Assembly: GCA_035275385.1 (NCBI GenBank) | Contig: DATEMW010000076.1 | Location: 1 to 40,273 of the forward strand | Length of the DNA stretch: 40,273 bases | Direction: 5' to 3' | Source of the DNA: Candidatus Methylomirabilota bacterium | Lineage (GTDB): Bacteria; Methylomirabilota; Methylomirabilia; Rokubacteriales; CSP1-6 | In this document: positions 1-40,273 of the stretch, piece by piece | How the letters are laid out: each line of letters starts with the position of its first letter | How positions within the stretch are numbered: the stretch's first letter is position 1 | Notes under the pieces: model-generated | Databases searched by the model: none | Told to the model about the DNA's origin: nothing | The model's input: the letters and a program-made list of their open reading frames with translations, nothing else | Translations under genes and position numbers: made by a program

Positions 1-43
1 CACGAGGGCGCCGGAGCCGGCGGCCCTGACCCCTGCCACCCGG

Positions 44-931
44 CTACCCGAGCTCGATGCCTCGGGCTCCGATGCGGTACTCGACGATCTCGTCGCTCAT
101 CGCGCTGCCCCGGTGCTTGACGACGCAGAGCATGCGGGCCAGCCGGTTGCCGACCCGCTCGCTGCCGAGGACCACGATCGTGTTGGCGGTGGCGCCGATG
201 TCGCCGGTGGCCACCTTGCGCGCCAGCAGATCCTCGAGCCGCGTCTCTTCGGTCGTCACCAGGAGCAAGGTCGTGAGCGCCGTGTGGTCGTAGTGATGCG
301 AGTCGATGAACTCCCGATGCTTCCACACCGGCAGGCAGATCTCCATCCCGAGTGTCTCGGCGTCGCGGTGGATGGTCTTTCGGTAGAGCTCGTCGAAGAT
401 GAAGAACTGGATCGAGTCGGCCGGCGAATCCATCGGCTCCACGCCGTCGACGACGATCCGCCGGGCTCCGGCCGCGCAGTGGAAGTAGACGAACGGCCGC
501 ACCGTGTAGAGCGCGTGGTTGTACGCCGCCTTCCAGTTCCAGTCGAACTCGAAGCCGCCATCCGGCGTCGGCACCTGGAAGTCGCGCACGCGGCCCACCC
601 ACTTGAGCGTGTTCGAGTAGCTCGCCGCCATCTGCCCGGGCGGCGGATACGGATCGGTCATCGGCGTCACGGTATGCGTCCACGGCGTCAGCGACCAGTC
701 GAAGAGCCGTGCCGCGTACTCGTCGTGCTGCTGCGAGTCGCCGCGGCCGTTCAGATCGAGCACGATGCCGCGGGCGCCGTCGGCGACGCGCCCGTGATCG
801 GCGAACGTGAGCCCCAGATGGGTCTTGCCGATGCCGGTCGCGCCGTAGATCACCGTGAGCGTGCCGGGCAAGAGACCACCGTCGAGCATGGCGTCGAGCT
901 TGGGAATGCCGGTCGAGACTCGCGTGGCCAT
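44..931 (-). CDS. KaiC/RadB-like RecA-superfamily ATPase, single domain (295 aa)
   Basis: The N-terminus STGIPKLDAMLDGGLLPGTLTVIYGATGIGKTHLGL is the KaiC-type lead-in with Walker A GATGIGKT. RRIVVDGVE is a Walker B candidate. The C-terminal VVKHRGSAMSDEIVEYRIGARGIEL resembles the KaiC-family K(M/H)RGS motif. It starts 12 nt after the ligase stop on the same strand. Confidence 0.75.
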   Translation of the reverse strand: MATRVSTGIPKLDAMLDGGLLPGTLTVIYGATGIGKTHLGLTFADHGRVADGARGIVLDLNGRGDSQQHDEYAARLFDWSLTPWTHTVTPMTDPYPPPGQMAASYSNTLKWVGRVRDFQVPTPDGGFEFDWNWKAAYNHALYTVRPFVYFHCAAGARRIVVDGVEPMDSPADSIQFFIFDELYRKTIHRDAETLGMEICLPVWKHREFIDSHHYDHTALTTLLLVTTEETRLEDLLARKVATGDIGATANTIVVLGSERVGNRLARMLCVVKHRGSAMSDEIVEYRIGARGIELG

Positions 932-942
932 GGCCGCCGATT

Positions 943-2517
943 CTACAACGTCCTCCCCTTGGTCGCGAACTGCCGCTCGTACAACCGGCGCAGCTCGTCG
1001 AGCGTCGTCGCCTGGCTCGGCGCCTTGTCGTCACGGATCCGCGTGATCCGCGCGAAGCGCAGCGCCATCCCTGACCGGTAGGTCGGGCTCTTCTGGATCT
1101 CGTTGTACGCGACCTCGACGACGACCTCGGGCCGCACGCGCACGGTGTAGCCGTCGTCGCTCGTCGCGAGCGCCCACAGGCGCTCGGTCATCGCGACGAA
1201 CTGCTGGTCGGTGAAGCCCTTGAACGTCTTGCCCACGTCGGCGAAGCCCTCGCCGTCGGCCACGGCGAGATGGTAGTTGGACAGCCACTTGTTGCGCCGG
1301 CCCGAGCCGCGATCGACCGCGACGATGACGCAGTCGACGGTCTCGGCGGTCTTCAGCTTGAACCAGCGCTTGCCGCGTCCGCCTGGCTCGTACGTGGATC
1401 TCAGATCTTTCGCCACGAGCCCCTCGTGGCCGGCGGCCAGCGCCCGCGCCTGAAACTCTCGGGCGGCCTCGGCCGTCGTCACGATCAGCCGCTCGGCCAG
1501 ATGCCGGCCGCCGGTCACGCGCGCCAGCGCCTCCCACCGGCGCGCGTACGGCTCGTCGAGCAGCGAGCGACCATCGGCCATGAGGCAGTCGAAGAAGTGA
1601 AGCGTGAGCGGCATCTCTCCAACCAGTCGCTCCACGTCGTGGACGCGCCGGAACCGGCGCATCAGCTCCTGGAACGGCAGCGGCCGCCCGGCGGCGTCGA
1701 GCGCCAGCACCTCGCCGTCCAGGATGAACGGCGCGCCGGCCAGCTCGCGCCGCGCGATGTCGACGACGTCGGGCAGGCTGCGCGTAACGTCCGAGAGGCG
1801 GCGCGTCCAGATGCTCACGCGATCGTCCTCGCGGTGGAGCTGGATCCGCGCGCCGTCGTACTTGTACTCGAGGGCCGTGGTGCCGCCGTGCGCCTCGAGC
1901 ACCTCGTCGAAGTCCTCGGCGATCTGCGCGAGCATCGGCAAGAGCGGCACACCCGGTCTCACGCTTGCCGCCGTCAGCCCCGCGGCGCCGCTCGTCGCCG
2001 CCAGGGTCGCCACGGCTGAGAGGTCGCCCAGCCGCAGCGCCGCCCGGCGCGTGCTCTCGAGCGGCGCCGCAAAGGCGCGCGCGATCGCCTCGAGCACGAG
2101 CCCGTCGGAGACGCCGGTGCGCATCTCGCCCGTGATGATGCGCTGCAGCGTGTCACGCTCGTCCGTCGACGCCCGCGCCGCGAGTGTACGCAGTCGATCG
2201 TCCCGCGCGCGGCGCGAGCCGGCGCCGCCGGCCTCCGCGACCTCGGCGAATGCGGCGGCGACGTCGGCGAGCGTCAGCGGCGACTGTTCGACCGGCTCGC
2301 CGTCCGGCGCCGGCAGCCAGCGCACGCCCAGCACGCGCGGATCCGATTGGGGAAAGGCACGGCCCGCGAGAAACGCCACCGCGGTGCCCACGAGGTCCGG
2401 CGGCAGCGTCCGCAGATATTCGGCAAGCAGGGCGAGCTTGTCGAGCCGTCCTGGGCTCGTGCGCAGCCGCCGGCAGAGATCCGCGAGCCGGGAAAGCTCG
2501 ATCATTCCGAAAATCAT
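943..2517 (-). CDS. ATP-dependent DNA ligase (Lig1/archaeal-type, 524 aa)
   Basis: Adenylation motif I is KxDG in EYKYDGARIQLH. Other ligase motifs are present: FILDGEVLAL, LHFFDCL, EGLVAKD and RWFKLK. There is an N-terminal DNA-binding-domain-like region. An alternative Met lies 4 codons downstream. Confidence 0.9.
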   Translation of the reverse strand: MIFGMIELSRLADLCRRLRTSPGRLDKLALLAEYLRTLPPDLVGTAVAFLAGRAFPQSDPRVLGVRWLPAPDGEPVEQSPLTLADVAAAFAEVAEAGGAGSRRARDDRLRTLAARASTDERDTLQRIITGEMRTGVSDGLVLEAIARAFAAPLESTRRAALRLGDLSAVATLAATSGAAGLTAASVRPGVPLLPMLAQIAEDFDEVLEAHGGTTALEYKYDGARIQLHREDDRVSIWTRRLSDVTRSLPDVVDIARRELAGAPFILDGEVLALDAAGRPLPFQELMRRFRRVHDVERLVGEMPLTLHFFDCLMADGRSLLDEPYARRWEALARVTGGRHLAERLIVTTAEAAREFQARALAAGHEGLVAKDLRSTYEPGGRGKRWFKLKTAETVDCVIVAVDRGSGRRNKWLSNYHLAVADGEGFADVGKTFKGFTDQQFVAMTERLWALATSDDGYTVRVRPEVVVEVAYNEIQKSPTYRSGMALRFARITRIRDDKAPSQATTLDELRRLYERQFATKGRTL

Positions 2518-2564
2518 TATAAGGATTCTTGACTTGGCCTCCGGCGCGGCCCTACTTTCGTTTC

Positions 2565-4511
2565 ATGCGTCGCCGCCGTGTCCTCTACGACGCGACCTCG
2601 CGCGCGGCGGCGACGGCCGCCGAGCTCGTCCGCGGCGACTTCGACGTGGCCGGGCTCTCCGTCGCCGCGGATCCGACGGCCGACGGGCCCGTGGTCGTCC
2701 TGATCGGCCGCGACGGCATCGACGCGCGCTGGAGCCAGGCGCCGCTGCGCGTGATCGCCCTCGTCGATGCGGAGAGCGACGGGCCGTGGCCGGCGCACTG
2801 GCACGCGGTGCTCCCGGCGGGCGTGAGCGCGGCGATGCTCGGCCGCGCGATCGACAACGCGTTCGCCGATCTCGATCGCGCGGCCGAGGTCGCGCGGCTC
2901 GACCGCGAGATGACGCGGCTCGACCGCGAGCTCTCCGAGCTGAACGCGATCGGCATCCGGCTCTCGGCCGAGCGCAACCCGCGCGGCCTCATCGAGACCA
3001 TCCTGACCAAGGCCCGGGAGATCACCCACAGCGACGCGGGCTCGCTCTATCTGGTCGAGGAGTCCGCCGACGGCACGCGCGACCTCCGCTTCGTCCTGGC
3101 CCAGAACGATTCGGTCGACATTCCGTTCCGCGCCGCGCGGCTGCCGCTGACCAGCGAGAGCGTTGCCGGGCACGTGGCGCTGACCGGCGCCATCCTGAAC
3201 CTGGAGGACGCGTACGAGCCGCCCGTCGGCGCGCCCTTTCACATCAACCGCTCGTTCGACGAGGAGACCGGCTACCGCACCCGGTCGATGCTGGTGGTGC
3301 CGATGCGCACGCCGGAGGGCGAGACGATCGGCGCGCTCCAGCTGATCAACTGCAAGCCCGACTTCTCGGCGCAGCTGATCCCGGGCACCGCGACCGAGGG
3401 CGCGACGCAGCGCTTCACGGCGCGCCACGAGCAGCTGGCGGGGTCGCTCGCCTCACAGGCGGCGGTGGCGATCCAGAACCGGCGGCTCTACGAGAGCATC
3501 CGCGAGCTGTTCGAAGGCTTCGTCAAGGCGTCCGTCACGGCGATCGAGTCGCGCGACCCGACCACCTCCGGCCACTCCGCCCGCGTCGCCAATCTCACCG
3601 TGGGCCTGGCGACGGCGATCGACCGCTCGACGACCGGGCCGTATCAGGCGCTCCGCTTCACCGCCGAGGAGATGACCGAGCTCCGGTACGCGGCCCTCCT
3701 GCACGACTTCGGCAAGGTCGGCGTACGCGAGCAAGTGCTGGTCAAGGCCAAGAAGCTCTTGCCGGGCGAGCTCGATCGGATCCGCCAGCGCGTCGAGCTG
3801 ATCAAGCGCGGGCTCGAGCTGCGCTACTCGGCCAGGAAGATCGAGCACCTCGAGCAGAAGGGGCGCCGCAGCTATGCCGCGAAGGCCAAAGCCTTCGACG
3901 CCGAGCTGGCGGCCCACGTCGCCGAGCTCGATCGAAGCTTGGCGCGCATCGTCGCGGCCAACGAGCCCGCCGTCCTGCCGCGCGACTTCGCCGCCGGGAT
4001 CGAGCGGCTGGCGCTCGACGTCTTCGAGGATCACCTGGGCAACCGCGAGACCGTCATCACGCGCGACGAGGCCGAGATTTTGGCGATTCCGCGGGGCAGC
4101 CTGACGCCGGCGGAGTTCAAGGAGATCCAGTCGCACGTGATCCACACGTACGAGTTCCTCGCGCGGATCCCGTGGACGCGCGAGTTCCGGCGCATTCCGG
4201 AGATCGCGCGCTCTCACCACGAGAAGCTCGACGGCACCGGCTATCCCGAGGGACGACAGCGCGACGAGATCCCCGTGCAGTCCCGGATGATGACCATCGC
4301 CGACATCTACGACGCGCTCACCGCCGGCGACCGCCCCTACAAGAAGAGCATCGCCAGAGACGAGGCGCTCGACATCCTGGAGCAGGAGCGCCGCGCCGGC
4401 CACCTCGACGGCGCACTGCTCGACGTCTTCGTGGAAGCGAAGATCTACGAGCAGGCGCAGCAGTCGGCCGTCACCCCCTCAGCATCAAGCAAACCGCGCC
4501 CCACGCGATGA
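2565..4511 (+). CDS. Pseudo-receiver / GAF / HD-GYP domain protein (putative c-di-GMP phosphodiesterase)
   Basis: HD-GYP signatures are HSARVANL, LLHDFGKVGV and HHEKLDGTGYPEG. A GAF-like segment reads ILTKAREITHSDAGSLYLVEE...MLVVPM. The ORF track opens at TTG 2529, but that TTG is part of a TTGACT -35-like hexamer (2529-2534), with TACTTT at 2553-2558. I therefore prefer ATG 2565 (MRRRRVLYD), possibly on a near-leaderless transcript. Confidence 0.85.
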   Translation: MRRRRVLYDATSRAAATAAELVRGDFDVAGLSVAADPTADGPVVVLIGRDGIDARWSQAPLRVIALVDAESDGPWPAHWHAVLPAGVSAAMLGRAIDNAFADLDRAAEVARLDREMTRLDRELSELNAIGIRLSAERNPRGLIETILTKAREITHSDAGSLYLVEESADGTRDLRFVLAQNDSVDIPFRAARLPLTSESVAGHVALTGAILNLEDAYEPPVGAPFHINRSFDEETGYRTRSMLVVPMRTPEGETIGALQLINCKPDFSAQLIPGTATEGATQRFTARHEQLAGSLASQAAVAIQNRRLYESIRELFEGFVKASVTAIESRDPTTSGHSARVANLTVGLATAIDRSTTGPYQALRFTAEEMTELRYAALLHDFGKVGVREQVLVKAKKLLPGELDRIRQRVELIKRGLELRYSARKIEHLEQKGRRSYAAKAKAFDAELAAHVAELDRSLARIVAANEPAVLPRDFAAGIERLALDVFEDHLGNRETVITRDEAEILAIPRGSLTPAEFKEIQSHVIHTYEFLARIPWTREFRRIPEIARSHHEKLDGTGYPEGRQRDEIPVQSRMMTIADIYDALTAGDRPYKKSIARDEALDILEQERRAGHLDGALLDVFVEAKIYEQAQQSAVTPSASSKPRPTR

Positions 4512-4650
4512 CCGCGGCGAGCGCCACGAGCGCTCGCAAAACCTCGCGTCCAGCCCGCATGCTCTGCAGGTGTTGAGTAGTTCTCGCCAAAAAAAACGCG
4601 CGCGATCCGCGACGGTGCAACAACGCGTACGTGACTGCGTGCGAGCTCAT
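4471..4650 (-). CDS. Candidate small hydrophobic protein (59 aa) downstream of lexA
   Basis: A strong SD, AGAAGGAGG (reverse complement of 4655-4663), lies 5 nt before ATG 4650; a GTG alternative is at 4653. The C-terminal half VLRALVALAAVIAWGAVCLMLRG is a predicted TM helix. Against it: GC3 looks lower than neighbouring genes, it contains a T8 run, and it overlaps the 3' end of the convergent HD-GYP gene by 41 nt. Confidence 0.3.
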   Translation of the reverse strand: MSSHAVTYALLHRRGSRAFFLARTTQHLQSMRAGREVLRALVALAAVIAWGAVCLMLRG

Positions 4651-4695
4651 CACTGCCTCCTTCTACGACGTTCATCCCACGACGTTCATCGAGAA

Positions 4696-5340
4696 TCAAA
4701 ACCCTCTGAGGAGTCCGATGACCTTGCCGAGAATCGTGACCGCGCGCCGGGCCGGATCGATGACGATCGGCGCCATCGTCTGGTTCTCGGGCTTGAGCAC
4801 GACGCGCGAGCCATCGCGCAAGAACCTCTTCACGGTCGCCTCGGTCTCCCCGCCTGCCTCTGACTCGACCATCGCCACGACGATGTCGTTCGGCTGAGCC
4901 GAGCTCTGGCGCCTGACGAGCACGAGGTCGCCATCGCAGATGTGCGCCTCGATCATCGACTCGCCGCGCACGCGCAGCGCGAACACGTCCTCGCCGCGGC
5001 CGGGCAAGGACGCCGCGGCGATCGGCACGTCGCCCTCGCGGTTTTCCTGAGCCAGGAGCGGCGAGCCCGCGGCGATCCGGCCCAAGATCGGCACGGCGTG
5101 ATGCGCGCGCGACGCGCCGCCCACGTCGGGCAAACTGAGCGCCCGCGACGTGCGGCCCTCGCTCGGGCGCCGCTGCAGCTCGCCCTTGCGCTCCAGTGCG
5201 CGCAGATGATCGAACGCGGCCCGCGGCGTGATGCGGAACCGCCCGCCGATCTCGCGCACGGTCGGCGGCACCCCGTGCTTGGCCTGGAAGCTGCGCATGA
5301 AGCTCAGAACTTCGCGCTGTCGGCCCGTCAGCTCTCGCAT
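4696..5340 (-). CDS. lexA: LexA repressor (SOS regulator, S24 peptidase)
   Basis: The N-terminus is a winged HTH: MRELTGRQREVLSFMRSFQAKHGVPPTVREIG. The Ala-Gly cleavage site is in RIAAGSP, the catalytic Ser in VRGESM and the catalytic Lys in TVKRF. GGAGG lies 7 nt upstream of ATG 5340. The track ORF start at 5394 would place the promoter and palindrome inside the gene. Confidence 0.92.
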   Translation of the reverse strand: MRELTGRQREVLSFMRSFQAKHGVPPTVREIGGRFRITPRAAFDHLRALERKGELQRRPSEGRTSRALSLPDVGGASRAHHAVPILGRIAAGSPLLAQENREGDVPIAAASLPGRGEDVFALRVRGESMIEAHICDGDLVLVRRQSSAQPNDIVVAMVESEAGGETEATVKRFLRDGSRVVLKPENQTMAPIVIDPARRAVTILGKVIGLLRGF

Positions 5341-5361
5341 CCGTCGTCCTCCGTGCCGCGC

Positions 5362-5393
5362 AGTATCACTCAACTGGTGTTGACTAGTCAACA
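5362..5393 (-). promoter_or_regulatory. lexA promoter with overlapping palindromic operator (candidate SOS box)
   Basis: On the minus strand, TTGACT (5391-5386) is followed by an 18-nt spacer and GATACT (5367-5362). A perfect 16-bp palindrome TGTTGACTAGTCAACA (5378-5393) covers the -35. A further TCAAC-N4-GTTGA inverted repeat lies at 5370-5383. Confidence 0.5.
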
Positions 5394-5443
5394 AAAAGCG
5401 AGTGCCTGGTTTTCGGGACAGGAACGGGCTCAGAGAAGGCGGG

Positions 5444-5905
5444 CTACGCGGGCTCCCAGGGCTCGCAGACCGGGCAGGTCGTCAACCCCTGCTCGCGAGC
5501 CTCGGCGACGTGCTTGAAGTACGCGCGCTCGGCCTCGGGAATCCGCGCGACCCAGGCGCAGTCGCTCTTGTGGAACAGGCGCGAGGAGCGCTGAGCGCAA
5601 TAGGGCTCCCCCGGCTCGACTGCGACGGTGGGCGCGGAGTCGACCGCGGGGCTGGCGACGGGCGTCTCCGATGGCGCGGTCGCGATCGGCGGCTCGATGA
5701 TCGGCGTCGACGACGGGATGATCGGATCGGGATCGTTGATGTGGAGATTCGTCTCGACGGTCGATCGGAACTCGTCGCTGGCGCGACGGAACTCGCGGAG
5801 CGCGCGACCGATCATCCTGCCGAGCTCGGGGAGCTTTCCCGGCCCGAAGACCAGCAGGGCCAGCACCCCGATGACGAGCATCTCCTGAAATCCGATGTCG
5901 AACAT
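5444..5905 (-). CDS. TatA/TatB-family Sec-independent translocase component with C-terminal Cys4 Ada-like zinc module (153 aa)
   Basis: [42 protein letters not shown] is a canonical Tat TM helix, hinge and amphipathic helix. A Pro-rich linker follows. The tail is [48 protein letters not shown]. Confidence 0.8.
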
Positions 5906-5935
5906 CGGGGCTTAGAGTAACACGCGCTTCGAGCG

Positions 5936-6724
5936 CTAGCCGACCCCCGCCAGCCTCGCCAGCTCGGCGAACGAGCTCACGACCACGTCGGCCGCGTCGG
6001 CGGGCGCGCCGCCCGCGGGCGCGTAGAGCACGGTCGGCATGCCGACCGCTTTACCGCCCCGGATGTCGGAGGGAATGCTGTCGCCGACCATCGCCGTGTC
6101 GGCCGCCTTGAGGCCGAGCCGGTCGAGGGCCATGCGGAAGAGCGGCGCCTCGGGCTTGCCGACGACGACGGGCTGGACGCCCGCCGCAACCGCGACCGAT
6201 TGCACGATCGAGCCGCAGCCCGGCAGGAAGTCGCCGCCCTCGATCGGCAGGCGCGGATCGATGTTGGGCGTCACGAGCGGCGCCCCGCGGGCGGCGGCCC
6301 GCGCCGCCGCGGTGAGCCGCTCGTAGCTCAGATCGAAGTCGTTGCCGACGGCCACGACGGTCGCCGCGCGATAGTCCTTCACGTCCACCAGCTCATGACC
6401 GGCGCGCGCGATGACGGCGCCCATCTCGGGCGCGCCGATCGACAAGACGCGCGAGGGGCCGAAGCGCTCGCGGATCACGTCGCCGATGATCTCGAGCGGG
6501 GTCAACACGTGCTGCGCGACGGTGACCCCCAGGCGATGGAGCCGGACGCGGAGGTCGGCGCCCGTGGAGCGCGAGTTGTTCGAGACGAACGCCAGCGCGC
6601 GCCCGTGCTGGTGGAGGGCGGCGAGCATCTCGGCAGCACCGGGATTGAGCACGTCGCCGCTCCAGATGCAGCCGTCGAGATCGAACACGAACCCGCGAAG
6701 CGCCGAGAGGCTCGGGGCGGCCAC
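5936..6724 (-). CDS. HAD-superfamily hydrolase, subfamily IIA (NagD-like phosphatase)
   Basis: Motif I is FVFDLDGCIW. FVSNNS is typical of HAD-IIA. A C-terminal MVGDSIPSDIRGG motif is present. Confidence 0.85.
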   Translation of the reverse strand: MAAPSLSALRGFVFDLDGCIWSGDVLNPGAAEMLAALHQHGRALAFVSNNSRSTGADLRVRLHRLGVTVAQHVLTPLEIIGDVIRERFGPSRVLSIGAPEMGAVIARAGHELVDVKDYRAATVVAVGNDFDLSYERLTAAARAAARGAPLVTPNIDPRLPIEGGDFLPGCGSIVQSVAVAAGVQPVVVGKPEAPLFRMALDRLGLKAADTAMVGDSIPSDIRGGKAVGMPTVLYAPAGGAPADAADVVVSSFAELARLAGVG

Positions 6725-6729
6725 CGCGC

Positions 6730-7901
6730 TCAGGCCTCCGTCCGGGCGAAGTCGGCGATCGCGTCGGCGTAGACCTCACCCGTGCGCGCGGCGACCTGAC
6801 TCCAGCTGAACTGCGACTCGACACGCAGCCGTCCGGCGCGTCCCATCGCGCGGCCGCGCTTCGGATCCTCCAGCAGCACGCGGATGGCCGCGGCCAGCGC
6901 GTCCGGCCGCGCCGGCTCTACCAGGGTGCCGGTCTTGCCGTCCTCGACCACCTCGACGATACCGCCGACGGCCGAGGCGACCACCGGCGTCTCGCACGCC
7001 ATCGCTTCGAGGTTGATCAGACCGAACGGCTCGTAGACCGACGGGCACACGAACACCGAGGCGTGGCTGTAGAGCTGCACGACCTCACTCACCGGCACCA
7101 TCTCGCCGATCCAGAGGACGTTCGGGTGCTTGGGCAGCGCCTGCTTGAGCCGCGCCTCGATCTCCGGCGTGTCGGGCGCCGATGCGCACAGGACGACCTG
7201 CACGCCCGGCGGAAGCTTGGGCGCCGCTTCCAGCAGATGGAAGATCCCCTTCTGATCGGTGATGCGCCCGACGAACAGCACGTAGGGCTCGCGCACTCCG
7301 CGCCGCGCCAGCGCGTCGCGCGCCTCGGTCCGGCGAAACTTATCGGGATCGATCCCGTTGTGGATCACGACGACCTTTGCCGGGTCGACCTGGAAGTGCT
7401 CGAGGATGTCGTCACGCATCTTGCGCGAGACCGCGATCACCCGATCGGCCGCCTCCACCGCGGTCTTCTCGATCCAGCTCGAGAGCAGATAGCCGCTGCC
7501 GAGCTGATCGGCTTTCCAGGGCCGGAGCGGCTCCATGCTGTGCAGGGTCACGCACAGCGGGATCCGGTGGATCGTACGGATCCAGAGGCCGGCCATGTCC
7601 GCGTACCAGGTGTGCGCGTGCGCCACCTGGGCGTCGACCGGATCGCGCGTCATCGCGAGCGCGATCGAGAGCGTCTCGAGCGAAGGGGCGTAGAGCGGCT
7701 TGTCCTTGCCGGCGCCGACGCGGTCCCAGGGCGTGTAGCCGCGCAGGGTCACGCGTTCGGTCGACTCGGCTGCGGCGCGCTCCCCGAAGCAGCGCACTTC
7801 GACGGGCATGAGCCGGCCCAGCGCTTCGGCCAGCTGTCCCACCACGACTCCCGCGCCGCCGTAGATGTGAGGCGGGTACTCGCGGGTCAATAGAAGAGCT
7901 T

Positions 7902-7905
<4 letters not shown>
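6730..7905 (-). CDS. GT4 glycosyltransferase of the 'glycogen synthase, Corynebacterium family' / GlgM (maltose-1-phosphate synthase)-like type
   Basis: LLTREYPPHIYGGAGVVV, HAHTWY and LHSMEPLRPWKADQLGSGYLLSSWIEKTAVEAADRVIAVS match, from memory, the conserved blocks of mycobacterial GlgM (Rv1212c). The GT-B motif EPFGLINLEAMACETPVVASAVGG is present. Confidence 0.85.
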
Positions 7906-9276
<1,371 letters not shown>

Positions 9277-9284
<8 letters not shown>

Positions 9285-10617
9285 TTTTCACCCGCTTGAT
9301 CGGCAGCCGGATCGTGAACGTCGCGCCGAGCGGGGCGCGGTTGTCCCAGGTGACGGTGCCCTCATGCTCCTCGGCGATCTGCCTGGTGATCGAAAGGCCG
9401 AGCCCGGTCCCCTGCGGCTTCGTCGTGAAGAACTGCTCGAAGAGCCGCGGCATGACCTCCGCGGGAATGCCGCCGCCGGTGTCGGAGACGGCGATCTCCA
9501 CGGCCTCGCCGTCGAAGCGGCTCCCGATCGTGAGCTCGCCGCCGCTCGACAGGGTCTCGAGCCCGTTCTTGACGAGGTTCAGCACCGCCTGGCGCAAAAG
9601 CCCGCGATCGATCTCCATCATCGGCACGTTGGGGTCGAGCTCGACCCGCAAGGTGAGCCCCTGGCGCGTCGCGACCGGCCGCACGAAATCCGCGAGCTCC
9701 TGCACGAGATGGTTGATCGACTCTTCGTCGAAGTGCGGCTTCGGGAATCGCGCGAACGCCAGATATTCCTCGGTCAGCGCGTCGAGCGTGGTGACCTGGT
9801 CGCGAATCGCCGCCACGAGGCCCGCCGCCTCCTTCATGTCGTCGCCGTCGCTGCGCTCGCGCACGATGTCCTCGAGCATCTCGGCGTTGAGCTCGATGGC
9901 GCTGATGGGATTGCGCACCTCGTGCGCGATCCGGAGCGAGAGGCGTCCCACCGTGGCCATCCGCTCGGCGACCACCAGCTCTTGCTGCGCGGTCTGCAGC
10001 CGGCTCAAGGTGCCCGTGAGCTCGACGTTCAGCCGCTCGACCTCGCCCCGGGCGCGCCGCTCGCGGTCCGCGACCAGCCCCAAGGTCACCGCGGGCAAGC
10101 CGGCCAGCGCCACGAGAATCAGGTGCGGCGTCCAGCCGACCCACGGGGGCACCAGCACCGTCGACCACGCGTAGAGCCCGCCCGCCACCACCGCCGCGCC
10201 GAGTCCGACCCAGGGCCCGAAGTAGTACGCGTTCACGGCGACCAGCGGAAAGAACAACAGATAGAAGACGCTGTCACCGGCGCCGGTGAGGCACAGCAGG
10301 ACGAACACCAGCGAGAGATCGATCGCGAGAGCCCCGATGAAGTAGGCGCGCGTGGCGCGCGGGTTGACCGTGACCAGCGCGAAGATGCCCACCTTGTAGG
10401 CCGCGAAACAAAAGACCAGCCAGTAGAGATCGATGTCGCGATAGCGGGGCCGCAGCGGGAAGAACCCGAGCGCGACGAGTCCGCCGACCATCACGACGGC
10501 CAGCAGCACCGCGAAAACGCGCTCGTCTCGCTCCAGCAGCCGAAAGCTGGCGTGCCACGGCTTGCGCTCGGCGGTGATGGCCATCTCCACGCCGACTATA
10601 GCATTGCGGCCAATCAC
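9277..10617 (-). CDS. Membrane-embedded sensor histidine kinase
   Basis: The N-terminus has about six hydrophobic helices and no obvious periplasmic domain. The H-box is RIAHEVRNPISAI. The HATPase N/G boxes are LVKNGLE, DTGGGI and GTGLGLSI. It overlaps the downstream regulator gene by 8 nt and dedA by 4 nt. Confidence 0.88.
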
Positions 10618-11249
10618 GGCCTCTCGCCGCGGCGGCGGATCGCGATCGTGACCCAGATCGCGACGATGACGAGCACGCCGAGCGTAATCCAGCGCTCGAT
10701 CCGGTGCACGTCGGCGAAGACCTGCTCGACCTGATCGGCGAAGAGGTACGCGAGGAAGAAGCCGAACGGCACGCTCACGAGCGCGGCGCCGGCATCGACG
10801 GCCAGGAATTTCCAGAAGGGCACCCGGGCGATCCCCGCAGTGAGAAAGGCCGCGGCCCGAAGGCCCATCACGTGGCGGGCCGTGAAGACGATCTTCACCC
10901 CGTTGTTGCGATAGGCGGCCTTGAGCCGCTCTTCGCGGGCCGGGCTCAGCACCCAGCGGACCGGCCGCCAGCCGAGAACCCGTTCACCCCAATGGTGCCC
11001 CACCCAATAGAGGGCGATGTCGCCCGAAAGCACGCCCACGAAGCAGACGGGCAGCGCGATCCACCACCGAAGGACGAGCTGGTGCGACAGGACCCCACCC
11101 GTAATAATCGGCAGCTCCTCGGGGATCGGAACGCCAAGCCCGGCGAGGAAGAGAATGAGAAGCAGCCCGACGTAACCGAGCTGCTCTATGAGTGAGGCGA
11201 CCAGATCGCACCTCGAGCCAGATTTCGGTTTCCGGAAGTTGCTGACCAC
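10614..11249 (-). CDS. DedA/SNARE-associated family membrane protein
   Basis: The lead-in GYVGLLLILFLAGLGVPIPEELPIITGGVL is typical of DedA. Multiple TM helices follow. Confidence 0.85.
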   Translation of the reverse strand: MVSNFRKPKSGSRCDLVASLIEQLGYVGLLLILFLAGLGVPIPEELPIITGGVLSHQLVLRWWIALPVCFVGVLSGDIALYWVGHHWGERVLGWRPVRWVLSPAREERLKAAYRNNGVKIVFTARHVMGLRAAAFLTAGIARVPFWKFLAVDAGAALVSVPFGFFLAYLFADQVEQVFADVHRIERWITLGVLVIVAIWVTIAIRRRGERP

Positions 11250-11293
11250 AGTGTATACTTCGATAGTCCTGTGCGGTCAGAAGGAGCCCTTCC

Positions 11294-11650
11294 ATGGCGG
11301 TCAAACTCTTCGTAGGCGGTTTATCCTTTTCCACCTCCAACGAGCGCCTGCGCGAAGCATTCGCGGCGGTCGGCAGCGTCGAATCCGCGAGTGTCGTGAC
11401 CGACCGGGACACCGGCCGTTCGCGGGGCTTCGGGTTCGTCGAGATGGCGACCCCCGAGGAAGCTGAGCAGGCCATTAGCCGCCTCAACGGCACGAACCTC
11501 GACGGCCGAACCATTCAGGTCGAGAAGGCGAAGGCCCCAGGGTCAGGCGGGGGAGGCGATCGGCGCGGCGGCGGGGGCGGCGGCCGCGGTGGGTTCGGCG
11601 GCGGTGGTGGCGGCGGCCGGGGCGGCGGTGCCCGCGGCGGCCGCTGGTAG
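11294..11650 (+). CDS. RRM (RNP-1/RNP-2) RNA-binding protein with Gly/Arg-rich tail
   Basis: RNP-2 is LFVGGL and RNP-1 is RGFGFVEM. The C-terminus is GGGGDRRGGGGGGRGGFGGGGGGGRGGGARGGRW. AAGGAG lies 7 nt upstream of the ATG. Confidence 0.9.
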   Translation: MAVKLFVGGLSFSTSNERLREAFAAVGSVESASVVTDRDTGRSRGFGFVEMATPEEAEQAISRLNGTNLDGRTIQVEKAKAPGSGGGGDRRGGGGGGRGGFGGGGGGGRGGGARGGRW

Positions 11651-11709
11651 CACCGCTCTCATCCACTAGCGTTTTATCGCTCGAATGTGCAGGGCGGTAG
11701 TCTGCCCGT

Positions 11710-12792
11710 ATGACGACCGTCCTGCACACCGAGTCCTCGGTCGGCCACGGCGGCCAGGAAATTCGTACGGTCGCCGAGGCGCGCTGGCTCCTCGCCCACG
11801 GCTGGGGAGCCCTGATCGCCTGCCAACCGGATAGCCCCCTTCTGGCCGAGGCCAGGGCCTCGGCGATCCCTGTCGAGGCGATCCCCATGCGGGGCGCGAC
11901 GGACCTGGGCGCGCTCCTCCGGCTTCGACGGCTCATCCGCGAGCGCGCCGTCAGCGTGGTCCACACCCATAGCTCGGTCGACAGCTGGCTCGGCGGCGTG
12001 GCCGCCAAATCGCTCGGCCGGCCGGTCGTCCGCACCCGCCACGTCTCGATCGCGATCGGCCGCCGGCGCGCCCTGGTCTATCGGCTCGCGGATCGGATCA
12101 TCACCAGCGGTGAGAGCGTACGCTCGATCGTGATCGCCGCCGGGATCGCGCCGGAGCGCGTCGTGTCGATCTCGGCCGGCGTCGACGGCGATCGGTTCCA
12201 TCCGGGCGTATCCGGCGTAGCCGTCCGCGGCGAGCTGGGGCTGGGCAAGGCGCCCGTGGTCGGGCTCGTGGCCAACGTGCGGGGCTCGAAGGGCCATAAC
12301 GTGTTCCTCGAAGCGGCGCGCGATGTGCTGGCGCGCGAGCCCCGCGCGCGCTTTCTCATCGTCGGCGACGGCGTGGGCTTCGACGAGGTCTCGCGCCGCG
12401 TGCGCGACATGGGGCTCGACGCCTCAGTACGCCTGACCGGATTTCGCCGGGACATTCCCGAGGTGATGGCCGCGCTCGACGTGCTGGTGCTGCCGTCGAT
12501 CAGGTCGGAGGCGATCCCGCAGGTGATTCCGCAGGCCCTGGCCGTCGGCACTCCGGTGGTCGCCTCGACGGTGGGCGGCAGCCCCGAGCTGATCCGCGAC
12601 GGCGAGAACGGGCGGCTGGTGCCCCCGGGCGACGCGAGCGCGCTCGCGGGCGCGATCCTGGCGCTGCTCGCCGATCCCGACCGCGCGCGCGCGATGGCGC
12701 TCGCGGGCCAGGCGCTGATACGCGAGCGCTACTCGATCGACGCCACGATGGCGCGGACCACGGCGGTCTACCGCGAGCTGCTCGAGCGCTAG
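11710..12792 (+). CDS. Glycosyltransferase family 4 (GT-B fold)
   Basis: A C-terminal E-x7-E-like block is present: LVLPSIRSEAIPQVIPQALAVGTPVVASTVGGSPELIRDGENGRLV. Confidence 0.88.
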   Translation: MTTVLHTESSVGHGGQEIRTVAEARWLLAHGWGALIACQPDSPLLAEARASAIPVEAIPMRGATDLGALLRLRRLIRERAVSVVHTHSSVDSWLGGVAAKSLGRPVVRTRHVSIAIGRRRALVYRLADRIITSGESVRSIVIAAGIAPERVVSISAGVDGDRFHPGVSGVAVRGELGLGKAPVVGLVANVRGSKGHNVFLEAARDVLAREPRARFLIVGDGVGFDEVSRRVRDMGLDASVRLTGFRRDIPEVMAALDVLVLPSIRSEAIPQVIPQALAVGTPVVASTVGGSPELIRDGENGRLVPPGDASALAGAILALLADPDRARAMALAGQALIRERYSIDATMARTTAVYRELLER

Positions 12793-12804
12793 TTCTACGG
12801 TGTT

Positions 12805-12832
12805 TCTATATATAGTAATATTATGATATAGA
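12805..12832 (+). promoter_or_regulatory. AT-rich promoter/operator with inverted repeat upstream of the ArsR-family gene
   Basis: TCTATAT (12805-12811) pairs with ATATAGA (12826-12832) across a 14-nt spacer that contains the palindrome TAATATTA. A possible promoter is TTCTAC (12793-12798), a 17-nt spacer, then TAATAT (12816-12821). Confidence 0.5.
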
Positions 12833-12838
12833 GATTAT

Positions 12839-13198
12839 GTGAGCCCGACGCTCTCGATCGACCTCCAGTCGTTCAAGGCGGAGTTCTTCAAGGCGCTGGC
12901 CCACCCCGTCCGCATCCGGATCCTCGAGGTCCTACGGGCCGGCGAGCATAGCGTGCAGGAGCTGCAGGCCCGGCTCGACCTCGATCAGTCGACGGTCTCC
13001 CAGCAGCTGGCGGTACTTCGTACCAAGAACATCGTGACCGCCCGCAAGGAAGGCACGACCGTCCGGTACGAGATCCGCGATCCACTGGTCGGCGACCTTC
13101 TCGACGTGGCCCGTCGCATCTTCAACAATCAGCTGGCCGGCTCCCAGACGATGCTGCGAGCGCTCCGTCAGGAAACGCGCCGGCCGGCGAAGCGCTGA
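12839..13198 (+). CDS. ArsR/SmtB-family transcriptional regulator (GTG start)
   Basis: FKALAHPVRIRILEVLRAGEHSVQELQARLDLDQSTVSQQLAVLR is the canonical ArsR winged HTH. It is the first gene of the operon below. Confidence 0.9.
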   Translation: MSPTLSIDLQSFKAEFFKALAHPVRIRILEVLRAGEHSVQELQARLDLDQSTVSQQLAVLRTKNIVTARKEGTTVRYEIRDPLVGDLLDVARRIFNNQLAGSQTMLRALRQETRRPAKR

Positions 13199-13200
13199 CC

Positions 13201-13710
13201 GTGCTGCGCCAGCTCCGCACCGCGTTCCGTACGGGCATCGTCACCGAACCGGTGCGGGCCTCCGCCGAGCTCGAGCGGGTCGGCGAGCGGCTCGCGACCG
13301 AAATCTCGCGGCTCTTCAGCCGCGCGCTCGCGATCCGTCAGGTCGATGCCGGCTCGTGCAACGGCTGCGAGCTCGAGATCGGTGGCCTCACAGGCCCGCA
13401 CTACGACCTCGAGCGATTCGGCGTGCACTTCGTGGCCTCGCCGCGCCACGCCGATTGCCTGCTGGTGACCGGTCCGGTGACCCGCAACATGGCCGAAGCG
13501 CTACGGCGCACGTGGTTGGCGACGCCGGATCCGAAGTTCGTCGTGGCGGTCGGCGACTGCGGGCGCGACGGGGGAATCTTCCGCAGCTCCTACGCGGTCG
13601 TGGGCGGCGTCGGCGAAGTGGTCCCGGTCGACGCGGTCATCCCCGGATGCCCGCCCTCGCCCGCAGCGCTCCTGGCCGGCCTTCTCGAGGCGATAGGCCG
13701 CCGTCGATGA
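13201..13710 (+). CDS. NuoB/HycG-type small subunit (4Fe-4S) of a group-4-hydrogenase/complex-I-like module
   Basis: Four cluster cysteines are retained: GSCNGCELE (two), GDCGRDGG and IPGCPPSP. The start is GTG, 2 nt after the ArsR stop. Confidence 0.9.
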   Translation: MLRQLRTAFRTGIVTEPVRASAELERVGERLATEISRLFSRALAIRQVDAGSCNGCELEIGGLTGPHYDLERFGVHFVASPRHADCLLVTGPVTRNMAEALRRTWLATPDPKFVVAVGDCGRDGGIFRSSYAVVGGVGEVVPVDAVIPGCPPSPAALLAGLLEAIGRRR

Positions 13711-15617
13711 CCCGACTGGTCTACGGGCTCGTCACGCTCATGGGCGTGGTGGTCGGCGTCGCGGGCGCGTACGGCGCCGCGGGCGGCGCCGGCACCTTGC
13801 GAATAGGCTGGCTCGTGCCGCTCGGCGGTCTTGAGCTGACGCTCGATCCCCTCGCCGGGTTCTTCCTCGCGCTGATCGGCTTCGCGGCCGTGCCGGCGTC
13901 GATCTACGCCATCGGCTCCTCGGACGGCGACGGGCGGGGCCGCTTCGCATACGCCGCGTTCGTGGCGTCGATGTGCGTCGTCCCGCTCGCCGGGAACGTG
14001 ATGACCTTCGTGCTCGCCTGGGAGCTCATGTCGCTGGCGTCATACTTCCTGGTGCTCCGCGACCCCGACTCGCGAGAATCGGTACGCGCCGGCTGGATCT
14101 ACCTCGTCATGACCCACGCCGGGCTCGCCTGTCTGCTCGGAGGCATGCTGCTGCTCGGTGCCGACATCGGCAGCCTCAGGTTCGCAGATTGGCGGGCGGC
14201 GGCGCCGACGCTGACCCCCACGACCCGGAACGTGGCCTTCGTGCTGATGGCCCTCGGCTTCGCCGGCAAGGCCGGCGTGATACCGCTGCACATCTGGCTG
14301 CCGCTCGCGCATCCGGCGGCGCCGAGCCACGTCTCGGCGCTGATGTCCGGCGTCATGATCAAGCTGGGCGTCTACGGGCTCATGCGCGTGAGCCTCGACT
14401 GGCTTGGATCGGGTGCGCCGTGGTGGGGCGTCGCCCTCCTGATCGCCGGCGCTGCGTCCTCGGTGATCGGCGTGCTCTACGCGCTGGTCGAGCACGACCT
14501 CAAGCGCCTGCTCGCGTTCCACAGCATCGAGAACATAGGGATCATCCTGCTCGGCCTCGGCAGCGCTGTGTCGTATCGAGTCGCCGGCCTCGAGGCGCTC
14601 GCGCTCCTCGGGTTGATCGCGGCGCTCTATCACACGGTCAACCATGCCGCATTCAAGGCGCTACTGTTCCTGGGCGCGGGCGCCGTCGTCCACGCGACCG
14701 GCACGCGAAACATGGAGGCGATGGGCGGGCTCATCAAGCGGATGCCGTGGACCGCCGCCTGCTTCCTGATCGGCTCCGCGGCGATCGCGGCCTTGCCGCC
14801 TCTCAACGGCTTCGTGAGTGAATGGCTGACGTTCCTGGCCATGTTTCAGAACGCGAGCCTCGGCGCGGTCGGGCAGAGCCTGGTCTTCACGCTCGGCATC
14901 GCGAGCCTCGCGCTGACCGGTGGTCTCGCGATGGCGTGCTTCGTGAAAGCCTTTGGTATCACGTTCCTCGCTCTTCCCCGGAGCGACGCCGCTGCCCACG
15001 CCGACGAGGCGAGCCCGACCGTGCGCGTGGCGATGCTCGCGCTGGCCGCCGCCTGCATCGGCCTCGGCGTGGCTTCGACGCTGGTCGTTCCGGCGTTCGA
15101 GCACGTGGCGGCGTCGGTCCTGCGAACCGCGCCCCGAGCGACAGCGGGCCACTGGCTCACCCTGCGCGTGTCGGGCGATTTTGCCAGCCTGTCGACCGCG
15201 GCGATCGCCGTCGCCCTGGCCGCGGCGCTCCTCGGCTCGCTCGCGATACTGCGGCTCGTGGGCGCCTCGCACCGCACACGCAGCGACGAGACGTGGGGCT
15301 GCGGCCGGATATTACAGACCGCGCGAATGGAATACACGGCGACCGCATTCGCCAATCCCTTCAAGCGGGTCTTCGATTTCTTCTACCGGCCCACGACGCG
15401 CCTGGACATCGAGTCCCATCCCGAGTCGCGGTTCTTCGTCCAGCGCATCGAATACGAGAGCCCGACGCGCTCCATCTTCGAAGATTGGCTCTATCGGCCC
15501 TCGCTCGACCTTCTCGTCAGGGGCGCGCGCGTCGTCGGCACGCTGCAGTCGGGCAGCACGAATCAGTATCTGGCATACATCCTGGCCGCGCTCCTGCTCC
15601 TGTTGGTCCTCGCGTGA
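13707..15617 (+). CDS. HyfB/HycC/NuoL-like antiporter-type membrane subunit (636 aa)
   Basis: A proton-antiporter (NuoL/M/N, Mrp) fold is indicated by WELMSLASYFLV, GKAGVIPLHIWLPLAHPAAPSHVSALMSGVMIKLGVYG and AFHSIENIG. An ATGA overlap with the upstream stop sets the start at 13707, rather than the upstream extension to 13356. Confidence 0.88.
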   Translation: MTRLVYGLVTLMGVVVGVAGAYGAAGGAGTLRIGWLVPLGGLELTLDPLAGFFLALIGFAAVPASIYAIGSSDGDGRGRFAYAAFVASMCVVPLAGNVMTFVLAWELMSLASYFLVLRDPDSRESVRAGWIYLVMTHAGLACLLGGMLLLGADIGSLRFADWRAAAPTLTPTTRNVAFVLMALGFAGKAGVIPLHIWLPLAHPAAPSHVSALMSGVMIKLGVYGLMRVSLDWLGSGAPWWGVALLIAGAASSVIGVLYALVEHDLKRLLAFHSIENIGIILLGLGSAVSYRVAGLEALALLGLIAALYHTVNHAAFKALLFLGAGAVVHATGTRNMEAMGGLIKRMPWTAACFLIGSAAIAALPPLNGFVSEWLTFLAMFQNASLGAVGQSLVFTLGIASLALTGGLAMACFVKAFGITFLALPRSDAAAHADEASPTVRVAMLALAAACIGLGVASTLVVPAFEHVAASVLRTAPRATAGHWLTLRVSGDFASLSTAAIAVALAAALLGSLAILRLVGASHRTRSDETWGCGRILQTARMEYTATAFANPFKRVFDFFYRPTTRLDIESHPESRFFVQRIEYESPTRSIFEDWLYRPSLDLLVRGARVVGTLQSGSTNQYLAYILAALLLLLVLA

Positions 15618-16558
15618 TGGCCGACGTCGCCGCCGCGCTCCTGCAACTCCTGATCGTCGCCGCCGGCGCCCCGTTGATCGTCGGCGCGCTCCGCACCCTG
15701 AAGGCACGGCTGGTCGGCCGTCGTGGCCCGAGCCCATGGCAGCCCTACGCCGAGCTGCGCAAGCTGATCTCCAAGGAAGCGGTCGTCTCCACGACGACCT
15801 CATGGGTGTTTCGTGCCACTCCGTACGTCCTGGTCGCGACCTTGCTGGTTGCGGCGATGATCGTCCCGATCGCAGTCGCACGGCCGCCGCTGGCGTTCGC
15901 CGGCAACATCATCTTGCTCGTCTACCTCTTCATGCTCGGCACGTTCTTCCTGGCGCTGGCGGGCCTGGACGCGGGCAGCGCCTTCGGCGGCATGGGCTCG
16001 AGCCGCGAGGTAGCCGTCGCCGCGCTCGCCGAGCCGACGATCATCGTTGCGGTGTTTGCACTCGCACTGCGTGCCGGCACGATCGATCTCGGCCGCATCG
16101 CGGAGCGGTTCGGCGCTGAGCCCTGGCTGGCGGCCAATCCCGCGCACCTGCTGGCATTCGCCGCCTTCTTCATCGTCATGCTGGCCGAGACGGGGCGGCT
16201 TCCCGTCGACAACCCGGCGACTCACCTGGAGCTGACGATGATCCACGAGGCGATGGTGCTCGAGTACTCGGGTCGATACCTGGCGCTGATCGAATGGGCA
16301 GCGGCGATGAAGCTTTTCCTATTCATGGCGCTCCTGGCGAACCTCTTCTTTCCCTGGGGTTTGAGCGCTCCGACCGGCCTCGTTCCGATCGCCGTGAGCC
16401 TTCTCAGCTTGACCCTGAAGCTCGGAGTGCTGACGGTGGCCGTTGCGGTGCTCGAGGTCGCGGTGGCGAAGCTCAGACTATTCCGCGTTCCCGAGCTGCT
16501 CGCCGGCTCGTTCGCGCTGGCCCTGTTGTCGCTTATGGCGGTATTCGTCGTCCGATGA
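15617..16558 (+). CDS. HycD/HyfC/NuoH-like membrane subunit
   Basis: VGRRGPSPWQPYAELRKLISKE is a NuoH/HycD hallmark. AETGRLPVDNPATHLELTMIHEAMVLEYSG is conserved. The start overlaps the upstream stop (TGATG). Confidence 0.88.
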   Translation: MADVAAALLQLLIVAAGAPLIVGALRTLKARLVGRRGPSPWQPYAELRKLISKEAVVSTTTSWVFRATPYVLVATLLVAAMIVPIAVARPPLAFAGNIILLVYLFMLGTFFLALAGLDAGSAFGGMGSSREVAVAALAEPTIIVAVFALALRAGTIDLGRIAERFGAEPWLAANPAHLLAFAAFFIVMLAETGRLPVDNPATHLELTMIHEAMVLEYSGRYLALIEWAAAMKLFLFMALLANLFFPWGLSAPTGLVPIAVSLLSLTLKLGVLTVAVAVLEVAVAKLRLFRVPELLAGSFALALLSLMAVFVVR

Positions 16559-17196
16559 CGACCGCATCGAACCTCCTGACATTCCTCTGCCTGGCGATCA
16601 CCTTGCTCATCGTGTGGCGACGGAGCTGGCCGGCGCGTTTGAGGCTCTTCGCCGCCCAATCGCTGCTGCTCGCAATCCTGGCGGGCACGATCGGCGTTCT
16701 CGCGCAGCGACGCGGGCTGTTCCTGGTAGCCGCGGTCGTCGTGGTCGTCAAGGTCTGGGCGATCCCCCGCGTGCTCGCACGCATCGGCTCCGGCGCACCG
16801 GTCCGACCGATCGCACCCGGTCGATCCTCGGGAATCGCGCTCCTGGTCGCCGGAGCTCTCGTCGTCGCGGCATACGTCGTCATGCTTCCGGTCACCGCGG
16901 CAGCGGAGCTGCCGACCGGCGGCGCCATCCCGCTCGCGTTCGCGATGGCCCTGATCGGCCTCGCCCTGTGCGTCACGGGCCGCGACGCGCTGAGCCACAT
17001 CCTGGGCTTCCTCGTCTTCGAGAACGGGATCTTCGGCCTCGCGATCCTGGCCACCTATGGGCTGCCGGGTATCGTCGAGGCCGGCGTCTTCCTCGACGTG
17101 CTGGTCATCGTCCTCATCATGGAAGCCGTGGTCGTGCAGGTGCGCCGCGAGCACGCCTCGATCGATGTCGATCGCCTCCGAGAGCTCCGCGGATGA
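16555..17196 (+). CDS. HyfE/HycP-like (NuoK-related) membrane subunit
   Basis: It is a 213-aa polytopic protein in the position and of the size of hydrogenase-4 component E / Rv0085. The start overlaps the upstream stop (ATGA). Confidence 0.8.
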   Translation: MTTASNLLTFLCLAITLLIVWRRSWPARLRLFAAQSLLLAILAGTIGVLAQRRGLFLVAAVVVVVKVWAIPRVLARIGSGAPVRPIAPGRSSGIALLVAGALVVAAYVVMLPVTAAAELPTGGAIPLAFAMALIGLALCVTGRDALSHILGFLVFENGIFGLAILATYGLPGIVEAGVFLDVLVIVLIMEAVVVQVRREHASIDVDRLRELRG

Positions 17197-18626
17197 TGTT
17201 GCTGGCCGTCCTGGCAATTCCGCTGGTCGGCGCCGCTCTGCTCTGGCGAGCAACCAATCGCCTGGCGACGACGCTGCACGCGGTGACGGCGGCCTCGACG
17301 CTCGCGGCCGGGCTCGCGGTGGCCGTCATGGTCAACGCGGGCGAGACACTGGTGGCGTTCGACGGGCTGCTCCGTGCCGACGCGCTGTCGGCGTGGATGA
17401 TCGCCCTCATCGGCATCGTCGGCGGGCTCGCCGCCTCGGAGGCGCCACGCTACGTCGTGCCGGGCGAGCCGCGTCGCTTCTATCCGCTCTTCCACTTGTT
17501 CGTGTTCACGATGCTGCTCGCGGTCTCTACCGACGACGTCGGCCTCATGTGGGTCGCCGTCGAAGGCACGACGCTCGCGTCGGTCTTCCTGGTCAACTTC
17601 GAGCGCACGCGCGCCTCGCTCGAGGCGTCGTACAAGTACCTCTTGATCTGCTCGGTAGGTATCGCGATCGCATTCCTCGGCACCGTGCTCGTGTACTTCG
17701 CGGGCATCCAGCAGTTCGGCGACGAGACGCACGCGCTCCGGTACACGACCTTGCTGCGGCTGGCCCCCGGGCTCTCGCCGCGCGTCATCGAGCTCGCCTT
17801 CGTCTTCCTCGTCGTCGGCTACGGGACGAAGGCCGGACTGGCGCCGATGCACACGTGGCTGCCGGACGCTCACAGCGAGGCGCCGGCACCGGTGAGCGCG
17901 CTCATGTCGGGCGTCCTGCTGAGCGTCGGGGTGTACGCGATCGCGCGCTTCAAGCCCGCCGTCGACGCGGCAGCTGGGCCCACATTCGCGCGCGGGATCA
18001 TGCTGACGCTCGGCCTGCTGTCGATCGCGGTGGCGTCCGCGTTTCTGTGGACGTCGCCCAACTACAAGCGCGCGCTCGCGTACTCGAGCGTCGAGCACAT
18101 CGGGCTGGTGTGCCTCGGGCTCGGATTCGGCGGGCCGGTCGCTACCGCCGGCGCCCTCCTGCACGTTGCGAACCACGCACTCGCCAAGTCGGCCGGCTTT
18201 CTGATGTCGGGGCGCATCCGCGCCGCATACGGCTCGGCCGAGATCGGCTCGGTGCGCGGCGTCATGAAGCACATGCCTCGGACGGGAGCGGCGTTCCTGA
18301 CCTCGATCCTGGCACTCGTGGGCCTGCCTCCCTTCGGGCTCTTCGTCAGCGAGGTGATGATCTTTGCCGCGGGCTTCAAGCAAGGGTTCCCGCTCGTGGC
18401 GGGCATCGCGCTCCTGCTGCTCGTGATCGCCTTCGCGGGGCTGCTCCGCGGCGTTCACCACATCCTCTACGGGGCTCCCGCCGGCGAGCCCGTGGCCGAG
18501 GTGGCCGGCTGGCCCTCGGTGGTGCCGGTCGCCGCGGCGCTCGGCGTGCTGCTCCTCACCGGGCTGGCGTGGCCGCCGGGATTCGGCGAAGCCCTCGACC
18601 GCCTTGCCGCGATCGTGAGTCCCTGA
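17193..18626 (+). CDS. HyfF/HycQ/NuoN-like antiporter-type membrane subunit (477 aa)
   Basis: GLMWVAVEGTTLASVFLV, GYGTKAGLAPMHTWLPDAHSEAPAPVSALMSGVLL and AYSSVEHIG are present. The start overlaps the upstream stop (ATGA). Confidence 0.88.
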   Translation: MMLLAVLAIPLVGAALLWRATNRLATTLHAVTAASTLAAGLAVAVMVNAGETLVAFDGLLRADALSAWMIALIGIVGGLAASEAPRYVVPGEPRRFYPLFHLFVFTMLLAVSTDDVGLMWVAVEGTTLASVFLVNFERTRASLEASYKYLLICSVGIAIAFLGTVLVYFAGIQQFGDETHALRYTTLLRLAPGLSPRVIELAFVFLVVGYGTKAGLAPMHTWLPDAHSEAPAPVSALMSGVLLSVGVYAIARFKPAVDAAAGPTFARGIMLTLGLLSIAVASAFLWTSPNYKRALAYSSVEHIGLVCLGLGFGGPVATAGALLHVANHALAKSAGFLMSGRIRAAYGSAEIGSVRGVMKHMPRTGAAFLTSILALVGLPPFGLFVSEVMIFAAGFKQGFPLVAGIALLLLVIAFAGLLRGVHHILYGAPAGEPVAEVAGWPSVVPVAAALGVLLLTGLAWPPGFGEALDRLAAIVSP

Positions 18627-20213
18627 ATGCCGGTGACGATCTCGCTCGACACCCTGCGCAAGGCCGTCGTCGCCGCCGGGGCCACGGGCGTCGGCGCGCC
18701 GCACGACGGCTCGATCCAGTGCCGGCTACCGGCCTGGGAAGTGCCCGCGCTCGCTGATCGTCTGGCGGCAGTCGGCGCGCGCTGCCAGTTCATGGCCGCC
18801 GCCGACACGCGCACGGCAGCCAGCGGCGACTTCACCCTCGCTTACGTTTTCGCCCCACCGCAGCTCGCGCCGTCGGTCAGCGTGCTGGCGGCCGTTCCGG
18901 CCGGGACGGCCCGCTTCGCCTCGCTCGCGACGCGTTCGTTCGCGGCGAGCCGCTTCGAGCGGGAGATCCACGACCTGTTCGGTCTGGTTCCAGAGGGCCA
19001 TCCGGACTTGCGCCGGCTCGCGCTGCACCAGTACTGGCCAGAGGGGTATCACCCGCTCCGCCGCGACGTCGCGCCCCGGACGGATTTCGTCGACACCGGC
19101 GAGCCGTTTCCGTTCCGGCGGGTCGACGGCGAGGGCATCTTCGAGATCACCGTGGGGCCGGTTCACGCCGGAATCATCGAGCCCGGCCATTTTCGCTTCA
19201 GCGTCGAAGGCGAGACGATCGTGAATCTCGAGACACGCCTGGGCTTCGTTCACAAGGGGACGGAACGGCTGCTGGCAGAGTCAGCCCTCGAGCGTGGACC
19301 AGAGCTCGCCGAGCGGGTCTCGGGCGACACGACCGTCGGCCACGTCATGGCCTTCTGTCAGGCGCTCGAGGCCCTCGCCGGCTGCGTAGTGCCGCCCCGC
19401 GCGCGCCTGCTTCGGCTCGTCCTGCTCGAGCTCGAGCGGATCTACAACCACGTCGGTGACGTGGGCATGATCGTGAACGACACCGGATTCGCCTTCGGGC
19501 ACGCGCACTGCTTCCGAATTCGCGAAGAGCTGCTGCGGCTCAACGAACGGCTCACCGGCCACCGTCTGATGCGCGGAGCGGTGGTGCCGGGCGGAGTGGC
19601 GGGCCCGATCGCTGCCGTGCCGCTGCTCGAGGCTGCGACGGCCGCCGGCAATCTGGTCGCGGAGTTCGCCGCGGTCACGCGGGTCTGCCTGGACAACACG
19701 CTGGTCCTCGAACGGCTCCAGGGGACCGGTCGTCTGACCGCGCGGACTGCGGAGGAGATGCAAGTGGTCGGGCTCGTCGGACGTGCGAGCGGGATCGATG
19801 CCGATGTCCGCCGCGACGCGCCCTTCGCCGCCTACGACGGCGCCCACGTGCGCGTGGCGGTGTACGGAGCGGGCGACGTGTGGGCGCGGACGATGGTGCG
19901 CCTGGACGAAGCGCGCGAGGCGGCGCGCCTCATCGGCGAGGCCGCCCGCCGCGACACGAGCGGACCCGTGCGAGCCTCGCTGCCGCCCTTCAAGGCCGGC
20001 GCGCACGCCTTCGGGCTCGTCGAAGCGTGGCGCGGGCCCGTGTGGCACTGGGTGCTCGCTGACGGCCCCAAGTCGCTCAGTCGCGTGAAGATCGTCGACC
20101 CGTCCTTTCGTAACTGGCCGGCGCTCGAATACGCGGTACTCAACAACATCGTTCCGGATTTTCCCCTCTGTAACAAGTCCTTCAACCTCTCGTACTCGGG
20201 GAACGATCTCTAG
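18627..20213 (+). CDS. HycE/HyfG-like large subunit (NuoC-NuoD fusion) lacking the paired [NiFe] cysteine motifs
   Basis: The NuoC-like part contains RFEREIHDLFGLVPEGHPDLRRL. The NuoD / NiFe-large-subunit part contains ITVGPVHAGIIEPGHFRF and LGFVHKGTERL. The position of the RxCGxCxxxH motif reads ERVSGDTTVGH (19311-19343). The position of the C-terminal DPCxxCxxR motif reads NLSYSGNDL (20184-20210), followed directly by the stop. Confidence 0.9.
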   Translation: MPVTISLDTLRKAVVAAGATGVGAPHDGSIQCRLPAWEVPALADRLAAVGARCQFMAAADTRTAASGDFTLAYVFAPPQLAPSVSVLAAVPAGTARFASLATRSFAASRFEREIHDLFGLVPEGHPDLRRLALHQYWPEGYHPLRRDVAPRTDFVDTGEPFPFRRVDGEGIFEITVGPVHAGIIEPGHFRFSVEGETIVNLETRLGFVHKGTERLLAESALERGPELAERVSGDTTVGHVMAFCQALEALAGCVVPPRARLLRLVLLELERIYNHVGDVGMIVNDTGFAFGHAHCFRIREELLRLNERLTGHRLMRGAVVPGGVAGPIAAVPLLEAATAAGNLVAEFAAVTRVCLDNTLVLERLQGTGRLTARTAEEMQVVGLVGRASGIDADVRRDAPFAAYDGAHVRVAVYGAGDVWARTMVRLDEAREAARLIGEAARRDTSGPVRASLPPFKAGAHAFGLVEAWRGPVWHWVLADGPKSLSRVKIVDPSFRNWPALEYAVLNNIVPDFPLCNKSFNLSYSGNDL

Positions 20214-20812
20214 ACGACCCTGCCGCCGCCGACCGACCGCGCCGAGAAGCGGCGCATGTCGGCCTTCTCGGAGCGGCCTTCCGCTTCGATCACGAAGCCC
20301 GCCGCCTCGACCGCCCGCTCGGTGTCCCGGTTGGGGTGACAGCCGCCGCTGACCCACGTCCACACCGGCTCCACGCGATCTTGAAATATCGCCTTCCACC
20401 GTCGCCGCGAGCGTACGTGCTCCAGCATCCGTAGCCGGCCATCGCGCCGCAGCACGCGCTTGACCTCGGCGAGGCCCCGCGCGGGCTCCCGCACGGTGCA
20501 GAAGACCAGGCTCGAGACCACGGTGTCGAAGGCGTCGTCGCGGAAGGGCAGCGCCTCGGCGCTTCCCTGCACCAGCGGCACGGTCGGCGCGCGGCGCCGG
20601 GCACGCGCGAGCGAGTCCCAGGCCGGATCGAGACCGATCGGACGAACGTCACGGGAATAGAGCGCGAGCCCGCGTCCGGTGCCGCAGCCGACGTCGAGCG
20701 TTCGGCCGCGCGCGCCGGCGGCGAGCCAGCGCCGCCAGGCGTCGAGGCCCGTACGCTCGAGCACCGCGCAGAGCCCGTCGTAGAGCCACGGGATCTGCTC
20801 GACCCCGCGCAC
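20210..20812 (-). CDS. Class I SAM-dependent methyltransferase
   Basis: Motif I is LDVGCGTGRGL. LVFCTV and GRLRMLEHV follow. The GTG start directly abuts the FIST stop (TGAGTG). Confidence 0.85.
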   Translation of the reverse strand: MRGVEQIPWLYDGLCAVLERTGLDAWRRWLAAGARGRTLDVGCGTGRGLALYSRDVRPIGLDPAWDSLARARRRAPTVPLVQGSAEALPFRDDAFDTVVSSLVFCTVREPARGLAEVKRVLRRDGRLRMLEHVRSRRRWKAIFQDRVEPVWTWVSGGCHPNRDTERAVEAAGFVIEAEGRSEKADMRRFSARSVGGGRVV

Positions 20813-21976
20813 TCAGGCCTCGGGAAAGACGACGAGCGCGCCCGTGTAGTTGTGGAAGAAGTTGCGGCGGCCGATCGGCGCGAACTCGCCGTTGCCGAAG
20901 AACCCGACCAGCGGGAATTCGCCGAGCTTCTCGCGGATCAAGGTCACGTCGTGATCGGCGACGCCGAAGAGCCCGCGGCCGCGTCCGGCGCAATCGAAGT
21001 AGCAGCCGAACGCCGGCCGCCGCCCGGCGAGCCGCCCCGCGAGCTCGTCGAGCATCTCGATCAGGTCGTCGCGCGAGGCCTGCGCATCGCGGATCTGGAA
21101 CTGCAGGGTCTGTCCAATCCGCACGCGCTCGGCGACGGCCAGGGCGCCGCTCGCCTGATCAGCGCCGACCAGATTGCGCACGAGGAAGTCGCCGCGCTCG
21201 AGGGGCGACTTGGCCGGATCCATCGCGAGCCCGGCGAAGACGCCAGCGTGTCGAATACGCGACTCGGTGTCGGGGTTCGCGCGGATCGCCTGGGTGAGCA
21301 CCTCCAGCGCCGGCCGGCTCGCGATCCGCTGGATCACGTTGGCGTCGGCGTGCGTGATCACGTACGGCTCGCCGATCGGCGTGCAGCCCTGCGTGACGCC
21401 GATCAGCGGCGAGAGCCCGGAGAGCGCGACGCCGACCAGCGCGCCTTCGGTCGCGTCGGTGTTATAGAGCTCGAACATCGGCGAGCCCGCCGCGACCGCG
21501 CCGAGCACGGGCACGAAGCCGAGCGCTTCACCGAGCTCGTTCAGGAGCGCCGGCGGGTTGCAGCCGATGGCGTCGGGCAGCACGAGCACGCAGCCGCCTT
21601 CCGCGACGGTCGGCCCGATCTGCTGGCCGAGCTCAGCGCCGAGCTGGGGCCGCTCGCCCTGGCGCTCGAACGAAAACGGCGTGGCGACGAGACGCTCGCA
21701 GCGGACCGCGAGCACCGCGACGGCCAGATCCTCTTCCACTTCGCGGCGCTCGGTCAGGATCCCGGTGCCGCTGCAGCCGATGACGACCGGCGCTCCGGTG
21801 ACGCGCCGGACCGCGTGCAGCGCCTCGTGAGCGCGCGCCCGGGCGTCGCCAGTGGTGAAGACGAGGGCGAGGTCGGCGCGATCGGCGCCGCTCCGCTCGA
21901 GGGCCTGTAGCGATGCCTCGAGCGCGGCGTTGTCGGCGGTGCCGCCCACGGCGAGACCGGTTCCCGCGGCGATCAT
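20813..21976 (-). CDS. Stand-alone FIST (FIST_N + FIST_C) sensory-domain protein
   Basis: It has a FIST-like layout: LALVFTTGD...VIGCSGTGIL in the N-terminal half and FPLVGFFGNGEFAP...HNYTGALVVF at the C-terminus. Confidence 0.82.
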   Translation of the reverse strand: MIAAGTGLAVGGTADNAALEASLQALERSGADRADLALVFTTGDARARAHEALHAVRRVTGAPVVIGCSGTGILTERREVEEDLAVAVLAVRCERLVATPFSFERQGERPQLGAELGQQIGPTVAEGGCVLVLPDAIGCNPPALLNELGEALGFVPVLGAVAAGSPMFELYNTDATEGALVGVALSGLSPLIGVTQGCTPIGEPYVITHADANVIQRIASRPALEVLTQAIRANPDTESRIRHAGVFAGLAMDPAKSPLERGDFLVRNLVGADQASGALAVAERVRIGQTLQFQIRDAQASRDDLIEMLDELAGRLAGRRPAFGCYFDCAGRGRGLFGVADHDVTLIREKLGEFPLVGFFGNGEFAPIGRRNFFHNYTGALVVFPEA

Positions 21977-22017
21977 GCCTGGACTCTACCACCGTTGCTG
22001 CTACACTTTTTGCCGCG

Positions 22018-22812
22018 ATGGGCCTCACGATCACCCAGGTCGACGCGTTCACCGACACGCCGTTCGCCGGCAACCCCGCGGCGGTCTGCCTCTTGCCGTC
22101 GCCGCGCGACGAGGGCTGGATGCAGAGCGTCGCGCGCGAGATGAACCTCTCCGAGACGGCGTTTCTCGTACGCCAGGCCGACGGCTTCGGGCTGCGCTGG
22201 TTCACGCCGGCGGTCGAGGTTGCTCTATGCGGTCACGCGACCTTGGCGAGCGCTCACGTGCTCTGGCAAGAAGGGCACCTGCCCGCCACTCGGCAGGCGC
22301 GTTTTCACACCAAGAGCGGGCTCCTCACCGGCGACCGCGCGGGCGAGTGGATCGAGCTCGACTTTCCCGCCAAGCGCGAAGAGGCAGCGCCGGCGCCCGA
22401 CGGCCTCGCCGAGGCTCTCGGCGCGGCGCCGAAATACGTCGGCCGAAACCAGTTCGACTACCTCGTCGAGGTGGACAGCGAGGAGACGGTCAGGCGGCTC
22501 ACGCCGAATCACACGGCGCTCGCGGCGCTCCCGGTTCGCGGTGTGATCGTGACGAGCCGCGCTGCGTCGCAGGGGTACGACTTCGTTTCGCGGTTCTTCG
22601 CGCCGGGCTCCGGCATCGCGGAAGACCCGGTGACGGGCTCGGCCCATTGCGCGCTCGGGCCGTTCTGGCAGGCGCGCCTGGGCAAGAGCGACCTCCTCGC
22701 CTATCAGGCCTCGTCGCGCGGCGGCGTCGTTCGGGTTCGCGTCGCGGGCGACCGCGTCAAGCTCGGCGGCAAGGCCGTCACCGTGCTGCGCGGCGAGCTG
22801 CTCGCACCGTAG
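22018..22812 (+). CDS. PhzF-family isomerase
   Basis: QVDAFTDTPFAGNPAAVC, ETAFL, FTPAVEVALCGHATLA and GIAEDPVTGSAHCAL are present. The start is taken at the internal ATG MGLTITQ. Confidence 0.88.
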   Translation: MGLTITQVDAFTDTPFAGNPAAVCLLPSPRDEGWMQSVAREMNLSETAFLVRQADGFGLRWFTPAVEVALCGHATLASAHVLWQEGHLPATRQARFHTKSGLLTGDRAGEWIELDFPAKREEAAPAPDGLAEALGAAPKYVGRNQFDYLVEVDSEETVRRLTPNHTALAALPVRGVIVTSRAASQGYDFVSRFFAPGSGIAEDPVTGSAHCALGPFWQARLGKSDLLAYQASSRGGVVRVRVAGDRVKLGGKAVTVLRGELLAP

Positions 22813-22827
22813 CCGACACCCCCGCGA

Positions 22828-23832
22828 TCACTGGATCACCTGGTCCGCACGGACCAGCACCGATTGCGGGATGCTCAGACCAAGCGCCTTGGCGGTCTTT
22901 ACGTTGACGATCAGGTCGAACTTCGTCGGCTGCTCGACCGGCAGATCAGCCGGCTTGGCCCCCTTCAGGATCTTGTCGACGTAGCCCGCCGCGCGGCGCG
23001 CGCCATCGCGCAGGTCGGGGCCGTAGCTCATGAGCCCGCCGGCCTCGGAATAAAGCGAGTAAGGGTAGAGCGCCGGCAGCCGGTTGGTCGCGACGAGATC
23101 GACGATCTGCGCGGATCGCGAGTGAAGGCGCGCGCAGTCGAGCACGAGCATCGCATCCAGCCGCTGGCGCGCTGCCGTCGCGATCACGCTCGCCGGGTCC
23201 TGCGTCCTGCTCACCGCCAGCGACAACGGCGTGACCTTCAAGAGGCTCGCCGCCGCCTGCGTCTCCTTCCATTCGCTCTCGCCGAGCGGCTCGCCCGGCC
23301 CGCACCAGAGCACGCCGACGCGCGAGAGCTTCGGCACCATCTCGCGAAGAATCTCCAGACGCTTGCGGCTGAGCTCGGGCGAGATCATGGTGAGGCCGGT
23401 GACGTTGCCGCCGGGGCGGGCCAGGCTCGCCACCAAGCCCTGCATGACCGCGTCGCCGCTCGACACCATCACGATCGGAATCGTCCGGGTCGCGCGCTTC
23501 GCGGCCAGCGAGGCGACCCCGCTCTGCGTCACGATCACGTCCATCTTCAGGCGGATCAGCTCCGCGACGAGATCGGGAAGCTTTCCCAGCTGTCCTTGCG
23601 CGTACCGAACCTCGATCGTCACGTCGCGCCCTTCTTGATAGCCGAGATCCCGCAGCCCTTGGCGGAACGCGTCGAGATGCGGGTTGTCGCTCGGTCCCGA
23701 GCGCATGCTCACGAAGCCGATGCGCCGCGGCGACGCCGACTGCGCCGAGACGCCCAGCGGCGAAGCCAGCAGGCTGAGCACGACGGCCAGCGCCAGCAAT
23801 CGCGCCGCGAGCATGCGCCAGAGCACGGTCAC
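22828..23832 (-). CDS. ABC-transporter substrate-binding protein (ABC_sub_bind / COG2984 type) with signal peptide
   Basis: The signal peptide is LLALAVVLSLLASPLGVSAQ. Family-typical blocks are RIGFVS...LRDLGYQEGRDVTIEVRYAQGQ...LPDLVAELIRLKMDVIVT and PVEQPTKFDLIVNVKTAKALGL. Confidence 0.85.
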   Translation of the reverse strand: MTVLWRMLAARLLALAVVLSLLASPLGVSAQSASPRRIGFVSMRSGPSDNPHLDAFRQGLRDLGYQEGRDVTIEVRYAQGQLGKLPDLVAELIRLKMDVIVTQSGVASLAAKRATRTIPIVMVSSGDAVMQGLVASLARPGGNVTGLTMISPELSRKRLEILREMVPKLSRVGVLWCGPGEPLGESEWKETQAAASLLKVTPLSLAVSRTQDPASVIATAARQRLDAMLVLDCARLHSRSAQIVDLVATNRLPALYPYSLYSEAGGLMSYGPDLRDGARRAAGYVDKILKGAKPADLPVEQPTKFDLIVNVKTAKALGLSIPQSVLVRADQVIQ

Positions 23833-23842
23833 GATCGGGCTT

Positions 23843-24376
23843 TCACAGGCGATAGAGCATCCAGTAGACCAGCACGCCGGTCACCGAGACGTAGAGCCAG
23901 ATCGGGAGCGTGAAGCGCGCGATCCGCCTGTGACGCGCAAAGTCGCTCCTGAGCGCGCGATAGACGGTTGTGAGCGCCAGCGGAACGATCACCGCGGCCA
24001 GGATGATGTGCGAGATCAGCAGCGGGAAGTACACGGCGCGGATCCAGCCGACGCCGCCGAACGGCCGCGAGCCGGCCAGCGAATGGTACGTGACGTACGA
24101 GACCAGGAACGCGATCGAGACCACGAGCGCCGAGACCATGCACGTCTTGTGCGCGATCACACGCCGGCGCCGGATGAACACCCAGCCGGCAGTCAGCAGC
24201 GCGGCGCTCGTCGCGTTCAGGCACGCGTTCAGCAACGGGAGCGCCCCGACCGAGGCACCGGCCTCGGTCTGCGGCTTCTCGCCCAGCAGCAGGTAGCCGA
24301 CGACGGCGACGACCGCGACCGAGATCACACCGATCGCGCCGAGTGCCGAACGATCGCCGCCGGCCGGCACGCTCAT
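23843..24376 (-). CDS. DUF420-family membrane protein
   Basis: It has four TM helices. Family-typical blocks are LNACLNATSAALL...HKTCM...FLVSYVTYH...ISHIILAAV...HRRIARFTLPIWLYVSVTGVLVY. It overlaps the upstream NRAMP-like stop by 4 nt. Confidence 0.8.
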   Translation of the reverse strand: MSVPAGGDRSALGAIGVISVAVVAVVGYLLLGEKPQTEAGASVGALPLLNACLNATSAALLTAGWVFIRRRRVIAHKTCMVSALVVSIAFLVSYVTYHSLAGSRPFGGVGWIRAVYFPLLISHIILAAVIVPLALTTVYRALRSDFARHRRIARFTLPIWLYVSVTGVLVYWMLYRL

Positions 24377-25659
24377 CGAAGCGTCACGAAGAAGGCGACG
24401 GCCGCGACGAACATGAGCGCGGTCGTCAGCCAGCCCAGCACGTTGAGCCAGAGGCCGTTCGTGCGCTCGCCCATGACGGCGGGGTTACTCCCGACCAGCA
24501 TGACGAGCAGGAGCAGCGGCGGCGCCAGGAGCCCGTTGAGCAGCGCCGAGAGAAACAGCATGCGGATGGGGCTCGTGCCGGTGAGGTTGAGCGCCATGCC
24601 CGCGATCACCGCGCCGCCGAACACCAGATAGAAGTATCGGCCGCGGCGCGGAGTGAGATCGAGCCCGGAACGCCAGCCGAACACCTCGGCGATCGCGAAC
24701 GAGGCCGATGCCGCCAGGACGGGGACGGCCAGAAGACCGGTCCCGATGAGCCCGATGCCGAAGAGCAGATAGGCGCCGTCGCCCGCCAGCGGACGCAACG
24801 CCTCGGCCGCCTCGCGAGCGGTCTCGATCTCCGTGCGGCCCGACGCATGCAGCGTCGCCCCGGTCGTGAGCATGATGAAGAACATGACGAGGTTGGAGAA
24901 CAGCATGCCCGTGGTGACGTCGAGCCGCGCGTCGGTGAGCTCGTGCGCGCTGGCGCCGCGCCGTGCCGCCACGGTGCGCCGGCCCCGCGCCTTTTCTTCC
25001 TCCACCTCGTGCGAGGCCTGCCAGAAGAAGAGATACGGCGAGATGGTCGTGCCGAGCACGGCGACCATCGTCGTCACGTAGAGCGAATCCCAGCGCATGT
25101 TCGGGATGAGCGTCGCGTGCGCGACCGCGCCCCAGTCCGGCTTGACCAGGAACGCGGTGATCACGTACGCGAGCAAGGCCGCGGTCAGCCACTTGAGATA
25201 CCGGGCGAAGGTCGCGTAGGCCGCGTAGACCGTGCCGAGAAGGATCAAGAGGCCGAGCACCGGGACGGACACGAGCCGCGGCACGCCCGTGAGCATCTGC
25301 GCTACGCCGGCCATGCCGGAGAGATCGGCGGCGATGTTGAACACGTTGGCGATCATCAGGAGCAGGCACGCGACGTAGAGGTAGGGACGCGGATAGTGAT
25401 CGCGGATCGCGGCAGCCAGGCCGCGGCCGCTGACGAGGCCGATGCGGGCGCAGATGAGCTGCACGGCCGCCATCAATGGAAACGTCGCCAGCGCCATCCA
25501 GAGCGCGCCGTAGCCCAGCGCGGCGCCGGCGACCGAATAGGTCGCGATCCCGCTCGGGTCGTCGTCGGCTGCGCCGGTGACGAGCCCCGGCCCGAGAATC
25601 CTGAAATAGCGGACCAGCGGATTCTGGCTGTGCCGGTCGGCTTCGCGAAGGCGGCTCAT
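24373..25659 (-). CDS. NRAMP-related transporter with non-canonical metal-site motifs
   Basis: GPGLVTGAADDDPSGIATYSVAGAALGYGALW aligns to the MntH TM1 region. The start is taken at MSRLREAD (25659); the track ORF extends to 25698. Confidence 0.85.
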   Translation of the reverse strand: MSRLREADRHSQNPLVRYFRILGPGLVTGAADDDPSGIATYSVAGAALGYGALWMALATFPLMAAVQLICARIGLVSGRGLAAAIRDHYPRPYLYVACLLLMIANVFNIAADLSGMAGVAQMLTGVPRLVSVPVLGLLILLGTVYAAYATFARYLKWLTAALLAYVITAFLVKPDWGAVAHATLIPNMRWDSLYVTTMVAVLGTTISPYLFFWQASHEVEEEKARGRRTVAARRGASAHELTDARLDVTTGMLFSNLVMFFIMLTTGATLHASGRTEIETAREAAEALRPLAGDGAYLLFGIGLIGTGLLAVPVLAASASFAIAEVFGWRSGLDLTPRRGRYFYLVFGGAVIAGMALNLTGTSPIRMLFLSALLNGLLAPPLLLLVMLVGSNPAVMGERTNGLWLNVLGWLTTALMFVAAVAFFVTLR

Positions 25660-25739
25660 GAAGACGACATCATTATGCCCGCACACCATGCCGCCCATTC
25701 GGCTAACATGGCCGGCCTGAACGAAGGAGGAAGACGAGC

Positions 25740-27173
25740 GTGAGTGGATTCAGCGACTACGAGCGATACGACGCGACCGGCCTGGCCGACCTCGTCCGCC
25801 GTCGACAGGTCTCCGCCGCGGATCTCCTCGAGGCCGCGATCGAGCGCGTGCAGGCCCGCAACGGCGCCGTCAACGCGGTGACGATGCCGCTGTACGACTA
25901 CGCGCGCGCCGCGATCGCCGCGGGCCTGCCCGACGGCCCGTTCACCGGTGTGCCGTTTCTCATGAAGGACCTCACGGCGGCGATCGCGGGCGTGCCGATG
26001 ACACGCAGCTCGCGGTTCTTCGCCGACGCGCCGCCGCCGACCGCCGACAGCGAGCACGTCGCCCGGCTCAAGCGCGCCGGTCTCGTGATCTTCGGCCGCA
26101 CCAACACGTGCGAGCTCGGGCTGTCGCTCACGTGTGAGCCGCGGCTCCACGGGCCCACGCGGAACCCGTGGGATCTCAGCCGGATCTCGGGCGGCTCCAG
26201 CGGCGGCGCAGCCGCGGCGGTCGGCGCGCGCATGCTGCCGATGGCGCACGCGACCGACGGCTTCGGCTCGATCCGCGCGCCGGCTGCGTGCTGCGGCGTC
26301 GTCGGGCTCAAGCCCACGCGCGGGCGCAACACGATGGCGCCGGTGCTCGGCGAAGGGCTCGGTGGCTGCTCGGTGGAGCACGCCGTCACCCTGTCCGTGC
26401 GCGACTCGGCCACGCTGCTCGACGCGACGTGCGGCTCGGGCCCGGGCGATCCGTACGTCGCGCCGACGCCGACGCGGCCATTCCGGCAGGAAGTCGGGGC
26501 CGATCCCGGTGCCCTGCGTATCGCGTTCACGAGCCTGGCGCCGAACGGCGCGAAGGTGGAAGCGGAGAGCTTGCGCGTGCTCAGCGAGACGGCGCGGCTC
26601 TGCGCCGAGCTCGGGCACCGGGTCGAGGAGAGCGATCCGGCGATCGATCGCTCGGTGGTCGTGCCGACGTTCCTGACGCTCGCCGCGGCGAACACGATCG
26701 TGAACCTGTCGAGCCATCCCACGAAGGGCCGCGCGGCGCACGCCGACGAAGTCGAGACGGTGACGTGGGCGACGGCCAGGCTCGGCGAGAAGGTCACCGG
26801 CGCCGACTACGTTCGTGCCACACAGGCCGCCCATCGGCTCGGCCGCCAGATGGCCGCGTTCCATGGCGACTGGGACGTGCTGCTCACGCCCGGCCTGGCG
26901 ACCGTGCCCGTGAAGCTCGGCTGGATCGACATGATGATGGACGACGTCGACGAGTACTGGCGCCGCGTGTTCACCTTCTCGCCCTTTACCGTGTGGTTCA
27001 ACCTGACCGGGCAGCCCGCGATGATGCTGCCGCTCGGCCGGTCGGCGGAGGGCCTGCCGATCGCGGTCCAGATCGTCGCGCGGTACGGGGACGAGTCGAC
27101 GCTCTTTCGGCTGGCCGCACAGCTCGAGGCCGCGCGGCCGTGGTTCGACAGGAAGCCCGCGCTCGCCGCCTGA
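25740..27173 (+). CDS. Amidase-signature family amidase (GTG start)
   Basis: GGSSGGAAAAV and the upstream KDL motif of the Ser-cisSer-Lys triad are present. Confidence 0.9.
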   Translation: MSGFSDYERYDATGLADLVRRRQVSAADLLEAAIERVQARNGAVNAVTMPLYDYARAAIAAGLPDGPFTGVPFLMKDLTAAIAGVPMTRSSRFFADAPPPTADSEHVARLKRAGLVIFGRTNTCELGLSLTCEPRLHGPTRNPWDLSRISGGSSGGAAAAVGARMLPMAHATDGFGSIRAPAACCGVVGLKPTRGRNTMAPVLGEGLGGCSVEHAVTLSVRDSATLLDATCGSGPGDPYVAPTPTRPFRQEVGADPGALRIAFTSLAPNGAKVEAESLRVLSETARLCAELGHRVEESDPAIDRSVVVPTFLTLAAANTIVNLSSHPTKGRAAHADEVETVTWATARLGEKVTGADYVRATQAAHRLGRQMAAFHGDWDVLLTPGLATVPVKLGWIDMMMDDVDEYWRRVFTFSPFTVWFNLTGQPAMMLPLGRSAEGLPIAVQIVARYGDESTLFRLAAQLEAARPWFDRKPALAA

Positions 27174-27188
27174 CGTCCTGACCGCGGC

Positions 27189-28067
27189 TCAGTCGGCGGG
27201 AGCGAAGCGGTGGCCGCCGTCTTCGCGCACGATATAGCCCGGCTGCGGGAAGTGTCCGGCCAGGATCAACGTGCCCGAGTCGGCATGCCGCTCGACGAAC
27301 GCGCGCCGGGTCACGCGCGCCTGGGCGGCGTCGTAGCAGAAGCGACTCGACCACTGCGGCTCGGCGACCTGGACCGTCCGGTGCATGAGGTCGCCCGAGA
27401 AGACGGCGGTCCCGGCCGAGGTCGTCAGGCGCACGCAGACGTGGCCGAGCGTGTGACCGACCCAGGGCTCGAAGCGCAGATGCTCGCCGATCTTGAAATC
27501 GCTGTCGACGAGCAGCGCCTGCCCGGCGTCGACCACCGGAACGACGCTGTCGGCGATGCAGCCCGAGTCTTCCCGGCCGGATTCGTTCTCGTACTTCCAG
27601 AACTCCCACTCGGCGCCCGCGATCACGTACTTGGCGTTCGGGAAGGTCGGAACCCAGCGCCCGTCTTTCCAGCGCGTGTTCCAGCCGACGTGGTCGACGT
27701 GCAGGTGCGTGCACACGACGAAATCGACCTGCTCCGGCGTGACGCCGACCGCGGCGAGATCCTCGAGATAGCTCCCGGTCCGCATGTTCCACGCCGGCGC
27801 CAACGTGCGCGCCTTGTCGTTGCCGACCCCGGTGTCGATGAGGATCGTGTGGCGCGGCGTGCGGACGACGTAGGTCTGGATGCGCGAGGCGAGATCGCCC
27901 GTGCGCTCGTCGAAGAAGTGCGGCTTGAGCCAGCGGTGATGGCCGGCGATCACGCCGGCATCGGACTCCGGCAGCATCGACGCGGTCGGGAACGACGAGC
28001 GGTCGATCTCGATCACGCGGGAAATCGTCACCTCACCGAGCTTCATCGTCTGCATCAGGCCCTCCAC
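27189..28067 (-). CDS. MBL-fold metallo-hydrolase
   Basis: The HxHxDH motif is present in VCTHLHVDHVGWN. Confidence 0.88.
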   Translation of the reverse strand: MEGLMQTMKLGEVTISRVIEIDRSSFPTASMLPESDAGVIAGHHRWLKPHFFDERTGDLASRIQTYVVRTPRHTILIDTGVGNDKARTLAPAWNMRTGSYLEDLAAVGVTPEQVDFVVCTHLHVDHVGWNTRWKDGRWVPTFPNAKYVIAGAEWEFWKYENESGREDSGCIADSVVPVVDAGQALLVDSDFKIGEHLRFEPWVGHTLGHVCVRLTTSAGTAVFSGDLMHRTVQVAEPQWSSRFCYDAAQARVTRRAFVERHADSGTLILAGHFPQPGYIVREDGGHRFAPAD

Positions 28068-28164
28068 TCGATTCGCTGATCGGGTCGCCGCACAAGAGTA
28101 TCCTAGCTGGACGGACTCAGCTCACTGCTGTCAACGTGCCGCGACTGAAAGAGGGAGATGTGTC

Positions 28165-28674
28165 ATGGCCGACGACTTCGAATACGTCTCGCACGCGCGC
28201 CTCGAATACCGCGACGGCTATCGCAACGCCTATCTCGGCGAAGTGCCGGAACCCGTCGTGTACGGCGTCCAGGGCGCCCTGCGCCAGTACTACGGCGCCG
28301 CGGAAGGACCGCCGGTCGCATCGACGCTCGATCACATCGTCGCGGCGGTCGCGGGCTGAATGTACGGCACGCTGCGTGGCGCCCTGGCAGGGCGCAAGAT
28401 CGCGTACGATCGTGATTCGTTCAAGGCCGCGGTCGACGGCCGGATCTCCGGCATCGGCAAGACGATCCGGATCAAATCGATTCACGTTCACTATGACGTT
28501 GCGGTGCCGCCCGAGGCGCGCGAGGCGACCGAGCGTGCGCTCCAGGTTCACCTGCAGGGCTGCCCCGCGCATCAGAGCGTGAAGGACGCCATCACCATCA
28601 CGTGGGACGCCGCCCTTCGACTCGGTGACCAGACCATCATGCTGCGAGGCGGACCAGACGAGGCGGCGCAGTAG
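28165..28674 (+). CDS. OsmC-family peroxiredoxin with in-frame TGA at the peroxidatic Cys position (candidate selenoprotein, or a pseudogene)
   Basis: Track ORFs 28165-28359 and 28360-28674 are in the same frame and are separated only by TGA 28357-28359. The joined product STLDHIVAAVAG[TGA]MYGTLRGAL aligns with E. coli OsmC NPEELIGAAHAACFSMALSLML. The second conserved Cys, VHLQGCPAHQSV, aligns with KAGCPVSQV. GAGGGAG lies upstream of ATG 28165. Confidence 0.6.
28362..28407 (+). promoter_or_regulatory. SECIS-like stem-loop downstream of the in-frame UGA
   Basis: The upper stem GCGCCC (28379-28384) pairs with GGGCGC (28390-28395) around the apical loop UGGCA. The lower stem GUACG (28362-28366) pairs with CGUAC (28403-28407). 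The apical loop lies about 28-32 nt 3' of the UGA. Confidence 0.35.
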
Positions 28675-28693
28675 GTAGCCGCAAGGAGGCTGT

Positions 28694-29740
28694 ATGCGTG
28701 GCGTAGTTTTCCTCGGCGGCCGGAAGCTCGAGATGCGTGAGTTCCCCGATCCCACACCCGGACCCGGCGAGGTCGTGGTGGCCATGAAGGCGTCGGGCAT
28801 GTGCGGGAGCGATCTTCACCCGTATCGCGCGGTCGGCAACGCCGCCGCGGCGCTCGGCCTCGGCGGCTCCGGTGGGCCGATCATCGCGGGCCACGAGCCG
28901 TGCGGTGTGGTCGCCGCGCGCGGCGCCGGGGTCAGCGAGACCGACGCGCCGACCGGCCAGCGCGTCATGGTCCATCACTACAAGGGCTGCGGGCGCTGCA
29001 AGCACTGTCGCGTGGGCTGGGCCCAGCTCTGCCGCCAGGGCATCGTCGTCTACGGCATGACCGGCCACGGCGGGCACGCCGCCTACATGACCGTGCCGGC
29101 GTACACGCTCGTTCCCCTGCCCGAGTCGCTGAGCTTCGAGGAAGGCGCGGCGATCTCGTGCGGCACCGGCACGGCGTACGGCGCGCTCAAGCGCCTTGAC
29201 GTCTCGGGCCGCGACACGCTCGCGGTGTTCGGCCAGGGACCGGTCGGGCTCAGCGCGACGTTGCTGGGCCGCGCGATGGGCGCGCGCGTGATCGCGATCG
29301 ACGTCGCGCCGGAGCGTCTGGCGCTCGCGCGCGAGTTCGGCGCCGAGTCGGTCATCAACGCGAAGGAGACCGACCCGGTCGCGGCGCTTCGCGAGCTGAC
29401 GCACGGCGAGGGCGTCGAGACCGCGATGGATTGCACGGGTAATCCCGACGCGCGCGTGGCAGCGGTGCGGAGCGCCACCACCTGGGGCCGCGTTGCGTTC
29501 GTCGGCGAGGGCAACACGACGACGTTCGACATCAGTCAGGACATGATCCGGCGGCAGCTGACGATCCACGCCTCGTGGACGTTCTCGAGCGTGGGTCAGG
29601 CCGAGTGCGCGCGCTTCGTCGCCGATCGCAAGGTGGGGCTCGGGCGGCTGCTCACGCATCGCTTCCGCCTCGAGCAGGCCGACGAAGCTTATCGGTTGTT
29701 CGACACGCAGACCACCGGCAAGGGTGTGTTCATGCTCTGA
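28694..29740 (+). CDS. Zinc-dependent alcohol dehydrogenase (MDR family)
   Basis: GMCGSDLH and GHEPCGVV are present. The structural-Zn motif is GCGRCKHCRVG. The Rossmann motif is VFGQGPVG. AAGGAGG lies upstream of the ATG. Confidence 0.9.
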   Translation: MRGVVFLGGRKLEMREFPDPTPGPGEVVVAMKASGMCGSDLHPYRAVGNAAAALGLGGSGGPIIAGHEPCGVVAARGAGVSETDAPTGQRVMVHHYKGCGRCKHCRVGWAQLCRQGIVVYGMTGHGGHAAYMTVPAYTLVPLPESLSFEEGAAISCGTGTAYGALKRLDVSGRDTLAVFGQGPVGLSATLLGRAMGARVIAIDVAPERLALAREFGAESVINAKETDPVAALRELTHGEGVETAMDCTGNPDARVAAVRSATTWGRVAFVGEGNTTTFDISQDMIRRQLTIHASWTFSSVGQAECARFVADRKVGLGRLLTHRFRLEQADEAYRLFDTQTTGKGVFML

Positions 29741-29745
29741 TCGGC

Positions 29746-29783
29746 CGGCGGCGCCGAGAGCGAGCTCGCCCTCGGCGCCGCTG
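29746..29783. terminator. GC-rich hairpin between convergent genes (possible bidirectional terminator, no U-tract)
   Basis: GGCGCCGAG (29750-29758) pairs with CTCGGCGCC (29771-29779). The loop holds the internal palindrome GCGAGCTCGC. Confidence 0.35.
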
Positions 29784-29789
29784 CCGCGC

Positions 29790-30830
29790 CTACCGCTTCG
29801 GCAGGACCTTCAGGATCGGCTCGAGGTTCTTCGGATCCGGCTTCAGCTGGCCGACGCCGTAGCTGCGCACCGCCGCGACGACCGCGTCGTTGACCGGGGT
29901 CTTCACGCCGCGGCGGGCGCCCTGGTCGCAGACGTAGCCGTTGAGGTAGTCGATCTCGGTACGGCGGCCGCGCATCACGTCCTGGAGCAGCGAGGGTCGT
30001 CCGCCGCCCCGGCGCGCGCCCTCCGCGGCCACGTCCGCCTCGACCTCGGCGAGCCCCTTGCCTTCGTACGCGTCCACGAACCGCTGCGCGACGATGCCGT
30101 AGATCGGCTCGACTTCGAAGCCGCAGGCGCGGCCGACCTTCACGGCCTCACCGCCCACGTAGATCGCGATGAGCCGGGGCGTCGGCAAGGACCGCACCTC
30201 GGCGGTGCCGAGCCCGGAGAGCCCGGCGATCGGATTCGCCATGCAGTTCACGGCGAGCTTCGACCAGCGCTCGCCGAAGAGGTTCGTGGTGACCTTCGTC
30301 ACCGCGACGTCGCTCATGATCTTGGCCAGCTCTTTGGCGCGCTCGGTCTCCTTGCCGTCGAGCTCGCCGATCTTGAAGCCGATCGCGCCGGTGTCGGTAC
30401 GCATCGCGTGGCCCGGCTCGTACATGCCGGCGCCGATCGTGATGACGCTGCCGAGCGTGCGCTCGCGCCCGGCGATGGCCGCGACACGCTCGTCGTTGAT
30501 CCCATTCTGGAAGTCGACCACGATGCCGTTCGGCTTCTTGAGGTACTGGACGCCGAGATGGGTCGCCCACTCGGTGTCGTACGACTTGACCGAGATGAAG
30601 ACCGCATCGAACGGCTCGCCGATCGCCTGGGCTTCGTAGATGTGCAGCGCCTTGACCGGGATGATGTGGTCGCCGCACGTCCCGCTGAGGCGCAGGCCGT
30701 TCTTCCGCATCGTCTCGATGTGCTGGGGCCACTGGTCGATCAAGGTGACGTCGTGCCCCGCTTTGGTCAGCATGCCGCCGACGACGCTGCCGATCGCCCC
30801 GGCCCCGATGATGCCGATTCGCATTGCCAT
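29790..30830 (-). CDS. Ketopantoate reductase (PanE/ApbA) family oxidoreductase
   Basis: The N-terminal Rossmann motif is MRIGIIGAGAIGSVVGGML. The C-terminal TEIDYLNGYV is typical of the family. The start may be the third codon (30824). Confidence 0.88.
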   Translation of the reverse strand: MAMRIGIIGAGAIGSVVGGMLTKAGHDVTLIDQWPQHIETMRKNGLRLSGTCGDHIIPVKALHIYEAQAIGEPFDAVFISVKSYDTEWATHLGVQYLKKPNGIVVDFQNGINDERVAAIAGRERTLGSVITIGAGMYEPGHAMRTDTGAIGFKIGELDGKETERAKELAKIMSDVAVTKVTTNLFGERWSKLAVNCMANPIAGLSGLGTAEVRSLPTPRLIAIYVGGEAVKVGRACGFEVEPIYGIVAQRFVDAYEGKGLAEVEADVAAEGARRGGGRPSLLQDVMRGRRTEIDYLNGYVCDQGARRGVKTPVNDAVVAAVRSYGVGQLKPDPKNLEPILKVLPKR

Positions 30831-30907
30831 AGCTCCCTCCGGTTATTGACGCTTCGACCCGGCGGGCCTGCCCCGCTTCGGGCCGGAGCATGATAACTTG
30901 AACCGCC

Positions 30908-32083
30908 ATGACCTACGACTTCGATCGCCTCGTCGACCGCCGCAGCACCGACAGCTCCAAGTGGCAGAAGTACGGGCCGGACGTGTTGCCGCTCTGGGTG
31001 GCGGACATGGATTTCCAGTCACCCGAGCCGGTGATCCGCGCGCTCCGCGAGCGGGTCGAGCACGGCGTCTTCGGCTACCTGGCGTTCGAGCAGCCGGAAT
31101 TCCACGAGCTGTTCGCCGATCGGCTGCTGAAGCGGTACGGCTGGCGCGTCTCGCCGGACGCGGTCGTGATCATCCCGGGCGTCATCCCGGGCTTCAACGT
31201 GGCAGGCCGCATCCTGTCGGCGCCGGGCGACGGGCTCATTCTCCAGACGCCGGTCTATCCGCCGATCCTCCGCGCGGCCAGCAGCATCGGGCTCACGCGC
31301 GAAGAGGCGCCGCTGGCGCGCCGCGCCGACGGCCGCTACGAGGTCGACGTCGACGCGTTCTCAGCCGGGATCCGCGAGCGCACGCGCTTCTTCCTGCTCT
31401 GCAATCCGCATAATCCGGTCGGCCGCGTGTTCACGCGCGACGAGCTCACGAGCCTGGCCCAGGTGTGCCTGCGCCGCGGCCTCGCGATCGTGTCCGACGA
31501 GATCCACTGCGAGCTGACCCTCGGCGCCAGTCGCCACACGCCGATCGCCTCGCTCGATCCCGAGATCGCCGAGCGGACCATCACCTTGATGGCGCCGAGC
31601 AAGACGTTCAACCTCGCCGGACTCAAGTGCTCGGTCGCGATCATTCCGAACGCCAGGCTGCGTGAGCAGTTCGTCAACGGACGCATCGATCTCGTGCAGA
31701 CCGTGAACGTGTTCGGCTACACCGCGGCCTTCGCCGCCTACCGCGACGGCCAGCCGTGGCTCGACGAGCTCCTGCGCTATCTGGAAGCCAACCGCGATTT
31801 CGTCGCGCAGTACGTGCGGGATCGGCTGCCGGGTGTGTCGGTGTTCCCGCCCGAGGCGACCTACCTGGCGTGGCTCGACTGCACGAAGGCGGGCGAAGCG
31901 GCGCGCGACCCGTTCACGTACTTCCTCGAGCGAGCGCGGGTGGCGCTGAACGACGGGACCCTGTTCGGCCCGGGCGGCACGGGATTCGTGCGGCTCAACT
32001 TCGGCTGCCCGCGCCCGCTGCTCGCACAGGCGCTCGACCGCATGCGGGAGGCCCTCACGGCCGACCGAGCAGCGCGCGTCTGA
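30908..32083 (+). CDS. PLP-dependent C-S lyase / aminotransferase (MalY/PatB family)
   Basis: The family-typical N-terminus is FDRLVDRRSTDSSKWQKYG. The Lys block is MAPSKTFNLAGLK. Confidence 0.9.
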   Translation: MTYDFDRLVDRRSTDSSKWQKYGPDVLPLWVADMDFQSPEPVIRALRERVEHGVFGYLAFEQPEFHELFADRLLKRYGWRVSPDAVVIIPGVIPGFNVAGRILSAPGDGLILQTPVYPPILRAASSIGLTREEAPLARRADGRYEVDVDAFSAGIRERTRFFLLCNPHNPVGRVFTRDELTSLAQVCLRRGLAIVSDEIHCELTLGASRHTPIASLDPEIAERTITLMAPSKTFNLAGLKCSVAIIPNARLREQFVNGRIDLVQTVNVFGYTAAFAAYRDGQPWLDELLRYLEANRDFVAQYVRDRLPGVSVFPPEATYLAWLDCTKAGEAARDPFTYFLERARVALNDGTLFGPGGTGFVRLNFGCPRPLLAQALDRMREALTADRAARV

Positions 32084-32549
32084 GCTGATCGAGGTGGTTG
32101 TCGTCGTGCCAGGCCATCACCGATAGGAACTCGTCGATGGTGCGCCGCCCGCGCGAATCCGCGTGAAGCCCCGCCCGCGCCCAGGCCTCGGGCGCGAGCG
32201 GCCGCAGGAACTCGAGCGTCTCGCGGCGCCGCCGGGTGAACGCGGCGAGCGCGACAACGGCGTCGTTGGTCAGGTACTGGCGCTCGTCGGCCCAGCGATC
32301 GGGATTCGTCGCGACGAATCGCGGCAGGTCCATCGCCACGATCATTCGCATGCGCTCGAGGAACCACTCCTCGTTGTCCCTGAGGTGACACACGACCTCG
32401 TTCGGCGCCCAGCTCTTCGGCGCCGGCCGGCGCGCGAGGACGGCCGCGTCGGCGCCGCGGACGGCCTCGGTCAGCTCGTCGGGCGTGCGCGTGATCCGCG
32501 CCAGCCGCTCCTCACGGGGCCGGCGCGCGTAGTCCTCGATGCTCGGCAC
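32055..32549 (-). CDS. DinB-family (DinB_2) protein
   Basis: WAPNEVVCHLRDNEEWF and WHDDNHLDQL form the His-triad pattern. Confidence 0.85.
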   Translation of the reverse strand: MPSIEDYARRPREERLARITRTPDELTEAVRGADAAVLARRPAPKSWAPNEVVCHLRDNEEWFLERMRMIVAMDLPRFVATNPDRWADERQYLTNDAVVALAAFTRRRRETLEFLRPLAPEAWARAGLHADSRGRRTIDEFLSVMAWHDDNHLDQLRRALLGRP

Positions 32550-32567
32550 GATTCGCCTCCGCCGAGA

Positions 32568-34304
32568 CTATGGTAGCCGAGGGCCCGGCGAGCTAGCGGC
32601 TCGCGCCCGCGCCAGTCCAGCGCGTCCGATGGGCGACGCGCCGTCGATCGCCAGGGCACGCTCCAGATACGGAACGGCCTCCGACGGCCGGCCGAGATCG
32701 AGCAGCGAGAGTCCGAGGTTCATCAGCGCGGTCACGTTTCGCGGATCGTCCCGGCTCGCGCGCTCGAACTGGACGCTCGCCTCGGCGAGCTTGCCCTGAC
32801 TGACGAGCGCGAGCCCGAGCCGCGTGCGGGTTTCGGCGTCGGCCGGCTCGGCGGCCAACATGCGCTCGAACTGAGCCGCGGCCTCCGCCGGCCGCCCGGC
32901 CTTCAGCAGCGCCAGCCCGAGGTTGCCGCGATGACGCACGTTGGCCGGCCGCAGCGTGACCACCCGCTCGAAGTGAGCGATTGCTTCACCGAGCTGGCCG
33001 CGGTTGCCGAGCAGCGCGCCCCACTGCCCGTGACAGAAGGCGCAATTCGGATCGACCGCGAGCGCGCGCTGCCAGAGCGCCTCCGCGTCGCGCCATATCG
33101 GAAGCTGCTCCGCGGCCAGCACCGAGAGCCCGACGATCCAACCGAGCGCACCGACGACGACGGCGGCGCGCAGGGGCGGCGCGATCGCCGCGCTCGACAC
33201 CACCGCGGCCACCGCGGCGCCGACGAGCAGTGCCAGGCCGAGGCACGAGAGATAGCTGTAGCGATCGGCGACGAGCTGCGGCCCGTTGTGCACGATGCCG
33301 CTCACCGGGGCGAGCGTGAGCCCGTAGACGAGCCAGACGGCCAACCCCGCGGGCCAGCGCCGGCGCGCGAGGACGAGCACGACGGTCAGCGCCACGGCGA
33401 TCAGCGCCGCCGCCAGGAACCGCGGGCTCGTCAGCGCAACCTTCGCCGGCAGCTCGTACATCGGCGACAGCTCGAGCGGCACGAGCGTCTTGACGACGTA
33501 GAACGCGAAGCTGTAGAGCGCCATCGCTAACCGCGCCGACGGCGGATACGCCACAGCCGACGTGAGCCCGACCTTCGCCACGACGACCAGGACCGACACC
33601 GCGGCGGCGGCAAGCGCGAGGGCGAGATACGGAACCTTCTCGAGCAGCACGCGTCGCCAGTTGCTCTGCGCCCGGCGCAACGGATAGACGTCGAGCACCA
33701 GGAGCACCAGCGGCAGCGACATGATGAGCGACTTGGACAGTAAGCCGAGCGCGTACGCCGCGATGGAGGCGAGAAGCCAACGGCGGCGCATCACCCCTTC
33801 CGCGTCGCATGCTCGCAGGTACGCGAGCACGGTGAGCAAGCAGAACAGCGCCGACAGCACATCGCGCCGCTCGGTGATCCACGCGACCGACTCGACGCGC
33901 AGCGGATGCACGGCGAAGAACAGTGCAGCGGCGGCGGCGCCGAGTGTGACCGCCCACGGCCGCGCCGCCGGCAGGCCGAGCGTCAGCAGGCGACGCCCCA
34001 GCTGATAGAAGAGCGCGGCGTTGGCCGCGTGCAGCAGCACGTTCGTGAGGTGATACCCGAACGCGTTCATTCCCCACACGGCGTGATCGACGCCGAAGCT
34101 GAGCCATGTCACCGGGATCCAGTGGCCCATGACCGCGCTGGTGAAGGCCCAGCGGACCTGGGTCCAGCCCAGGCCGCGGTAGAACGGATTGGTCAGGAAG
34201 TTGCGGTCGTCGTCCCAGAGGAGGAAACCGTACTGGAGCGCCGGCGCGAACACCGCGAAGGCGATCGCGGCGATCGCGAACGGCGCGATCCGCCGGACCA
34301 TCAT
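32568..34304 (-). CDS. Polytopic membrane glycosyltransferase-like protein (PMT/TMTC-like) with C-terminal TPR repeats
   Basis: The first-loop motif is LWDDDRNFLTNPFYRGL, followed by about 10 TM helices. The C-terminus carries tandem TPR repeats (GQLGEAIAHFERVVTLRPANV...). The start is taken at MMVRRIAP; the track ORF extends to 34376. Confidence 0.8.
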   Translation of the reverse strand: MMVRRIAPFAIAAIAFAVFAPALQYGFLLWDDDRNFLTNPFYRGLGWTQVRWAFTSAVMGHWIPVTWLSFGVDHAVWGMNAFGYHLTNVLLHAANAALFYQLGRRLLTLGLPAARPWAVTLGAAAAALFFAVHPLRVESVAWITERRDVLSALFCLLTVLAYLRACDAEGVMRRRWLLASIAAYALGLLSKSLIMSLPLVLLVLDVYPLRRAQSNWRRVLLEKVPYLALALAAAAVSVLVVVAKVGLTSAVAYPPSARLAMALYSFAFYVVKTLVPLELSPMYELPAKVALTSPRFLAAALIAVALTVVLVLARRRWPAGLAVWLVYGLTLAPVSGIVHNGPQLVADRYSYLSCLGLALLVGAAVAAVVSSAAIAPPLRAAVVVGALGWIVGLSVLAAEQLPIWRDAEALWQRALAVDPNCAFCHGQWGALLGNRGQLGEAIAHFERVVTLRPANVRHRGNLGLALLKAGRPAEAAAQFERMLAAEPADAETRTRLGLALVSQGKLAEASVQFERASRDDPRNVTALMNLGLSLLDLGRPSEAVPYLERALAIDGASPIGRAGLARARAASSPGPRLP

Positions 34305-34386
34305 GTCGACACTCGTGGCGCGAGGCTCGGTATCGATCGCCCTTCCACTATAGGGCGACGCGCGCCGTCCGACCAAAAACGACCGC

Positions 34387-36213
34387 TCAGCGCTTGAGCA
34401 GATACGGCACGTCGGCCACGACGGTGTTCCGCCGAAACAGCAGCGCCCCCTTGACCAGGAGCGCGGTCTGGTTGTGCAGGACGTGCTGCCACCAGTGGCG
34501 CGGCAGGAACTCCGGCAGCACGATCGTCACCATCTGGTCGTCGCCGCGCGACTGGATCTGGTCCAGATAGTCGAGGAACGGCCGCAGGAGCGAGCGGTAG
34601 GGCGAGGTCAGCACGACCAGCGGCACGCCGAGGCCCCACTTGCCCCAGCGCTCCTCGAGCCGGGCCGTGCGGGTCGGGTCGGTCTCGACGTAGACGGCGC
34701 GAACGACCGCGGTCGGCGCCAGGGTCCGCGCGTACTGCACCGCCCGGACGACGCCGCGATGGACGTCGCCGATCAGCACCAGCACCGTGTGCTGGAACTT
34801 CGGCGGGCCGTCGAAGCCCTCCAGCGAGAGCTCGCGCGCCACCTCGGCGTAGTGACGGTGCATGACGACGAACGTCGTGACCAGGATCGGAATGACGACG
34901 ACGACGATCCAGGCGCCCTCGACGAACTTGGTGACCGCGAGCGTCAGCAGCACGACCCCGGTCACGAGCGCGCCGGTTCCGTTGATCCACACGCGCCATC
35001 GCCACCCCGGCTCGCGCAGCCGCAGCCAGCGCCGCACCATCCCGCTCTGCGACAAGGTGAACGACAGGAACACGCCGACGGCATAGAGCGGAAGCAGCGC
35101 GTGGGTATCGCCCTGGAAAAGGATGATCAACAGGATGGCGAACCCGCTGAGGATCAGGATGCCGTTGGAGTAGACGAGCCGGTCGCCCTGGTTCGCGAAC
35201 TGACGCGGCACGAACCGATCGCGCGCGAGGATCGACGACAGCCGCGGAAAATCGGCATACGAGGTGTTCGCGGCCAGCACCAGGATCAGCAAGGTTGACG
35301 CCTGGACCAGGTAGTACGGCACGCCGTTGCCCCACACCCGGCGGGCGATCATCGACACGACGGTCTCGTCGCCGCCGGGAATGATCCCGAAGTCGTACGC
35401 GAGATACGTGATGCCCAGGAACATCACGATCGAGATGACGCCGAGCGCCGTCATGACGGCCTGGGCATTGCGTCCTTCCGGCGCCTTGAGCGCCTGGACG
35501 CCGTTGGACACGGCCTCGACGCCCGTCAGCGCGGTGCACCCGGCCGCGTAACTTCGCAGGAGCAGGAAGAGGCCGAGGCCCTCCAGGCCCGGCGGATGCG
35601 GCTGATACGGCGCCTCCGGCAGCCAGTGGAAGATCGCACCGACGACGCCGAACCCGACGGTGCCGAGGATGCACGTCACGAAGAAATAGGTCGGCGCTGC
35701 GAAGAGCCGGCCGGACTCGCGCACACCGCGGAGGTTACCGAGCGAGATGCCGACGACCGCGAGCACACTGAGCACGATCCGGTAGGGGTGCAGCCAGGAC
35801 ACCGCCGAGGTCAAGGCCGCGATGCCGGCGACGACGGAGACCGCGACCGTCAGCACGTAGTCGACCAGCAGGGCCGCGGCGGCGATGAGCGCGGGGTACT
35901 GGCCGATGTTGTCCTTGGCGACGATGTACGCGCCGCCCCCCTGCGGGTACGCCCCGACGGTCTGCCGATACGAGACCACCACGATCGCCAGGAGCGCGGC
36001 GATACCCAGCGCGACCGGAAGCGAGTAGCTGAGGGCAGCCGAGCCGGCGAGTGTGAGCACGAGCAGGATTTCCTCGGTCGCGTACGCCACCGAGGAAAGC
36101 GGGTCCGAGGCGAAGACCGCCAGCGCGACGGTCTTGTTCAGGCGCTCGTGTCGCGCCTGTGCCAGCGGCATCCGGGCACCGAGCAGGAGGCGCTTGGCGA
36201 GAGCGAGTCGCAT
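34387..36213 (-). CDS. APC-superfamily permease with C-terminal cytoplasmic extension (608 aa)
   Basis: LNKTVALAVFASDPLSSVAYATEEIL is the typical N-terminal signature of this long APC subfamily. About 12 TM helices are followed by a soluble tail of roughly 170 aa. Confidence 0.88.
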   Translation of the reverse strand: MRLALAKRLLLGARMPLAQARHERLNKTVALAVFASDPLSSVAYATEEILLVLTLAGSAALSYSLPVALGIAALLAIVVVSYRQTVGAYPQGGGAYIVAKDNIGQYPALIAAAALLVDYVLTVAVSVVAGIAALTSAVSWLHPYRIVLSVLAVVGISLGNLRGVRESGRLFAAPTYFFVTCILGTVGFGVVGAIFHWLPEAPYQPHPPGLEGLGLFLLLRSYAAGCTALTGVEAVSNGVQALKAPEGRNAQAVMTALGVISIVMFLGITYLAYDFGIIPGGDETVVSMIARRVWGNGVPYYLVQASTLLILVLAANTSYADFPRLSSILARDRFVPRQFANQGDRLVYSNGILILSGFAILLIILFQGDTHALLPLYAVGVFLSFTLSQSGMVRRWLRLREPGWRWRVWINGTGALVTGVVLLTLAVTKFVEGAWIVVVVIPILVTTFVVMHRHYAEVARELSLEGFDGPPKFQHTVLVLIGDVHRGVVRAVQYARTLAPTAVVRAVYVETDPTRTARLEERWGKWGLGVPLVVLTSPYRSLLRPFLDYLDQIQSRGDDQMVTIVLPEFLPRHWWQHVLHNQTALLVKGALLFRRNTVVADVPYLLKR

Positions 36214-36349
36214 GGCGTCAATCGACTCTACGCTCGGGCGCCGCGCGCGGTGCCCGTCGACCGCGATTTTTACGGCTTCTTAACGCGTACCGCGGGAGTC
36301 TTGACGCGGGTTTGAGACCGCGCGTGTCACCGTAGCTTCGAGCATCGCG

Positions 36350-36715
36350 ATGTGTGACACCCGCGAACGTTCGCTGGAGTCGCTGACGGTGGCGCGCCCG
36401 CCCTGGTGGAGTCTTTACGGGCGGGCGGGCCTCATGCTGACGGCACTCCTCTTGGTGCGGGTCCTCGTCAGCAACGGGACCGAGCTCACGGTGCTGGAAT
36501 GCGCGCTGGTCGTAACGGGTTTCGTCGCCATGGCCCGGTGGGCGCGCCGGAACCGCGCGGCGCTGGACCGCCTCGAGTGGTGCGACTGCGCGAGCTCACG
36601 CGTGACGATGCGGGTGATCCCTTCACGGCGCGGCCGATTCGCGAACGTCGAGGCAGCCGAGCCTGCGCCGGCGCGCGACGTCGAACCGGCGATGGCGGAC
36701 CTGGTGTCGCGGTAG
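36350..36715 (+). CDS. Hypothetical small membrane protein (two predicted TM helices)
   Basis: This is an ORF only, with no recognisable motif. It is the only long ORF filling the gap between the divergent and convergent neighbours. Confidence 0.35.
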   Translation: MCDTRERSLESLTVARPPWWSLYGRAGLMLTALLLVRVLVSNGTELTVLECALVVTGFVAMARWARRNRAALDRLEWCDCASSRVTMRVIPSRRGRFANVEAAEPAPARDVEPAMADLVSR

Positions 36716-36724
36716 CTGCCGGGC

Positions 36725-38080
36725 TCAGCTGATCCAGCGCAGCAGCGCCGTGGCGAGCGACAGGAAGATCGTCACGCCGAACACGTCCTGCAGCGCGGTC
36801 TCGAAGGGGCCGGCCGTGATCGCCGGGTCGAACCCGAGCCGCTTCGACAGCATCGGGATCGTCGTGCCGGCGAAGCCCGACAGATTCACCGACACGAACA
36901 TCGAGACGGCAACCACGAAGGCGAACGCGGCCGAGTGCCACATCCACGCGACGGCGCCCACCACGACCGCGCAGACGCCGCCGAGGATGCTGGAGGTCTG
37001 CACCTGCCGGCGCAGCGGCTCCCACCAGCGGCTCAGCTGGACCTGGCCGGTCGCGAGCCCTCGAACGACCATCGTCACCGACTGAAGGCCCGTATTGCCG
37101 GAGATCGCCTGGATCACCGGCATGAAGGAGGCCAGCAGGATGACCTTCCCGAGCGTCTGATCGAACAAGTGGATGACCACGCCGGCCAGCAGCTCGATGA
37201 GCAACGTGGTCAGGACCCACGGTAGACGCATGAGCGCGATCTGGCGCGGCGAGCGCCGCTCGAGCTCGGCCGCGTCGGAGCCGGCCATGCGGAAGATGTC
37301 CTCCGTCGCCTCCTGGCCGATGATGTCGACCACGTCGTCGGCGGTGATGGTGCCGACCAGCCGGTGCTGGGCGTCGACGACCGGCACCGCCACCAGGTCG
37401 TACTTGGCCACCACGCGCGCGACTTCCTCCTGATCCATGCTCGTCGGCACGCTGACGACGTTGTCGTCGCGGATCGCGAGCACCGCTGTGGACGGATCGG
37501 CGATGAGCAGCCGCCGCAGCGGCACCGTGCCGACCAGGTGCTTGTGGCTGTCGACGACGTACAGCTCGAAGGCCCGCTCGCTGGCGATCGAGCCCCGGAT
37601 GTGCTTGATCGCCCCCTCGACGGTCGCGTCCTCGCGCACGGCGACGAAGTCCGGCGACATCAACCGACCGGCGGAATGCTCGGGGTATTCCAGAAGCTCC
37701 TGGATGTCCTCGGAATGCTCTTCCTTGACGAGCTCGAGGATCTTTTCGGCCTCGTCGGGCGGCAGCTCGTTGACGACGTTCGCCGCGTGCTCGGGCGGCA
37801 TCTCGTCCAGGATGCGCGAGACCTCGAGCTCGTCGAGGGCCCGGACCAGCTCGAGCAACGTCGTGTCGTCGAGCGACGGCAGGACCTCGCCCGCGCGTTC
37901 GGGCGAGAGCCGCCTGAAGAGCGCCACCTGCTGAAGGAGGGGCAGATGGCGCATGATCGCGGCGAGGTCCGACGGGTGAGCCGCCTCGAACGCCTGGTCG
38001 TCGCGGCCGTCCTTGCCGCCCTCGAGCAGGCGGCGCGCGGATTCGAGCAGCCGCTCCTGATCCTGGTCGCTCATGGCCAC
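36725..38080 (-). CDS. mgtE: Magnesium transporter MgtE
   Basis: It has an MgtE N-domain (PSDLAAIMRHL...), a CBS pair and a C-terminal TM domain (PWVLTTLLIELLAG...ISGNTGLQS...GFAGTTIPM). Confidence 0.92.
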   Translation of the reverse strand: MAMSDQDQERLLESARRLLEGGKDGRDDQAFEAAHPSDLAAIMRHLPLLQQVALFRRLSPERAGEVLPSLDDTTLLELVRALDELEVSRILDEMPPEHAANVVNELPPDEAEKILELVKEEHSEDIQELLEYPEHSAGRLMSPDFVAVREDATVEGAIKHIRGSIASERAFELYVVDSHKHLVGTVPLRRLLIADPSTAVLAIRDDNVVSVPTSMDQEEVARVVAKYDLVAVPVVDAQHRLVGTITADDVVDIIGQEATEDIFRMAGSDAAELERRSPRQIALMRLPWVLTTLLIELLAGVVIHLFDQTLGKVILLASFMPVIQAISGNTGLQSVTMVVRGLATGQVQLSRWWEPLRRQVQTSSILGGVCAVVVGAVAWMWHSAAFAFVVAVSMFVSVNLSGFAGTTIPMLSKRLGFDPAITAGPFETALQDVFGVTIFLSLATALLRWIS

Positions 38081-38117
38081 AGAGTACGCCCGATTGGCGC
38101 TGAATCGCGCGGCGGGC

Positions 38118-38687
38118 TCAGCGTCCGTCGAGCGCCAGGTTCAATGCGAGCACGTTCACCCGCGGCTCACCCAGGAAGCCCAGCTGGCGTCCTTCGGTGT
38201 GGCGATCGACGAGCGCGCGGACGTCCGCCGCGCTCATCTTGCGCGCCTTCGCGACTCGCTCCACCTGGTAGAGCGCCGCGGCCGGGCTGATGTGGGGATC
38301 GAGCCCGCTGCCCGAGGCGGTGACGAGATCTACCGGCACGGGTGCGCTGTTGCCGGGATTGGCTGCCTTGAGCGCGTCGACTCGGCCCTGCACGGCCTTG
38401 ATCAGGTCGGCGTTGGTCGGGCTCAGGTTCGAGCCCACCGAGGCGCCGGCGTTGTACCCGAAGGGGCTCGTCGCCGACGGGCGGCCCCAGAAGTATTTCG
38501 GGTCGTCGAACGGCTGGCCGATCAGCGCCGAGCCGACGGGCCTGCCGTCCTTGACGATCAGGCTGCCGTTGGCCTGGTGCGAGAACACGAGCTGACCGAT
38601 GGCGGTCACGAGCGCCGGATACACGACGCCGGTGATCGCGGTGAGTAGCACGAGCGAGACGATCGCGGGTCGAATGTGCGTCAGCAT
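38118..38687 (-). CDS. kdpC: K+-transporting ATPase subunit KdpC
   Basis: [24 protein letters not shown]...GSALIGQ...YFWGRPSA...[15 protein letters not shown] are present. The start is set at ATG 38687, because the longer track ORF runs into kdpB. Confidence 0.92.
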
Positions 38688-38695
38688 GTCTGCGC

Positions 38696-40273
<1,578 letters not shown>

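Follow-up and report, generated by a model that had tools for sequence, protein, structure and literature searches.

Does a block of seven genes whose products resemble the subunits of hydrogenase-4 and complex I encode a hydrogenase and, if it does not, what would such a complex do? The window analysed here is a stretch of 40,273 nucleotides from a Candidatus Methylomirabilota bacterium (contig DATEMW010000076.1), in which the block occupies positions 12839-20213 (Table 1). The explanation that we regard, as a whole, as fairly probable is that of an autoregulated operon, putatively read as a single transcript, whose products form an Ehr complex ('energy-converting hydrogenase related'). Such complexes derive from group 4 hydrogenases of the Hyf/formate-hydrogenlyase type and are free of [NiFe], and this operon would encode a streamlined six-subunit form, as Rv0082-Rv0087 of Mycobacterium tuberculosis (Mtb) does. 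Its product would most likely be a module that has only one Fe-S cluster and couples redox chemistry to ion translocation, under the control of an autorepressor.

The host is a soil bacterium of the Rokubacteria. The top matches of the products are found in Rokubacteria/Methylomirabilota, in line with the suspicion of the initial annotation that the host was probably not an actinobacterium, and the sigma-54 activator that it had noticed is encoded at 7902-9287 on the reverse strand (Pfam).

Table 1. Features of the seven-gene block and its upstream region (positions in the window).
Feature	Positions	Strand	Basis
Imperfect palindrome, 30 nt, TCTATATATAGTAATATTATGATATAGAGA, putative operator overlapping promoter	12805..12834	.	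repeat search
ArsR/SmtB-family winged-helix regulator, Rv0081-like, 119 aa, GTG start	12839..13198	+	Pfam ArsR/HTH_5/HTH_20
Small subunit EhrS, NuoB/HycG-like, Rv0082 equivalent, 169 aa	13201..13710	+	Pfam Oxidored_q6 E=4e-31
Antiporter-like subunit, HyfB/HycC/NuoL-like, Rv0083 equivalent, 636 aa	13707..15617	+	Pfam Proton_antipo_M E=3e-56
Membrane anchor, HycD/NuoH-like, Rv0084 hycD equivalent, 313 aa	15617..16558	+	Pfam NADHdh E=3e-42
Small membrane subunit, HyfE-like, Rv0085 hycP equivalent, 213 aa	16555..17196	+	NuoK-like C-terminal half
Second antiporter-like subunit, HyfF/NuoM/N-like, Rv0086 hycQ equivalent, 477 aa	17193..18626	+	Pfam Proton_antipo_M E=2e-50
Large subunit EhrL, NuoC-NuoD fusion, HycE/HyfG-like, Rv0087 hycE equivalent, 528 aa	18627..20213	+	Pfam Complex1_30kDa + Complex1_49kDa

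Gene order and the ArsR-family regulator

An ORF check placed all seven forward-strand genes where the initial annotation had put them, and the overlaps and near-zero gaps that it had described were recovered at each junction when the sequence was read directly (TGA-CC-GTG at 13196-13203, ATGA at 13707, TGATG at 15615-15619, ATGA at 16555 and at 17193, and TGAATG at 18624-18629). As read from these junctions, the seven genes are translationally coupled. No promoter-like sites were found on the forward strand within the block, and its two terminator-like sites represent no excess over shuffled sequence. Chance does not account for this succession of open reading frames: 26 of 32 related Rokubacteria-type loci repeat it gene for gene, and 51 mycobacterial and other actinobacterial loci show it in identical order, among them those of about 50 Mycobacterium species with an Rv0081 orthologue at its head; identities to the mycobacterial loci range from 35 to 64% per subunit. 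Among same-order loci picked via the large subunit, an ArsR gene is the neighbour in 26 of 32 close loci and in 11 of 22 distant ones.

The regulator belongs to the NCBIfam ArsR/SmtB subfamily (94.6 bits), and its nearest characterised relative by sequence is Rv0081 of Mtb, the best PDB match over the full length (6jmi, E=3.9e-20; next ArsR, 5e-14) with 46% identity, in keeping with the counterpart that the initial annotation had named. Of the DNA-contact residues of Rv0081, S49, S52 and Q53 are found as S51, S54 and Q55, and S48 is replaced by Q50. The regulator has no cysteine and neither an alpha3 nor an alpha5 metal site.

Upstream of its gene, the palindrome has overlapping arms of 17 nt, 82% complementary, and lies in a stretch with 71% A+T that ends 4 nt upstream of the GTG. 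This AT-rich element at the regulator promoter is conserved: in 30 of 32 related loci, the 55 nt that precede the regulator gene contain two or more ATAT units, as do only 9 of 5000 55-mers drawn at random from these loci, with a mean A+T of 0.61 versus 0.30. Because the operon of Rv0081 is preceded by an inverted repeat to which the protein binds (bioRxiv 10.1101/465575), the palindrome may be regarded as a putative operator.

The peripheral arm and its lost metal ligands

The large subunit has its best PDB match in HycE (7z0s_E, E=1e-63; NuoCD, 1e-37). In the alignment with HycE, all four [NiFe] cysteines are replaced (C241S, C244T, C531S and C534G, that is, S232, T235, S522 and G525), and the protein is therefore not a hydrogenase, a point that we take as settled at the level of sequence; it is also the decisive one that the earlier 'HycE-like' label had overlooked. 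The same cysteines are missing in 120 of the 120 closest Rokubacteria homologues and in 120 of 120 mycobacterial ones, and among about 119 full-length representatives from an all-against-library search, 85 proved Cys-less and 20 CCCC. A genuine H2-evolving [NiFe] hydrogenase of the Hyf/FHL-2 type, with its maturation genes and partners outside the window, is refuted by the replacement of these Ni/Fe ligands and keeps practically no likelihood, even though databases use names such as 'Ni,Fe-hydrogenase III large subunit', 'formate hydrogenase HycE' and 'Hydrogenase-4 component G', and Hyf B, E and F are the best NCBIfam models of the membrane subunits. These NCBIfam matches, as well as that of the large subunit to Pfam NiFeSe_Hases, all score below their cut-offs, HyfH/HycF is absent, and the large subunit has no C-terminal extension for endopeptidase processing, since it terminates at ...SYSGNDL, three residues past the last ligand position.

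Because its large subunit lacks all four [NiFe] cysteines, the complex is assigned to Ehr, a class defined in the literature by these same features and named in 2005/2013. The proton-transfer residues around the lost metal site are kept. Residues H180, E185, H275, R386, E428 and R469 correspond to the proton-path residues H188, E193, H284, R395, E437 and R478 of formate hydrogenlyase (FHL; PMC9474812) and are found in 79, 82, 78, 83, 82 and 82, respectively, of the 85 Cys-less representatives, chosen as one per 50%-identity cluster; D527 is present in all 85. The replacement residues are kept as well (S232 in 68, G233 in 79, D234 in 75, S522 in 78, Y523 in 76 and G525 in 79), with the patterns Ser-Gly-Asp and Ser-Tyr-x-Gly near-invariant across these divergent relatives; a departure is the 'canopy' Asp, otherwise strictly conserved, which is Asn520 here. 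The AF2 model of the large subunit (pTM 0.86), whose confidence is low precisely in the beta1-beta2 loop and in the C-terminal segment of the pocket, retrieves 7z0s_E first in Foldseek (TM 0.82) and then NuoCD (about 0.75).

The small subunit is closest to HycG among solved structures (7z0s_G, E=2e-41). Its four cluster cysteines all align with those of HycG, and it retains the ligands of one [4Fe-4S] cluster (C53, C56, C120 and C150, in the hydrogenase-type CxxC arrangement). All four are retained in 91 of 95 related loci, the remaining alignments being incomplete except for two, whereas the non-ligand C86 is variable. In contrast to Hyf-order relatives, it has no N-terminal ferredoxin-like domain.

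That the four metal ligands and the ferredoxin subunit have all been lost could also be the mark of a decaying group 4 hydrogenase remnant, and a Geobacter paper indeed calls Ehr non-functional (PMC13194489). This reading is nevertheless very improbable and close to refuted: the seven genes are intact and coupled, the replacement residues are conserved across phyla, species-representative genomes of many phyla contain at least 597 related stretches, and relatives are expressed and regulated, the Mtb operon being induced together with rv0081. With dN/dS values of 0.09-0.28 for all seven genes, equal to that of the flanking, housekeeping-type glycosyltransferase gene, together with the kept cluster cysteines and the near-invariant proton-path and replacement residues, the complex is, as judged from these constraints, not decaying.

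The membrane arm and the source of electrons

The membrane subunits bear out the hydrogenase-4/complex-I homology proposed initially, as do the Pfam and PDB matches of the peripheral ones; HycG, HycC, HycD and HycE, the closest solved proteins, are chains of the formate hydrogenlyase of E. coli. The 636-aa subunit matches HycC best (7z0s_C, E=1e-70) and reaches 651.5 bits with NCBIfam hydrogenase 4 subunit B (cut-off 667); the 213-aa subunit matches the hydrogenase 4 membrane subunit model (HyfE) over its full length (E=2e-21) and, weakly, Pfam Oxidored_q2 over residues 127-212 (E=2e-4); and the 477-aa subunit matches hydrogenase 4 subunit F (E=2e-122) and, among solved proteins, MbhH (6cfw_H, E=6e-37) and MbsH. 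All three NCBIfam scores lie under the curated cut-offs. For the anchor, HycD is the top PDB match (7z0s_D, E=2e-44), and its E-channel residues Y102, E130, E138, E189 and E206 (listed in PMC9474812) correspond to Y103, E131, E139, E191 and E211, with R108 replaced by T109. By sequence, the E-channel is intact, and the two antiporter-like and the HyfE-like subunits carry the usual Glu/Lys residues (E106, K188, K219, H313 and K317 in the 636-aa and E124, K213, H328 and K332 in the 477-aa protein).

A complex with two Mrp/NuoL-type subunits, a HyfE/NuoK-like one and an intact E-channel, and with Mrp chains among the best solved relatives of the antiporter-like subunits, could also have lost its redox chemistry and act as an Mrp-like cation/proton antiporter or a proton leak, the NuoB/NuoD-like cap then being no more than a structural plug or gating transport as a sensor of redox or Fe-S state; the loss of the catalytic metal and of the entire electron-input relay would fit. 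We hold this to be rather improbable. The cluster ligands are kept while a neighbouring cysteine varies, the near-invariance of the proton-donor and 'canopy' network in 85 divergent relatives is hard to explain by a mere plug, and true Mrp systems need no NuoB/D/H homologues.

The redox-coupled module that we favour needs a source of electrons. A Pfam search of all other genes in the window found no hyp, hycI, formate dehydrogenase or ferredoxin-type gene, the motif CxxCxxCxxxC occurs in no real ORF of the window, and the operon lacks a HycB/HycF/NuoI ferredoxin-type subunit, absences that the initial annotation had largely recorded. Its description of the module as 'self-contained' stands at the level of the gene neighbourhood only: because the complex has just one Fe-S cluster and no input module, the gene for its electron donor must lie elsewhere. 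Every solved relative uses a three-cluster relay via a NuoI/HycF-type subunit (PMC8165549), and a one-cluster peripheral arm with direct electron entry is without precedent.

One cluster is indeed a poor stand-alone input, and the operon may encode only the membrane/adaptor half of a unit that is not self-contained, to which a soluble input module with its genes in another part of the genome would dock stably (candidates are a formate dehydrogenase together with NuoE/F-like proteins, or another Fe-S oxidoreductase); the real unit would then be, for example, an oxidoreductase linked to formate or NAD(P)H. The Mtb locus was historically read as a 'formate hydrogenlyase', nearby fdhA-nuoEF genes have led to the proposal of an FDH-Ehr complex in Margulisbacteria and Saganbacteria, and Geobacter Ehr subunits are abundant, and peak, on formate. 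However, the window contains no gene of the FDH, NuoE/F or ferredoxin type; no partner gene is common to the regions that flank orthologous clusters in Latescibacterota, Acidobacteriota, Acidimicrobiia, Mycobacterium and a second Rokubacteria clade; and HycF/HycB, the docking platform of FdhF in FHL, is missing in every same-order locus, which makes a stably docked module unlikely.

Proposed mechanism and comparison with known systems

The searches turned up neither biochemical nor structural work on any Ehr complex, and each step proposed here for the redox-coupled module is drawn from homologues. A dimer of the ArsR protein would repress its own operon from the palindrome until a non-metal signal frees that site. 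The six proteins would then assemble into an FHL-like membrane arm and a minimal two-protein peripheral arm, whose single [4Fe-4S] cluster would be reduced directly by a dissociable low-potential carrier, most plausibly ferredoxin, docking at the surface that NuoI/HycF covers in relatives. From the cluster, the electron would reach a substrate in the polar pocket left after remodelling (S232, D234, T235, S522, N520, E185 and H180), where the large subunit, the small subunit and the anchor meet. Proton uptake in this pocket would be coupled, by way of the E-channel, to the movement of H+ or Na+ in the two antiporter-like subunits, and all of these steps could also run backwards. Menaquinone would be the most economical guess for the acceptor. 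The idea comes without the usual hallmarks, because G233 and I184 of the large subunit stand where complex I has its quinone-ligating Tyr and His, and the small subunit has CxxC in place of the tandem CC at cluster N2; some Ehr-bearing organisms are reported to lack quinone biosynthesis (PMC6349859).

Direct comparison with Mtb was based on Rv0081 from PDB 6jmi, on its close relatives M. kansasii, M. marinum, M. gastri and M. persicum, and on the literature, the genome scans having retrieved no Mtb contig. The order found here (ArsR, NuoB-, HyfB-, HycD-, HyfE- and HyfF-like, large subunit) is the published one of rv0081, rv0082, rv0083, hycD, hycP, hycQ and hycE (PMC6901956), so that the collinearity proposed in the initial annotation holds for the Mtb locus and for the Mycobacterium loci alike; neither a different Mtb order nor a genuine FHL or Ech enzyme with its partners nearby, the two outcomes that it had named as contrary, was found. 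The Ehr complex and its link to Mtb are already known, Rv0081-87 having been put in the Ehr class in print in 2019 (PMC6728331), and this operon adds a Rokubacteria member with the same type of repressor in front.

An Ehr operon in Rokubacteria

The seven-gene operon encodes an Ehr ('energy-converting hydrogenase related') complex. This is a known kind of system, whose link to the Rv0081-Rv0087 locus of Mycobacterium tuberculosis has already been published, and which gains here a new member in Rokubacteria. The name 'Ech-hydrogenase-related' goes back to Geobacter sulfurreducens GSU0739-45 (Coppi 2005), and Marreiros et al. 2013 later defined the wider class under the name 'energy-converting hydrogenase related'. 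Its members have been described as relatives of group 4 (4f) hydrogenases without CxxC motifs, with antiporter-like subunits and of unknown function (PMC10284858, PMC6349859, PMC7894505).

ORF calls and Pfam searches placed the seven ORFs exactly where the initial annotation had them, and every stop/start overlap agreed with it when the DNA was read directly, the junctions being, 5' to 3', TGA-CC-GTG, ATGA, TGATG, ATGA, ATGA and TGAATG. Its overall interpretation, that of an ArsR-headed six-subunit hydrogenase-4/complex-I-like module, is supported with one key refinement, namely that the complex is of the [NiFe]-free Ehr type. Among the structural proteins, the curated NCBIfam cut-off is reached by the small subunit alone, with a generic NuoB subfamily model. 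In the window, which has a G+C content of ~70%, a consensus scan found no promoter-like sites on the + strand within the operon block, no excess of terminator-like sites and nothing useful in or before the operon, and the Rfam scan of the whole window returned 0 matches.

Features of the operon and of its surroundings in the window
Feature	Position	Strand	Evidence or remark
KaiC-like ATPase, ATP-dependent DNA ligase and LexA repressor genes	44-5481	-	LexA gene at 4696-5481
Sigma-54-dependent NtrC-type response regulator	7902-9287	-	
Same response regulator, histidine kinase and VTT/DedA membrane protein	7902-11276	-	
GT4 glycosyltransferase	11710-12792		upstream of operon
Imperfect palindrome, 30 nt	12805-12834		putative operator
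Whole operon, seven ORFs	12839-20213	+	ORF calls, Pfam
ArsR-type HTH protein	12839-13198	+	Pfam HTH_5/HTH_20
NuoB-type 20-kDa (small) subunit	13201-13710	+	Pfam
Antiporter-like protein, 636 aa	13707-15617	+	Pfam; NCBIfam best model hydrogenase-4 subunit B
NuoH/HycD-type anchor	15617-16558	+	Pfam
213-aa protein, weak NuoK-like C-terminal half	16555-17196	+	Pfam; NCBIfam best model hydrogenase-4 subunit E
Second antiporter-like protein, 477 aa	17193-18626	+	Pfam; NCBIfam best model hydrogenase-4 subunit F
NuoC+NuoD fusion (large subunit), 528 aa	18627-20213	+	Pfam
CTAG palindrome	20210-20213		shared by two convergent stops
Methyltransf_11/UbiE-like methyltransferase	20210-20812	-	convergent with operon
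Same methyltransferase and FIST-domain protein	20210-21976		downstream of operon

The partners that had been reported missing are indeed absent from the window. Pfam searches of all other genes found no hyp gene, no hycI-type endopeptidase gene, no formate dehydrogenase and no ferredoxin-type gene within the 40-kb window, which likewise holds no NuoI, NuoE, NuoF or NuoG; the structural genes are six only, with two antiporter-like and one HyfE-like among them. A hidden ferredoxin gene or domain was also considered and rejected, as the CxxCxxCxxxC motif is absent from every real ORF of the window in a motif scan and there is no Fer4 Pfam match. The earlier view that the host is not an actinobacterium holds as well, since the named closest homologues of the large subunit belong to Candidatus Rokubacteria/Methylomirabilota; these closest homologues share 70-89% identity with it and come from soil and groundwater metagenomes.

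Regarding the surroundings, one CTAG palindrome serves both the large-subunit stop (TAG, + strand) and that of the methyltransferase gene, which is convergent, and no terminator-like site separates the two genes. The methyltransferase, FIST and GT4 genes are probably mere neighbours rather than parts of the system, because their synteny with the operon is limited to the closest Rokubacteria loci. The response regulator, histidine kinase and VTT/DedA genes lie just upstream of the glycosyltransferase gene, with no operon link seen. Further away, the KaiC-like ATPase gene adjoins that of the DNA ligase, with the LexA gene close by, a group that may be a DNA-damage repair cluster.

The former [NiFe] site, the cluster and the ion paths

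The large subunit was compared with HycE of the E. coli formate hydrogenlyase (FHL), whose C241, C244, C531 and C534 align to S232, T235, S522 and G525, so that none of the four Ni/Fe ligands is present. The same four cysteines, which in group 4 [NiFe] hydrogenases belong to the motifs L1 (RxCGxCxxxH) and L2 (DPCxxCxx[HR]), are missing in 120 of the 120 best close homologues. The protein ends in ...NLSYSGNDL, only 3 residues after the last ligand position, and therefore has no C-terminal processing peptide. With the four cysteines and this peptide absent, a genuine hydrogenase was rejected and is essentially excluded. HycE is the best solved relative of the large subunit (1e-63), ahead of E. 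coli NuoCD (1e-37) and 6u8y_L of MBS (E=5e-23). An AlphaFold2 model (pLDDT 79.5, pTM 0.86) gave the same ranking in a fold search, with HycE first (TM 0.82) and E. coli NuoCD next (~0.75), and this search found no Ehr-type structure in the PDB. The model confirms the fold and not the chemistry, because the pocket segments are of low confidence and there are no coordinates to measure.

A quinone site of the complex I type was considered too. Y273 and H224 of E. coli NuoCD, which we take to be the quinone-ligating Tyr and His of complex I, align to G233 and I184 of the window protein, and the tandem-Cys hallmark is also absent; quinone is kept as a weak guess only.

What occupies the former active site is strongly constrained. 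Conservation was assessed in 85 representatives of Cys-less large subunits (those without the four [NiFe] cysteines), one per 50%-identity cluster. D527 is kept in all 85, G233 and G525 in 79 each, S522 in 78, Y523 in 76, D234 in 75 (Val, Ala or Ile in hydrogenases) and S232 in 68, with Ala in 14. Around these positions, proton delivery in FHL has been assigned to HycE H188, E193, H284, R395, E437 and R478 (PMC9474812), and the equivalent residues H180, E185, H275, R386, E428 and R469 are each found in 78-83 of the 85 representatives. The canopy Asp, strictly conserved elsewhere, is Asn520 in the window protein. To judge from these alignments, the Cys-less large subunits are not degenerate, the replacement residues being themselves conserved. 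The dN/dS values of all seven operon genes, calculated against four Rokubacteria loci, lie between 0.09 and 0.28, a range shared by the flanking glycosyltransferase gene. Ehr has been called non-functional (PMC13194489), a view against which these constraint data argue, both the conserved residues and the dN/dS values; the complex as a relic of a hydrogenase, with its four metal ligands gone, is essentially excluded.

The public names of Cys-less large subunits (homologous proteins P0002-P0120 and P0391-P0510) are inconsistent and misleading, ranging over 'Ni,Fe-hydrogenase III large subunit', 'formate hydrogenase HycE', 'Hydrogenase-4 component G', 'NADH-quinone oxidoreductase subunit C' and 'hydrogenase large subunit'.

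C53, C56, C120 and C150 of the small subunit align with the proximal [4Fe-4S] ligands of HycG, in the hydrogenase-type CxxC arrangement and not as a tandem CC, and these four are kept in 91 of 95 related loci, while the neighbouring non-ligand C86 varies. The anchor keeps the E-channel residues equivalent to HycD Y102, E130, E138, E189 and E206, with R108 changed, and both antiporter-like subunits have the usual Glu/Lys residues. A search for solved relatives, covering the five structural subunits other than the HyfE-like one, returned an FHL or MBH chain as the top relative of each: besides HycE, these are HycG for the small subunit (2e-41), HycC for the HyfB-like one (1e-70), HycD for the anchor (2e-44) and MbhH for the second antiporter-like one.

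Gene orders, distribution and the regulator

A search of 1.84 billion representative proteins with the large subunit gave 7872 matches at E<=1e-3 and 1062 at E<=1e-30. The best full-length representatives comprise 85 with none of the four cysteines and 20 with all four, the latter (all-Cys) carrying the motifs ERxCGxC and F[EN]LCY[AS]C. In a neighbour-joining tree, crude and without bootstrap, the Cys-less sequences form one large assemblage beside the all-Cys cluster, with the window protein within the Cys-less part. With a profile built from 38 of the Cys-less proteins, at least 597 related stretches were detected across species-representative genomes of many bacterial and archaeal phyla.

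Two gene orders recur among these loci. The small-first order, [ArsR]-small-HyfB-HycD-HyfE-HyfF-large, occurs in Rokubacteria, Chloroflexi, Actinobacteria and some unclassified MAGs, and never includes a ferredoxin-type gene; a 2x[4Fe-4S] subunit of the NuoI/HycF/HyfH type is absent from the window and from all loci of the same order. The Hyf order, HyfB-HycD-HyfE-HyfF-large-small, is found in Nitrospira, Acidobacteria, Verrucomicrobia, Omnitrophota, Proteobacteria, Thaumarchaeota and Firmicutes. The five all-Cys relatives sampled all have this order, and in four of them ferredoxin motifs separate the core of the large subunit from that of the small one; in the all-Cys locus L167 (L-numbers denote loci fetched for comparison) these motifs form an N-terminal extension of the small subunit. 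Among the 28 Cys-less Hyf-order loci, 5 keep the ferredoxin cysteines, 11 have no room for an extension and others have one without cysteines. This looks like a stepwise loss, of the [NiFe] site, then of the relay clusters and then of the relay domain, of which the window would look like the end state.

Such an N-terminal ferredoxin-like extension was observed in Hyf-order small-subunit genes (at ~11400-12400; L141, L143 and L164 of Acidobacteria against L167 and L145), its CxxCxxCxxxC being kept in true hydrogenase relatives and some Cys-less loci and lost in several Cys-less loci of Acidobacteria. The number of antiporter-like genes also varies (L129, L145, L146, L135, L136, L186, L192), some loci having two HyfB-like or two HyfF-like copies, and two Nitrospirota contigs each bear two complete Ehr clusters in tandem.

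The collinearity with M. tuberculosis Rv0081-Rv0087, which the initial annotation had pointed out, is borne out. The window has the published order rv0081, rv0082, rv0083, hycD, hycP, hycQ, hycE (PMC6901956 Table 1), and of the 72 loci listed (at least that many were fetched from species-representative genomes with the Rv0081 sequence as query), 51 encode counterparts of the six structural proteins downstream, with strand and order conserved. These 51 come from Mycobacterium, Mycolicibacterium, Mycolicibacillus, Gordonia and actinobacterial MAGs, with overall identities of 35-64% to the window subunits (in gene order, 50-64% for the small subunit, then 40-46%, ~50%, ~36%, ~43% and ~45%). The best 120 of 120 mycobacterial large-subunit homologues, including those of M. 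kansasii and M. marinum, are Cys-less, with ER[IV]SGD[TS] and ...NLSYAGNDL. No M. tuberculosis contig was among the loci listed in the Rv0081-seeded scan, no protein named after this species was among the 120 homologues, and a degenerate 63-nt DNA pattern for Rv0081 residues had 0 matches in genome contigs; for Rv0082-Rv0087 the comparison therefore uses proxies, namely close relatives (M. kansasii, M. marinum, M. gastri, M. persicum), together with the literature, and the direct one is with Rv0081 (PDB 6jmi). What the mycobacterial loci have in common with the window is the set of seven genes and their order, the large-subunit motifs and C-terminus, and an AT-rich repeat before the regulator gene. 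In contrast, the window has no counterpart of rv0079, rv0080 or rv0088, nor of the DosR/MprA control, and in the neighbour-joining tree its large subunit groups with Acidobacteriota/Latescibacterota, outside the mycobacterial clade. In Mycobacterium interjectum (L083, ~13742-17648), an insertion of ~3.9 kb separates the HyfE-like gene from the HyfF-like one, with a truncated HyfB-like match, and the operon may be disrupted there by a mobile element.

The best PDB relative of the regulator is Rv0081 (6jmi, E=3.9e-20 over the full length, 46% identity), the next ArsR protein following at 5e-14, and a homologue search with the regulator returned close Rokubacteria relatives only. As read from its sequence, it has no cysteine, no alpha3/alpha5 metal site and no His pair in the alpha5 region, as is the case for Rv0081, and 3 of the 4 proposed DNA-contact residues of Rv0081 are kept. 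The imperfect palindrome upstream of its gene lies within a stretch of 71% A+T that ends 4 nt before the GTG start. Two or more ATAT units are present within the 55 nt that precede the regulator gene in 30 related loci out of 32, as opposed to 9 of 5000 random 55-mers from the same loci, and the mean A+T of these regions is 0.61 versus 0.30; the ATAT count was used in place of a strict regular expression for the operator, which matched 11 of the 32 loci. The sequence TTGAC-TATATAnnnAATATTnnnATAT stands before this gene in many related loci and resembles a -35 element with an operator behind it. The AT-rich repeat of the mycobacterial loci has another sequence, the putative operator being of the type ATAT-N-AATATT-N-ATAT here and TGATAAnTTCTTCAATTG in mycobacteria. 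Rv0081 is reportedly a non-metal-binding autorepressor that acts on its operon through an inverted repeat lying upstream, and autorepression through the upstream palindrome, by the same logic, may operate here.

An Rv0081-like ArsR gene adjoins 26 of 32 close and 11 of 22 distant same-order loci, as well as 4 of the 28 Cys-less Hyf-order loci (in Acidobacteria) and one or two all-Cys loci. This metal-independent type of regulator is found beside clusters of both gene orders, in Rokubacteria, Actinobacteria, Chloroflexi, Acidobacteria and a few true hydrogenase relatives. In the all-Cys relatives L196 (Chloroflexota) and L183 (Ectobacillus funiculus) the adjoining Rv0081-like protein is 48-51% identical to the window regulator, and the association between regulator and cluster may therefore predate the loss of the metal site. 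The position of the regulator gene varies, being convergent in L062 and divergent in L110/L111 of Acidimicrobiaceae, and L089, L147 and L177 have additional ArsR paralogues on the downstream side of the cluster.

Proposed mechanism and comparison with known systems

The operon encodes a single [4Fe-4S] site, a remodelled polar pocket within an intact proton-delivery network, an E-channel that is likewise intact and two channels of the antiporter type, and from these we infer the steps of a mechanism. A dissociable low-potential carrier would reduce the [4Fe-4S] cluster directly, an acceptor would then be reduced and protonated in the pocket, and this reaction would be linked to ion translocation, or run in reverse at the expense of the membrane potential. 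By our own estimate, a ferredoxin-to-menaquinone reaction would provide enough energy for two or three pumping channels. Quinone as the acceptor is weakened by the missing quinone hallmarks, and also because some Ehr-bearing organisms are reported to lack quinone synthesis (PMC6349859).

Alternatively, the complex would be the adaptor half of a larger enzyme, the genes for its input module lying elsewhere. Such a module is lacking in the window, and the flanks of orthologous clusters (L038 Latescibacterota, L036 Acidobacteriota, L110 Acidimicrobiaceae, L100 M. gastri, L033 Rokubacteria) hold no shared candidate for a conserved electron-input partner. Their flanking genes in these five lineages are unrelated (peptidase M24, MBL, radical SAM, RRM protein, adenylate cyclase-TPR, ABC ATPase, SerB-like, CoxI, permease, Pyr_redox_2), and we regard this arrangement as unlikely. 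A redox-gated or redox-independent Mrp-like transporter would account for the MrpA/D-like domains, yet the NuoB-, NuoCD- and NuoH-like subunits are integral to the operon, which is not a set of MrpA-G only, and this function seems to us improbable.

As a tentative reading, possible rather than probable when taken as a whole, the replacement pocket (Ser-Gly-Asp-Ser/Thr and Asn-Leu-Ser-Tyr-x-Gly) within the intact proton-delivery network would be a new catalytic site, the single [4Fe-4S] cluster would be fed directly by a soluble carrier without a NuoI-type relay, and the ArsR protein would sense a substrate or product. If true, this would be a fourth chemistry in the complex-I superfamily, beside proton, quinone and polysulfide reduction, and the regulator could become a handle on the function of the hypoxia-associated 'Hyc' locus of M. 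tuberculosis.

The window adds no new kind of system, and its value is comparative. Ehr complexes are widespread, occurring in Nitrospira, ammonia-oxidising archaea, Acidobacteria, Actinobacteria and Proteobacteria, and one of them is encoded by the hypoxia-associated M. tuberculosis operon. In databases they still go by the names of hydrogenase, formate hydrogenlyase or complex I subunits; our literature search found no structural or biochemical study of any Ehr complex or of Rv0082-Rv0087. The M. tuberculosis-type seven-gene cassette, its unusual regulator included, exists outside Actinobacteria in a distant phylum. The comparison helped to expose the conserved replacement pocket and the two recurrent gene orders: the former active site is strongly constrained, with conserved replacement residues of its own, and both the Fe-S cluster and the paths for protons and ions have been preserved, whereas the electron-input relay would have been lost in steps. 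Together, the spread of the cassette, the constraint on the active site, the retained cluster and paths and the two orders argue for a live redox-coupled function. The outcome is a set of objects to test, most practically in mycobacteria: specific residues, a minimal target of six subunits and the regulator with its putative operator. For soil ecology, 'hydrogenase' annotations of the Cys-less type in Rokubacteria should not count as H2 metabolism, and surveys that did so would be wrong.

Compared with the Ehr class, the window has the NuoB-like, NuoH-like, NuoL-like and HyfE-like subunits and a NuoD-like large subunit without [NiFe] cysteines that is nearer to group 4 hydrogenases than to complex I. 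The class is heterogeneous; the window represents the small-first order, with an ArsR head and no ferredoxin-like domain, whereas many other Ehr loci (Nitrospira, Acidobacteria, Thaumarchaeota, Proteobacteria) have the Hyf order, with the small subunit last and, in some, a ferredoxin-like extension.

With E. coli FHL-1/hydrogenase-4 (7z0s), the window shares homologues of Hyf B, C, E, F and G, the NuoC-NuoD fusion, the CxxC-type proximal cluster, and a conserved beta1-beta2 Glu/His, canopy Arg and E-channel. Contrary to those systems, it has no [NiFe] ligands, no HycB/HycF/HyfA/HyfH, no FdhF, no nearby HycI/Hyp and no C-terminal processing peptide, its canopy Asp is replaced by Asn, and its small-subunit gene has shifted to the front of the operon. 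With complex I (NDH-1), it has in common the L-shaped module of cluster, pocket, E-channel and antiporter-like subunits, a large subunit that, as in NuoD, is without the four [NiFe] cysteines, and a canopy Asn-His as in N185/H186 of NDUFS2. The similarity is nevertheless weaker than to FHL (1e-37 against 1e-63; TM ~0.75 against 0.82), and the window lacks the quinone Tyr/His, the tandem CC, NuoI and NuoE/F/G. Complex I needs NuoI, an input module (NuoEFG or an NdhS/Fd site), three antiporter-like subunits and separate NuoA/J/K, a set not found here, where the antiporter-like subunits are two only. Since both the Ni/Fe and the quinone ligands are missing and the cluster is of the CxxC type, the complex is neither a hydrogenase nor a canonical complex I.

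Finally, MBS/Mbx of P. furiosus are likewise hydrogenase-derived, [NiFe]-free and ion-translocating, MBS itself using a different electron acceptor. MBS has two of the four [NiFe] cysteines, a three-Cys proximal cluster with an open catalytic Fe, a two-cluster MbsN and 13 subunits (PMC8165549). The window, on the contrary, has none of the four cysteines, a four-Cys proximal cluster, no MbsN-like subunit, six subunits and much lower sequence similarity, and an MBS-like sulfur reductase was rejected on account of the four-Cys cluster here and the absence of residual [NiFe] cysteines. MBS nonetheless represents the one experimentally understood precedent for new chemistry at an old hydrogenase site.

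Follow-up and report, generated by a model that had tools for sequence, protein, structure and literature searches.

What becomes of a hydrogenase large subunit that can no longer hold its nickel–iron center? The question is raised by an open reading frame (ORF) at positions 18627–20213, on the forward strand, of a 40,273-nucleotide contig from a Candidatus Methylomirabilota bacterium (DATEMW010000076.1, assembly GCA_035275385.1), the whole of which we analyzed and call the window. Our reading, which we think rather likely when taken as a whole, is that the product of this ORF belongs, as large subunit, to an energy-converting hydrogenase-related (Ehr) complex, a proton or ion translocator in which a pocket and a cluster would together act as a switch.

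The ORF runs from an ATG at 18627 to a TAG at 20213 and encodes 528 residues with no internal stop, an N-terminal NuoC-like domain being fused to a HycE/NuoD-like domain (Pfam PF00329 and PF00346). In phmmer searches it matches Escherichia coli HycE (7z0s_E) with E=1.4e-63 and is nearer to HycE (E 1e-63) than to NuoCD (E 1e-37). An AF2 model of the protein (pLDDT 86.8, falling below 50 at the beta1-beta2 loop, residues 161–196, and in the last five residues) has HycE as its top PDB fold match, at TM 0.85 and 27% identity, above the TM of 0.74–0.82 to NuoCD. The Pfam domains and the model thus bear out the HycE/NuoD-like fold that the first-pass annotation had proposed.

The group 4 enzymes carry two ligand cysteines in an N-terminal R-x-C-G-x-C-x3-H motif and two in a C-terminal D-P-C-x-x-C-x-x-(H/R) motif, and the window protein has neither. 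The N-terminal motif is replaced by ERVSGDTTVGH (residues 229–239; 19311–19343, forward strand), and the C-terminal one, (D/E)-(P/L)-C-x-x-C-x-D-R, by NLSYSGNDL (residues 520–528; 20184–20210, forward strand), after which the protein stops. In the phmmer alignment, HycE "drvcgicgfah" pairs with "ervsgdttvgh" and "ldpcysctd" with "fnlsysgnd," so that C241, C244, C531, and C534 of HycE become Ser232, Thr235, Ser522, and Gly525, and the His of the motif is kept as His239. The loss of all four NiFe ligand cysteines, claimed at the outset from the letters alone, holds, with the motif coordinates exact. Because no NiFe center could be bound, the complex should neither make nor oxidize H2.

Could the loss be only apparent? 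The ORF might encode a genuine [NiFe] hydrogenase, its ligands masked by a sequencing error, a frameshift, or a misplaced alignment, or it might be a decaying pseudogene. We consider this extremely improbable. Nothing was found that supports it; the sole nearby cysteine is Cys515, which is variable. No CxxC or DPC motif occurs in any forward frame between 19200 and 19450 or between 20050 and 20500, and a hidden C-terminal DPCxxC motif, which would have restored the hydrogenase, was rejected on these grounds. The reading frame is unbroken and shows translational coupling to its neighbors, and a convergent methyltransferase gene on the reverse strand (20210–20812) adjoins its stop codon. The same motifs and the same C-terminus, moreover, recur in hundreds of independent assemblies, and few positions in the protein are better conserved than those of the replacement residues, which is the opposite of decay.

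This conservation can be followed through the family by way of 50%-identity clusters: among their 114 representatives, 81 have cysteine at none of the four ligand positions. Two homologue searches returned the same motifs in 240 of 240 close homologues. Every one of the 81 Cys-less representatives ends at the same residue of a ...G-x-D-L terminus. Among them, position 232 is Ser in 63 and Ala in 16, Gly233 is found in 76, Asp234 in 71, and His239 in 55, with position 235 variable (S/T/E/N); at the C-terminus, Asn520 is found in 63, Ser522 in 75, Tyr523 in 73, Gly525 in 76, and Asp527 in all 81. The replacement residues, Ser-Gly-Asp in the N-terminal motif and Ser-Tyr-(Ser/Ala)-Gly-x-Asp at the C-terminus, are conserved rather than decayed, and the pattern is neither chance nor sequencing error. 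Two details of the first-pass annotation fare less evenly. The lone cysteine in PLCNKS is indeed present at nucleotides 20169–20171, but this position is Cys in 32, Ile in 27, and Val in 13 of the 81, and its variability removes Cys515 as a candidate ligand. The C-terminal extension is likewise absent, as was stated, but its absence is not specific to Cys-less proteins, because in 17 of 20 four-Cys relatives, too, the chain ends directly behind CxxCxDR.

What surrounds the former metal site is conserved as well. The beta1-beta2 loop, residues 176–191 (VGPVHAGIIEPGHFRF; 19152–19199, forward strand), is of the hydrogenase type, and nowhere else in the large subunit is conservation as high: 10 of its 16 residues are invariant, and 4 more are at least 90% conserved, among 33 sequences with 32–56% overall identity. 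It reads EPGHFRF, as in HycE, and its Glu185 corresponds to HycE E193 and MbhL E21 (phmmer alignment; PMC9474812). This loop Glu and the canopy Arg469 are features that the protein, along with the fold, shares with group 4 large subunits, and both residues are kept in 78 of the 81 Cys-less representatives. More broadly, Glu185, Arg469, His275, Glu428, and Arg386 map onto the proton-path residues E193, R478, H284, E437, and R395 described for HycE (PMC9474812). Judged by these aligned positions, the proton wiring of the hydrogenases around the pocket is retained. The canopy acid of HycE, D529, is Asn520 here, so that the path is not fully hydrogenase-like. The former NiFe pocket (S-G-D...H and S-Y-S-G-x-D), the loop, and the proton-path residues are under strong selection throughout the family.

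The comparison with complex I gives a different picture. There, NuoD binds the quinone head group through a Tyr (Nqo4 Y87) and a His (H38) and has a short beta1-beta2 loop (PMC7684303), a combination that the window protein lacks. Gly233 stands at the position of the quinone-binding Tyr ("sgd" pairs with "eyl" of "drieyl" in E. coli NuoCD), the loop is the EPGHFRF one, and the NuoD equivalog models of NCBIfam score far below their cut-offs (NF004739, 201.9 versus 360; TIGR01962, 168.4 versus 459), all of which agrees with the initial impression that the pocket is unlike a NuoD quinone site. NuoD/NuoCD and the window protein share a homologous fold, the loss of all NiFe cysteines, and, as in E. 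coli, a NuoC–NuoD fusion. They differ in the cysteine pattern of the NuoB-like partner, CxxC in the window and CC in complex I, and the window operon has no NuoA, NuoI, NuoJ, or N-module.

The large subunit is the last gene of an operon whose order is ArsR, NuoB/HycG-like, HyfB-like, HycD/NuoH-like, HyfE-like, HyfF-like, and HycE-like, with the genes translationally coupled and all on the forward strand. Just 5' of the ArsR gene lies an AT-rich 30-bp palindrome (TCTATATATAGTAATATTATGATATAGAGA; 12805–12834; inverted repeat I1, with 17-nt arms that are 82% complementary) in a window of ~69% GC. Similar AT-rich palindromes lie 5' of ArsR in four other loci (L002, L003, L008, and L010), and we infer it to be a candidate operator or promoter of the operon. 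The ArsR/SmtB-family transcription factor itself (12839–13198; 119 residues, no Cys; Pfam HTH_20/HTH_5; NCBIfam NF033788, 94.6 bits over a cut-off of 55) ends 2 nt ahead of the NuoB-like start, and an ArsR gene stands immediately upstream of the six genes in many loci, including mycobacterial ones.

Four of the six subunits are predicted membrane proteins. The HyfB/HycC-like antiporter-like subunit (13707–15617; 636 residues; NCBIfam HyfB, 656 bits versus a cut-off of 667) has HycC (7z0s_C, E=1.1e-70) as its top PDB match and carries the TM5 Glu, TM7 Lys, TM8 Lys, and TM12 Glu; its "gfagkag" pairs with HycC "gfgllag" at the position of HycC Leu208. The HycD/NuoH-like anchor (15617–16558; 313 residues; PF00146, E=2.6e-42) has a start codon that overlaps the upstream stop. 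It is followed by a HyfE-like small membrane subunit (16555–17196; 213 residues), whose similarity to NuoK is weak (PF00420, E=2.3e-4, under the Pfam cut-off) and whose orthologues occupy the same operon position in most loci. The HyfF/MbhH/MrpD-like antiporter-like subunit (17193–18626; 477 residues; NCBIfam HyfF, 409.6 bits, under the cut-off of 610) finds MbhH (6cfw_H, E=6e-37) and MbsH as its top PDB matches and carries the TM5 Glu, TM7 Lys, and TM12 Glu, with Ser at the position of the TM8 Lys. Pfam scans of essentially all ORFs in the 40-kb window found no hyp genes, endopeptidase, formate dehydrogenase, or other redox partner, and an adjacent electron-input partner (formate dehydrogenase, NuoEF, HycB, or hyp) was rejected on that basis. 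In all-against-all clustering of the flanking ORFs of 80 loci, no neighbor recurs besides ArsR and the six core genes.

The NuoB/HycG-like small subunit (13201–13710, forward strand; 169 residues; PF01058, E=4.3e-31; NCBIfam NuoB subfamily, 129.5 versus a cut-off of 116) holds the sole predicted redox center of the complex, a proximal [4Fe-4S] cluster with Cys53, Cys56, Cys120, and Cys150 as ligands. The first two form C53-N-G-C56, a CxxC of the hydrogenase type and not the tandem Cys-Cys of cluster N2 that, with NuoI, marks complex I. The four cysteine columns are conserved in 70–73 of 74 loci, and by the same alignment the ligands are lost in 4 of the 74. No ferredoxin-type subunit or domain was found in the operon, the 2x[4Fe-4S] domain being missing, but a trace of it appears to persist. 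The N-terminal peptide of the NuoB-like subunit (MLRQLRTAFRTGIVTEP; 13201–13251, forward strand) resembles the N-terminal amphipathic helix of a HycF/NuoI-type ferredoxin subunit, a helix described for HycF (PMC9474812). Elsewhere in the family, this peptide leads into a ferredoxin domain, complete or degenerate, that is either joined to NuoB in one protein or encoded immediately upstream of it. In one such fusion (L079), residue 1 aligns to residue 1 of E. coli HycF (E=2.9e-18), and HycG follows; an HMM built from these N-terminal peptides gives the window frame the top rank (E=0.007) among 588 six-frame segments. These alignments show the peptide as what was left on the NuoB-like subunit when the HycF/NuoI ferredoxin domain was deleted. 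Intermediate states are also seen: ~8 loci have the complete set of HycF clusters, ~10 have a remnant with one cluster, and ~48 Cys-less loci have none. In loci L024, L039, and L044, of the Candidate Phyla Radiation (CPR) type, even the NuoB cluster ligands are lost, and SGD...H and NLSYSGNDL are kept.

Proteins of this kind are not new. Cys-less group-4 "hydrogenases," or Ehr, have been known since 2005–2013 and are routinely noted in metagenome papers; PMC4758237 cites Marreiros et al. (2013) for them. Ehr is defined as a group-4 homologue without the NiFe-binding cysteines (PMC6349859, PMC10284858), which is what the window encodes, and its function is stated to be unknown (PMC6349859, PMC10284858, PMC7304191, PMC10432482). 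It has been reported from Margulisbacteria/Saganbacteria, comammox Nitrospira, ammonia-oxidizing archaea, and CPR. The published members and the window complex alike combine a Cys-less large subunit with NuoB-like, NuoH-like, and Mrp/antiporter-like partners (here in the operon 13201–20213, syntenic in the fetched loci), and we see no essential difference, the window adding a member from Rokubacteria/Methylomirabilota. Its own clade is set apart by an operon that opens with ArsR and NuoB and by the absence of the HycF/NuoI ferredoxin domain. The sequence comparisons support the view, already taken in the first-pass annotation, that the window protein joins this published family, for which we found no report of a structure or function in the open literature; HycE, at 27% identity, is the best fold match in the PDB.

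Close to it stand the group 4f [NiFe] hydrogenases (putative "Ehf") and the E. coli hydrogenases 4 (Hyf) and 3 (HycE, PDB 7Z0S), which share with the window complex the fold (TM 0.85 to HycE), the fused NuoC-like N-terminal domain, the loop Glu, the canopy Arg, the proton-path His, Glu, and Arg, and the HyfB/HycD/HyfE/HyfF/large/small gene set. The window complex differs in its four replaced cysteines, in the Asp inserted at 234, in the canopy Asn520, and in that the window holds no HycF domain, HycB/FdhF, hyp genes, or protease genes. A precedent for a non-hydrogenase descendant of group 4 is MBS/Mbx (MbsL, PDB 6U8Y). In the MBS of Pyrococcus furiosus, the NiFe site is gone and the chemistry has shifted to the proximal [4Fe-4S]; MbsL keeps two of the four cysteines, and the complex has three [4Fe-4S], a three-Cys proximal cluster with a shortened motif, and a 13-subunit Mrp-type arm (PMC7684303). 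The window complex, by contrast, has none of the ligand cysteines, standard CxxC spacing, one cluster, a Hyf-type arm, six subunits, and the loop Glu that MbsL lacks, and MbsL is a far weaker match (E=5.3e-23). Nor is it an Mrp antiporter, which consists of MrpA–G only with no hydrophilic cap: the NuoB-like and HycE-like subunits are present, and no MrpE/F/G-like genes were found among the window ORFs with Pfam or NCBIfam.

The same six genes recur in ~80 fetched loci, and at least 592 species genomes, spread over many phyla and including mycobacteria, carry the six-subunit unit; carriers come from soil and groundwater and comprise nitrifiers, actinomycetes, and CPR. Some can be grown in culture, namely Streptomyces, Nonomuraea, Mycolicibacter, M. 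marinum, and Thermincola, with Ectobacillus representing the four-Cys sister. Relatives with the same motifs include Nitrospira (L013, L017), Nitrosotenuis (L068), Saganbacteria (L050), and CPR (L024, L039, L055). The Mycobacterium tuberculosis genes Rv0081–Rv0087 ("hyc," possible formate hydrogenlyase) have the same list: a regulator, two "oxidoreductases," hycD, hycP, hycQ, and hycE. The same order, led by ArsR, is found in loci of M. persicum, Mycolicibacter kumamotonensis, and further mycobacteria, and their HycE proteins, named "formate hydrogenase HycE" at source, read ERISGD..A.H and NKSFNLSYAGNDL and are ~44% identical to the window protein. A homologue search seeded with the M. persicum protein and a cluster look-up yielded many mycobacterial proteins, none under the name M. 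tuberculosis. From this gene order and these close relatives, the Rv0087 motif should be of the Cys-less Ehr type as well. By its homologues and their motifs, the window protein groups with published Ehr lineages beside group 4f; in a crude neighbor-joining tree, four-Cys 4f-like sequences lie basal or adjacent to the Cys-less group. One four-Cys sequence (P0134) nests within it, so that the tree fits a single loss of the cysteines or several. As judged from sequence, the family adjoins the group-4f hydrogenases and not NuoD. The idea that such proteins are intermediates on the way to complex I, raised in the first-pass annotation, gains no support from the window clade, whose nearest four-Cys relatives are group-4f-like; the trend in the family is the loss of redox centers and not the gain of complex-I features.

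The complex thus appears to be a six-subunit membrane machine derived from group-4 (4f/Hyf-like) [NiFe] hydrogenases, and its function is probably proton-coupled ion translocation, linked to or gated by redox chemistry. It would still translocate ions (H+ and/or Na+), and the strictly conserved beta1-beta2 loop and the remodeled pocket would probably form a proton-coupled switch beside the single cluster. A soluble one-electron donor, for example a ferredoxin docking at the former HycF site, may change the redox state of the cluster; by this change, protonation in the pocket could be driven or gated, and the effect could then travel via the loop system to the antiporter-like subunits.

Two other accounts of the same machine need to be weighed. 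The complex could be a redox-independent, Mrp-like cation/proton antiporter, with the NuoB-like and HycE-like cap as a structural plug or regulator, the cluster as a structural element or sensor, and the pocket as a proton or cation gate. We think this unlikely, but much in the family speaks for it: the redox centers are lost stepwise (NiFe in all members, HycF in most, the NuoB cluster in CPR-type loci), no locus encodes an electron-input partner nearby, the antiporter-like subunits keep canonical charged residues, and Mrp structures in the PDB match both large membrane subunits well. In particular, the CPR-type relatives that have no NuoB cluster nevertheless keep the pocket, so that its conserved role may not need electrons, which favors a non-redox account. 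Against this, the four NuoB cysteines are present in 70 of 74 loci, the window included, which would be costly for a purely structural role; the proton-path residues on the way to the pocket show the conservation seen in active hydrogenases; and true Mrp antiporters operate without any hydrophilic cap.

Alternatively, the complex could be a minimal complex-I/NDH-1-like ferredoxin:quinone oxidoreductase, in which the NuoB cluster reduces menaquinone at the HycE/NuoB/HycD interface and Asp234, Glu185, and His188 serve as proton donors in place of the NuoD Tyr and His. The modules do match the Q-module and P-module of complex I, and the carriers in which the cluster survives are for the most part respiratory lineages with quinones (such as Rokubacteria, Nitrospira, actinomycetes, and Acidobacteria). 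Cluster-less versions occur in CPR-type loci, and CPR bacteria are not known to have quinones. Ehr and hyq have also been proposed as quinone-reactive intermediates (PMC4758237). The pocket argues otherwise, with Gly233 at the quinone Tyr position in 76 of the 81 representatives and the loop of the longer, hydrogenase type, as do the CxxC of NuoB and the NuoD equivalog scores. Furthermore, Cys-less versions with a full HycF occur in Acetobacterium (L079), which is not known to have quinones. On balance we find a quinone reductase quite improbable.

A translocator with a pocket-plus-cluster switch therefore remains the reading that we prefer, and the graded losses around it suggest, as a tentative possibility, a broader history in which Ehr, instead of being a hydrogenase whose substrate awaits discovery, is a group-4f hydrogenase lineage on its way to becoming an ion translocator, either gated by redox chemistry or wholly independent of it. 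The losses would have been ordered: the NiFe site would have gone first, then the 2x[4Fe-4S] of HycF, by way of a one-cluster remnant to a membrane-surface N-terminal peptide on NuoB, as in the window, and last, in the versions of the CPR type, the cluster of NuoB. In such a history, the pocket would serve to gate protons or cations.

For the organisms, the immediate consequence concerns annotation. Database names for the family, such as "Ni,Fe-hydrogenase III large subunit," "formate hydrogenase HycE," and "NADH-quinone oxidoreductase subunit C," could lead to H2 metabolism or complex I being wrongly ascribed to Rokubacteria and probably also to mycobacteria with the hyc locus, which is hypoxia-induced. 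The family is large and conserved, and it is among the bigger members of the complex I superfamily without an assigned function. Because its redox centers are lost by degrees and the pocket and loop stay conserved, it supplies natural minimal versions in which to study how a hydrophilic arm is coupled to antiporters, a central question for complex I, MBH, and FHL. If Ehr is indeed a hydrogenase lineage in conversion, it would present the superfamily's machinery for conformational coupling in isolation, free of catalysis.

The HycE-like gene (18627-20213, + strand) begins with ATG, ends with TAG, contains no internal stops and encodes 528 residues. According to Pfam, the product is a fusion in which residues 51-149 match the NuoC-like 30-kDa domain PF00329 (E=9.8e-17) and a further part matches the 49-kDa/NuoD-HycE domain PF00346 (E=7.3e-38); the NiFeSe_Hases model stayed under its cut-off for this protein. 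By sequence, the closest solved relative is HycE, the hydrogenase-3 large subunit of the E. coli FHL complex (7z0s_E, E=1.4e-63), versus 2.5e-37 for E. coli NuoCD, 5.5e-26 for MbhL and 5.3e-23 for Pyrococcus furiosus MbsL. In the HycE alignment, 'ervsgdttvgh' lies opposite 'drvcgicgfah' and 'fnlsysgnd' opposite 'ldpcysctd', a pairing that makes Ser232, Thr235, Ser522 and Gly525 the counterparts of HycE C241, C244, C531 and C534. This bears out the first-pass annotation, which had read the NiFe cysteine motifs as lost at both ends and had placed the reading frame and motifs exactly. It had also raised the prospect of a C-terminal motif hidden in another frame, but neither CxxC nor DPC occurs in any + frame close to either motif site or downstream, where a convergent methyltransferase gene sets in right at the stop codon. 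The protein is unable to ligate NiFe. Sequencing artefact and pseudogene are both excluded as accounts of the cysteine loss.

A scan of 1.84 billion cluster representatives returned 1062 proteins at E<=1e-30, and all 119 full-length sequences in the best 150 of these were aligned. A residue is present at all four ligand positions in 114 of the 119: 81 are Cys-less (cysteine at none of the four), 20 are four-Cys and 13 are mixed. Among the 81 Cys-less representatives, the first ligand position (232) is Ser in 63 and Ala in 16, the second (235) varies among Ser, Thr, Glu and Asn, the third (522) is Ser in 75, and the fourth (525) is Gly in 76. Around them, position 233 is Gly in 76, position 523 is Tyr in 73, position 527 is Asp in all 81, and position 234, which is Val, Ala or Ile in Cys-type proteins, is Asp in 71. 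The chain ends at this same position in 81/81, and two word-indexed searches gave the same Cys-less motifs in 240/240 close homologues. Judged from these alignments, the replaced ligand positions are a conserved state and no accident. The lone cysteine near the C-terminus to which the first-pass annotation drew attention (Cys515) drops out as a ligand candidate because the position is variable (Cys in 32, Ile in 27 and Val in 13 of the 81). The protein does lack a protease-cleaved extension, as that annotation noted, but so do 17 of the 20 four-Cys relatives, so the missing extension is neither specific to Cys-less proteins nor diagnostic. One sub-group (proteins P0163, P0203, P0223, P0225, P0237, P0254 and P0265) keeps the first cysteine alone, in the pattern C-G-D-S ... 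A-Y-A-G-x-D-[LM], and one four-Cys protein, P0134, is nested among Cys-less sequences in a neighbor-joining tree.

The pocket was mapped by combining the HycE alignment with residue roles from the FHL structure paper (PMC9474812). HycE Glu193 of the beta1-beta2 loop (E21 in MbhL) corresponds to Glu185 and canopy Arg478 to Arg469, each kept in 78/81, and proton-path His284, Arg395 and Glu437 correspond to His275 (74/81), Arg386 (78/81) and Glu428 (77/81). The canopy acid Asp529 is replaced by Asn520, with Asn in 63/81. No stretch of the protein is better conserved than the beta1-beta2 loop (residues 176-191): across 33 sequences of 32-56% overall identity, 10 of 16 positions are invariant and 4 others reach >=90% conservation. 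It is of the longer hydrogenase type, unlike that of NuoD, and Gly233 stands at the position of the NuoD quinone Tyr, in keeping with the earlier view that the pocket is unlike the NuoD quinone site. The loop Glu is absent from MbsL (PMC7684303). Given Gly233 and the hydrogenase-type loop, the pocket looks, on alignment, like that of a hydrogenase without the metal and with a new Asp, and unlike that of NuoD or MbsL. An AF2 model from a 111-sequence alignment (pLDDT 86.8, pTM 0.89, low confidence limited to positions 161-196 and the five C-terminal residues) has HycE as its top fold match (TM 0.85), with E. coli NuoCD next (0.74-0.82); this PDB search returned no Ehr structure.

The HycE-like gene closes a translationally coupled run of seven + strand genes, whose families were assigned by Pfam, NCBIfam and PDB sequence matches; before it come genes for an ArsR-family regulator (12839-13198) and for NuoB/HycG-like (13201-13710), HyfB/HycC-like (13707-15617), HycD/NuoH-like (15617-16558), HyfE-like (16555-17196) and HyfF/MbhH-like (17193-18626) subunits. 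An AT-rich 30-bp palindrome, TCTATATATAGTAATATTATGATATAGAGA (12805-12834), lies 5 nt 5' of the ArsR start in surroundings of ~69% GC and is probably an operator for the regulator, overlapping the promoter; AT-rich palindromes of similar kind precede ArsR in four other loci (L002, L003, L008 and L010). The regulator, of the ArsR/SmtB family, has zero Cys and no obvious His-rich alpha5 site, which makes a classical role in metal or persulfide sensing unlikely. The regulator's position is that of Rv0081 in the mycobacterial hyc locus. Convergent genes on the - strand encode a class I SAM methyltransferase (20210-20812), whose stop has a 4-nt overlap with the HycE-like stop codon, and, at 20813-21976, a sensor protein with FIST N/C domains; neither recurs beside the operon in the other loci examined. 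No hyp genes, formate dehydrogenase, NuoEFG or HycB lie within the 40-kb window. Its other genes are unrelated (KaiC-like ATPase, DNA ligase, LexA, a two-component/sigma-54 system, glycosyltransferases, transporters and others); one small ORF (11294-11647, +, 118 aa), adjoining a VTT/DedA-family membrane protein gene, clearly carries an RNA recognition motif of the eukaryotic type (RRM_1, E=1.2e-23).

The electron wire is reduced as well. The NuoB-like subunit has four cysteines (C53, C56, C120 and C150) with hydrogenase-type CxxC spacing; across 74 loci, each of these positions is Cys in 70-73. The window lacks a HycF/NuoI ferredoxin subunit. The N-terminus of the NuoB-like protein (13201-13251) reads MLRQLRTAFRTGIVTEP, and elsewhere peptides of this type are followed by a full 2x CxxCxxCxxxCP domain, either NuoB-fused or in a separate preceding gene, by a degenerate domain ('CP' plus CxxCxxC alone, one cluster's worth), or, as here, by no ferredoxin domain. 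The fusion protein of locus L079 aligns with E. coli HycF starting at the first residue of both (E=2.9e-18), and further on with HycG; an HMM of peptides from ferredoxin-bearing proteins placed the window's NuoB frame at the top of 588 six-frame segments (E=0.007). The FHL structure paper gives this N-terminal amphipathic helix as a feature shared by the whole superfamily (PMC9474812). Judging from these matches, the N-terminus is a HycF/NuoI-type amphipathic peptide from which the 2x[4Fe-4S] domain has been deleted. Some HycF domain is kept in 5/5 four-Cys loci; among Cys-less loci, ~8 have the full domain, ~10 a one-cluster remnant and ~48 none. With four NuoB cysteines and no ferredoxin domain, the window complex has a single predicted redox centre, a [4Fe-4S] cluster, and some relatives would have zero. 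In CPR-type loci (L024 4314-4904, L039 4199-4795, L044 4164-4829 and one more), the NuoB-like protein is without three of the four ligands, which have become T/D, D/G and D; these operons are otherwise intact, their large subunits retain SGD...H and NLSY(S/T)G.D, and the complexes appear to be without any redox cofactor.

Of the membrane-arm subunits, the HyfB-like one has Glu in TM5, Lys in TM7 and TM8, and Glu in TM12. Its TM7 'gfagkag' lies opposite 'gfgllag' of E. coli HycC, which has Leu208 at the Lys position; because this Lys of the Glu/Lys pair is kept, the arm looks better equipped for pumping than that of FHL-1. In the HyfF-like subunit, the Glu of TM5 and the Lys of TM7 are present; TM8 carries Ser ('SGVLLSVGVYA') at the position of the Lys found in MbhH and other antiporter-like subunits ('SGLVIKIGGIYA'), and the TM12 residue is Glu in place of Lys. 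Taking both subunits together, the residues for ion translocation are largely intact.

The comparisons show that conservation extends to one [4Fe-4S] site, the proton wiring, the coupling loop and the antiporter residues, and that the usual electron-entry domain has been deleted. We infer that the complex would still translocate ions, that a soluble partner at the former HycF docking place would reduce or oxidise the cluster, and that the pocket and loop would act as a proton-coupled switch beside this single cluster. The leading alternative is an Mrp-like antiporter that works independently of redox chemistry and whose cap is structural or regulatory; the cofactor-free CPR-type versions favor it, and conservation of the NuoB cysteines in 70/74 loci counts against it. 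A ferredoxin:quinone oxidoreductase is less likely, since the quinone Tyr is missing, the loop is hydrogenase-like, the NuoB-like subunit carries CxxC, and the complex is present in Acetobacterium, which is not known to contain quinones.

Homologues of the window protein that carry a name indicate Rokubacteria/Methylomirabilota. With each GTDB species represented by one genome, a pattern scan confirmed at least 592 loci. The best 80 of these include Rokubacteria, Chloroflexi, Nitrospirota, Acidobacteriota, Verrucomicrobiota, Omnitrophota, actinomycetes (Streptomyces, Nonomuraea, Lentzea and several mycobacteria), Bacillota, CPR, Saganbacteria, Thaumarchaeota and Methanomassiliicoccales; in 5/80 (L036, L043, L052, L069 and L073), four-Cys large subunits occur in the same architecture. 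The genes are arranged in one of two ways: in the window's order, (ArsR)-NuoB-HyfB-HycD-HyfE-HyfF-HycE, or as HyfB-HycD-HyfE-HyfF-HycE-(HycF)-NuoB. Clustering of flanking ORFs over the fetched loci found no recurrent neighbour beyond ArsR and the six core genes, which thus form a self-contained unit. Mycobacterial loci share the window's order, and their large subunits, with ERISGD..A.H and NKSFNLSYAGNDL, are named 'formate hydrogenase HycE' or 'hydrogenase large subunit' at source. All such proteins (L045, L062, L063, L070, L071; P0271-P0390) carry the Cys-less motifs. M. tuberculosis Rv0081-Rv0087 has an identical gene list, and the literature still calls it a putative [NiFe] hydrogenase or formate hydrogenlyase. 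Read from the non-M. tuberculosis mycobacterial sequences, the putative mycobacterial formate hydrogenlyase is therefore probably an Ehr complex and no hydrogenase.

[quoted passage not shown] In a crude neighbor-joining tree its clade adjoins 4f-like four-Cys enzymes, in agreement with the Nitrospira paper (PMC10284858). The first-pass annotation was right to propose an Ehr complex; the idea it cites, of a step towards complex I, finds no support in this clade, which is nearer HycE than NuoD. Within the family, the trend is cofactor loss with no gain of complex-I features, and the NiFe ligands may have been lost stepwise or more than once. The family is very large. Observations on it that may be new are the remnant of HycF at the NuoB N-terminus, the graded cofactor loss, the conserved Asp234 and Asn520, and the Cys-less state of mycobacterial 'HycE'.

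Follow-up and report, generated by a model that had tools for sequence, protein, structure and literature searches.

A candidate OsmC-fold selenoprotein with a conserved in-frame UGA and a bSECIS-like hairpin in Rokubacteria and Ktedonobacteria

The window analyzed here, a contig of 40,273 nucleotides from a Candidatus Methylomirabilota bacterium (DATEMW010000076.1), carries on its forward strand two adjacent open reading frames in the same frame, at 28165-28359 (64 aa) and 28360-28674 (104 aa). As the first-pass annotation had described, their translation is interrupted solely by a TGA at 28357-28359. Read as one gene (28165-28674), the locus would comprise 169 codons of an OsmC-fold selenoprotein, with selenocysteine (Sec) at codon 65, followed by a TAG at 28672-28674; besides the TGA, the gene contains no further stops and no frameshifts. 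A Shine-Dalgarno-like sequence, AGAGGGAG, can be read from the sequence at 28150-28157, 7 nt upstream of the ATG at 28165, in keeping with the ribosome-binding site that had been noted ahead of the first frame. The TGA, the putative Sec codon, lies at the position of the peroxidatic cysteine within the motif A-G-U-M-Y-G-T, and the protein stretch across position 65 reads HIVAAVAG-U-MYGTLAGALSGR. Further downstream, the TGC at 28561-28563 encodes Cys133 (QGCPAH), a putative resolving cysteine that is invariant in all homologues. Public gene calls for the window divide the gene into products of 64 aa and 104 aa, which is the split that automated annotation had been expected to make.

The joined protein, with cysteine substituted for the TGA, scores 42.1 bits against the Pfam OsmC model (PF02566; cutoff 27.5). 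An AlphaFold2 model of a Cys-type relative (73% identity) has a mean pLDDT of 71 and shows the OsmC order of secondary-structure elements, and a Foldseek search with this predicted fold returned only OsmC/Ohr proteins as top matches (1qwi, 1nye, 1ukk, and 2onf, all at probability 1.0, with TM scores of 0.5-0.6 for the E. coli and Thermus thermophilus OsmC and Ohr structures). With the single protein as query there was no direct sequence match in the PDB, and the alignment to known structures came from a family profile. This profile places the TGA/Cys column on Cys59 of E. coli OsmC (AAHAACFSMAL, 1qwi) and on the equivalent cysteine of Thermus OsmC (1ukk), and Cys133 (GCPAH) on the second catalytic cysteine of OsmC (GCPV, Cys125 in E. 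coli). The score above the gathering threshold, the fold, and the presence of both catalytic cysteine positions indicate membership in the OsmC/Ohr superfamily. The assignment of the joined product to OsmC, the comparison with E. coli that put the TGA at the first catalytic cysteine, and the claim of an intact second cysteine were thus all well founded. The correspondence of Sec65 with Cys59 and of Cys133 with Cys125 suggests the same two-residue peroxidatic/resolving chemistry as in E. coli OsmC. The window protein nevertheless differs from the E. coli and Thermus OsmC and Ohr proteins, with which it shares only about 18-20% sequence identity, in its putative Sec in place of Cys and in its N-terminal segment; it likewise falls short of the model for E. 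coli-type OsmC-family peroxiredoxins (TIGR03562), with 16.1 bits against the 85.8 needed. In the AlphaFold2 model of the Cys-type relative, position 65 lies in the middle of a predicted helix spanning residues 54-76, so it is improbable that the two halves exist as separate proteins.

The TGA is a constant feature of the related loci examined. It is found at codon 65 in all 24 full-length loci from species-representative genomes and in 80 of 80 loci examined as the best of 182 found with the family alignment. The two sets overlap, and together they provide 75 distinct sequences over the 54 nt that begin with the TGA. Going by their record titles, about 45 of the 80 loci are from Rokubacteria/Methylomirabilota, about 25 from Ktedonobacteria or other Chloroflexota, and about 10 from other or unlabelled bins. 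The 80 also include two gene copies from Ktedonobacteria bacterium brp13, a cultured isolate with a complete genome (AP024096.1). The occurrence of the same TGA at the same codon throughout these loci is far beyond chance. Relatives with degenerated flanks, a sign of decay in a gene of this kind, were looked for, and instead the TGA proved universal, with pN/pS values of 0.20 for the 64 codons upstream and 0.35 downstream, indicating purifying selection on both sides. Conservation of an in-frame UGA with coding constraint on either side is among the features by which bacterial selenoproteins are recognized. Many genes in the window end in TGA, and the terminal stop of the gene itself is TGA in 9/24 loci, indicating that TGA is a normal stop there and has not been reassigned. 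Among the 2423 relatives found by a protein search, the top 120 consist almost entirely of proteins of about 104 aa that begin at Met66, so gene callers have evidently truncated the gene at the same place. At least 182 genomes at species level, from lineages that are abundant in soil and groundwater, encode a relative.

Within the window, the gene is surrounded by genes for an MBL-fold hydrolase, an amidase, a Zn-dependent alcohol dehydrogenase (ADH), a PanE-like reductase, and an aminotransferase. The first-pass annotation had taken the downstream ADH gene as part of an intact operon, a suggestion that did not hold: no neighbor is common to more than 6/25 loci, and the ADH gene adjoins the OsmC-like gene in no other genome examined. 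The gene therefore appears to be a stand-alone unit and the adjacency of ADH incidental. A NuoC/D-like, group-4-hydrogenase-like gene at 18627-20210 was considered as a second selenoprotein and rejected, as it is without a Ni-binding Cys/Sec motif and ends in TAG. A GC3-based scan of the window for other TGA-interrupted frames returned only antisense-frame artefacts and ordinary adjacent genes.

Shortly after the TGA, the coding sequence contains a bacterial SECIS (bSECIS)-like hairpin on the forward strand, GCGCCCU-GGC-AGGGCGC at 28379-28395, the kind of element for which a search had been proposed. It consists of 7 bp (six G-C pairs and U28385-A28389), starts 22 nt after the TGA, and has an apical G-G-C loop (28386-28388) that starts 26 nt after the TGA. 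The bSECIS convention N1-G-[G/U]-N-N2 gives UGGCA (28385-28389) as the motif, which begins 25 nt after the UGA. Published criteria for bSECIS elements call for an apical loop of 3-9 nt, an upper stem of 4-16 bp, a G in the first two loop positions, a distance of 16-37 nt from the UGA, and an MFE of -7.5 kcal/mol or lower (PMC13188914). The hairpin falls within every one of these limits, with a loop of 3 nt (5 nt, UGGCA, if U-A is counted as N1-N2), a stem of 6-7 bp, G-G (Rokubacteria) or G-U (Ktedonobacteria) in the first loop positions, a spacing of 25-26 nt, and an MFE of -12.0 to -13.4 kcal/mol.

The synonymous sites that make up this hairpin are constrained. Codons 72-77 (GGC GCC CTG GCA GGG CGC) have a codon entropy of about 0, compared to a mean of 1.06 bits over the 68 other conserved four- to six-fold degenerate codons of the gene, and GCA and GGG are fixed here though they are minor codons elsewhere in the gene. 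RNAalifold, applied to the 75 distinct sequences, returned the exact 7-bp hairpin as the only consensus structure, and 99.6% of stem cells are paired across these sequences, compared to 29-59% when the partner columns are slid. At the degenerate third-codon positions of the stem, 16/17 variants replace C with U and preserve the pairing as G-U, and when all stem positions are counted, only two sequences carry a broken pair. The 75 sequences contain no compensatory double substitutions in the stem because it is too conserved, and support for the hairpin consequently comes from conservation and wobble-only changes, not from covariation. In low-GC Ktedonobacteria, flanking codons vary freely and the hairpin is retained, with the loop motif changing from U-GGC-A to U-GUC-A. 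The thermodynamic z-score of the 64-nt region against shuffles is -0.88, which is unremarkable in this GC-rich context and no better than shuffled sequence; thermodynamics alone was therefore set aside as evidence. Rfam SECIS models gave no meaningful match at the hairpin site, and the same apical motif does not follow an in-frame TGA in any other gene in the 2.75 Mb examined. Like the fdhF-type system of E. coli (selC-selA-selB with a bSECIS), the gene combines a UGA with an intragenic stem-loop that follows at the usual distance and carries G-[G/U] in its small apical loop. In contrast to the fdhF SECIS, to which the candidate SelB element at 28379-28395 is unrelated in sequence, the hairpin of the OsmC-like clade is kept almost base for base across two phyla.

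Natural variants at codon 65 provide further controls. A Cys form with 73% identity (P0002) has TGT, one base from TGA, at codon 65 and an intact hairpin, indicating that the switch between the two is very recent. A Ser form that was seen in three samples (P0003) has TCG at this codon and a decayed hairpin, the decay reaching synonymous sites that were formerly frozen (GGT GTT CTG GCC GGG CGC). The hairpin is absent from two Cys-type homologues, P0121 (TGC) and P0129 (TGT), the latter from a Ktedonobacteraceae MAG (DATAYF01) that also encodes a Sec-type copy. In addition, approximately 30 full-length cluster representatives with 30-52% identity have Cys at the TGA column, with the consensus AGCLxGTL, and Cys133 is invariant in the full-length homologues of this range. 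The search for Cys-containing orthologues that had been recommended at the outset thus gave a clear answer, and Cys homologues aligned to the UGA, another hallmark of bacterial selenoproteins, are present here, with P0002 among them and TGC/TGT confirmed in the DNA. As judged from these alignments, this is the classic Sec/Cys homologue pattern, in which the hairpin tracks the TGA.

The machinery for Sec insertion was sought in the window and around related loci, with E. coli SelA, SelB, and SelD queries that served for homology detection only. The 40-kb window has neither tRNAs, tRNA-Sec included, nor sel genes among its approximately 33 Pfam-annotated ORFs, and no Rfam family reaches gathering score in it. 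The short flanks first examined around related loci, 465 kb in all, likewise had no sel genes or tRNA-Sec. A second set, about 1.05 Mb made up of 80 loci and their 10-kb flanks, contains the 401-kb contig CAVZOE010000005.1 of a Rokubacteria MAG (L150), in which an OsmC-like orthologue lies at 10001-10480 and a tRNA-Sec(UCA) at 18747-18844, 8.3 kb away. This tRNA was identified by ARAGORN and by Rfam RF01852 (69.7 bits vs 47, E = 2e-13). At the edge of the same locus lies the beginning of selA, with LRPVINATGVVLHTNLGRA; the orthologue is about 10.2 kb upstream of it, slightly farther than a 10-kb flank reaches. Among the matches listed for the L150 SelA fragment as query, two loci from further Rokubacteria MAGs (L188 and L189) have a tRNA-Sec(UCA) followed by selA and selB; no OsmC-like gene was seen in these two loci, and no selD in the three Rokubacteria loci inspected (L150, L188, and L189). 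For both gene copies of the Ktedonobacteria isolate brp13, the surrounding sequence out to 10 kb revealed no Sec genes. The Sec machinery is thus present in the lineage, as tRNA-Sec(UCA), SelA, and SelB of the canonical system, and on one contig tRNA-Sec and selA are physically linked to an orthologue of the window gene. Sec-type hydrogenases have been reported for Methylomirabilota, as has a predicted selenoproteome of 63 members, and a literature search found nothing specific on Sec in Rokubacteria or Ktedonobacteria.

The earlier reading of the locus as a candidate selenoprotein gene is strengthened by the universal TGA, the two-sided purifying selection, the bSECIS-type hairpin, the Cys homologues, and the Sec genes of the lineage. 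On the strength of these comparative data, the TGA is very probably read as selenocysteine, and there is every indication, short of certainty, that 28165-28674 is one functional gene whose product is an OsmC-fold protein of 169 residues, of the thiol/selenol peroxidase type, with the UGA at codon 65 specifying Sec. The insertion, the peroxidase chemistry, and the reductant that we infer would fit together as follows. As a ribosome arrives at the UGA of codon 65, the hairpin at 28379-28395 would recruit SelB-GTP with Sec-tRNA(Sec, anticodon UCA), and Sec would be inserted in competition with release factor 2, by the canonical bacterial route. Sec65 would then act as the peroxidatic residue in the long helix and Cys133 (GCPAH) as the resolving residue, presumably forming a selenenylsulfide that would be reduced by a thiol donor.

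A stop codon within a single sequence is readily mistaken for a nonsense mutation, and a TGC/TGT-to-TGA change that inactivated an OsmC gene would also agree with a window in which no Sec machinery was found and with one relative on a long-read contig (P0030) that looks degraded, with CGA and frameshifts. A pseudogene, however, is expected to show a sporadic lesion, relaxed constraint, and degenerating flanks in relatives. What was found is a TGA that is invariant across two phyla, two halves under purifying selection that are free of frameshifts and further stops, and a selected RNA hairpin downstream of the TGA; copies of one contaminant would not account for 75 distinct sequences in unrelated genomic contexts. 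These conservation data effectively exclude inactivation of the gene. A split gene was weighed as well, in which translation stops at the UGA and starts anew at the AUG next to it, and polypeptides of 64 aa and 104 aa assemble with no catalytic residue at position 65. The ATG does directly follow the TGA in 105/105 cases, a classic coupling arrangement, and gene callers take it as a start. Met66, however, is present in the nearest Cys-type homologues as well (CMHGT, CMYGT), indicating that it is older than the TGA, and there is no conserved Shine-Dalgarno sequence ahead of this ATG in Ktedonobacteria (GTT GCT GGC TGA ATG). Such a split would break the protein in the middle of helix 54-76, removing the peroxidatic residue while the resolving cysteine stays invariant, and it leaves both the SECIS-type hairpin and its loss in Cys/Ser forms unexplained, making re-initiation very improbable.

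Recoding of the UGA by something other than Sec could take the form of reassignment to Trp or Gly, near-cognate read-through, or insertion of Cys through a Cys-accepting opal suppressor tRNA and a SelB-like factor. Some pipelines do translate the codon as W (P0001, P0004, and P0153), Cys is clearly tolerated at position 65 (P0002), and no Sec genes were seen in the window or within 10 kb of the brp13 copies. The W-containing proteins, however, are artefacts of calling with an alternative genetic code, since a second TGA is also read through in them, and the use of TGA as the terminal stop in 9/24 loci and in many window genes excludes reassignment. Against the remaining forms stand a hairpin that fits the SelB-type SECIS consensus and the linkage of an orthologue to tRNA-Sec(UCA) and selA, which makes Sec-tRNA, together with selB in sister genomes. 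Non-Sec recoding is therefore unlikely. For the Ktedonobacteria carriers in particular, there is likewise only a slender chance that the conserved UGA and hairpin are decoded by a non-canonical route, such as a Cys-inserting SelB-like system. Alternatively, the gene and its SECIS may have been acquired across phyla as one cassette, with Sec inserted canonically in these carriers; if so, the SelB proteins of Methylomirabilota and Chloroflexota recognize the same element.

OsmC-like selenoproteins have been known since 2005 and entered the catalogue of selenoprotein families with the Sargasso Sea analysis, with the motif UxxT (COG1765/PF02566), and the statement in the first-pass annotation that they are among the selenoprotein families of metagenomes is borne out by this literature. 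The family is represented by a curated NCBIfam model, NF041052, 'OsmC-related (seleno)protein' (OsmC_like_Se). The window protein scores only 19.7 bits on this model against a 95-bit cutoff, whereas the positive control, an OsmC-like selenoprotein from the Sargasso Sea, reaches 157.4 bits, indicating that the window clade differs from the catalogued one. The two share the superfamily, the fold, a candidate Sec at the peroxidatic-Cys column, and a bSECIS in the coding sequence just 3' of the UGA; a BLASTP alignment of the window protein with the Sargasso protein (25% identity) puts both residues in register, the second cysteine lying in a QGC motif approximately 70 residues on. They differ in that the window clade has the motif U-M-[Y/F]-G-T rather than UxxT and an N-terminal region of about 50 residues (FEYxSxxRLxYxxG...EPVxYGxxG) that occurs in this clade only. 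The hosts of the window clade are soil and groundwater Rokubacteria and Ktedonobacteria, in contrast to marine plankton, and Sec appears nearly fixed in this clade as sampled, whereas it is rare among many Cys forms in the Sargasso/GOS family. By its sequence, the window protein would work in the same way as the known OsmC-like selenoproteins and belong to the same superfamily, but in a separate clade that is set apart by its NF041052 score, motif, N-terminus, and hosts.

For a specialist this is unsurprising, and the understanding of Sec decoding and of OsmC chemistry is unchanged. Its practical bearing is on annotation, as nearly every occurrence of the gene is split or truncated in gene calls and the curated OsmC selenoprotein model misses the clade, and the conserved SECIS and gene may serve as a benchmark for selenoprotein finders. 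The near base-for-base retention of the SECIS across two phyla is useful for the study of SelB-SECIS recognition and of the horizontal transfer of selenoprotein genes. The presence of the gene in a cultured Ktedonobacteria isolate makes the Sec prediction directly testable.

Rokubacteria encode a compact selenocysteine (Sec) gene cluster, tRNA-Sec(UCA)-selA-selB, which was seen in two metagenome-assembled genomes (MAGs; loci L188 and L189) and, as far as the start of selA, in a third (L150). In L150 (contig CAVZOE010000005.1, locus 10001-20480), no more than 8-10 kb separate this cluster from the gene for the OsmC-like selenoprotein, and in L188 and L189 it occupies locus positions 8.5-13.3 kb; no selD was seen in any of the three loci.

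High-GC, Rokubacteria-type copies of the gene, carrying the identical hairpin, also turn up in a number of MAGs from other, unrelated taxonomic assignments, including an archaeal one: a Nitrosotalea sp. bin (L019/L052), Acidobacteria (L013/L034), Verrucomicrobiia (L058 and L100), Deferrimicrobiaceae (L042), and Limnocylindria (L015/L051). Horizontal transfer could account for this distribution, but the contigs concerned have probably been mis-binned.

The cultured isolate Ktedonobacteria bacterium brp13 harbors two near-identical TGA-containing copies of the gene in its complete genome (AP024096.1), which are separated by ~20 kb (L080/L081 and L155/L156, at ~7.644 and 7.665 Mb). One of these copies is adjoined by an IS-type transposase (L081 597-1314), suggesting a recent duplication or mobilisation of the gene. 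A Ktedonobacteraceae MAG (assembly DATAYF01) encodes both a Sec-type gene (L092/L167) and a Cys-type paralogue, P0129 (L269 2001-2498), that has a TGT codon and no hairpin.

A third, low-GC lineage is represented by the relative P0153 (L271 211-669; 41% identity), which also has a TGA at the catalytic position (GG-TGA-LTGTF). The TGA is followed, at the same distance, by a different 4-bp hairpin (GACC/GGUC), with a loop (CUUGA) that breaks the rule of a G within the first two loop positions. P0153 may be an independent or an older Sec form. In the gene for P0030 (L033 10001-10399, on a long-read metagenome contig), the Sec codon is replaced by CGA (Arg), the C-terminus is frameshifted, and the N-terminus is lost, while the hairpin is still intact; either recent pseudogenisation or long-read errors would explain this copy.

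Same-frame stop-start junctions also occur elsewhere in the window, as TGA-ATG at 18624-18629 (+), between an antiporter-like and a NuoCD-like gene, and as TGA-GTG at 20810-20815 (-), between a FIST and a methyltransferase gene. Recoding is disfavoured at both, as the Pfam domains flanking each junction are unrelated and the genes thus look like ordinary neighbours. The former junction belongs to a module (13038-20210, +) composed of two Mrp/NuoL-type antiporter-like genes (13038-15614 and 16434-18623, both +), separated by 15617-16434, and a fused NuoC/NuoD-like gene (18627-20210, +). The C-terminus of the latter's product (…DFPLCNKSFNLSYSGNDL) lacks the Ni-binding CxxC motif, so that no NiFe site is obvious in this group-4-hydrogenase-related module. 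At the start of the window, genes for a LexA repressor (4699-5481, -), an ATP-dependent DNA ligase (946-2562, -), and a KaiC-like ATPase (47-1030, -) lie near one another and may form a DNA-damage-related cluster.
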